From assembly GCA_010909165.1 (NCBI GenBank), contig MU008188.1, forward strand, positions 434,001 through 498,000: 64,000 nt of DNA, given 5' to 3'. The stretch is from Anthoceros angustus. Taxonomy: Eukaryota; Plantae; Anthocerotophyta. The notes under the pieces are model-generated. The model worked only from the letters and a program-made list of their open reading frames with translations. It did no database searches and was not told the origin of the DNA. A program made the position numbers and the translations under genes. This document shows positions 1 through 64,000 of the stretch, piece after piece. Numbering within the stretch: the stretch's first letter is position 1; each line of letters opens with the position of its first letter.

Positions 1-193
1 CTGAAGAAGGGAGCTATCGCATAACCATTCATTGACAGGAGACGAGAGCAGACAGTTGAGGGCAAGCTGGGCATCGACTAAGGTCTGCCGCCTTTTTGGC
101 ATCGACAGGAGGAGTGAGAGTCCGGGAGATCAATCTTGTGGAGCGGACTGCGGTATGGCTGTGGCCGGGATGCCATGCTACAGGGCTTGTAGG

Positions 194-201
194 AAACCCT
201 A
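194..201 (+). promoter_or_regulatory. Telo-box (AAACCCTA) upstream of RBM25
   Basis: AAACCCTAG at 194-202, about 190 nt before the RBM25 ORF. Telo-boxes are typical near plant RNA-processing and translation genes. Confidence 0.4.
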
Positions 202-381
202 GCTTTGCGCTCTGTCTGCCATCGCAATCGCTCTTGGGCCGGAGGGCATTCTGCTGCCATTTCTCGGGTGCCGGGTCTGGCTATAACTATATATGGTGAG
301 CCGGGGCAGCCGCCACCATAGCCCGGTTGGTGCCGCCCGCTACCGTTAGGTCGCGCTTCTCTGCACCGGCCGTTTCCTACG

Positions 382-3152
382 ATGTCTCACTCTGCTCAAG
401 GTTATATGGCCCGTCCCATGCTCGGGCCTTCACCACCGGCGGCCAGCAGCATGCCTCTCACAAGACCGGTTAACGATGGAGTTCGCTCTCATCCTCCTGT
501 TCTGCAGCCTCCCTCTGGAATGACTGTGCCCGAGCTTGCTGCTAAAGGTGTCCCACGTTACCCGTCGCCGGCTTTTCCGACAATGCCTCCTCCTGCTCCA
601 GGATACCTGCCACGTCCTATGCTCGGGCCTTCACCGTCGCCGACCAGCAGCATGCCACTGCCAAGGCCACTTGGGAACGGCCTTCGACCTCATCCTCCTG
701 TTCTCAAACCACCTCCTGGAATCATACTCTCGGATCTTGCTGCCAAGGGCGTGGGTCAGCTTGTCGCCCCACCTGAAAAGCCTCACACTACAGTTTACGT
801 GGGGAAAATTTCTACAACCGTAGAGGATGACGTCTTAAGGTCCATTCTGGAGGTGAGGCTGCAAATTTATGCGTCACGGCTGTGATGAAGGAATCCATCA
901 CTCCACCAGCTAAGGTCTTCGTCGTCCCTTGTTTCAAGTTCTGCCTTTTTGGTATAAGTTCTCACTCATTCCCTTGGTGAGCAGCTGTGTGGTCCTATCA
1001 AAAGCTGGAAAAGGGCGCAGGATCCCACCACTGGGTTGCCGAAGGGATTTGGCTTTTGCGAATTTGAATCTGCTGAAGGTGTTCTGAGAGCTTTGAGGCT
1101 CCTGAACAAGTTCGCCCTCGATGGGCAGGAGCTTGTGGTATGTCTTTCACCCTTGTGATGAATAAGAACTGTCTGCATGTTTTGCCACAGCCAGACAGAC
1201 AGGCAGATTAGGGCAGGGATGCCACGACCTTCTGCTATCTTTTCATGAAACTGAATGACTGTTGTTACTTGTTCTGCAGTTGAATGTGAATCAAGCTACT
1301 CGTGAATATCTCGAGCGATATGTGGCCAGAAGGAAAGAAAGGGAGAGAATTCTCAAAGAGGAAGCTATCGCTGAGATCAAGGAGGAGGCTGCACCTGGTG
1401 TAGAGGTTGTGGACCATCCAGCCTATCCGCTTCTTGTGGCAAAGTTAGATGGAGCAGAGGATGATGCAAAAAAATTTGGACTTGTTACCGAGTTGGATGT
1501 GGAATCAGATAATTCGGCTGTGCAACTGCTTACTGCATTGCTGCAAGAAAGGTGGGTCCAGCTAGAGAAGTGAAATTTGTTCTTCTGGATGGCAACTTGT
1601 ACTTGGTTATCCACTGCACCTTTAGCAATGTGGTACTGACACTTAAGTTGCAGGGCAAAATTGATGCCACAGCCTCCTCCACCCAGTGCATCTCTAGATG
1701 CCTCAGGCAAGGGGACCTCGAACGCTGATACCATATTGAAGCCAAAGGAGGGTGATGCAAATCTGGACGGAAGTAAGAAAGCTGAAAGATCAGTTATTTG
1801 TTGCCAGTATGCTGGGATTCACAGTCTTGTTTGTTATTATGTTTGCAAATGGCTGTGGCTTTGTGATTGTAGATGATTCTTCTGCAAAGCTTGATGAGGA
1901 AGCAACGACTGACCACAAGGGACCAGCAGAAGTAGAAAGACCTGATGGTGGTCCTGCTGCTGAGCGGGGCAGGCGGAGTGAGAGAGACAAGGAAAGAGAT
2001 CGTGAGAGGGAGATGGAAAGGGAGAAGGATCGGGAGTTGGAACGATATGAGAGAGAGCGAGAAAGGGAGCGGTTGAAGCGAGAGAGAGAGAGAGAGATCA
2101 GGGTCCGTGAGGCAGAGCGTTTGTATGAGGAGAGGGAAAGGGAGTGGGAGGCCAGAGAGAGGGAAAGAGAACGACAACGAGCACATGACAGGGAACGTGA
2201 AAGGGATAGGGAACGAGATAGGCGCAGGGAGATAAAAGAGCAAGAGGAGGAGAGTGATGAGGAGGAGTGGAGAAAGAGGCGTTACAGGGAAAGTTTGCAA
2301 GATGAGAAGAGGAAGAGGAGGCAAAGGGAGAGGGAAGAAGATCTGGCAGATGTTGTGAGAGAGGAGCAGGAAGTGCTTGAAGTGAAAAGACAAAAAACAA
2401 AGCAAGTAAGCCCTTGTGAGATGGAAGTCGATGTTTACCGGCCTGAAGACCAGGAGGTACCTGCAGCTGCAGTGGTTGTGGATGTTGGAATACCTTCACA
2501 GCATGTCTCAGTGAAGGATGCAAGTCCTGGAAGTGTGTCAGAAGGTGAACAGCCACAGGGTAAGTGAGCAAGTGGAAAGCATTGCATGTTTCCGTCTGTT
2601 GCTTTTGTAGTCTGGCTTGTGAAACATACGTTTGGTACTAACATGGGCTTGTGGGGCCTTTCAGCCGAGGTGCTGATATCATCAAGCAATGGTGGCCATG
2701 ATATTGCAAGGCCTGAAGCAGGAGGGGATGTCGTAGCAGCTAACGAGTCTGAACTGAAACTGAAAAGTAACTCAAGTAACTCTGCTCCTCGGAAGCTGGG
2801 ATTTGGTCTGATGGGATCAGGGAGGCGTGCTGCTGTTCCATCAGTGTTTCATCAGGAGGATGAAGAGGAAATTCCTAAGGAGCGTATGCTACGACCTTTG
2901 GTTCCTATTGATTACAGTGCCGAGGAGATGCAGGCTGTTGCTCCTTCCAAGCAGTCTAATCAGCAGACTCCTGGCTTTGCTTCGAATCTTGCAGCAGCTG
3001 CAGAGTTTGCCAAGAGCTTGTCCAATTGTGGTCCCTCGGATGATACGGACCGAAATAGAAACAGAAAAGAGAGAGATCGAGGGGGTGAGCGAGATAAAGG
3101 TCGAAGGGACAAGGACAGGGGACGGCACAGGGACCGGGACAGGGAAAGAGAA

Positions 3153-3194
<42 letters not shown>

Positions 3195-3727
3195 CGGGAC
3201 AGGGACAGGGACAGACACAGGGATAGAGATAGGGAGAGGGATAAGGAGCACGACAGAGACAAAGAGAGGCAGTCGGACAAGGGAAAAGTGGCTGAACCCA
3301 GAATTATGGACACAAAGCAACTCATCGATAGTATACCTAAGACGAGGGACGAACTATTTGCATATCCAGTGGACTGGAAAATCTATGACAAGGTACAGGT
3401 AGCTTGCTCTCGTTGTTGTTTGTGGTTTCATCTCACGATTGCTGATATAATTCGTGGTAATGTGTGTTGTGGCAGCATGACCTCCACGAGAGGATGCGGC
3501 CTTGGATAGCAAAGAAGATCACTGAATTTTTGGGGGAGGAAGAAAACACCTTGGTTGAGTTCATCGTGAATCACACGCAAAAGCACGTAACGGCTTCCAA
3601 CATGCTTGGGCACTTGGAGAGGGTTTTGGATGATGAGGCTGAAATGTTTGTGCTGAAGATGTGGAGGATGTTGATATTCGAGATCCGACTAGTAGAAACT
3701 GGCCTGGCTTCCAGAGCCAAGGCATAG
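382..3727 (+). CDS. RBM25: RNA-binding protein 25-like splicing factor (Pro-rich N-terminus, RRM, RE/RD-rich region, PWI domain), 6 exons
   Basis: RRM: KPHTTVYVGKISTTVEDD..CGPIKSWKRAQDPTTGLPKGFGFCEFESAEGVLRALRLLN. C-terminal PWI: HERMRPWIAKKITEFLGEEENTLVEFI..VLKMWRMLIFE. GT-AG introns at 853-984, 1138-1279, 1552-1653, 1773-1872, about 2560-2664 and about 3393-3473. The start codon is less certain. Confidence 0.93.
3120..3240 (+). repeat. (GACAGG)n coding hexamer repeat encoding the Asp-Arg tract of RBM25
   Basis: gggacagggacagggacagg.. translates to DRDRDRDR in the RBM25 frame. Confidence 0.9.
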
Positions 3728-3732
3728 TATAC

Positions 3733-3818
3733 TCAGTCTAGCCTAGCCTAGCTTAGGCTAACCTAGCCTTGCTGCCAGGCTAGGCTAGGCTTGGCTAGCC
3801 TAAGCTAGGCTGGGCTGA
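3733..3818. repeat. Inverted repeat (fold-back) made of CTAGC units immediately after the RBM25 stop codon
   Basis: AGCCTAGCTTAGGCTA (3745-3760) is the exact reverse complement of 3796-3811. An inner CCTAGCCT/AGGCTAGG pair is also present. Confidence 0.75.
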
Positions 3819-4165
3819 GGTGACGCTTCGTCTCTTTTCTCTTTGTTGTTTGTCCAAACTGTCACGGCAGGTAGCAAGGTTGTGGCCATAGGAGCAATTC
3901 CGGGGCAGTCGAGCATTTTGGCGCTCTGAAACTCCTGCCTCTAGCCTCTGTAGCTCTTTTGTCTGTACTTTTAAAATTTTGGGACTGGAGTTGGAAATGT
4001 GTACCTAGTGCCTTCCCTGGGCGTGGTTTTAACAATTGGGCATACCACATGATGCATAGGTAATGTGGTAGGTGCGCTCTTGTGTCAGTGGTCTCCTCGG
4101 CAAAGGCTCGGGCTGGCTTCTACTTCAATTCGGGTAAACTGTGGCACCATCTCCTTGTGCTTGTG

Positions 4166-5978
4166 ATGGAACTGGGCGTGGTGAGATTGGCTATCTTGTC
4201 GCGCTCAGCTTTGTTGGCGCTGCTGGCATTGTCTCGCGCCGTGGCTGGCCCATACGACACGTCCGCCGGTCTGGATGTTCCGTGTCTCGGCTCTTCCGGC
4301 AGCGGGAGCAGCCCGGGCAGCAGCAGCAGTGGGCTGGGCCGGGTGTTGGAGGAGTCTGTGGTCTGGGATGGGGTGTACTACGTGCGGATCGCTCAGTGCG
4401 GGTACGAGTACGAGCAGACGCACGCATTCCTGCCTCTGCTGCCGCTCGCCATGCGCCTCTTGGCCACCACAGGTGATACTTGCAACGCCTTCGCCTTCCT
4501 CTCTTGGCTTGTCTGCCTCCTCCTCACTCTCCCGCAGTCTTTTCCAGGTTGACGCCTCTACTGGGGTTCAGAGCTACTCTCGCGCTTTCGGGCTATGTCA
4601 TCAACAACGCTGCTTTCATCCTGGCTGCTTGCTATTTCTACAGGTGCGGCTACGGCCTGCAGCAGCTCATGCGTTGCATTGCACATCTGCTAGCATGCCT
4701 TACCTTTTCCTCTCCTCATCAGATTGTCAAGGCACGTTCTGCAAAACGAAAATTCCGCACGGAGGGCCACAGCTTTGTTCTGCTTCAATCCGGCCTCGGT
4801 TTTCTATTCCTCCTTGTAAGATCTCACCTTTGATTGCTGACAGCCTTGACGTGCATTGTGTTTCTTGACCTGGGGACACCACCCGCACCCGCACCCGCAC
4901 CTAATTCCATCCTTGTGCTCTGCCGCAGATACAGCGAGAGTCTCTTCAGCCTGCTCTCCTTCGCGGGCCTGTGGCACCTGGTTTCGGGAGCCAGATGGAA
5001 AGCGGTCCTCCTGTTCGCCCTTTCTTGTGCCGTCCGCTCCAACGGAGTGCTACATGCCGGCTTCTTCCTATTCGAAGCCATGCACGAAGCAGCGGCATCG
5101 CTGGCGCTGGCAAGGGCAACGAAGCGGTGGCCCCGGGCTCTTGCGCACTGCCTCAGAGTTGTGCTCATCGCATCCATCCAGACCCTAGGTACGGTTGCCC
5201 CGTTCCTTGCTTTCCAAGCGTTCGGCTATTACCGGATGTGCCATGACGCCAGCAGGCGACAAGATCGAGGCTGGTGTTCCGACTCCATTCCGTATGTCTA
5301 CGGCTCCGTCCAAAGCCGGTACTGGTAAGCAACGAGGTTGGCTTTTGCAATCGTAGCGCGCAGCTCAATTCATGCACGCATTTCTCCGACTCTAATTCTC
5401 GGTTGCCTGCAGGAACGTCGGGTTGTTTCGCTACTTTGAGGTGAAGCAACTTCCCAACTTCCTCCTCGCATCGCCTATGCTTCTGCTGGCGACATGCACT
5501 GTCACGTCCATGGCTGCACGCCAGAAGGTCGGCTTCTGGGCTCTGGGCCTTCCTGAATCTTTGAAGCATATGCGCGGCCTCAGGGTGGGCCAATGTGACA
5601 AGACCAGGAAGTCGAGATTCGGGTCTTCCGGGGCCTTGTGTTTTGTCTATCAGCTGGCGCTGATGACTGCGGTGGTGGCCTTGGTCATGCACGTGCAGGT
5701 ATGTACGTGGGATTCCACTCCTTTTGTTTCCCCCTTTGTTTTTTCCCTTAAAAGTTGTCTCTCCGCTTGTTTGTACAAAAGCACAAGCGTGATGAACAAG
5801 CCCTAAAGCCCGTTACGTCCTCCTCCCGCAGGTCGCCACCCGCTTTCTTTCCGTCAGTCCAGCGCTATACTGGTTCGCGGCGGAAGCCAAGAGCGTGGAG
5901 CGCCTGGTGTGGCTGCACTTCCTGGCCTACTCCGCGGTAGGGACTTTGCTGTTCGCCAATTTTTATCCTTTCACGTAG
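4166..5978 (+). CDS. PIGV: GPI mannosyltransferase 2 (PIG-V/GPI18), spliced
   Basis: Motifs YDTS, WDGVYYVRIAQCGYEYEQTHAFLPLLP, FYSSLYSESLF (across an intron), RSNG, [38 protein letters not shown] and C-terminal ANFYPFT-stop (TAG 5976-5978). GT-AG introns. Confidence 0.92.
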
Positions 5979-6714
5979 GGAAAGGATTTGGCGCACCCTG
6001 GTTGGTGAGCAGCTTGTACTTTGCGCACACCACTGTGCACAGTTAAGTCCCCGTCTCCTGGGATGTTATGATTCTGGAATCCCGCAGGGCCCCAGGGCGG
6101 GACAGGGCAGTGTCAGTGGTGGCGTCAGCCGGCGAGGGCGAATCCATGCGGCTCCGTGAGTCGAATTGGGGCGCGACGCGGCGGGTCGTCTCCTCTATCC
6201 CTGGTCCCTGGTCCCTGGTGGCCTCTACACTTGCAGCGTACTGTATATATATTTGTATGGTATCCATGCTGCCTTTCTACAGTGCACAGACTCTGCCTTG
6301 CTCAACACTCTCACCCGGCACCCGGCACCCGGCACCCGGCGGGAACTTCGAGCTCGGCGGGTTTATGTACATACATAGATATGTATGTATGACAGTGTCG
6401 CACCTCGGAAGCGACCGGACGGTACGTCACTTGGACCCCCGACTATAACGGCCCTCTTGCCCGGGCTGAGGGATACACACTGTGGATACGGGTTGTCCGG
6501 AGGCGGGAGCTGGCCATGAATATTAGATATATCTGGAATATCGCAGCGACAAGAACAACAACTGTCCCCGTTTTCTGCTCTCCTTCTCCTTCTCCTTCTC
6601 CTCCTCCTGCTCTGCATCTTCCTTTTCCTCTCTTCTTCTTCTCCTCTTCTCTTCACCCGGATCCGGGGCCGCAGCCGCAGCCGGTGCTCCGCCCTGGTGT
6701 GCGCTGCTGCAGCC

Positions 6715-16582
<9,868 letters not shown>

Positions 16583-17755
16583 GCAGACTCCCGGATAGTT
16601 CCTTCGAAGGAACTGTGCCCAGGGGCTAGCCCTACAACGCAGTGAGTTGATCTCGGTTTCGCGAAGTGACAAACGTGGCGGTTGTTTCACAACGGGAGAC
16701 TCACTACGTTCTTCCAGGTCTCAGAGATCAGAGAGTGACTACTTGGCATTTTCGATTTGCGGCGACGACCCTTTTGGATGGTTCTTCTCCGGCAACATTT
16801 TGGATGTGCCAGGAGCGGGTACCGGAAGCCTTGGAATGTAATTTATGTCATAGGTTGTGATAAGACCATAGGTGATAAATGCTTGCGCTCTTATCACTTT
16901 TCGAACAAAAGTTGCTTGTCGTTTATCATTTTCTCCAAGGGAATTGCAGATGTATTGAGAGTATGTATGCGACTCATAACCCGCATTTCCGCCATTTGAT
17001 CTGTAGCACTTAGATGCTGTGTTGGTGGTAAGCTCTCTTGAGGGGATGGTACAACATTTCACAGAAGCTCTGACACATTGACTATGTATTTAGGGTTTAG
17101 GGTATCGAAAACGAGACAGGAGAGGGTAGGGGTGTCTCGTCTTGAAGTTCCGATGAACATGGCTGCCATGTCACTCTTCAAGTTCATGGCTGCCATGTCA
17201 CTCTTCAAGGGATCTCTGCTTAACCATGAAGGTTCCCTGGAAACACTTGTAACAAAAGTGAATATTTTTACTTTATTTTCATTTCTAAAAAATAATCTCT
17301 AAATAATAAATTACACGGGAGGATGATACAAGTATACACAGCGTAAGAGCAAATGAGAAGCCATGCCCGGAGTCGGGAAATGTATAACCCGGGTGACCAC
17401 TGCATGACGTTCTCCCAGCGAGCCCCGACGAGAAACTTCCAGACACGTAGCGGCTTGGTTCTTCCGAGCTGCTCGGTCATTCTAACATAACACGTGCACG
17501 ACATCGCGTAGGGTTTGTACCTGTACGAGGACATTGGCTCATGGATGTGACGGACTTTGAACGAGAGACTATGTACGTCAGAAGGCGCGAATTGACAAAC
17601 CCAGATGCTCCCCAAAGTAGGGTAGCCACCAGCGGGGTTGGCTGCCTGCCCAGACACCTACAGAGTAGCCGACTCGCAAAAATCTCTAGACACTATATCA
17701 ATCCAGACTCCAGAATGAGAGTTTAGAGGAACTGGAAGCAAGCAGCATCCGCCCA

Positions 17756-18298
17756 TCAGTTGTGCAAAGGATTGGGGCCACTGGGGACGACATGAAGCGA
17801 TGCTCCCAGTATTTCTTGCAAGGGCTTCTGCAAACCCCGAGGTGGTGAAGGTGACCGTTTGAACCAAACCCTGGAGTCGGCTTGGATGGTCAGAAAGGAG
17901 ATGGACGGTTTTCCCGGGCTTCCCGACTGCTGCAGCAACTTAGAAGCTGCCGGAGGGCTGTCCTCAAAAACCCGCAGAGTGGTGGCCTTCAGCTTCCTGC
18001 TTGTCGCAGCAGTACTAGTGGCTTTGCCTCCCGATGCTGCACTGCCCCACTTCTGTACATGAGATTGTCGCCAAACTGCTGTCTGCCCGGCTGGTGGAGC
18101 TCTCCAGAGCACGGTCTCCGAATGAAGAAGCGGGGACCTTGACAGACCCAACCACATAGTTGCAGCTCCCAGCAAGAGAAAGAGGAAGACCAAGATGCTG
18201 GAGACGAGTGCTTTGTGAAACGAAGTCGAAGGCCTGTTTTGTTTGCGAGCCTCGGAGAGCATTGCACTTGCAGCCGGTTCAGGAAGAGGTGAAACCAT
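17756..18298 (-). CDS. CLE: CLE (CLAVATA3/ESR) peptide hormone precursor, single exon, mature peptide HVVPSGPNPLHN
   Basis: 180-aa ORF with an N-terminal hydrophobic signal segment (ALVSSILVFLFLLLGAATMWLGL) and a low-complexity variable domain. The terminal dodecapeptide at 17759-17794 is directly followed by a stop and matches the CLE consensus xxVPSGPNPLHN. Confidence 0.88.
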   Translation of the reverse strand: MVSPLPEPAASAMLSEARKQNRPSTSFHKALVSSILVFLFLLLGAATMWLGLSRSPLLHSETVLWRAPPAGQTAVWRQSHVQKWGSAASGGKATSTAATSRKLKATTLRVFEDSPPAASKLLQQSGSPGKPSISFLTIQADSRVWFKRSPSPPRGLQKPLQEILGASLHVVPSGPNPLHN

Positions 18299-18671
18299 CT
18301 TTCTGCTTACGAAGTTTATAAGGCTACCTCACAGTTGTGACCTCTGCTGCTGGATAGAATGACATGGACATTCAGACATCAGGTGAGGATGAGGGTTGCA
18401 GAGCTTGTGCAAAGAAACCTTGCATCAGTCAAAAGCCATCAAACTCACCGGTGGTGGCAAATGGGAATACGATGCAATTGGTCCGTGAAAGCAAGTAAGA
18501 ATGCAAGACGCTCCTGTTCAGGAGGAACAAACTGAAACATCGGCCGTGAGCTGTATACTTGGGATGTCCGAGCGTGCAAGCATCCCCTCGTCCAGGACGC
18601 GAGTCAAAAGGCTGGGAAGCGGAGGAGAGGCTGTAGCCAGCTGGAAAATGACACCATGACCCTACTGCGAC

Positions 18672-18721
18672 TGCAGGCACAGGCACAGACACAGCCACAG
18701 CCACAGCCACAGGTCTGTTCT

Positions 18722-18773
<52 letters not shown>

Positions 18774-18878
18774 TCTGTTCTCTTCTCCCTGTGCAACAAA
18801 TGTACCCTCAAATATACTTGCGGCATCACGGCACAGGTCACGTCTGCCTCTGCCTCTGCCTCTGCCTCAGCCTCTGCC
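18672..18878. repeat. Hexamer microsatellites (GGCACA)n, (GCCACA)n and (GCCTCT)n
   Basis: Direct reading: caggcacaggcacag.. at 18672-18772 and tctgcctctgcc.. at 18843-18878. Confidence 0.85.
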
Positions 18879-18890
18879 GCGCTGAGCTTC

Positions 18891-18995
18891 CTTCTTCCGG
18901 ACGATTCCACAGAGGTGAGTGCGCGCGTCACCCACGGCCTGGAAAACATATCTAACTATTGACGTCAAACAGCTGCTTCCAAGAGACCCAGCATT
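18891..18995 (+). repeat. 105-bp direct repeat, copy 1 (copy 2 at 20675-20779)
   Basis: cttcttccggacgattccacagag...gacccagcatt is present twice, 1784 bp apart, with only a few substitutions. Confidence 0.9.
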
Positions 18996-19329
18996 GGTCA
19001 AAGGCTTTTGTCCAAGTGGGTACGAGGCGCAGAGCATGCAGCCTGCAGGTGTACTTGCTTCCATTACAATGTACCCCACTATCTCGGCAATAAAGCTTTT
19101 TGCTCTCCGTCTTCAATCAATAACTGGCAGGATCTGTCTCACCAGGGACCTCTGCGGGGTTGCAGGGCTAGTAGGAACAACGTGGGGTTTGTGGGCTCCA
19201 CGCGCCCTCTTTTGCTCTGAGCATGCGCACATGGTCGGTCACATGGCAGCAGGTGCTACAAACTCCCTCCCGATATCTTACGACGGCTTACGTGCTTTTT
19301 TGATGCCAGCCACGCGCTGCCCCATCCCA

Positions 19330-20674
19330 ACTATGGAATGCACGATGTATTGACAAAGGTTTTGAGGAGGGCTGGGTGATCAGTCCCCAGCCACCACTGA
19401 GAGGAGAACTGGGTGTGTACGCATTCTAATTTTTGGCTCCTTCTCGTTTCCCAAGTCCAGGTAGTCTGAATGTGGATTTGTGGTCTGTATCAGGAGGACG
19501 AAGGTGGGAATCGTGGGGTGTGGGCCTGCCGGCTCGCAGCAGCAGACCGATTCAACAAGGCAGGTCATACTGTTACCGTCTATGTATGAGCGAGCGGACT
19601 GGATGTGGGGACTGATGATATACGGTGTACCCAACATGGAGACAGAGAAGACTGGTGTAGGACAGGGTCGAGTTGACTTTGAGGCAGCAGAGGGTGTCAA
19701 CTTCTTTGGAAATGCGCACATGAGGTCAGATCGACGATAGTCTGTGGAGAACGTCCGGAAGGAGAACTATGCTCTCATTCTGGCTTGTGGTGCTAAAAAC
19801 CCACCACGGCAAGCTCGTGGTATGAACAACATGTGACTGTCAGCACAAGCTGTCCAGCAGCACCTCTTAATTTTGGGTGTTTGCATCATGGTACGTGTTC
19901 ATTTCATGCAGGGATCATCAGGTCGAAGTGGACTGTCACTGTGCTGTTCTGCTCTTGACATTCACGAACTCCTGCACACTTATATTGACAAGTCTGAGAT
20001 TGTTGCCTGTATGCTTCACTGGGTTCCTCATGACAGAGAACCTTGACAGACTTAATGTAGGCCGTCTGCAGCTCCTTAACAATTCTGTCTTTGATTTTAC
20101 AGTGGCCACGGGTTTCCGGTGTTGACTATGGTTATGAAGAAGCATCAACAAAGTTTGGACACAAACAAATTTAGGAAAGGGTCCTAGGACTCACGAACTT
20201 TGCCAAACAGGCTCATCGATGACGAAGATGGACACGTCTTGAAAACGGTTTAAAGTTGTCCGATGCAGTGGGGAAACCATGCTTCTGGAGAGTTCCAGAT
20301 GCAGGAATTCGTAGGGTCTGAAGAAAGAATAGAAGCTGACCTTGTTCTGTTGAGTCTATGGGAATTCTAGGTCCTGAGCAGGTACCGGTAGCGGTGAAAC
20401 TGAGGTTAAAGCCCACATTATTGTTTTCTTTCCCGTGCTTCTCCCATCGGCTGACTGTTCCCTTTCGTCAGTTCACTGTCTTCTGTATGATCCATCTGCT
20501 GGGGTTGATGCACATAACATTCCTGACAGACTGGGCTTGCATAGAGATGTTCGCTCGAATTTCAAGGCTGACTTTCGACGATCTGCAGCAAAGGTGGACC
20601 AATCCTTGTCAAGAGATAGTCCACTTTGATGCCTCCATCAGAAGTGGAATCATCATCTGGTAGTGGACGGGGGT
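19330..20674 (+). pseudogene. Unprocessed partial duplicate of the 3' (beta-subunit) region of NADH-GOGAT
   Basis: Collinear with about 14700-16388 including intron sequences. It has frameshifts, stops and internal deletions, including loss of most of exon 15275-15542. Confidence 0.92.
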
Positions 20675-20779
20675 CTTCTTCCGGACGATTCCACAGAGGG
20701 GAGTGCGCTCGTCACCCACGGCCTGGAAACCATATCTAACTGTTGACGTCAAACAGCTGCTTCCAAGAGACCCAGCATT
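20675..20779 (+). repeat. 105-bp direct repeat, copy 2
   Basis: Near-identical to 18891-18995. Similarity stops abruptly at 20779. Confidence 0.9.
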
Positions 20780-21329
20780 AAACATGAAAACCTAAGTTCG
20801 ATGACGACTCTTGACACAGGTTCTTGTTAAATTGTGTGCAAAACGACCAATGCACTCTGTTTTTCGAGCAACATTTAAATGTGGCTCGGAAAACATACTG
20901 TACACCCGGCTGGATGGACTCGACTTTTCCTTTTGTTTGTGCGGGCAACGCACCGGTTCCCCGTCCGCGGCACCCCTGCCCGCTCCTAGTCTTTGCACAC
21001 CCCTTTAAGGCGCAGGAGCTATTGGTACACACGAACGAAGTAATGAGGCACATAACACGAGGCCGGCGCAAATGGTTTTGCCTTCGGCATCCCATATGTC
21101 ATGGGGCCATGCCCACTCGCACCCACTGCGCATGTCCACACCATCCCGCACACGTTACCGTTGGACGGCACCAGCTTGCCGCGCCAGTTTGGACGCCCGT
21201 TCCGCCAAACTCCGTCCCTAAGTTGTGCCAGGGCATAGTTATTCCAGGAAAACGAAAACGGGCGGGCAAAACGCTTTGGTTTCAAAACACATGTTAATGA
21301 AAGCCTCCGGACCTTCCCCCGCTCAATTA

Positions 21330-23004
21330 CTCAGTGTGTCACACCAAGCTAGCAATGTGCGTTGCTGATCACGCTATGGGAAGTGGTATGATGGTCCTTG
21401 TAGGCGCGGAGGCGTGCGCGTGAAGTGCTGCGATGGATTGATTAGGTGTGGGGGCTTGTAGTTCATCTACCATGTAAAGTGTAAGTTTCGTTCCTCCGTG
21501 ATTCACGAGAGTTGTGATTGCTAGAGATCATTTAATTAGCCTAATCTCGGGGCCGGTTAAGCATTTTGACGTCGGGTGTTATGCTACCTCTGTAGATGGC
21601 CAGGTTTCCTTATGAGATCCAGACTCCACCGGGGCATTTTCAATGAGCGGCTTGGAATGGCTGGACACCATACATGTAGTTCGTAAAATTGTATGAGGTG
21701 AAGGCCCATTCCATGGGAAAGGGTTTGAGACTTCTTGTGAGAGCAAAATCCAATTTTTCCAACCGAGCTTGTGAAAGCGCACGGTCCAGGAGGCACGTAA
21801 GTATAATGTCCTGTCACCAACCACACCAAAACAATACATAAGGTATTGTGTGTATGGTTCGGATCGACAACCGTCTCAAAGTGATGCACCCTTGGTGGAC
21901 ATGACTAAGCCAAAGTCTCGGACCTCGAAGTCGAAGGAGCAAGGTGGCTTGTGGGGAGAGCAGGAAAGTAGGTTGTGAGTTTGTGGTTGTCATTACTCAA
22001 TTGGAGTTGTTTCAAGATATTGCTCAAATCTTTTGACTGGCATCATGTGAATGCCTCGTGACTTTGCCATGGATTGTTAGCAGGATGCGCCTCACGTCTC
22101 TTGCTCCTCTTTATCGAAGCAAGAGAGAATGGGTGAAGCACAAACTTTGTGCAAAACCACTCCATACCGATTTTATGTGATCAGAACGATGTCTATGTTA
22201 GGATGCAAGGGGATCCTAACGCTATCTTACATAGAGATGATTTTCTCTTGCCTAAGGACATACGCAACTTGCAGTGAGTTGGATGCAAGGACTTGGAGAC
22301 TCCATACCATTGATGAAGTCGGTGTCAAGCTATGGATTGACATCCAGGATATTGTTTTCTTCCCACCACCGGTGCTTCATGGAGGGCACACATTTTACTT
22401 TAGGGTTTCAAACAAGATTCCGTGGAGGAATGCATGCTTCATCGGGGCATCAATCCATCATTTCAATGGATGCCACATTCGGCACCAACAAGTGGAAGGT
22501 TAGATTCTTTGCATTTCAAACACAAGATTGTGGGATTCGCTTCCTAACTCGCTTTCTTTATTTCGATTTCAATTGTTCACTTTTGTGTTGTGATCACCGC
22601 AATGGCATACCGTGGCTTTGGTAGTGACCATCAATCTCGCAGAACACATGGCCATGTGGTTAACGCTTTGCAAAGGAAATTGCATACTACGGTTAGATTG
22701 GCATCCCACGGCTTTCCTTGTCGATGACTGCAGCGGAGATAAAAGCAATTCGGCAAGTATTTGGCAGCACAACTCTTGTGTTCCTCTGTCATGGCATACG
22801 CAAGGCGTGCTCTTGAAGAAAGTCAAGTCCGCAAAGTGTGGCAGCCATGATGAAGGCCTTGGGAAATGTTATGTACATGGACATGGACTCAAGGAATGAT
22901 CTAGCATCAGCCCGGATGAAGCTTCAAGAGTTTTACGAGGTGTATGGTGCCTCGGAAGCAGTTTGTGCATTATTTTCAGCAAAGAAGTAGATGGGGCTAC
23001 GGAC
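21330..23004 (+). mobile_element. Mutator-like (MULE) transposase remnant, 5' part
   Basis: Frameshifted motifs ISMDATFGTNKWK, DHRNGIP, FLVDD and xWH at about 22440-22800. Boundaries approximate. Confidence 0.65.
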
Positions 23005-26000
23005 TTTGTGGGGTAAAATAAGTGGGGTTTGTTTTTTGTAGGTTGGAATAGTAAAATAAGGCGGAAAAGGAGGAATAAGCACGGATGGCGCTCGGACGGA
23101 CTTGAGTAAGCAACGGACCACTGACAACACCACCGACTACAACTGACCACTCCCGAGTAAGCAACGACCCGATACCACTATGGAAACTCCGACTACACTG
23201 AGCAAGTCCGAGAAGTCTGGATACCCTTCGAGTACGCTGGTAAGTCCGGACCCCACCGGTCGTAACAGGATAAGTACGCCGGGGAAAGCAACTTTGAATT
23301 GAGTCGAGAGGATGACTAGGCGGCGCCACGTGGACGGCCCCGAGTGGAGGACGAGCATGGCAGCCAGACTGTAGCCTCGCCAAAGGGGTCAAGTATGGGT
23401 GTATTCACGCCCGTGCGGGGCGTAATAGAGCACACGCGTAAGGCTAGACTAGAGTAAGCACAACAGGGACAAAGTGTGGTTATGCACTTCAACTATGGAT
23501 CAAGAGCCGCCCTTCCCCAAGCATTACTCAAGAAAGAGCGGGGGAAGTCATTCTCCCAAACCTCTTGCGCCGAGCCTCGCCTCCGACATCCGGCTCTTGG
23601 CGGAGTCTCTTCTGCGCCAAGGTGTCCCCCACCGCTTGATTTCACGGAGGAAGGAGCTAACGAACGGAGGAGAGGAGCGCAGCCGACGCCTCAAATTCCG
23701 TGAGCAAGGCACAAGCAAAGACGACGGCGATGGCACCCAAGAAAGCGCTTGAGGAGTGTGTGGCCTCGGAGGAGCGCAAACATTGTGACCACGCCACTCC
23801 CGACTTTGGTCCATGGCTCGAGGAGGCGGAGGACTGGTCGAGGAGTGGCACTGGACATCTTCCACCGACCTATGATAGCCACCATGGTCCGGAATACGCC
23901 GGAAGATGTCAAGGCACAAGGAAGGAGGTCCCCAGAACTTATGGAGGACCCAAAAGATGGACGGTGGAAGTCCCGAGGCGCCTATCGCCCGGGAGGAGGT
24001 AGGAGGTGTGGTGCCGAGCCCCCGGGGTGGAAGGTGCTAAGGCGGCCCTCCCACGCCTGTGGACACAGCGATCCTCGAACGGATGGCTGAGCCGGACAAG
24101 AGGGTAAGGGCAAAGTGGCGAAATAATCGCCCATCGGAACATGCCGACCAAGGTGGATCACCTGGTGATAACTGGTCTTCCTCCACGACCGTAAAGGCAA
24201 GCGCGCAGATTGGGGAAGATAATTCACCAAGGATCGGGCCGAGGCGCAAACCGAGGTGTGAGAAGCCACCTCTCGCCACCGACGCCGTTTGATCCATGTA
24301 TGGGGCACGCGGACCTCCTCAAGAAGGGTGAGGAGGAACGAGCCTCAAGAAGGGTTGGCCGCCCACCGGGAGGTGGAGGAGAAGGCCAGAAGGTAGGTCC
24401 GCCAACCAAGCAAGAGGGTCCGGAGGAAGACGATCGAAGGCATTCCTGACTCCATACGCTTTGGAACGGACTCTCGCCACCTAGGGAAGTTTGGGAGGAG
24501 ATTCCCCTTCCCTCCTTTTGGTGCCCTCCGAGCAACCAAGACAGGAGGAAGTCGCCGCAGAAGGGCGCGGCCCAAGACCGCCGGACAGCAGCCCAACAAC
24601 CACGACGGTCAGAACCCCGACAAACCTCGGAGTCAAGAGGCGGAAGACGGTGCTTACCAACGCAAAGACCTCAAGGTGCACTTACCCCGCCCACGAGTGG
24701 CAAGAAGTCAAGAGGCGGTAAGGAGGGCGTAAAGGATGCCGCCCAAGGAGCGGAGGTCACCGCGGATCCGAGCCGGCCCTGCCTAACAGGAGAGGGAAAC
24801 AGCCTGACTTTCACCCTCCAAGCCCCGTGGAGAAAGAGAGGCGGAAAGGAGCTCATGCCCGAGGGCCAAGGAGGGTGAGGTCCTGACCACGCACCTGTGA
24901 CTTGAGGGTCCCGACATCCCGAGAACCCACCCCGACTCGCTCCGACTGGTATGGCGGTCCTTGACGGACTGTGAGATGCCCGCGCCCACCAAGGATTTCC
25001 GGCATCTCCTCAAGGGCCGGAGGAGACACGGCGGTCTTAGCTACCGTCATGGACGGATGTTGGGGCCTCAGGCACAGAGAAGGCCCAGTGAAGTGGAGGC
25101 CACTGAGGAGGATGGTGGAGCTCAAGTGTGAAGGCCCAGAGGCAAAGGAAAGGCGAGTCCCTCGCCGGATCGAGGAAGGAAAACGACGGCGGCGGAGCGC
25201 GAGGCCCGAGCGGTTCAGACTTAAGGCTCTTCACCACGCTCAGCTGAAGCAAGCAGAGGCCCAAGCCCGGCCGAGGACCTCCGCAAACGTATGGAGGTCC
25301 GTAGGAAGTGAGGAGGAACGACGACGGGCGGAGAACGCCCGCGACTTGGCCGAGGCAGAGCGGCTAGACCTACACCGCCGAGGTTAAGGTGAAGGCGTGA
25401 GGCGGAAGCCGCAAAGGTCGATCGGATCACCACCGACGTGATCTAACCGTGGAGGAGTCAGGCACCGCAAGGCTTGAAGGCCAAGCATGGAGCAAGGGTA
25501 ACTCGGGGGAGATGGAGGCCAGACTCGGGAGATAGGAGATCTCCGAGTACACAGAAGTAGAGGAGAGGCGGCAAGCAGATGGAGGACAAGAAGGACACGC
25601 TGGAGCTACAACCCAAGATGCGTCGGAGCGCAGTGATTCTCAACGGAGAATCCACGACTGAGCAAAATAGAGTGTTTCCACCGCCTCAAGACGGAGGAAA
25701 ATCACTATCCAAGGAGTTGGACGCTGCTGCCGCAGGAACTGAAGAAGCTGTGGCCTGGATGGATATACCACCGATTGGAGAGGGAGGTGGCGGACCTGCA
25801 CGGTAAACGGAGGAGGAGAGCGCTAGAGGAGGAACGCCCTTATCCGATTACGGAGACGGAAGGGAGCCGGGCTCCATGGCTGGCCACGAAGCTACATAAA
25901 AGGGAGGAGGAGTGCTGAGCAGAAAGGCTGCAGGAGGTGCCGAGGCCGGTGGCTTCAGGGAGTCCGCCCGGCCGCTGGCAAGCCCGGGCGACGAGACGAG

Positions 26001-27430
26001 TGGCCGAACAACACTCCCACCGCCGAGCACCTTTGGCGACGGGAGTACGGTGCCCGAGGCCATGTGGAGGAGGCGATTCAACAGTCGACCGACCGCCTAC
26101 TACCACGCTGAGCGCTCGCCTGAGGCACCACGCCACCCCTCAGGAGGACCTGACTTCCAGACGGGTCCAAGGAGAGGCGAGGAAGAAGGCCCCGGGATAG
26201 TGCGCCACGGGACCTTGGGCGTTGTTCACCACGAGGGTAGGCGTGAGAGGAGCAAATGAGGAGCGGAACGAGGGAGCGGCGAATGTGGCGGAGGTAAGCA
26301 CCCTGCACCTCACCATGGAAGAAGGGGCCAACGAGGGAGTCGCTTCGGGCGATCGGGAACAGCGGAAGGACTCCGAGGGAGAGCCACGGAGGAGTCCCGT
26401 GAGGGAAGAAACCCGGGGGGGCGCGAGTTCGGACCCTGAGGTCCGGACTCCTGAAGGAAGACCGGACCCTGAGGTCCGGACTCCTGAAGGAAGACCGGAC
26501 CCTGAGGTCCGGACCTCAGAAGGAAGACCGGACCCTGAGGTCCGGACCCCAGAGACAAGGTCGGACCTAGCCGGCTGACTGTGAATAAGCCGGACTCGTG
26601 AGACAGACTCGAGGTCCGGCCCAAGGCAAGAGGAGCCCCTCGACTTACGCTTAGGGGAGCAGAGGCCGGTGGCCCCACCGGAGGGACCTGTGGGGGGGAG
26701 GATGACGTCAGAGTAACGGGCGGTTGTCGATCACGAGCCCAACCCGATGTGATTCCGGGAGAGAGGAGGCCCCGCCTCACGGATCATCCGATTGGGAGCG
26801 CCACAACCGCTGACGGAGATTGGACCACCCATCCCGAGGCGGAACCTGCATCTTCCTGCACCGACGAAGGAGATAGGGGAGGAAATAGGCGGTGCGATTA
26901 GGGCATACCGAGCCGCCATCACCGTAATAGGTGTAATAAAGACGCCCTTGGGGCGAGTATAAGAGGGCCGAGGCCGCCTAGTAAAGTATCTTTCTCTTGG
27001 TGTTGATGCCGCTGCTTGCACTTACGCCTTCTTGTTAACGCGAGTCCCGAGTCACCGAAAGGTGCACGACGACTCCGGGAGAGATCGATCAAGGTCCCGT
27101 GACGACTTAACGTGGTGGTGGTGTGTGCAGGAAGGACGATCGAGGACCCTTGTTCGTCCGAGAGCGGCGGTCCAACGCCGGACCGGAACGGGAGCCGGAG
27201 GTACTTCGGAGGGTGTGCAGCCCGGACGGAGAGGCGCGAGCAACGAGGAGGTCCCGACCGTAGCTACTTGTTTTTCCAAGGTTGATAAGTGTAGAGAGAG
27301 CGGCGAGAGGAACGGATCAAGAAACGAGTGACGAACGGACGCAAACGGGTCCTTAAACGCCACACACTGGCCTCGTCGTGAACGTTATAAATAGCCGGGT
27401 GTAAACGAAGATTGAGTGTTAAGGTGAAGT
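23005..27430 (+). mobile_element. Uncharacterised insertion interrupting the MULE, with degraded Glu/Arg/Gly-rich ORF(s) containing a PDFGPWL motif
   Basis: It separates the MULE DDE part from the SWIM part. The ORF at about 23500-25400 is homologous to the minus-strand ORF at 44894-46650 (PDFGPWL..WH.DIF..EYARKM; ARDLAEA). No RT or integrase is seen. Ends approximate. Confidence 0.5.
26431..26560 (+). repeat. 33-bp tandem repeat, about 4 copies (DPEVRTPEGRP)
   Basis: ggaccctgaggtccggactcctgaaggaagacc at 26431, 26464, 26497 and a partial copy at 26530. Confidence 0.92.
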
Positions 27431-28480
27431 GGACCAAGAAAGGTGAGAATCGGCACGTAGCAAGCGCCATTATTCTCTTGGGAACGGACTCCATACCACA
27501 ACGACATTTGGATTGTGCTGGCATCCATCGAAAGTCGCGCCTGGCTGGGATGTCATGGACATGTGGATAAAGGCTGGGACTATACCACGCAGCTAAGGCG
27601 CAGCTCTTCGATCAAGCTTATCATCGCCACCTTAAGTACTGTTGTTTCTTCAAAGAAGAATCTTTTAGCACTCGATCGGCTTTTTATATATCCCGACTGA
27701 CGGCGAATGTATATTTTAGTACCAAAGACAATGTAAGTGAGTGGCATCATTAGGAATAATAAGCAATAAAGCGTCGTATGTAAGTGCGAACAGCATTGGA
27801 AATCCAGTCCGATGTGTCCCTACCTTGTCTTGGGGCAACCATATGCTATCGTGAGGAGCAAGAATGCAAAGAAGGACAAGGCTTATCATGTGTTTAACAC
27901 GGCTCTCCTTGGGGGCTGCACATGCAAGATTTCATCTACAGGGTTTCTTTGTAAGCATCAAGTGAAGGTCATGATGCTCTTGGAAGTAGTGCCCAGAAAC
28001 CCTTGTGGGTATATATGCATCATGGCTACTTCACAAGAATCGTAAACAAGCACCTCTATTTTCTGCAGAGGCTGAACTTTGTAGTGTTCGAAACGAGCTG
28101 ACAATTGTGCATCATCCTTTGTCACAAGCTGTGGGTGCTGGAACAAATGGGATTACGAGAGCTCCTGTCCCCGCCAAATGAACTTAGCAACTGTTTGGGA
28201 AAACATATCAAGTTTAGTGCAGAGGAAACCTGGCATTGAGGCCCATGCACAATCGACAGGTGTGTTCCGGCAGTTAGAGGTGTGGCTGCAGAAGCTGAGG
28301 AGAATAGTCTAATGCAGATTCCATACCTCTTGCCAATAGGCGAAGCGTCCGACAATAGCTTGAAGAGGAAGAAACCGTTTTGGGAAAACAGTTTATCATG
28401 GAAACTGCCTCCGAAGGCAAAGCGCCCTACATTTGCTGAACAAGCTGCAGGGAAGGCTGCCTATAGTGAATCGATTAAGT
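27430..28480 (+). mobile_element. MULE transposase remnant, 3' part with SWIM zinc finger
   Basis: CTCKISSTGFLCKH (CxC-x-C-x-H SWIM) at about 27914-27958. Confidence 0.65.
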
Positions 28481-29626
28481 AGAAATACTGATCCTTGCCG
28501 ATTGTGCAAAGGCTGGCCACGTTTTTGTCTTTGCTAACTCACCTGCAAACGCGATTGTCGCAATCCATCTTACAACCAGAAATCCGTTGTTTGGGGTCCA
28601 AAACACAATACAGACATATCATTCTGTAACCCCTGCATAGACCTTTCATTCAAGATATTGGGCACAGAAATCCGTGAACTGTGCATGCAAAAATCAGCAA
28701 AAATCTCCTGCTGCATTCTCGTTCTTGTGCATCCGTTTTTCAATGATACCGCAAGCATTTGGATGCCAAACCAAAGTACAGACATATCATTTTGTAGCCC
28801 GTGCAGAGGGCTTCGATTCTAGATATTGGCCAGGGCATTCTGCAAATAGTGCATGAAGCGATCTGGAAGAAACTTTCTGCTGCAATCTTGTTGTTATGCA
28901 TCCGTTTTCCACCCATTCTTGGAGAGTTTGATGTTCGTTTTCGGCGAGACAAACCCAAGCGCTGAAATGGATAGCAAGTAAGGGTCTTTGATGTTTCGAA
29001 ACAAAACTAATCCCCCTGGCAAGCGGAGCTCGAGAATGTCAACAAGATGATCCTAAAGGCAATCGTTGGAGCAGGCAAAGGCAAAGGCTCGAAATGTTTA
29101 CCATATTTATCGTTTAAGATCTATGGACCTTTGGACACTGGCGATTCGAGTGTAGTTCAATTGCTTGTAGTTGGCGGATGTGGACAACCAAACTATTTGC
29201 AAAATCCTCCTTCGACTGAGGCAAAATACTATATATATTTTTTACTTGTAATGATAAAGGTTAAACAATGAAATGGTAAAGGAATAGTATAAAATAGAAC
29301 TTATTAGTCATTTCGCCATAATTTGTCAAGGGGGTTTTATGATGCTTTGAGCGAGTGCCACCGGAGGACTTTGTCGGTACCCTTCTGTTTTGTTGGCATT
29401 GCAGACAACGAACCAGCAAAATACCCTTGCCTTGGCACATGTAGACACAAAAGTAGACCTAGGCTGCAGTATCGATCCAACATAGCATTACCCCATAAAA
29501 TAGAATTACTGGAATACGAATGATTCCAGTATTCAAAGTTTAGGCAAGTTCGTCAATCATCTCCACACTCCAAATCACAAAAACACATCTTCTCAACCAT
29601 ATTGTTTGTTTCGCATTGGAAAGATG

Positions 29627-31790
29627 TCATGTCGCGTGACACTAATGTTAGTGTTTGATTAGCATTAATTAATCTAACTACTTATCTTTAAATAAGTAAT
29701 TAATATTAATTATTCTAAAGCACTTATGTTAATTGAACATTGATCAGTGTTAATTAAACATGGTTAGCAATAGCTAAGTGGATAAGCACAAGTAATATGT
29801 TTTAGCATATTCCTTGCATATTATAGTATATTCTTAGGATATTTCCGGAAAATGCTGATGCCAATAGGATATCTTCAGAATATGTCAATGGTAAGGGCTA
29901 TAATATATAGATCCTTTCACATAGGACAAGCTCAAATCATAGCTAGTCCTTTAGATATGCAATGCAAGAATGTTGTGAGGAGACACCTCTAAATATGCAA
30001 TGCAAGGGTGTTGTGAGGAGGCCAAAGCTATGACTTCGAGAGCGATGTGTGAGGAATTTGCGTGTTATTCTCGTGAGGAGAGTGTTTTTGTGCCACGACG
30101 TGCAAGCTACTCTCTCCTATTACTACAAGCTATGATCTCCTGTGCAAGAAATTGAGGCTAAGAAAGGGGACCAAGGCCAAAGAAGAGGCCCAAGTCCCAA
30201 GGCTTGAGGCCAAGAGAAAAGGACCAAGGCCAAGGGAGAGGCCCAAGTCCCAAGGTGTGAGACGAAGAGAAAGGACCTAAGGCATAAGGAGAGGCTCGAG
30301 TTCCAAGGCTTGAGGCCAAGAAGAAGAAGAAGCCCAAGTCCAAGGAGAGGAATGAGACCTCTCCAAGGGAACTTGGCCTTTTAAGGCCAACCAGGCAAGG
30401 GAGAAAGAAGAGTAAAATACTCTTGGGCACTTGGAAGCCGAATTTCAAGGGATGAGAAAGGAGAGGATAACATTTGGTAAGTTATCAATCTATTCGTTTC
30501 GCTGCTTATTCAAAACTCCAAGGTTGGTTGGCGCCCCATCCCAGTACTTATCCGCATTAGAGTGCTTTACCGTGGAGTTCTTGTAAAGATGGTATTAAAC
30601 TCACCCATCTCGTGTTGGCTAGAGATTGAAGAGTATTTGTATATTTAGACACGAACCCATAGATACTTAGAGGTTTCGCTAATCACGATTTGAGAAAACG
30701 GAGTGTGTTAACCTTGATTGAGGGTTGTGGCTTAGCCACTAACCACTTTGGAGTGCATGCCTAGACTTACTCGATTCGCACGAAGCTACCAACCAGCCAG
30801 TCCACCGGATCGAATTCGAAGTCTCGACTAAGAGAGAGAAGTACGAACACCTCGATTTTGGTACAAGCGAAGGACTTAGAGGAACCCAGCGACTCAATCA
30901 ACAATCTTTGAAGGATCTGAGAGTGGCAACACATGAGACACGTCGGTGCCATCGGGACAACTCAGTAGAAGCGACAGCAAAGAAGACTTGTCTCTAGGAA
31001 TCGTCAAGATGGGAAAAGTCAAGGATCGAGAGTGGCAACACATGAGCACGTCGGCTATCGGGACAACTCGAGCGGCTAAAGAAGAAGACTTGTCTCTAGG
31101 AATCGTCAAGATGGGAAAAGTCAAGGATCGAACGGAGTTGTTCACAGGACAAGCCGGCACTTTGCCACTAAAAGACTTCATCGAGAAGCACGATGCGGTG
31201 TATGTGGAGATGCAATTGAAGACCGAATCTGCTGACGTCGACTTCATTCCAGTAGAAATGCCCAGGGGATGAAGCATTGGCATGCTATCGAGAGCATAAG
31301 GTGAGGTTGTTGAGTGGCACATCTGGAGGACCAATGAGTGTGATTCGAGCTCGTAGGAACTAGTATACTGCACGATGGCGGAACACCTCTGGCGGGGAAC
31401 GGTGTGGCAGCAATGGCGCTGGCAAGATCCCGTCGAAGAGATGTTTGACATCTTTCTGGAGTTTCTATAACCGCGGATGATCTGAGGCGGCACTTCAAGT
31501 TGAAGTCAAGCGAGCTGCGAGATGAAACACCAAAGAATCGATCGGTTGATGCGTGATACTAAGATCATGAGTGACCCTGGTGCGGAACTAATGCTTGCGA
31601 GCATTGCCTATCGGTGCGCATGAAAGTGCAACAAAGGTTGCCGCGGCCGCGAAGCAATACTACACCCTTAAAAAAGTGTATGAGATGGTTGACAAAATAG
31701 GGCCCGCTGATACTTTTTCTCGTGCTATTACAAGTGATCACTCCAACCCACGGAGGAGTGGTGGACGACATAACTGACGCGAAGAATAGA
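29627..31790 (+). mobile_element. Probable Ty3/Gypsy-type LTR (about 29627-30850) plus degraded gag fragment
   Basis: TG start, AT-rich U3-like region, purine-rich repeats and a degenerate PBS-like tggtacaagc at about 30859. These are followed by gag-like remnants (LKDFIEKHDAVYVEM; ITADDLRRHFKLK). Truncated by a Copia element. Confidence 0.4.
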
Positions 31791-34700
31791 GTGGAACGCT
31801 TGAAAGTTTCACATATGGAGGCAATGGAGTACCCAATGGCTTCCCCTTCTCCATGTTGAAGCGTTGAAGCACCACCATTAATGTATTAAAATGCGAGACA
31901 AATAAAGCGCTTATGTCTGCTCGACGAATACGCATGCCAAGTATATGGCTCGCCTCTCCCAAGTCTGTCATTTCAAAGTGAGCATTCAACTTTGACTTCA
32001 ACGAAATCTCATCGATCTTGTTCGACAATTAGCATATCATCCACATAGAGGATCAAAATGAGCAAGCTTTGATCCTTAGCTTGCTTCAGATAGAGGCAAT
32101 GATCCTCATCGCCACGCTTGTAGCCTTGAGAAAGCATAAATGAGTGGAACTTGTGACCACTACCACTGGGTGCCTGCTTCAAACCATAAAGGCTCTTCCT
32201 CAACCTCGCACACCGATGCTCTTTGCCCTTCTCAACAAAACCTTCTCGTTGGCATGTAGACGTCCTCTTGAAGGTCACCATGCAAGAATGCCGCCTTGAC
32301 ATCCATCATACAAGTTCCATATCATCTCGCAACCAAAGCAAGAACACATCGCAAAGTTGTCATTTTGACTCGGTGAGAAAATCTCATCAAAGTCAATGCC
32401 CGGTTGTTGCTTGAAACCCTTAGCAACCAATCGTGCCTTGTACTTTGGTTTGCCATCAAGCGTATGACCTTCATCTTGTACACCCATTTGCATGTAGTGC
32501 CTTCTTATCCTTAGGCCGAACCAACTCCCAAGTTTGGTTCTTATTAATTCATTTCGATCGCATGGCCTTCTCCCACTTCTCTTTGTTACTCATTGACATG
32601 GCCTCTTTGTAAGAAGAGGGTTCCCACAATCACAAGATAACATAATCCAGATGGATCATACCGCTGAGGTCGTGTAATCCCCGCCTCGACCCAAAGCACT
32701 GTGCACCTCTATAGGTGCTTGTTCGACTCTTGGTTCATCTACGGTGGAGGAATGTGCTCGCACATTACCACTATCAACCGCCCATGATGATCATGTCCAT
32801 CTTCTTGGAAGATCACCCTTCGCACCTCCACGCTTGGAGTAGGCTTCCTGCATCTTGTTCTCATTGAAGAACACGTCGTTAGTACGAACAACCTTTCTAG
32901 CCTCGGATCCCACAAACGTATCCCATCTCACCGTAATCACCATAGCCAAGAAAAATACATTTCTTGGACTTAGGTGCCAACTTGTCCCGAAACTCTTTTG
33001 GAACATGGCAAGATGCCTCACAGCCAAACACTCGCAATGCTTGTAGGATGGTTTCTTTCCAGACCATAGCTCCTCGAACCCGCCATCAACAAATTTATTA
33101 GGAGATCTGTTAATAAGATGAACTGCAGACATCGCTCGCCCAAAACCCATTAGGCAATCCGTAGTTTGACAACAAACCACGATCCTCTCCGAATGGTTCT
33201 GCTCATCCGCCACACACCATTTTGTGGAGGAGTATCTGGTGATCAATTCTCTTTTGATTCCCTTGGAATCACGACCTGAAAGCTGAAACATACTCTCCAC
33301 CATTATCCGCCCTTAGACACTTCAATCGGTGCGATCGATTCTCAAGGGTGACAAATTTCAAACACCGTCGAACTTCATCCTTTTTCCTCAAAGGATAAAC
33401 CCACACCTTGCGTGAGAAATCATCTATGAAAGTGACAAAATAGAGGCACCGCCTAATGATGCAAGAGGCATAGGTCCACATACATCACGTGAACCAACTC
33501 AAGAGGTTTACTACTTTTACTCGTGTTCGATGTGATGATTTTGTCTGCTTCCCATATAAACAAAGGCTCACACATCGAGAGATCGAGAAGTTAAGAACAG
33601 GATATAACCGTAACGAGATAAAACCTTCATTCCCTTCTCGAGACATATGTCCTAACCGCAATGCCACAAGGAAACATTTGGTGCTCTGTCACGATCACAT
33701 GATCGATGTGTTTACTCAAGTGAGTACAAAGTGCCACACTCGATCCACGAGCTAACACAAGAGAACCTTTGGAGATCTTCCAAGAGTGATCCCCAAAACC
33801 AGTGGTAACCAAAGATCATCCAAGCCCCGCGCTAATCATGCTCTTTGTCAACTTCGAACATGCCTAACGCCCTTCAAAGATGAATGAAGATCCGTTGTCA
33901 AACTTGAGTTGCACATCACCACGCGCGATCCGCATGCATAGTTATTTCCAAGCCTAACGATCCTTTCCTTGTAGCATCATACGTGCTAAACCACTCTATG
34001 AGGAGTAACATGGAAAGATGCACCGCAGTCAATTATCCAATTGCGTAATAAATGACTATCCACGGTAATTGTGCAAGATTCAAGTAAGAAGAGATAAGGA
34101 CATCTCCGCCTCAACGTAGTTTAACTCTTCCAACATGCATTTAAGTCGCCTTCTTGTCGCCCCCGCTTCTTTTCCTTGGTCCTTTTGAACTTCTCGCACT
34201 CTCTTTTGAAGTGACCCCTTTTGTGACAATAGTGACACTCCACATTCTTGTTACGACTACGAGATTTGCTACGAGAAGCTTCATCCGTTGCTTCCCTTCG
34301 CAGGACCTCCCTCTCACTATGAGGGCACCGGAACCTTTGAAGGTTCCATGTTTTTCCTGCTCACCTCCCAATGTGCTACCTTCTACATTTACAATGGTAA
34401 GACCACTAGCAAGTAATTACTCAGCATAAAGTGTCCCAACTCTCCGTAATGTGACCAATGAAACATAGCTCTCACTAACTGGGAACGTGATACCTTGAGA
34501 TGAGAGCTCTGAAAATGGTATTGAAATCATTCGATGATCGGACATCCTCGTCTTCCTTCATCTTCAAGTCCACCAGCTTTCAACCAATACACCGAGAAGC
34601 CGCACTTTGCTTCTCATAGTCACACACTTCCGCCACATCCGTAACTCGTGGTCTTATCTTTCACATTGAAGTACACGCTTTTGACAATGTTAGCATGATA

Positions 34701-35892
34701 GTAGATCTAGCAAGCTCATCCAGTCCCGCCACTCATCCCGAGTCATACTATCCGGTTTGACGCCTAACAACTTTATGGGCTTGATCCGCTTTTTCGCACT
34801 AGAACATTATACACTTGTTCTTTCCGTAACGGAAGTTAGTACCATCTAACTTCTCGATATTGAACATGACGCTCGACGATGAAGACATCATGACTCAAAA
34901 ATCGATACGATAAAACACTCGACTCGCCTTGTCGAAAAGTCAAAGAAGAAAGCCACCGCGGCGGTCCGTGTATTTTGCCGCTGACTATTCCACTCGAGTA
35001 ATCCCGAATCGTCGAAATTTTCGCCACCGCCCCGCCTCGGCCCGCCGCGCCCGCGCCGCGCCCGCCGCGCCCGCGCCGCGCCGCGCCCGCGCGCGGCCCG
35101 CGCCCGCGCCGCGCCCGCGCCGCGCCCGCGCCCGCGCGCGCGCGCCCGCGCCGCGCCCGCGCCCGCGCCGCGCCCGCGCGCCCGCGCCGCGCCCGCGCGC
35201 GGCCCGCGCGCGGCCCGCGCCGCGCCCGCGGCCGGCCGCGCCCGCCGCCTTTCACTGGGCCTCCTGTGCTTGGTGTTGCTCTGCCGAGCCGCCTCGGCCC
35301 GCGCGCCCGCGCCCGCGCGCCCGCGGCTGCGCGCCGCGCCCGCGGCTGGCCGGCGCTGGCCGCCCGCGGCCGGCCGCGCCCGCGCCGCGCCCGCGCGCGC
35401 CCGCGCCGCGCCCGCGGCCGGCCGCGCCGCGCGCGGCCCGCGCCGCGCCCGCCGCGCCCGCGCGCGGCCCGCGCCGCGCCCGCGGCCGCGCCGCGCCCGC
35501 GCCGCGCCCGCGCCGGCCGCGCCCGCGCGCGCGCGCCCGCGCCGCGATCCGATCACCCGCACCCACTAGCCGCCGCCAGCCCCGCACTAGAAAATTCTAG
35601 CATCACAACACAACCAAACCATGGCTCGATACCGCTTGAAGGATCGTGTGGCAACACATGATGGTGGAAAGAGGAGAGGAGAGGAGGAGGCAAGTGTAGC
35701 TCTCTCACATTGAGATGAGGCTTGAGGGTATTTATACCTCCAATAGCTCCCTAGAAGCTCCACAAGAAGCCCTAGGAAGGAGCACAAGAAGCTTCCTAGT
35801 GATTAGCTTCAGCTAAACTAATGATACTTAACTGACACCTAACTTAGACTAAGTGTATTAGTCTAAGTACATTGGGCTTTAATACCCTTACA
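31790..35892 (-). mobile_element. Ty1/Copia retrotransposon (Tnt1/Tork-like), 3'-truncated
   Basis: LTR 35637-35892 (TG..CA), degenerate tRNA-iMet PBS at about 35618-35636. Gag IEKLDGTNF, zinc knuckle CHYCHKRGHFKREC, GAG-pre-integrase LGHMS, integrase YFVTFIDDFSRKVWVY, RT KYKARLVAKGF and LYVDDMLI. Many 1-nt indels. Confidence 0.9.
35022..35546. repeat. Almost purely G/C low-complexity tract (CCCGCG/CCGCG units), probably a sequencing or assembly artefact
   Basis: About 520 nt nearly free of A/T, containing an embedded island (35248-35297) copied from 36446-36499. Confidence 0.7.
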
Positions 35893-36549
35893 CTCCGCAT
35901 GCTCCTCCTCCCGTCGTTTCTGCAGCTCGGCCAACTTGATGGCCATAACGCGGCGCTCCCCTTCCACCTTCCGCAGCTGGACCAATAGCTTCTACTCCTC
36001 TCTCAGAGCTCTCTCCCCGCCATTCATCCTTGCCTGGAGGGCCACCTTCCAGGCGGTCCGGCAGCTCCGCCCGGCTCCTTGCTTCCTCCAAATCCCTCTC
36101 CATCTCGGTGACGTCTGGGCCTCCGCCACCGAACTTCCTCCGCCTCCAACAGAAAATGGGAGCTCTATCTCCCTTTCGTGGTCCTCGATTCTTCCTTGAG
36201 GTCCCTGCCTTCCACTGCTACCTCGGAGTTGTAGCTGTGGTCTCCTTACGGCCCTCCGCCTCGGCTCCTCCGCCTTGTAATCGTGCGGAGATCTTCCATC
36301 TCCGGTGCTTCTCCTCTTCTTCACGGCTTGTCTGCTTGCTTCGCCGCCTTTCAGTTATTCATTACTGGCCACCCCACTGCCTTCCTCCACCGGCTCCGGC
36401 CCCACGGTAGTGGTCTCGGTCGGCCTTTCTGCCTCGGCCTCCAGCCCCTTTCACCTGGGCCTCCCAGGCTTGGTGTTGCTCCTGCCGAGCCGCCTCGGCT
36501 AGGTCCTTGGCCCTTTCCGCCTGCCTTCGGGCCTCCTCTGCCTCCTCTT
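35893..36549 (-). pseudogene. Distal part of the uncharacterised Glu/Arg-rich mobile ORF, cut by both Copia insertions
   Basis: EEAEEARRQAERAKDLAEAARQEQHQAWEAQVK continues in frame from 44894 across the CTCTT target duplication. Confidence 0.65.
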
Positions 36550-39500
36550 TAATGATATACAATGTTGATATCATAGTTAGGGTTTAAGGGTTTAAGTTAT
36601 CCATATATTACCAAGATATGATAAGCTAGGGTTTACTAGATATGGTGTCGTTTCATTAGGGTTACGTCTCTAAGTGAATAGATACAACGTTTCATTAAAT
36701 TTAGTTTTAGTTGTCTTTTCATGCATAAGCAACTTACTTCTTTCTTGATCCAACAATGTAATTATTCTATAATGTTTAATTGATCTACATTAGTCCATAA
36801 AATCTTCATGGTATCGAGCTAACCTAGTGTAGGTTGCATTCAAATGAATGCACATTGAAATGTGCATCGGAAAATATACAATGCTTTCTTTGATTGTTTT
36901 CTTGTTTTATAAATAAGTTAAAATCAAGAAACATAAGATAGAAAAGAATGGGTGCATTCTTGTTTTATTTCTATTTTTATTTTGATGAATTCATATAGAT
37001 TACGCAAGATCGAGATAGTCTAGCGCACTCCAGTTGAGTTGCTACTTTAGCAATTCAATGGAGGCACACTAGAGCATGCACGGTGGGAGTATATGTAAAA
37101 ATCATATAAAGAAAACAGAAAATGCAGAATTCGCATTGTATATACAATCGTGGCACATAGCCATGGAAAATTACATCTACCATAATCCCGGTGAATCCTA
37201 GGAGGAACAATCAAATCCAAGGCGGGATCGGCCTTGAAATGCCGAGACAAACCACAGCACATCAATTACATGGGCGCATCCTAGTGGAGCAACTTGCCCA
37301 AATCAAGCACAAGGAGACACATTGCGAGGAGCCTTCAACACACTTCTCGAATTGCTGTTCCCAACAGAGCTTGACTTGACATTCACAATTGGACAGCGCG
37401 CGGTGCAACATCAGCCACTTGCTGAGAACATACACCAACGCGGCTTCCTCACAACAGGCGTTGTACAATCTGTAGGTGTAAACACAATTGTTCAGCGTCT
37501 TGAGGCTAACAATAGGAATGTTGAAAACAGATGTCGTCAGATTTCAGGTCATGTCGCTTGGCTAGCATTGATCTGCAGGATTTGAAAGAGCAGCTAACAC
37601 ACTTAGATTACAAGCTTGTCTTGTGAAACGAGTTGTTGGCCAACCCAAAGATTCGTGAGGCAAAGATGCAAGCACGTAAGTAAAACTAAGCATGAAAGGA
37701 AGTTTGATACACCTAACTCTTGCCCTTCATGCTCCACTTACGCATTCAATAAGTTTGAGATGAGAAACTCTAAGATAGTTTGCATAGCGGTTTGGGAACA
37801 AACCATAGCGCCTGTGAGCTGCTGGAGCAACCACAAAACCAACACGCATTGTAAGTAGAATGTATGGATGGTGAGAATAGTGGCTACAGTGCCCATGATA
37901 GTGTTCATGCTAGTGACCGGAAGAAGACACATTAGAAAGCTTCTTCAATCAGAGGACAAACTCTTAGGAGTTCAGCAACCCAAAATGGGTGACACATCCT
38001 CTACACATAATTTTGAAGCGTGAGTCCTTCAAGGAGAAGGACAGTTCATGAAATGACTTTGACATCGGCTTATAAGAATGGAGGCGTTCTCGAAATGAGA
38101 GGCCTCCTCAAACATGCTCTTGGAAAAGTAGTGAAACCAGACGAGGATCTTGGAGAGGAAGAATGGTTAGCTAAGGACAGTGAGCCAAATACCTCATCTG
38201 TGTGGCCGACAACCGAGATGTTGAGGCGAGAGCAGGTGAATACTTGGCCGAAATCATGAATCGCCTAAAGGAACTCTACGCAGCGAACATGGTAAGCGCA
38301 ATGTGACTCTAAGGAATTTTCGTAACCTAAGGATGAAGGACGGTGACTCGGTGGAGAAACACGTGAGTACCTTGGACCCTAGCCTCACGGCTTGAGTGCC
38401 TCCAAAGTTGCCATTGGAGATGATGAGATGGTGATGAGGCTCCTTCTTTCGCTTCAGTCATGGTCACATTTCGTGACTTCTCATCTGTTGCTCAAACACA
38501 AGCTACGTTGTTAGCTAAAAGCAAGGCATAGAGATGCCCGAAATGAGCTTCTCACAGTGTGAGTTCCATCTTTGCAAGAAGAAGCCAGGACCAACCATAA
38601 GCGAGGAAACACAGGCCGTACACCTCACAACAAGGACGAGGAGGGAAGAAGCCCTTCTCCAAAGGAGGTGGTGGAAACTCTTCGTGGAGGTAGCTCGCGG
38701 ATCCTCACCCGGAAGAAAACAAAGCCGTGAACACAATGTGCAAGCGCCATTGGGAAAAAGAGTGCATAAAAGCGGTGGAGTTCCTCGCAAGGAGGGAACC
38801 ACGAATCAAATGTTGTGGTAAAAAGGTTAATACCCCATCGCTCTTACGGTTGGGACTAGGAGTTTGCTAGTCCATTCGCTTCCCACTTGTCTTTCCTCCA
38901 AAGTGAATCAAACCAACATGAATGGTTCTTAGAATCGTGCTATGCACATATCGCTTTGATAGGAATGAATTTAAAACATACTGATCGATCAATATGTTTA
39001 CCTTGGGGACGATAGGTCTCTAGTCTCTCACGGTCGTGTACAGTTGAGTTAATAGTTCCTCGGAAACACACTCAAGTTAGAAGATGTCTACCATGTGCCC
39101 GAGATGACTAGAAACACGATCTCATTAGAAGATTGAATGCCGAAATAATCGGTCATGTCGCTTGGCTAGCATTGATCTGCAGGATTTGAAAGAGTGCTAA
39201 CACACTTAGATTACAAGCTTGTAATGTTCTTTGAAACGAGTTGTTGGCCAACCCGATTCGAGGTAAAGATGCAAGCACGTAAGTAAAACTAAGCATGAAA
39301 GGAAGTTTGATACACCTAACTCTTGCCCTTTATGCTCCACTTACGCATTCAATAAGTTTGAGATGAGAAACTCTAAGATAGCTGCACGCATAGCAGTTTG
39401 GGAACAAACCATAGCTGCACGCAGAGCTGCCTGGGAGCAACTACAAAACCAACACGCATTGTAAGTAGAATGTATGGATGGTGAGAATAGTGGCTACAGT

Positions 39501-42500
39501 GCCCATGATAGTGTTCATGCTAGTGTTCATGCTAAGAAGACACATTAGAAAGCTTCTTCAATACTGTAGAGGACAAACTCTTAGGAGTTCAGCAACCCAA
39601 AATGGGTGACACATCCTCTACACATAATTTTGGAAGCAGTGAGTCCTTCAAGGAGAAGGACAGGTTCAACGGAAATGACTTTGACATCTGGCTTATAAGA
39701 ATGGAGGGCGTTCTCGAAATGAGAGGCCTCCTCAAACATGCTCTTGGAAAAGTAGTGAAACCAGACGAGGGATCTTCGGGAGAGGAAGAATGGTTAGCTA
39801 AGGACAGCGGAGCCAAATACCTCATACGCAGTGGCCTGACAACTGAGATGTTGAGGCAGACAGCAGGGGTGAATACTTCGGCCGAAATCATGAATCGTCT
39901 AAAGGAACTCTACGCAGGCCAGAACATGGTAAGCGCAATGACAGCTCTAAGGAATTTTCAGAACCTAAGGATGAAGGACGGTGACTCAGTGGAGAAACAC
40001 GTGAGTACCTTCAGGACCCTAGCCTCACGGCTTCAGGGTGCCTCCAAAGTTGCCATTGGAGATGATGAGATGGTGATGAGGCTCCTTCTTTCGCTTCCAG
40101 AGTCATGGTCACATTTCGTGACTTCTCATACAGCTGCTCAAACACAAGCTACGTTGTTAGCTAAAAGCAAGGCATAGAGATGCCTGAAATGAGCTTCTCA
40201 CAGCTCGTGAGTTCCATGCTGCAAGAAGAAGCCAGCAGGACCAACCATAAGAAAGCAGGGAAACAACAGGCCCTGTATACCTCACAACAAGGACGAGGAG
40301 GGAAGAAGCCCTTCTCCAAAGGAGGTGGTGGAAACTCTTCCAGGGGAGGTAGCTCTGGCGGATCCTCACCCGGGAAGAAAACAAGCTGTGAACCCGCAAG
40401 CGTGCAAGCCGCCCGCCATTGGGAAAAAGAGTGCAAAAAAGGTGGAGTTCCTCGCAAGGAGGGAACCACGAATCAAATGTTGTGGTAAAAAGGTTAATAC
40501 CCCATCGCTCTTACGTTGGGACTAGGAGTTTGCTAGTCCATTTCCCACTTGTCTTTCCTCCAAAGTGAATCAAACCAAGGAATGGTTCTTAGAATCGTGC
40601 TATGCACATATTTGCTTTGATAGGAATGAATTTAAAACATACTGATCGGTTCGATCAATATGTTTACCTTGGGGACGATAGGTCTCTAGTCTCACTGGTC
40701 GTGGCACGTTGAGTTAATAGTTCCTCCGGAAACACACTCAAGTTAGAAGATGTCTACCATGTGCCCGAGATGACTAGAAACGATCTCGTTAGAAGATTGA
40801 ATGCCTCATGTCGTGTTCACAAGAATGCATTAATCATAGATGCATTTGACCCTAGAAAGGTACTTGCGCATGGGTCTTGGACCATGATCCGCTCCGTCTC
40901 CATTTGCACAGTAGCAGAGTCCCACGACACAAGACGTCCCCTTGCATCCGCACAACAAACGGCAAAGGCTCGGTTGTGGCATGCACGCCTAGGTCATCCT
41001 CACATGGCAAAGCTACAAAATTGGCATGAGTGACAGTATCAAGATGGACCTATTGGCCCCTTGACTCCTATACCCTTATGTGAGGCTTGTGTTTTGTCGA
41101 AGAAACACCAAGCGCCTTCAAGAACAAAGCACCTCACCGTGCTTCGATGTACTTGAGCTTGTACATCGATTTGTGTGGACCCTTATCTCAAGCGTCCATT
41201 GGTGGTGGGCGTTATTTCTTAACGTTCTGATGACAAAAGCGATTTGTCACCACCTACATCCCAAGAACAAGAGCGAATGTTTCTCCTATTTCAAGGAATA
41301 CATCAAGTTATTTGAACGTTGGACAGAAAGCGCTCAAGACACTAAGATCGAGACAATGGCGGGAATTCACCTCTAATGAATTCCAGCATTGTAAAGATGA
41401 AGGCATTGACGTCAACTCACGATGGTATACACTCCCCGGCGAATGGAGTGGCGAGGCGTTTGAATCTCACTGCAGGAGATGGTCTCCTCATTCGCATGAT
41501 GCTCAAGCGCCTTACCTTCGGCGAGGCTTTGATGACCTCAACCTTTCTTGAACAGTTACCCACCACACAGTCGAAGGCAAAACTCCTTATGAAGCTTTTA
41601 CGGCCATCCATCCAAAGACTTGAGGACGTTTGCCTTGCATATGCCTTCATACAGACGAGCGAACCAAGCTTTCAAGGCAGCTGCTCATGTTGGGATACGG
41701 AAGGGATAAAAGCATATAAACTATATGATGTTCCTTCTAACAAGGTCATTTATGCTCAGTGTTACCTTGATGAAACAAAGACTTGGGCTTGGTGGGAGCA
41801 CATGTTCATGCTCGATGGCCGAGGATAGTCTTGAGCTTTCTCATTATGATCGGCGGATCATGGTCGAGCTCTGATGAAAATGTTCTGCGGAGGGAAAATC
41901 GCGGTGTTTGAAGAAGAACCTCGAAATTCACATTAATCCTCCTTTCCGATCATAACCGCTGTGCAATATATTTCGAGCTTGCCGTCAAGAATCACGGGCG
42001 AAGTCGATGCGACGAATTTGTGAAAACACGAGCTGAACTTGTACTATCGACCTCACCTTGACTTTCAATTTAGACCCACTTACAAGACACCATCCGAGGA
42101 GGTAATGACAACTCCATGTCGCTCGACAATGAGCATATTACGATTTTATACTTTCTCCCTCGTGATCAGAACGCTCAAAGCCTTGGCATAAGACTATGGT
42201 TCTCTGGTGGGGTTAGAGCATATGCTCATGTGAGAAATACATGTCTTGTAAGTGGGATATGTCGGGGAGTCGGGTTCTGAGTAGGGTACTGGCAAGACTA
42301 GCTCGGATTTTCACAAGTTCGGCGTGGACTATTTCATTCGTTGAAACGCCAACCATTCCTGTGTGCAATATCGACTTCAAGGACTATGTTGCACGGCAAG
42401 CATTCTTGAATGAATGTGATCGACATAGGCAGTTATGTAGTCAAAGGAGGATTATGTAGGTAAACTTATCAAGATGCGGGTTGAAGCGATGCGCAATGGC

Positions 42501-44888
42501 TTGGAGCAGAACTTGATCTGAGCTTTTAGTATTAGGTTTCACCAAAAGCCGAGCGGATGGTAGCTGTACATCTACAAGAAAGGTGACATCGTCTGTTACC
42601 TAGCAGTCTATGTAGATGACTGATCTTGTCAAATATGATCGGGTTTATCCAAAAGATTCTTGACACCGCAACTAAGTTTAAGATGTCCGACCTTGGTGAT
42701 CTTGAGTTGTCTTGGTATACATGTTCGTGAGCAGGAAGCGAGTTATCACACTCTCACAACCAAGATACATACTCGAAAGTGCGAGCACTAGGTTTGAAGG
42801 ATGCAAAGCCCTACACCCCTACCAAGTGGAATCAAGCTAAGTTCAAATGTCCCCACAAATGTAGAAGGAAAGGATGTTAGCCGTACCTTATAGGCAGTGT
42901 TGGAAACTCATATATGCAGCAAACACTACTCGTATGGAAGTTGCCTTTGCTACTAGCGCTCTCTCACAGTTCCTGGAGAACCCAGGCCAAGAGCACTGGA
43001 CAAGCATTAAAAGAGTCTTTAGATACTTGAAGGGGACACCACATCGAGGATAAAATATTGCCACACACAGGAGCAACTTGAACTTGAGGTCTTCACCGAT
43101 TCGACTATCTTTGGAAACGTGGACAACAGAGATCTGTTTCTTACGTTGTGAGCATAGCGGTGGACCGATTCTTTGGATGAGCAAGAAAGCGCCAGTTGCT
43201 CTCTCTCGGTCGGTGAATATAGAGTCCTTCTGACTTGCAAAGAGATCATTTGGTGCAAACTACTCCTTAGCGAAATGGGTATACCATTACCTACATGTAC
43301 GCTCATAAGGACCCGGGGCTCCATGTCACTTGCTCGAACCCGGTATTTCATGCAAGGACAAAGCATATCGAGGTTGAGTATCATTTTATCGAGACCTAAT
43401 CAAGGCGGTAAAATCAACCTCGAGTATGTGGCAACGCAAGACAATCCAGCAGACATATTGACTAAGGCTCTAGGAAAAGAGCTTCACGAGAAACATGTTA
43501 AAAGTCTTGGCCTTGGAGACTCCTCGGAGTTCCTTGGCGATGCGACAAAGTAAAATCCATGCATGGAACTCTAACTACACCGAAGGAAGAGTGTTCATCA
43601 TCTGTGTAGTCATTAAAAAGAGTCTCATCACGAGACCTGAGAGAGTATGAGTCCCCACAGACTCACTCCGAGGCAGCTGACTCTCATCTTCCTCCTCTTG
43701 GAAGGATCGGACTCAAGGAACGGTGGGTCTTCTCACGCCTTCTTGCCTTGCACGAGATTGTCTTGTTGGAGGTCGACTCTTCTTCGATCGTATGTTAGAT
43801 CCTGCACAAGCATGGGAGCTAGGTTAGCTCTCACACACACACACAGCGAAACATCTTTGTGGAATGGAATTTGGGACTTACTATACGTGCTAACAACATG
43901 GTGAGGATCGCCCGGCAATCTTCAACTTTGATACGGCGCATCTTTTATCGCCACATGAACCCTATACCACATAGGGGTGCGAGGGTGCTTCATGGTGCCG
44001 TAGGAGACAATTTGGGTTTCCTTGAGCAGTCAGAGGCTTGGGAAAGCTTAGGTCCTCACAAGGGTTAGCCGTTCTCGAAAAGCCAAAATCGGGGTGAACA
44101 TGTGCGGATTTGCTTTTACTCTTGTTGCTCTTGGCCTAGAAGGAGTGACACGCAAGAAGGGCCGCCCATGTTTCTTGTTTAGCTGCAGCCTCTGCGTCGC
44201 TAAACTCCTTGGTGGTTCCTTTGGGCGCCACGTCTCTCTTCACGCCCCTTTAATTGCGGGTTCGAAGTCTCCTCTTGTCGCAGTGCTCTAGCAACCGCCT
44301 AGAGCATTTCTGCTGCGGTTTCTTGGGCAAAGTACCCTCGGACTACGACGGTGGCGCCATCTCGATATGGCTCAGGAGTGAAAACCTTCTCTCAAGGCGA
44401 TCGATGCATATGAGGCAAAGAGCGTAAAGGAGAATTATAAAGGGAGCCAACCACTCATTGGCTTCACCTTTGGTACTTGACATTCCATAGTGTCCGTAAA
44501 AGACATGAAGATGGGGCGTAAAGCTCTACCACCACAATATGGCAAAACCAGAAGATTGGAAAACCCGGAGCTCAACTCACAGCAATTCACGGTGAAGGGG
44601 GTTGTACTAACTATTTACAACAAGTGGGAGTAATGATATACAATGTTGATATCATAGTTAGGGTTTAGGGTTTAAGTTATCCATATATTACCAAGATATG
44701 ATAAGCTAGGGTTTACTAGATATGGTGTCGTTTCATTAGGGTTACGTCTCTAAGTGAATAGATACAACGTTTCATTAAATTTAGTTTTAGTTGTCTTTTC
44801 ATGCATAAGCAACTTACTTCTTTCTTGATCCAACAATGTAATTATTCTATAATGTTTAATTGATCTACATTAGTCCATAAAATCTTCA
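36550..44888 (+). mobile_element. Full-length Ty1/Copia retrotransposon with non-canonical TA...CA LTRs and 5-bp TSD CTCTT
   Basis: LTRs 36550-36808 and 44631-44888 are identical except one indel. PBS tggtatcgagc at 36809, PPT aagtgggag at 44622-44630, TSD ctctt at 36545-36549 and 44889-44893. Gag (RFNGNDFDIWLIRME), LWHARLGH, integrase, RT (LAVYVDD) and RNase H (EYVATQDNPADILTKAL, ends 43553). Confidence 0.93.
37547..40805 (+). repeat. About 1.6-kb tandem re-copy of the Copia leader and gag (37547-39141 vs 39151-40805)
   Basis: Both copies start ggtcatgtcgcttggctagc and end agaagattgaatgcc. The first copy has more indels. Confidence 0.85.
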
Positions 44889-44893
44889 CTCTT

Positions 44894-46720
44894 GGGCCAA
44901 TTCTCTTCGTCTGCAAAGGTTCTCCGCCTTTGCTTGTGCCTCTTGCGCTTGCTTCAGCTGTTCACGCAGCTGAAGGACCCTGGCCCGGTCTTGTTGAGCG
45001 GACCTTGCCTCGGCTCATGCCGGCCTTCTCCTCCTCGACTCTCGCGGGTTTCCGCCTTCCTATTGGCGCTTGGGCCGCCTCCGCTTTGTGGGCTCCACCA
45101 TCCCGTCTTGGTGGCCTCCACCTCCTTGGCCCTCTTGGCCGCTTGGGAGATTCCGTGAAGTCCGCCGCGAGCACCTCCGGGGTCTCTTCTGGGCCCCTTG
45201 GGAGATTCCGTGAAGTCGCAGCGGGCTCAGTACCACCCTGTCGTTAAGGACACATACACCTTGATCGGGGTGAGGGGGGGCTGGACTCAATCGGGACCTC
45301 AGTCTGAGTGGTGAGCTTCCACCTCCTTGGCCCTCTTGGCCGCTAGCTCCTTCTCTTGGGGCTCGGAGGTGGTGAGGGGTCCGATGGGGCTGGCTTGCCC
45401 CTCCCGTTGTCGCGGTGTCCTCCGCCCCCAGGCGCATCCTCTCCGCCTCCTCCTCTCCTCCTGCTTCCACCCGCCGTTGTGGCGGAGGCCCGGCATGATC
45501 TGAGCTGCATTGGTGGAGGCCGTCTTCCTCCTCTTTACCTCCCGCCTAGTCCGACGGGGTTCGGTGGCTGGGGCCGTTGTGGGCTGCTGGCTCGCTGGTG
45601 CCGCGACCACCAACTCCCTCCCTGTTGCAATCTCCTCCGGCGCAGGGTGCTCCGGTGGAGGGACTAAAAGGAGGGAAGCGGGAATTTCTTTCCATACTTC
45701 CCGGGGTGGCGAGGGGGTCCGTTCCAGACGTATGGAGTCCGGTATCCCCTCCCAATCCTCCTCTTCCAGGACTCGCCTGGCCTTGGAAGGGCGGCCCTCC
45801 GCCTCCGGTGCTCTCCCCTCGCGCTCCGCCTCGGGCAGGGCCACCAGACCCTTTCCGGAGCGCCCGCTCCTCCTCTCCTCCTTCGGAGGTTAAGGTGCCC
45901 ATGAATGATGAGGCACGCCGACGGGCGCTTCGCTCCATGACTTCTTGCCTCCTGGTTGATCCGGGCGAAGATGATTCTTCCCCAGTCGGCCCTCTTTCCT
46001 CTCTGTAGGGCGTGGAGGAATACCAGCAAGTTGTCACCAAGTGGTCCACCTTGGTGAGCATATTCTAGTGGACGATGATCTTCGCCACCGCCCTCACCCG
46101 CCTGTCCAGCAGGTCCGACATCAGCCACCCGTTCGAGGACCGCTGCGTCCCCGGCCTCAAGAGCGCCGCCCTTGCTGCTTCCACCTTCCCCTTCACCTTA
46201 AGGGGCTCCGGGACTATGCCCCCAACTTCCTCCGCTGGGCGGTTGTAAACCGCCCTCAGGACCTCTACGGTCCATCTCCTGGGGTCCTCCCTCAGATTCT
46301 TGAGCGGACCTCCTTGTTGGCCACCGCTAACATCTTCCGGGCGTATTCCCGGACCAAGGCGACGTTGTCGAAGGTCCAAACATCCTGGAAGATATCTAGG
46401 TGCCAGTCCTCCACCAGCTCCTCCGTCCCCGCCAACCAGGGTCCGAAATCCGGGTAGCGTTTGGTGACGATGTTCCACTCCACTAGGCGCCAGGGTTCCC
46501 AGACCTCCGCTTGGGCCCCATTGCTGTGCGCCTTTCGGATTGCTGTTGTGGCTTGAAGATCAATAGTTCTCCTTTTTCCCTCCGCCGCGTCAACCGCTTC
46601 GGTCGCGAAAGAGAGCCGCTCGTAGTTGCGCTCGGGCGCTCGAAAAGACAACGCCAGAGAGCAGGGTGTCTGAGCGCGAGTGACTGCGAAAACTGCCGCG
46701 AAGTCGCTCGAGAGAATGAC
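44894..46720 (-). pseudogene. Proximal part of the uncharacterised Glu/Arg-rich mobile ORF (homologue of the 23500-25400 ORF)
   Basis: ORF 46292-46651 contains YPDFGPWLAGTEELVEDWHLDIFQDVW..REYARKML, also recognisable at nucleotide level at about 23795-23910. Confidence 0.6.
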
Positions 46721-46721
46721 C

Positions 46722-47082
46722 TTCGTTCGGGGCCAAAGCGTCGGGATTGACCAACACTGTTTCTACGACAACCTTCTTCGCGTAAGCTGAATCCCTCAGG
46801 CGAGAGAGGGGGTCTGCATCCTTGATCGCGTCTTCCAGACGTTCTTCATCTGTCGAAATATGCACAGTTGGAATGGCTCCAACCTGGTCCGCCTGTACTG
46901 CCATTTTCTTCGCTTTCTTTTTCTTCCTCCCTGCCTCCGTGCTTCCACTATGTGGTTTCTTAGTGCCCTCCATGGAATCCAAAGTCGCAGCAGGACGCTT
47001 TCCCCTTGAGACCCGTTGGTGATCGATTCTTCCTGAGAGGAGGGCACCCGCCGCCTCCTTCCTTCCTCCCAATAACATGCTA
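46722..47082 (-). pseudogene. Downstream half of an interrupted ParB-MTase-family paralogue (target gene of the TIR element)
   Basis: RKKKKAKK..ISTDEERLEDAIKDADPLSRLRDSAYAKKVV matches cargo gene 58375-58530 (KRKKKSRK..DDEERLEDAIR..AYAKKVV). It is truncated just before the ParB domain. Confidence 0.7.
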
Positions 47083-50000
47083 ATCTTGGAAGGGGTTAAT
47101 ATACGCAGGGGTTTTCAACCAAATATCGTCGGAAGGGGTTTGGGATGGGTCGATCACGCTTTGGGCAACATCGGTCGAAGGCCTGAAAATAAGGGTCGAT
47201 ATGATGAAATTGACGTCCGAGCAAAGGTTCCATCACACAAAGGGTTAGCGAGTTCGCCATCGAATTTGGCATATACGACCCATGCTTGCTTACCATAAGT
47301 ACCCTAAGGACTAAAAGGAACGGGTTGTTGAGGCACGATCTAAATAAACAAGGTCTTTTGAAGACATTGCAATCTTCATCATCATTGGTAAAGAATGGTG
47401 CTTCTTTCCGAACCGTCCGTAACCCATAGTCTTTTGTTTTGGCAAGAAGCCTTGCCGGTGGCCGCGCCAGCTATCGGTTTCCACGATTTAGGATTTAGGC
47501 ATGCGTCGGATGGGTTATATAGCTTTGCCGAACAAAATGTACAATACGGTGGATGCGGAAAACGGTTTCCATGCTACTAAGGATGGTGAAAATGGCGGGC
47601 GCCGCCCACCGGCGCCGCCATTTGTCCTGCCGACTCGCAACCTACGGCCGTGGAAGTGACTCCAACTTCTTCAACTTCCAACCACCGAATGATAGCACCA
47701 GTGTGATTCCCTATCACTAACGCGAGCTCCCACTTTGAGCCTAACACTTGGCGGTCAAGACACTTCGGCGAGAGTAAACCCTCTTGTTCATCTGTCGAAA
47801 TATGCACAGCTTGGAATGGCTCCAACCGTCCGCCTGTCGCCATTTTCGCTTTTTTCTTCCTCCTCGCCTGCTTCCACTGTGTGGTTTCTTAGTGCCCTCC
47901 ATGGAATCCAAAGTCGCAGCAGGACGCTTTCCCCTTGAGCCAGCCGTCGGCTGGTCATCAGTTCTTCCTGCACTGAGGAGGGTGCCGGCCGGCCGGCGCC
48001 CTTCTCCTTCTTCCTCCTAACATGCTAATCTTGGAAGGGGGTTAATATACAGTAAGGGGGTTTTCAACCAAATATCGTCGGAAGGGGGTTTGGGATGGTC
48101 GACCGCTTTGGGCAACATCGTCCGTAAGAGCCTGAAAATAAGGGTCGATAAGGGATGAAATTGACGTCCGAGCAAAGGTTCCATCACACAAAGGGTTAGC
48201 GAGTTCGCCATCGAATTTGGCATATTCGACCCATGCTTGCTTACCATAAGTACCCTAAGGACTAAAAGGGAACGGGTTGAGGCACGCCTAAATAAACAAG
48301 GTCTTTTGAAGACATTGCAGGCAATCTTCATCATCATTGGTAAAGAATGGTGCTTCTTTCCGAACCGTCCGTAACCCATAGTCTTTTGTTTTGGCAAGAA
48401 GGCTGTGGCGGGCGCCCGAGCTATCCACACGATTTAGGATTTAGGCATGCGACGGATGGGTTATATCGGTCGAACAAAATGTACAATACGTGATGCGGAA
48501 AACGGTTTCCATGCTACTAAAGGATGGTGAAAATGGCGGCGCCGCCCACCGCCGCCATTTGTCCTGTCGCTCGAACCAACCACGGGGAAGTGACTCCAAC
48601 TTCTTCAACTTCCAACCGAATGATAGCACCAGGTGATTCCCTATCACTAACGCGAGCTCCCACTTTGAGCCTAACACTTGGCGGTCGACACACGAGGAGT
48701 AAACCCTCTTGTCACCGATGTCCACCGATGTTTGCCTCCACTTCATACATCTTTTCACTCATCTCCGAATTGACACCTTCCATGTCCAAGGGCCCGATGT
48801 CCTCACCGTCTTCGTCACTATCTTCGGTGCACTTTGGCTGGCTCGATGAAGCCCCGCAATTCATTCAACTTATCCTCGATCGCTTTTTGTCAATGGAATA
48901 GAGATGTTTACGGAATTCAAACCGAACCCATAATACAAGATGACGGTTTTATTGATGAAGACTTCTTGAACATTCTTGAAATTTGCCTTCCCACCCTTTT
49001 TCCTTCCAATCCCATTGTCTCGGAAGGGGTTTGGGATGGGTCGATCACGCTTTGGGCAACATCGGTCCGAGGCACGAAAATAAGGGTCGATAAGGGATGA
49101 AATTGACGTCCGGAGCAGTGTCTCCATCACACAAAGGGTTAGGGGCGTAGTTCGGCCATCAGAATTTGGCATATTCGACCCATGCTTGCTTACCATAAGT
49201 ACCCGGAAGGACTAAAAGGGAACGGGGTTGTTGAGGCACAGTCTAAATAAACAAGGTCTTTTGAAGACATTGCAGGCAATCTTCACAGTCATCATTGGTA
49301 AAGAATGGTGCTTCTTTCCGAACCGTCCGTCCAGAACCCATAGTCTTTTGTTTTGGCAAGGGGCCTCAGCGGTGGGCGCGCCACAGCTATCGGTTTCCAC
49401 GATTTAGGATTTAGGCATGCGTCGGATGGGTTATATACGGTTGCGAACAAAATGTACAATACAGGGGGATGCGGAAAAGCGGTTTCCATGCTACTAAGGA
49501 TGGTGAAAATGGCGGGCGCCGCCCACCGGCGCCGCCATTTGTCCTGTCGCCGACCGCAACCTACCGGAAGTGACTCCAACTTCTTCAACTTCCATCCGAA
49601 TGATAGCACCAGGTGATTCCCTATCACTAACGCGAGCTCCCACTTTGAGCCTAACACTTGGCACACTTGACAGTCGAGTAAACCCTCTTGTCTACCGATG
49701 TCCACCGCTGTTTGCCTCCACTTCATACATCTTTTCACTCATCTCCCGAATTGACACCTTCCATGTCCAAGGGCCCGATGTCCTCACCGTCTTCGTCACT
49801 GTCTTCTGGTGCACTTTGGCTGGCTGGCTCGATGAAGCCCCGCAATTCATTCAACTTATCCCTGATCGCTTTTTTGTCAATGGAATAGAGATGTTTACGG
49901 GAATTCAAACTGAACCCATAATACAGGATGACAGTTTTATTGATGAAGACTTCTTGAACATTCTTCGGGAAATTTGCCTTCCCACCCTTTTTCCTTCCAA

Positions 50001-51099
50001 TCCTCTCGGTGGAAGTGCGGAATCACATATTCTTCCACGACCGCCTTCATATGCATCCGTGCTCATCTGTACTCAGTGAACCAGAAATGAGGCTCTTCCA
50101 CATCCAACCTCACGATTAACTTTCCCAATCCGAAAGGCCGATTATGCGTATCGGTACAAGGTCTGCGATGAACATCCTTCCTTTATGTCTTTTACATCTC
50201 CATGCAACGTGCCATTTCTGCTGCCTTCCCCAACCGCCGGTAAGGCCCCAAGTACATATCCGTTGGGGAGTTCTCTTAGCAACGCCTCTAGGATAGCTTC
50301 ATCGGGAACTTGGAGTGGTTGCTGTTTCTTCCGATCCGAGAGAACCATTTCCACGGCACTTCTAGTGCGAGCCCAATGTTGTTCTCCACGATTATTGCGA
50401 TTTCTTCTTGGTCCACCTGAATGCTTCCCACCATCCATATCGTCCCACATATGGCCGCAGACCCGGCAGACCGCTCTCAAATGTGCCACTCCTTCCTCGG
50501 AGATAACCGCCGACGTCCCTTTCTTGTCTCGAGCCGGAGGGCCGACAGCGTATTGTTATGTCGTTGGAGGGACAAATTTCAAAAACTCCAACCCGGCTTC
50601 CAATACATCGATGTCGAATATTGCTTGCTCCTCATCACACCGCCACCACGGTTTGTCTTCTCCGTGATTTTAAACGTGCTGGAAAGATAAGTTGTTCAAT
50701 TTTCTCACCGATGTCCACCGATGTTTGCCTCCACTTCATACATCTTTTCACTCATCTCCGAATTGACACCTTCCATGTCCAAGGGCCCGATGTCCTCACC
50801 GCCTTCGCTACTATCTTGGTGCACTTTGGCTGGCTCGATGAAGCCCCGCAATTCATTCAACTTATCCCCGATCGCTTTTTGTCAATGGAATAGAGATGTT
50901 TACGGAATTCAAACCGAACCCATAATACAAGATGACGGTTTTATTGATGAAGACTTCTTGAACATTCTTGAAATTTGCCTTCCCACCCTTTTTCCTTCCA
51001 ATCCCGTCTCTGGAAGGGTCCGAATCACATATTCTTCCACGATTCGCCTTCATATGCATCTGTGCTCGATCTGTCAGGAACTGGAAAATGAGGCTCTTC

Positions 51100-54000
51100 C
51101 ACATCCAACCTCACGATTAACTTTCCCAATCCGAAAGGCCGATTATGCGTATCGGTACAAGGTACGCGATGAACATCCTTCCTTTATGTCTTTTACATCT
51201 CCATGCAACGTGCCATTTCCTGCTGCCTTCCCCAACTGCAAGGCCCCAAGTACATATCCGTTGGGGAGTTCTCTTAGCAACGCCTCTAGGATAGCTTCAT
51301 CGGGAACTTGGAGTGGTTGCTGTTTCTTCCGATCGCAGAGAACCATTTCCACGGCACTTCTAGTGCGAGCCCAATGTTGTTCTCCACGATTATTGCGATT
51401 TCTTCTTGGTCCACCGAATGCTTCCCACCATCCATATCCTCACATATGGCGCAGCCCGGACCGCTCTCAAATGTGCCACTCCTTCCTGGAGATAACCGCC
51501 GACGTCCCTTTCTTGTCTCGAGCCGAGGGCCGCAGTACCGGTGTCGTTGGAGGGGACAAATTTCAAAAACTCCAACCCGGCTTCGGTTTCCCAATACATC
51601 GATGTCGAATATTGCTTGCTCCTAATTACTGTCACCAGCCCACGGTCTGGTTTGTCTTCTCTGGTGATTTTAAACTGGTGCTGGAAAGATAAGTTGTTCA
51701 ATTTTCTCACCGCCGATGAATATGCCTGGCGACCATCGCCTTGTCTAATCGGCCATACATATGACCGGAAGTCCGGGACCTCCTGCAAAACTTTGATCTC
51801 CGGTGTAGGCGTGTATGCATGAACCAGTATGTCGGCCAACGCGGGAAGAGTGTGTGCCTCCTTGTGCTTCAAGCTTTTGGAAAAGCAAGAGAACATCTGG
51901 TCGATTTGGTCGTGAGTGTGCCCAACAAGGAGGAACCCAACCTTCACCTTCTGAAAAGTTCCCATATCAACTAGCATGTTCAAATACGCAAACAACAGCT
52001 GGTTCTTGTTTTCCCGGCAAGTGTTGTCAAGCTGCAAATAGAGCACTTTGGGTAGCACTCCTTTATAATTAAGAATAACATCTTGAATAATCACGATTGT
52101 CGATTCGCATCGTTCCTCAAATTGGCATAGTGCAAAAACACTCTTGCGTCGTATAATTGTGGATCATGCAACCCACTACGTGCAGATACACATCCTCATC
52201 AAGATTCTTTGGCCAACGCGAAAGTGTGGAATCTCGTCTTCTTGGTCCATTCCGTCTATAGCGAGGAGCATGTACTTATCCGGTTCCTGTAACTCTTTTC
52301 ACGGTGTTTTGCCATTTTTCCCGCTCCTCCTGCAAAACTTTGATCTCCGGTGTAGGCGTGTATGCATGAACCAAGATGTCGCCAACGCGGAAGAGTGTGT
52401 GCCTCCTTGTGCTTCAAGCTTTTGGAAAAGCAAGAGAACATTTGGTCGATTTGGTCGTGAGTGTGCCCAACAAGGAGGAACCCAACCTTCACCTTGAAAA
52501 GTTCCCATATCAACTAGCATGTTCAAACACGCAAACAACAGCTGGTTCTTGTTTTCCGGCAAGTGTTGTCAAGCTGCAAATAGAGCACTTTGGGTAGCAC
52601 TCCTTTATAATTAAGAATAACATCTTGAATAATCACGATTGTCGATTCGCATCGTTCCTCAAATTGGCATAGTGCAAAAACACTCTCGCGTGACGTATAA
52701 TTGTGGATCATGCAACCCACTACGTGCAGATACACATCCTCATCAAGATTCTTTGGCCAACGCAAAGTGTGGAATCTCGTCTTCTTGGTCCATTCCGTCT
52801 ATAGCGAGGAGCATGTACTTATCCGGTTCCTGTAACTCTTTTCACGGTGTTTTGCCATTTTTCCCGCTCCTCCTGCAAAACTTTGATCTCCGGTGTAGGC
52901 GTGTATGCATGAACCAAGATGTCGCCAACGCGGAAGAGTGTGTGCCTCCTTGTGCTTCAAGCTTTTGGAAAAGCAAGAGAACATTTGGTCGATTTGGTCG
53001 TGAGTGTGCCCAACAAGGAGGAACCCAACCTTCACCGAAAGTTCCCATATCAACTAGCATGTTCAAATCGCAAACAACAGCTGGTTCTTGTTTTCCCGAA
53101 GTGTTGTCAAGCTGCAAATAGAGCACTTTGGGTAGCACTCCTTTATAATTAAGAATAACATCTTGAATAATCACGATTGTCGATTAATCGTTCCTCAAAT
53201 TGGCATAGTGCAAAAACACTCTTCTGCGTCGTATAATTGTGGATCATGCAACCCACTACGTGCAGATACAGCGTCCTCATCAAGATTCTTTGTGTGTGTG
53301 GAATCTCGTCTTCTTGGTCCATTCCGTCTATAGCGAGGAGCATGTACTTATCCGGTTCCACCTGTAACTCTTTTCACGGTGTTTTGCCATTTTTCCCGCT
53401 CCTCCTGCGGTGTGCCTCTAACGCTGCCCGACATTTTTTTACGCACCAAACACGTTCCAAGTGTCACATCCTTCCAAGTTTTCACGCTCCCAATTTCACA
53501 CATACAAACACGCTTCTTCCACACCACAAGCGAAGATGAATCCATGAAACCCATTGCATACAACAAACCGATGTCGTGGACTATCACCTCTTCACACATA
53601 CATTTACCATCTTCCCCAATCTAAAATCTACAAAACGTCCACCTTCTAGGTCATATATTATGGTTGGCGAGTTTGAAGGTGGATGCGCAGGGCCCCGGGG
53701 CCCGGCCCTACAAACTCGACCAATCAAACCTACAACCTGGGGCCATCATGAACAAGGACTGCGAGTTTCAAACATGGTACTCGAGGCAACTCAGAACGGT
53801 CATCCGAGGTGGCGCGGCGCCCACCCTCGACACACTCGAACCATCCGCATACCACCGCTCATTCGGCGAACTATGGGATGAACTCGAAAACTCCTCCCAC
53901 CAGATGGGTTGTACTAGTGGTAGAGTGATATCTACCTTGATCAACCTTCCGAGTTGTATTCGAATGGTGGTCTTTAACCAAGACATATTGAGCGGTCGAG

Positions 54001-55700
54001 AACTGTTGGATTTGGGAATCTTCACTCGGTGAAGTTAGATTTCCATAACTTCAAAACCACGCGTCACAAACCGCACGAGCTTTGACACGCCGTTTGTACA
54101 ATGACCATATCTCCGCTTTGTATAGGTGTCGCGTTATACACCGCACGTCGAAGTCTTTCACCATGAGCGAAAAGCATTATCCATCCACGCTAGAGCACCA
54201 AGTGCATGACGGGACTTATGAATTGGGTTGGTTCGAACACTATCCCACGGGGCATTCCTCATGACCCTCCCTTTCAGTTCCTCGTATCTGTTGTGCCCCA
54301 TACAATATACTCTTCTGAAGGCCTTCACGCAACAGCGCAGAGGAACCGATCCCATAACATGCGTAAAAACTCTTTCTTTGTTAGTTTGACTCGGGTCCCG
54401 ATGTACGAGGCTTTGAAGAAATGTCTCCTGCTCTTGCCTGCACATTGTGAGGAACCTATATCGTTGCTCCTGAAGGCCTTGCTTGGTCAACCTCTGCATG
54501 CACATTTGGTTGCAACACGGTTTAAGAAAGTCTGCCGTCACCTTCTCCAGTTCACATTTTTGCAAAGACACCCCGCTGCCGTCACCGCGCTTGTCCGCTT
54601 TGTTGTCATCAATGTCTCACTTAAAGGCTTGGGATGGAATGTTCCGGATGCACCACCGGAGGAGGGTGAACAAAGTCATCATCCCCATCCTCGCCACGGA
54701 TCATTTGCTTGTGGAAGAACTCACCCGCGGTCATCCTCGCACATCGCTCCTTGGCGGAACAAACCACGACGGGATCGCACCCCATCTCCCTTCCTTCCTG
54801 GTGTCTTCGCTGGATGCGGATTCCCATCAATGGCGATATAAGTTCAAGTTCACGGGGTCATGGGCACCCCACGCGAATGCCGGAGAGGACGCTTGTCGGC
54901 GACGAGCATTACCGCAATACCACCGCTCATTCGGCGAACTATGGGATGAACGAAAACTCCTCCCACCAGATGGGTTGTACTAGTGGTAGAGTGATATCTA
55001 CCTTGATCAACCTTCCGAGTTGTATTCGAATGGTGGTCTTTAACCAAGACATATTGAGCGGTCGAGAACTGTTGGATTTGGGAATCTTCACTCTGAAGTT
55101 AGATTTCCATAACTTCAAAACCACGCAGACGCCAAACCGCACGAGCTTTGACACGCCGTTTGTACAATGACCATATCTCCGCTTTGTATAGGTGTCGCGT
55201 TATACACCGCACGTCGAAGTCTTCACCATGAGCGAAAAGCATTATCCATCCACGCTAGAGCACCAAGTGCATGGGACTTATGAATTGGGTTGGTTCGAAC
55301 ACTATCCCACGGGCATTCCTCATGACCCTCCCTTTCGCCTTCCTCGATCATAGCCCCATACAATATACTCTCAAGGCCTTCACGCAAGCAGAGGAACCGA
55401 TCCCATAACATGCGTAAAAACTCTTTCTTTGTTAGTTTGACTCGGGTCCCGATGTACGAGGCTTTGAAGAAATGTCTCTTGCTCTTGCCTCGCATTGTGA
55501 GGAACCTATATCGTTGCTCAAGGCCTTGCTTGGTCAACCTCTGCATGCACATTTGGTTGCAACACGGTTTAAGAAAGTCCGTCACCTTCTCCATTTCACA
55601 TTTTTGCAAAGACACCCCGCTGCCGTCACCGCGCTTGTCCATGACTTTGTTGTCATCAATGTCTCACTTAAAGGCTTGGGATGGAATGTTCCAGATGCAC
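51100..55700 (-). CDS. DDD/E transposase (QLDN-ENKN / GHTH-DxID family, Sola1-like by inference), frameshifted and partly triplicated
   Basis: IDGMDQ (52242-52256), LYLQLDNTCRENKNQLL (about 52000-52045) and VGHTHDQIDQMFS (about 51888-51926). An N-terminal Cys cluster (PCCNQMCMQ; CVKAF) lies at about 54300-54520 and 55380-55560. The core is repeated at about 51770-52330, 52330-52870 and 52870-53400. Confidence 0.8.
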
Positions 55701-56962
55701 CACCGGAGGAGGGTGAACAAAGTCATCATCCCCATCCTCACCACGGATCATTTGCTTGTGGAAGAACTCCCCTGCGGTCATCCTCGCACATCGCTCCTTG
55801 GCGGAACAAACCACGACGGGATTCGCACCCCATCTCCCTTCCTTCGGTGTCTTCGCTGGATGCGGATTCCCATCAATGGCGATATAAGTTCAAGTTCACG
55901 GGGTCATGGGCACCCCACGCGAATGCCGGAGAGGACGCTTGTCGATGGCGGCATTACACCGCAATACCACTTCGTGCGGTGTGCATGAGATGGAATCGCC
56001 ACGGATGGGGTGGACTATTCGCCACAACATTGTCTTCACCGCAAACAAGCGTTTCTTGTTGAAGGCAAACTAACCTTCCGGAGTTCGGACTCGCTGTTGC
56101 TCATGATCGGGCGCGGGGCCCCATTCAAGATCTGACCATCCTTGGCTCCTCACAAGAGAGTCACCTACCATCCGGAAATCAAAGACCCCTCTTCCACACT
56201 GCTCCTGCGACAACATCAATGTCGTCATTACATGGAGTGAGACGGAGAGACCGATGCAAACCCAACACTTGTTCTCAAGTACATGTTCCCCTTGATCGCA
56301 CAAGCAGTGAGGAATGAACTTTGTGGACGAAAAACTCGACCTCTTCGACAACCGATGTGGGTGGCGCAACATTGTCGCCGGCCCGAGGACTCCGCACCTC
56401 TAACCTCTGGAAATATGGTCCTCACTCTTCACAGCGTGGTATGCCATGACATAGGCGATCGTGGATCAAGGTAAGGTGGAAATGCCATTATGAGCAAATA
56501 AACCGAAAGATCTTCACCGGTAGAACTTGGCGAGGCACACCGCCTCTTCATTGTTTTCTCGGCATTGGGGTTCACATATACGGCTTTTGACTTAGGGTCC
56601 TATAAATGGTTTTCCGTAAGCATTTCCTTAATTGACATTTATGGTTAGGGTTGCCAAGACATGTGTATGACGTGACCGAACGGGCGTCATACTTTCGATT
56701 CAGTGGAGAGTAACCACGAGAGAGCAAGTTCTTCCAGCCAGACGAACGGTGGCGGCCGCCTCGAGATCAACTCTCGGCGAAGGACTTTTCTGCCTCCCAA
56801 AGACGCGACTTCTCCACGCTGCGATCCTCCGCCATTTCCTCGCGATTCACATAGTCTGGTATGGCCCTCCCTTCCTGCTCGCAAATTTCCTTCAAGTTGT
56901 GGACGATTCCTTCTTTGAATTGCGCTGGCTTCCTATGGCAGATTGTATCTAATCTCTTGAGG

Positions 56963-59900
56963 ATGGCAAGCGGAAGACGAAGTAGGAAGGAACGTGGAGA
57001 ACCAGAGGTAACATCCCGACGATGCCCAAAACCAAGAAATCCCCAGAAGAAGAAGAAGGATGCGGCGGAATTTCGGGTGTGGATGTCGGAGAAGGCACGC
57101 CTACCTCCGGTGGAGGGCGCAGACATACCCAGCCATCAAGCACCAGCCGGAGGTAATTTGTCAATTGGGCATGGGAAATCGGGCACTAACATCCGGGAAG
57201 GCCAAGACAACGAAGGAGAAGGCTGCAGGAGGAGACCGAGGAAGAGACCCCACAGCAATCGCGGCGCCTATTCCAACGCCATTTAACTATGAGGATCTTG
57301 CCATACGTCGGTTGGGGAGCAAGGTGGAGGCCACTTTCTCGAGAAGGACGGATGTTGACACAGGATGAGGAGCCTTGAGGAGAACAATTTTGGACTCCTC
57401 TATTGAAACCGTGGTCGAGGGTTCAAGGGGCCTTGCCAAACCAGAGCAAGGGCTGGGTTCTATGGGCGATGGATATGGATGGACGAGAGCTGTGTTTGAT
57501 CTGCACAACAAAGCCTTTGGTATTTGATCGGATAAGCGAAGATGAAACCATGTACAAGGCTTATGAGGTCAGCCTACATGGCTTCCAAAGCAAGAAGTGC
57601 AGTCCTTCAAACCTGGTGGAGGATTTCAGAAATGCTATGCGTCAGCCAACTGTAAAAATTTGGAATAAGGTTTTCAAGGCAGTTGATGCAAATTGTTGTA
57701 TGTTGGTTTCCATGACTTGTGCCTTCTGTCTTGCCTTTCCTCAATCCTTTTTCTGTTTTGCAGGATGCTCAGCAAGCTAGAGCACTAATTACGACCATAT
57801 GCGGGAAGATTACCGAATCCGTCATCCAGCATAGGAGGGAAATGTCACAACGACGAGTCAGAGCCCAGCTTCGACAGAATGTGCATGACGGGCTCACCGA
57901 AGCCGAGCGCAGTGCAGCTAGTGAGCTCGGCCCATCTGATGAGGAGGATGGGTGTATACCCGACGTCCTTGGCCACTCCGACGATGACGACTTTCAGGAG
58001 GCAGAGGATGGAAGGGATGCTCCGTTGCTGGACATTCCTTTTCCTGGCTCCTCCATGGAGGTACCCAGTGGTCGGTATCTGCCAGAGGGTGAGGCGCCGC
58101 CGGCCGCGCCTCCCCGCAGTAGAGGTCTGGAGACTGGTTACCCGCACCCAACCGGGTTCCCAAGGCACCGAAGGGTTGGCGCCGGCCGCCACTGACGCCT
58201 TGCAATTGTTGCGGAAGAGACGGTGGCGGTGGGCGGGCGAGGGTTCTATTGAGGCACCTCCGTGTCCGCCGATCCGAGAGTATGGAGACAGGGACTCGAG
58301 TGGGAGAGCAAGGCATGGTGGGCACGCCGCAACAGGGCATACCGCCGCTCATAGCGAGGCTCCACCGGGGAAGAGAAAGAAGAAATCCAGGAAGGAAACC
58401 GTGAGTGAAGCCCACCAGAGAATATAGCGATCATCCATGTGCGGATGATGAGGAAAGACTTGAAGATGCTATCCGGAATCGGACCCATTGACAATAATCG
58501 TGGACTCGCCTATGCCAAGAAAGTTGTTCCGGAGATCGGTAAAGCTTGAGAATTTGAAGCCGATCTTTTATTACACCGGATGCCCAAATCGGGAGGTGGA
58601 CGAGGCATGGTCAAACTACCTAGCCCGAGTTATTTCAAGGAAGGATTGAAGAAGGGTTCGCCATTCATGCATGATTGACCCCGGGAGTGCAACGATATTA
58701 GCAAGTTGGACCGAAATTCGGCCAAGAAATATATTATGGGTGTACTTGGGGGGAACCACACATATGCTGCTATGAAGCACTTGGCAGATATTGCTCCGGG
58801 GAAGTCCCGTTTTCAATATGTTGAAGCGCATGTATACTGTGGGCTTACGGTGCCTGAGATGAGAGTTCTTGCAACCGACCATAACACAATGTCTGACAAG
58901 CGGAAGAAAATGTCTTTTATTGAACAGGTAAGATATTTACGAGATGAGCTTCTTATTGCGCGTCGGGATGGAGTGCAGATGACCATGTCATGGAAGTTCA
59001 ATCTTTATAAGGTTCTTGGATTAATTGAAGATGATGAAGGCCGCGAAGATGACGTGTACAAGCAGAACAAAGTGGACAACAGGACACACATACTGTGCAT
59101 CGCGAAGCAGGAGGGCAAGGTATGGGATAATATTGATAAGATCTTTTCAAAGTGGGAAGCGAGTTACGGGCGGAAGAAGCACATACTGCCGCACCAAGAA
59201 AGGGAAGGGAAAAGGAAAGTCACAGATGATCCCAAACACGTGGAAACAGTATTTCAAGCCGAAGACATGCTCATGAAACCCCGGAAATCATTCCGTGGTA
59301 TACCAGGTGAATGTGGGCGCAGATTCTTGTCACGGCAAGGAAGGTAACTTGTGCATCCTCGATCTCAAAGGAATGGAGGACGAAATTACTTCAAGAAAGA
59401 AACCGCATGTTATTCAAGTGGCCATGGCTAAACATCCGAGTGCTCATCTTCGAGGAAGTGAGGAAGGAATATCCTACACTCAGCAGACGACATGATTGCT
59501 CGGTTTCAAACGGCTTTTCTTTGGGAAGGTGAGATCCGTCACCAGCATAATGAGTCGCTTTGGTTTTCCTTTTTTGCGAGGCGCCGGCTGGCCCGCCACG
59601 CTGTCTCGAGATGATAGTGGGAGGCGCCGGCCGCCGCGCCTCCCCCACTATCTTTGACGCGCGCAGTTCGCGTCACGGCGCGCCGCCGGCGCCCATGTAT
59701 GGCTTCGCCCTCGCCTGAGCGGCGCGCCGCCGCGCCGCCGCATGTGGAGGCTCGAAACCAAATTTGTCGATGGAGGGTGTGAAGGGCGCCGGTCGGCCGG
59801 CGTCTTTCACACCCTCCTTCGTCATCGTCCCTGCTTGTTTGAATACAATAGGAATGTGGTGTCCCTGCTCTAACGTTTTTTCTTTCCCTGGCGTTCAGCA

Positions 59901-61180
59901 AATAAAGGATGTGGAGAATTTGCAAAAGCTGCCGGAGGATTTCAAGAACTTCATATTTGAGATTAACAACTGGAAGAGTCTTGAGGATGAGCAGCGTGCA
60001 ATCGCTGACAAGGATTTGAAAGACGGACTGCACTTGTTCACTGTTCCAGGGTCTGAGAAAGAGTGTTACTATCAAGTGGAAAAAAGAAACATTATGGAGA
60101 TGCGGGGATTCCTTCGGACGCGGGCTTATACCCTTCTGGTTATGGATGTCCCAAGAGGCTTTGACATTGGTCCTATGGATAGTCGGTTGGATGCAGGCAT
60201 GATGAACACAGTTTTCCAAAGCTTCCAGGAGAAGACGACGGCGGAAGAATTCAGGCTCATTGTCATGCACGGAGTGGAAGAAGCTCACCTTGTGAGAGAG
60301 TGCATGCGTGGATTATGTGGCAAGGGTGGAATGGTGTCCTTCGTTTGGGACAAAACAAACATGAGTAATGACAGGGGTGGATTTGAGATGGAGTACATAG
60401 CTTGCTTGGTGTGTGAAGGAAGGCTCGAAGGCAAGGCGGCTATGACGCCCAATATTACGTGAGGGACTTTTAACAATGGACGATCCGTGATTGCACATGA
60501 TAATGGTGAAGAAGCGGTGTACATGTCTCAAGACAAAATGGTGGTGTGCCTACCAAAGACCTCTCGGGTTGATGATGAAATTCATCAAAACATTCTCAAA
60601 GAAGGAGATTGGATTCGGATGGTTGCGCAGAAGTGGGACAACAACACTGGCAGCATTGCTGGACGCAATTCTATTGCAATAGAGGCTGACCTCCGCTGTG
60701 CTGGTTATATCCCACAACGCATACATGGTTTCGAGGTTTTGCCAGATCGAAAGAGGAGCTCACATTCGAGGCCCAGAGAGCAGACAATGGCTAAAGAAGT
60801 TTGTATTAGCGAAAAAATTGTTCGAAAGCTCGTGGTTCCACTTAGTGCAAGAAGGATGAAAACGCAAAGGGGACTTGCTAGAGGAAGGACAACAAACCTC
60901 GGATACTGTGCCACCGGGAGTGGTGGCGACAAGGGCAGGCGACAACGCAGAAGATGATGCCCGGCAGAGACGGCAGCCTTGATGTAGTAGAATTGAACGC
61001 ATGCAACATGGCAGCTTGTTTTAGATTGAAGCCACCCAAGCGCAGATGAGTCTCGATCACCCGCTGAGGATCTTTGTAGAGGAAAGACTATATTCGAGGG
61101 ACGGAAGGGGTTTTGAAAGCGTGATATCGTGGATTTTCTTTCATTACTTGTGTCAAAGCATAGCCGGCAAGGATACTGGG
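56963..61180 (+). CDS. Cargo gene: N-terminal unknown domain + acidic linker + ParB/Srx-like domain + beta-class DNA amino-methyltransferase-like domain (frameshifted as assembled)
   Basis: Start MASGRRS, shared with the paralogue at 62684. GT-AG intron 57670-57763 and an acceptor at 59898. VLGGNHTYAAM (GGNH 58748-58759) and LATDHN. Motif IV-like LLVMDVPRG (60145-60159), FVWDK, YQRP. Motif I EGDWI(L)DGCA(G)SGTTTLAAL-GRNSIAIEAD (60601-60690) appears after repairing 1-nt deletions. The 3' end is approximate. Confidence 0.72.
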
Positions 61181-61355
61181 CAGCGCCAGCCGCCAAGAAG
61201 CCCCTTGTTTTATGAATTGTGAAATATCAATGTTTTTTCCCTTCGTATTTAGCATGGTGTCAGAACGAGGATTCGAATGATTTTGCATTTCCAACGGTCT
61301 TTTTGTGAAGGGGTTTCACAGCGGAAGGGGTTTGTATATTAACCCCTTCCAAGAT

Positions 61356-62684
61356 TATCATGTTTCTGCTCAACCCCTCGCCTCGACCCCATCGCCTCTT
61401 TCCTCGGGATCCAACAACAACACCTCTTCCACTTTGTGGTCGGTGGAAGGGCTCGCGTACTGAAGCTTACCACCGGCCGCCCAACCCCCATCTCCCTGTT
61501 GAAATTGGATAAACCAGTTGGGATCCGGAGTGGGCAAGTCCGGACCTGCTCCACCCTTCATCACACCCGGGGCGCCGGCCGGCCGGCGCCCAAGACCCTG
61601 TTCTGGACTGTAGTCAATGGTTGGGACAACCATTGACGCACCATGCATTGCCAAGCTGGGCAGCATATCTGCATCCCTATCTTTGTCTTGTCCCCCAGAC
61701 ACTTCTTCATCCGAATGGCCGAGCACGTCTAGAATGGGGCCATCTTCCTCATCTGATGGGCCAAGTTCACTCTGGGATCTGGGGCTCCGGACTGTCTGCC
61801 TCTTCAATAATTCTTTGATGGGCTGCTCTCACCCTTCTCATTGATAGCTCCCTCCTGTGATCCACAACTGCCTCGGTAATCTTCCCACAGATAGCCCTGA
61901 TGAGGGCCATTCCGACTAACGGTGGCTGGAAAAGAGAAGAAGCGAAAGTCACGTCAGTCATCGAAGTCTCATGGTTTTGAAAAAGACAGTCATTTGAGAC
62001 AACACAAGAGGCCGCATGCATCACTCGCGAACTCTTGACTAGTGAGCGAGGTGCACATTTCTTGGCATGGAACCCTGAGGTCGAGAACATAAGACTTGTA
62101 TAGATCGGGTCACGGATCATTGCGTTGAACTCATATGGCCCGGTGGTGCAAAAACGTAAACTCGGGCTCCCCTCATTCATATCCATTGTTGCCCAGTTAA
62201 CCAAATTGCTTTTGATTGGGCAAAGCCCCTATACCCCATTATCCGAGTTTCAGGGCGCCCATGCCGCTTTCCGATGCGGATCCTGGACGAGCATCCAATC
62301 CTTCTGCAAAATGAGCGAGGTCAATCGGCCACCCGGTCTGGATGTGCACGCCTCGAAGGTGATTAATTGGGGGTGGCACCGGATGCTTTGAACTTTTTGG
62401 TGCCTTCCCCACCCCTTGCCCGCCAGCAGCCTTTGTTTGGCTAGTCTTCCCTGAAGACATGCTCCCAGATTTTGCCTCCCCAGCCGAGGCTTTATGCCCT
62501 CCCACACCTCCTGGATGTGCAGAGTGCGCTCCCAGATTGCCTTGCGCCCCTACCTCGCTGGTGGCGCCTCCGTAACTTCTTCTCCGGTGTTCGCATGGCC
62601 GCCTTGTTTCCGATTTCTCGCCACGCGGTGGCGCGGGGATCGCCACTACCGCCAGTCCTTCTTGCTCCGCCTCCCGCTCGCCAT
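61356..62684 (-). pseudogene. Upstream half of the interrupted ParB-MTase-family paralogue
   Basis: MASGRRSKK start. GALPNQ..WATMDM, GFHAKKCAPRSL, ALIRAICGKITE and ELGPSDEEDG..DVLGHSDEE are all collinear with the cargo gene at 56963-58200. Confidence 0.75.
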
Positions 62685-62698
62685 CTCTTCGCGGATGC

Positions 62699-64000
62699 CG
62701 ACAACGCAGAAGATGATGAAGCGAAGGCCACAGCGGTGGCAACCGATGTAGTAGAATTGAACGCATGCGCAACATGGCGATTGTTTTAGATTGAAGCCAC
62801 CCAAGCGCGATGAGTCTCGGATCGGTCACTTTGAGGATCTTTGTAGAGGAAAGACTATATTCGAGGGACGGAAGAGGGTTTTGAAAGCGTGATATCGATT
62901 TTCTTTCATTACTTGTGTCAAAGCATAGCAAGGATACTCTGGCGGCGCCCGGCCAGCCGCGGATAAAACCTCTGTTTTATGAATTGTGAAATATCAATGT
63001 TTTTTCCCTTTCGTATTTAGCATGGTCTTTGTTAACGGAGGATTCGCGTATTTTGCATTTCGAGCGGTGTCTTTTTGTGAAGGGGTTTGTTGTGCGGAAG
63101 GGGTTTGTATATTAACCCCTTCCAAGATTATCATGTTTCTGCTCAACCCCTGTCGCATCGCCTCTTTCCTCGGGATCCAACAACAACACCTCTTCCCTTG
63201 GTCGTGGAAGGGCTCTGGCAGTGGCTCTACCGGGCCGTGACCGGCCTAACCCCCATCTCCTGTTGAAATTGGATAAACCGATTGGGATCCGGAGTGCAAG
63301 GCAGAGTGGGACTGCTCCACCCTTCATCACACACGGCGCCGTGGCCCAAGACCAATTGTAGTCAATGGTTGGGACAACCATTGGCGCACCATCATTATTT
63401 GGCGCATCCCTATCTTTGTCTTGTCCCCGGACACTTCTTCATCGAATGGCCGACCACGTCTAGAATGGGGCCATCTTCCTCATCGATGGGCCAAGTTCAC
63501 TCCGGGATCCGGGGCTCCGGGATCGCCTCTTCAATAATTCTTTGATGGGCTGCTCTCACCCTTCTCATTGATAGCTCCCTCCACACAGTCCAGTCGGTAA
63601 TCTTCCCACAGATAGCCCTGATGAGGGCCATTCCGACTAACGGTGGCTGGAAAAGAGAAGAAGCGAAAGTCACGTCAGTCATCGAAGTCTCATGGTTTTG
63701 AAAAAGACAGTCATTTGAGACAACTTACAGTATGCTGTCGCATGCACTCGCGGAACTCTTCGACTAGTGAGCGAAGTGCACATTTCTTGGCATGGAACCC
63801 TCGGAGGCTGAGAACATAAGACTTGTATAGATCAGGGTCCTGGATCATTGCGTTGAACTCATATGGCCTGGTGGTGCAAAACAACGTAAACTCGGGCTCC
63901 CCCTCATTCATCCATGTTATTTACGGATTACCTTGCTCTTTGATTGGGCAAAGCCCCTATACCCCATTATCGAGTTTCGGCAAGGCGTCCATCTGCTTTG
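62699..64000. repeat. Re-copy of about 60938-62240 including a second right TIR (63107-63128)
   Basis: Starts gacaacgcagaagatgatg as at 60939 and stays collinear to the window end with scattered indels. Confidence 0.85.

What the first reader, a model, noticed from the sequence alone, without database searches (positions are those of the whole stretch)
60100..60720. Hidden SAM-binding motif split across frames, and an atypical catalytic motif DVPR
ORFs 60487-60957 and 60491-60682 each hold half of a canonical signature. Joining them at three apparent 1-nt deletions gives CAYQRPLGLMMKFIKTFSKEGDWI(L)DGCA(G)SGTTTLAAL-GRNSIAIEAD, matching the beta-class consensus HPxQKP..GDxVLDPFxGSGTTxxAAxxxGRxxIGIE. 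Upstream motif IV reads D-V-P-R-G instead of D/S/N-P-P-Y. AGA is not one base from a Tyr codon, so the change is probably real. Inference: either an altered-specificity enzyme or a catalytically dead SAM/DNA-binding fold retained by the element.
Basis: partly seen in the sequence, partly recalled or inferred. Interest (0 to 1): 0.78.

Follow-up and report, generated by a model that had tools for sequence, protein, structure and literature searches.

The report
Plant transposon methylase with arginine motif
This is a broken, error-laden copy of a bacterial-type DNA-methylase-fold gene inside a plant jumping gene, and the arginine in place of its catalytic tyrosine is shared by several distant relatives with unbroken frames, which likely bind SAM and their own element's DNA rather than methylate it (untested).

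Summary
The split SAM-binding motifs are real: frameshift-aware score 111, against a best null of 31.5. They need five breaks plus a stop, not three. D-V-P-R-G is real and is a family trait: 5 of 19 related protein clusters read D-L-P-R-G and 14 read D/N-I-P-Y. Three R-type proteins are open through the SAM motifs, and one modelled R-type protein has the beta-class amino-methyltransferase fold (Z 21.5 to CcrM). The gene is a spliced cargo gene, divergent from a DUF7869 transposase-like gene, in a TIR element with a 4-bp target duplication and repeated GC palindromes. This matches the published Ectocarpus Sola1-1_Ec32 design, and this scan noted it before on other DNA. Short-read contigs lack two frameshifts and the stop but keep at least one break, so this copy is likely decayed as well as mis-assembled. 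The reads do not cover motif IV. New here: a conserved non-aromatic motif IV. I favour a SAM-binding, non-methylating DNA binder (about 0.45) over an active enzyme with altered chemistry (about 0.33).

The parts
60145..60159 (+). Motif IV, D-V-P-R-G (Arg codon 60154-60156); R-type subfamily signature
   Evidence: aligns with D-L-P-R-G in 5 homolog clusters, D/N-I-P-Y in 14 and D-L-P-Y/F in 4 phage enzymes
59899..60459 (+). Open part of exon 2: linker, motif III (Asn at 60088-60090 instead of Asp), motif IV, and the strand after it with invariant Arg (60253-60255) and His (60268-60270)
60460..60462 (+). In-frame TGA; not present in the one listed short-read contig that covers it
60532..60723 (+). 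SAM-binding half (motifs X, I, II) broken by five frame changes near 60547, 60600, 60617, 60631, 60660
   Evidence: contigs carry an extra base behind 60597 and 60615 and keep the break near 60547
59529..59898 (+). Phase-0 GT..AG intron, at the same place as in an R-type relative (P0011 and P0001 unspliced, P0012 joined); holds four of the palindromes
58447..59528 (+). Broken upstream exon region of the same gene; ORF 58679-59344 has a GGNHT motif that I recall as ParB-like (not confirmed by profile or fold); 58991-59435 matches the N-terminal part of P0012
   Evidence: ParB tests inconclusive
51393..52163 (-). DUF7869 transposase-like ORF, divergent from the cargo gene; further broken and tandemly duplicated pieces run to about 55970
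   Evidence: Pfam PF25273 E 3.1e-41
47076..47104 (+). Left end: CATG target duplication (47076-47079) and 24-bp terminal inverted repeat (47081-47104); near-duplicate at 48021
61334..61362 (-). Right end: terminal inverted repeat (61334-61357) and CATG (61359-61362); near-duplicate at 63132
   Evidence: the two flanks joined at one CATG read in one open frame
59579..59804 (.). Four GGCGCCGG-N4-CCGGCGCC-like palindromes in the intron (59579, 59622, 59677, 59785); the last lies inside a 60-nt hairpin
58092..58199 (.). Two more palindrome-like sites (58092, 58178)
47596..47616 (.). Palindrome-like site near the left end (near-duplicates at 48537 and 49513)
61363..62270 (-). Outer, related element's gene into which this element inserted; it continues at 47075-46760 and carries a perfect copy of the same palindrome at 61571-61590

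Best explanation
The stretch is a likely decayed and partly mis-assembled copy of the spliced cargo gene of a land-plant TIR DNA transposon, and its D-x-P-R motif is a conserved subfamily trait whose intact members are predicted to bind SAM and grip their own element's DNA with little or no amino-methyl transfer. Shown: the motif, the breaks, the intron, the element ends, the palindromes, the R-type homologs and the fold of one of them. Inferred: an N-terminal ParB-like domain docks on the GGCGCCGG-N4-CCGGCGCC palindromes. The methylase fold then loads SAM, and the Arg holds a phosphate, sugar or flipped base in the pocket where Tyr normally stacks the target base. The protein would thus act as a self-recognising, probably anti-silencing or transposition-assisting, accessory factor rather than as a 4mC/6mA writer.
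For: R-type motif in 5 of 19 homolog clusters at 38-57% identity to each other and 29-32% to the window. The R and Y groups separate at 100/99. The Asp, second Pro and Gly of motif IV and motifs X, I, II are kept in P0002, P0005 and P0007 (Pfam PF01555 above cut-off). Fold Z 21.5, rmsd 3.1, 217 aligned to CcrM. The aromatic residue of [DNSH]PP[YFW] stacks the target base (PMC4738411; PMC10406627), and its loss inactivates HP0593 (Y107G) and weakens M.TaqI (PMC3036652). Transposon-borne methylase domains judged inactive have a precedent in DIRS1 (PMC4738411). Divergent layout as in Sola1-1_Ec32 (PMC12477816). Palindromes: 11 hits in the element against 0-1 in 20 simulations. Decay and error: 11-53 indels per kb between near-duplicates in the window; contigs lack some breaks and keep others.
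Against: Arg is invariant in all 6 R-type rows and the SAM motifs have not drifted, which is what an active site under selection looks like. Only Gly and Ala substitutions of the Tyr are described in what I read; no Arg mutant. Motif IV D-x-x-R exists in active m5U methyltransferases, where the Arg contacts the target nucleotide (PMC1904294). The ParB label was not confirmed. Binding to the palindromes is untested, the palindrome pattern was chosen after seeing the data, and 3 of its 11 hits are near-duplicate copies. The genomic context of the R-type homologs could not be seen, so it is unknown whether they sit in transposons. Short reads do not cover the window's motif IV.
Confidence: 0.45

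Rival explanations
1. Intact R-type proteins are active methyltransferases in which Arg replaces Tyr as the base-holding residue (cation-pi stacking or sugar and phosphate contact). They would write 4mC (the palindrome arms contain no adenine) or another methyl mark on their own element.
For: Invariant D-x-P-R-G and intact motifs X, I, II, III in relatives at 38-57% identity. An invariant His at the end of the next strand in 19 of 19 plant rows that cover it, absent from 4 phage enzymes. D-x-x-R motif IV in RumA and TrmA (PMC1904294). One R-type gene appears spliced (P0012 against P0011 and P0001). Three differences between the window and a diverged short-read copy over 30 nt are all synonymous (my reading).
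Against: The defining aromatic residue is absent. In TrmA the Arg plays a minor role (R302A keeps 87% of m5U54) and the chemistry needs a motif VI cysteine, where this family has His. One of 5 R-type clusters (P0001/P0012) ends before the SAM half. No active-site geometry could be measured on the model.
Confidence: 0.33
2. This very copy is intact in the real genome, and all the breaks are long-read errors.
For: Indels outnumber or match substitutions between near-duplicates. Contigs carry the missing base at two of the breaks, and one lacks the stop.
Against: A contig at depth 97 matches 60516-60580 exactly, with at least 31 nt on each side of the break near 60547. The contig without the stop has stops in all three frames. 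The contig that carries both extra bases still leaves the frame near 60631, though only about 15 nt from its end. Motif III is Asn here. Caveat: the contigs may come from other copies or another strain.
Confidence: 0.12
3. The Arg is a one-off change in a dead pseudogene and has no functional meaning.
For: The window copy is broken and has a long branch (1.15-1.91).
Against: Five other clusters carry Arg at the same column, and the window groups with them (95/94 inside a 100/99 split).
Confidence: 0.05

Closest known systems
ParB-like + N4C/N6A methyltransferase accessory gene of Ectocarpus Sola1-1_Ec32 (PMC12477816; passages, and supplement rows; sequence not seen)
   Same: [quoted passage not shown]
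   Different: Land plant host; 24-bp TIR and other termini; the paper passages give no motif IV, so whether Arg occurs there is unknown; ParB fold not confirmed here.
Beta-class amino-methyltransferases: CcrM, M.BceJIV, M.MboIIA, M.RsrI, rotifer N4CMT, and phage D-L-P-Y/F enzymes (Pfam PF01555)
   Same: Fold, motif order IV before X-I-II, QKP and DxxxGxG motifs; the nearest phage hits share D-L-P-x-G and DxCxGSG.
   Different: Arg instead of Tyr/Phe/Trp in motif IV; invariant Arg and His on the next strand; N-terminal extension; spliceosomal intron.
Plavaka accessory genes PAG2 and PAG3 of red algae (bioRxiv 10.1101/2025.02.11.637652; passages; supplements not seen)
   Same: Transposon cargo with a PF01555 methylase and a ParB-like domain beside arrays of inverted repeats.
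   Different: There the methylase is fused to SET and the ParB-like domain to a 2OG oxygenase, in separate genes of an EnSpm element.
Marchantia MpDN4MT1a/b (bioRxiv 10.1101/2021.02.12.428880; passages)
   Same: Beta-class amino-methyltransferase of prokaryotic type in a seed-free plant.
   Different: Host genes with canonical SPPY and shown 4mC activity; no sequence comparison was made here.
m5U RNA methyltransferases RumA/TrmA (PMC1904294; passages)
   Same: Motif IV D-x-x-R with the Arg contacting the target nucleotide.
   Different: Unpermuted fold, C5 chemistry through a motif VI cysteine that this family lacks; a resemblance only.

Membership tests
Beta-class N4C/N6A DNA methyltransferase | Permuted Rossmann fold, motif IV before motifs X-I-II | tested here: met
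   Model of R-type P0005: Z 21.5, rmsd 3.1, 217 aligned to CcrM; window collinear
Beta-class N4C/N6A DNA methyltransferase | SAM-binding motifs X, I, II, III | tested here: met
   Kept in P0002, P0005, P0007. In the window they are split by breaks and motif III is Asn
Beta-class N4C/N6A DNA methyltransferase | Catalytic motif [DNSH]-P-P-[YFW] with aromatic last residue | tested here: not met
   D-V-P-R in the window, D-L-P-R in 5 clusters; definition from PMC4738411
Beta-class N4C/N6A DNA methyltransferase | Methyl transfer to an exocyclic amine | not testable with these tools
   Needs an assay
ParB-methyltransferase transposon accessory gene (Sola1-1_Ec32 type) | Inside a TIR element, opposite strand to the transposase | tested here: met
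   TIRs, CATG duplication and open empty-site frame; DUF7869 on the minus strand
ParB-methyltransferase transposon accessory gene (Sola1-1_Ec32 type) | N-terminal ParB-like domain | tested here: inconclusive
   GGNHT motif read by recall; no Pfam, PHROG or NCBIfam ParB hit; single-sequence model pLDDT 40.9 too poor to decide
Sola1 transposons | 4-bp target duplication | tested here: met
   CATG on both sides; one insertion only
Sola1 transposons | AWWT target preference | tested here: not met
   CATG here; AWWT is called a Sola1 hallmark in PMC3845634, though Sola1-1_Ec32 is listed with another bias
Sola1 transposons | Transposase homologous to reference Sola1 transposases | not tested
   Only DUF7869 shown; the Sola reading is recalled and taken from earlier notes
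m5U methyltransferases (TrmA/RumA) | Catalytic cysteine in motif VI | tested here: not met
   His at the end of that strand in 19 of 19 plant rows that cover it

The most novel reading that the evidence does not exclude
Land-plant transposons carry an active beta-class DNA methyltransferase subfamily that holds the flipped base with an arginine (D-x-P-R plus an invariant neighbouring histidine) instead of the universal aromatic residue, and use it to write a private mark, possibly 4mC, on their own adenine-free palindromes.
Probability: 0.3. Interest if true: 0.75.

Novelty: new variant of a known kind. Interest (0 to 1): 0.42.

Why it matters
Transposons that bind or mark their own DNA are barely characterised, and the algal ParB-methylase cargo genes are untested predictions. 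This work shows a natural pair in one plant family, Tyr-type and Arg-type, with otherwise matching cores. That gives a clean test of whether the cargo must methylate or only bind. If the Arg type is active, the rule that amino-methyltransferases need an aromatic motif IV residue has an exception. If it is not, the cargo is a conserved SAM-binding pseudo-enzyme. The window copy itself is a poor reagent; the unbroken relatives are the ones to test.

Tried and rejected
No whole genome is held, so no copy census or dN/dS. Window fragments alone hit no methylase family in Pfam or PHROGs. Word-based protein searches for longer relatives found none (weak evidence). The Atlas search of the window fragment gave no hit at 0.9. 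Locus searches found no relative in metagenome contigs, genome contigs (102) or viral contigs (103); two alignment queries had no conserved stretch to search with (36, 71). So no genomic context for any homolog, and no prokaryotic or phage R-type relative was seen, which is weak evidence. No RNA holder listed; run X2 laid nothing. Run X1 has no cover over 59410-60318, so motif IV was not checked in reads. P0003 (a repetitive mollusc protein) was dropped as spurious; P0017 lacks motif IV in its called ORF and was left out of the counts and trees. The single-sequence model of 58679-59344 was low-confidence; Foldseek gave nothing at E<=0.001 and the wide search gave best Z 4.7. An intron as the explanation for the shifted stretch near 60374-60460 was rejected: the candidates are about 40-60 nt and would delete a strand that all long homologs keep. 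Direction of change is unresolved: with motif IV masked and 4 phage outgroups (5 Y-type rows left out), the R rows are not one clade in the best tree (0 of 200 bootstrap trees), yet a single R clade is not rejected (p-AU 0.214). No complex prediction was run. Literature: no paper held DPPR + methyltransferase + motif IV; papers held a DLPR/DVPR/DIPR term with the others, unrelated by title; searches listed nothing on land-plant ParB-methylase cargo by title or abstract start. Iyer, Abhiman and Aravind 2011 was seen only as a reference entry and may describe such variants.

Full report
Observation. The window reads D-V-P-R-G at 60145-60159 in the frame that runs from 59899 to a TGA at 60460. 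The SAM-binding half is spread over all three frames. A frameshift-aware alignment to a profile of six homolog C-termini, which did not include the window, scores 111.3 over 60532-60723. The best of 424 other tiles scores 31.5 and the best of 200 shuffles 26.8.

Host and sequence quality. The window looks like a land plant: a spliced glutamate-synthase-like gene at 8-17 kb (recognised by eye, not tested) and a copia gag (PF14223, E 8.8e-26). Earlier notes suggest a hornwort; I did not test that. The right third holds tandem and inverted near-duplicates. Seven such pairs differ by 11-53 gap events per kb, mostly of 1-2 nt. That pattern suggests uncorrected long-read error, and it would by itself give several breaks in 600 nt.

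Are the breaks real? One public DNA run, X1, holds 0.13 of the sampled words. On 60040-60725, 37 contigs were laid and 8 listed. Contigs carry an extra base behind 60597 (depth 74 of 377) and behind 60615 (95 of 195), and these open the frame through FSKEGDWI and DGCA. The one listed contig over 60460 lacks the stop. Against an intact copy: that contig has stops in all three frames; a 65-nt contig at depth 97 is identical over 60516-60580 and so keeps the break near 60547; and the contig with both extra bases still leaves the frame near 60631, about 15 nt from its end. Loose ends show diverged copies. One reads V-V-C-P before YQRP, and one differs from the window at three positions in 30 nt, all synonymous by my reading. 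So the element has several copies, some breaks are likely errors, and at least one is likely real. The contigs may come from other copies or another strain, and X1 may be the window's own source. There is no cover over motif IV.

Is the Arg real? A full HMMER scan with 59902-60459 returned 10 proteins, of which one repetitive mollusc protein was dropped. A profile search added 11 more, of which one lacks motif IV in its called ORF. Of the 19 clusters with motif IV visible, 5 read D-L-P-R-G and 14 read D/N-I-P-Y. R-type cores are 38-57% identical to each other and 29-32% to the window. P0002, P0005 and P0007 run unbroken through QKP, DxCSGSG and the motif II Asp and pass the PF01555 cut-off. 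P0001/P0012 ends before the SAM half, and P0004 is a fragment. All R-type homologs are unnamed; the only named relatives are three Tyr-type proteins of the liverwort Calypogeia fissa. In an unrooted tree the R and Y groups split at 100/99, with the window inside the R group at 95/94 (motif column included). With the motif masked and four phage D-L-P-Y/F enzymes as outgroup, the Y group is one clade, the R rows are not, and one R clade is not rejected (p-AU 0.214). The order of events is therefore open.

Fold. The AlphaFold2 model of R-type P0005 (mean pLDDT 68.6, core mostly above 85) matches beta-class amino-methyltransferases: Foldseek E 3.2e-12 to M.MboIIA and Z 21.5, rmsd 3.1, 217 aligned to CcrM. 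The Atlas places its features with viral PF01555 clusters at 0.97. Phage hits carry D-L-P-Y/F. All 19 plant rows that cover it have an Arg at the start and a His at the end of the strand after motif IV; the four phage enzymes lack them.

Context. A phase-0 intron at 59529-59898 sits where an R-type relative has one: P0011 and P0001 are its unspliced halves on one contig, and P0012 is the joined form on another. The exon upstream matches the N-terminal part of P0012. Further upstream lies a GGNHT motif that I recall as ParB-like; profiles and a poor model did not confirm it. A DUF7869 ORF lies on the minus strand (E 3.1e-41). A 24-bp inverted repeat at 47081 and 61357 is flanked by CATG on both sides. 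Joining the flanks at one CATG gives a continuous frame of a related gene, so this element inserted into a relative. It spans 47080-61358, of which roughly 5 kb are near-duplicates that are probably artefacts. A GGCGCCGG-N4-CCGGCGCC pattern with up to 3 errors gives 11 hits in the element against 0-1 in 20 simulations. Ten more hits lie outside: five in a GC-rich low-complexity tract, four scattered, and one perfect copy in the outer element. The pattern was chosen after seeing the data, and three of the 11 are duplicates.

Mechanism. In amino-methyltransferases the last, aromatic residue of [DNSH]PP[YFW] stacks the target base (PMC4738411, passages; PMC10406627, passages). Y107G inactivates HP0593, and Ala or Gly weakens M.TaqI (PMC3036652, passages). 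The default reading of D-x-P-R is therefore loss of amino-methyl transfer, with the fold kept to bind SAM and DNA. DIRS1 methylase domains are a precedent for retained inactive cargo. Against this, Arg is invariant rather than drifting, the SAM motifs are intact, and RumA and TrmA use a D-x-x-R motif IV in which the Arg touches the target nucleotide, though with a minor role and different chemistry (PMC1904294, passages). I put the non-methylating binder at about 0.45 and the active altered enzyme at about 0.33. Binding to the palindromes and any effect on silencing or transposition are inferred by analogy and untested.

Comparison and novelty. The design is published for Ectocarpus Sola1-1_Ec32 (PMC12477816, passages and supplement rows), and related cargo is published for red algal Plavaka elements (bioRxiv 10.1101/2025.02.11.637652, passages; its supplements were not seen). 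This scan has noted plant versions on other DNA several times, including two in this genome; those notes gave me the Ectocarpus lead and the idea of looking for palindromes. Sola1 membership is not established: the duplication is 4 bp but not AWWT (PMC3845634, passages). I found no description of a D-x-P-R subfamily in searches, but the library lacks most subscription papers, including the 2011 Iyer review. Verdict: a new variant of a known kind, interest 0.42. The value lies in the conserved Arg subfamily, not in this broken copy.

Noticed in passing
window 8000-17000 (+): Spliced glutamate-synthase (NADH-GOGAT)-like gene with long clean ORFs, in contrast to the indel-rich repeats; identity recalled from the translation, not tested.
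   Followed up: no
window 37547-39141 and 39151-40805: Fold-back near-duplicate (91% identity, 51 gap openings) beside a copia gag ORF at 39536-40174; likely an assembly or read artefact.
   Followed up: partly
window 46842-55970 and 60940-63999: Seven tandem near-duplicate pairs with 11-53 indels per kb; they duplicate both element ends and the transposase-like gene and are probably artefacts.
   Followed up: yes
window 61363-62270 and 46760-47075 (-): A related outer element's gene, split by this insertion, shares the same palindrome (perfect copy at 61571); no second methylase copy was found in the window.
   Followed up: partly
window 60253-60270; P0005 R129 and H134: Arg and His flanking the strand after motif IV are invariant in 19 of 19 plant rows of both motif types and absent from four phage enzymes; the His is likely near the catalytic Asp.
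   Followed up: partly
P0001/P0011/P0012: An R-type gene that appears spliced but ends before the SAM-binding half in both forms.
   Followed up: no
window 34800-35600: GC-rich low-complexity, partly self-complementary tract.
   Followed up: no
window 59765-59824: 60-nt hairpin in the intron centred on one palindrome.
   Followed up: no
window 14701-16212 and 19330-20592: About 77% identical second copy of part of the glutamate-synthase-like gene.
   Followed up: no
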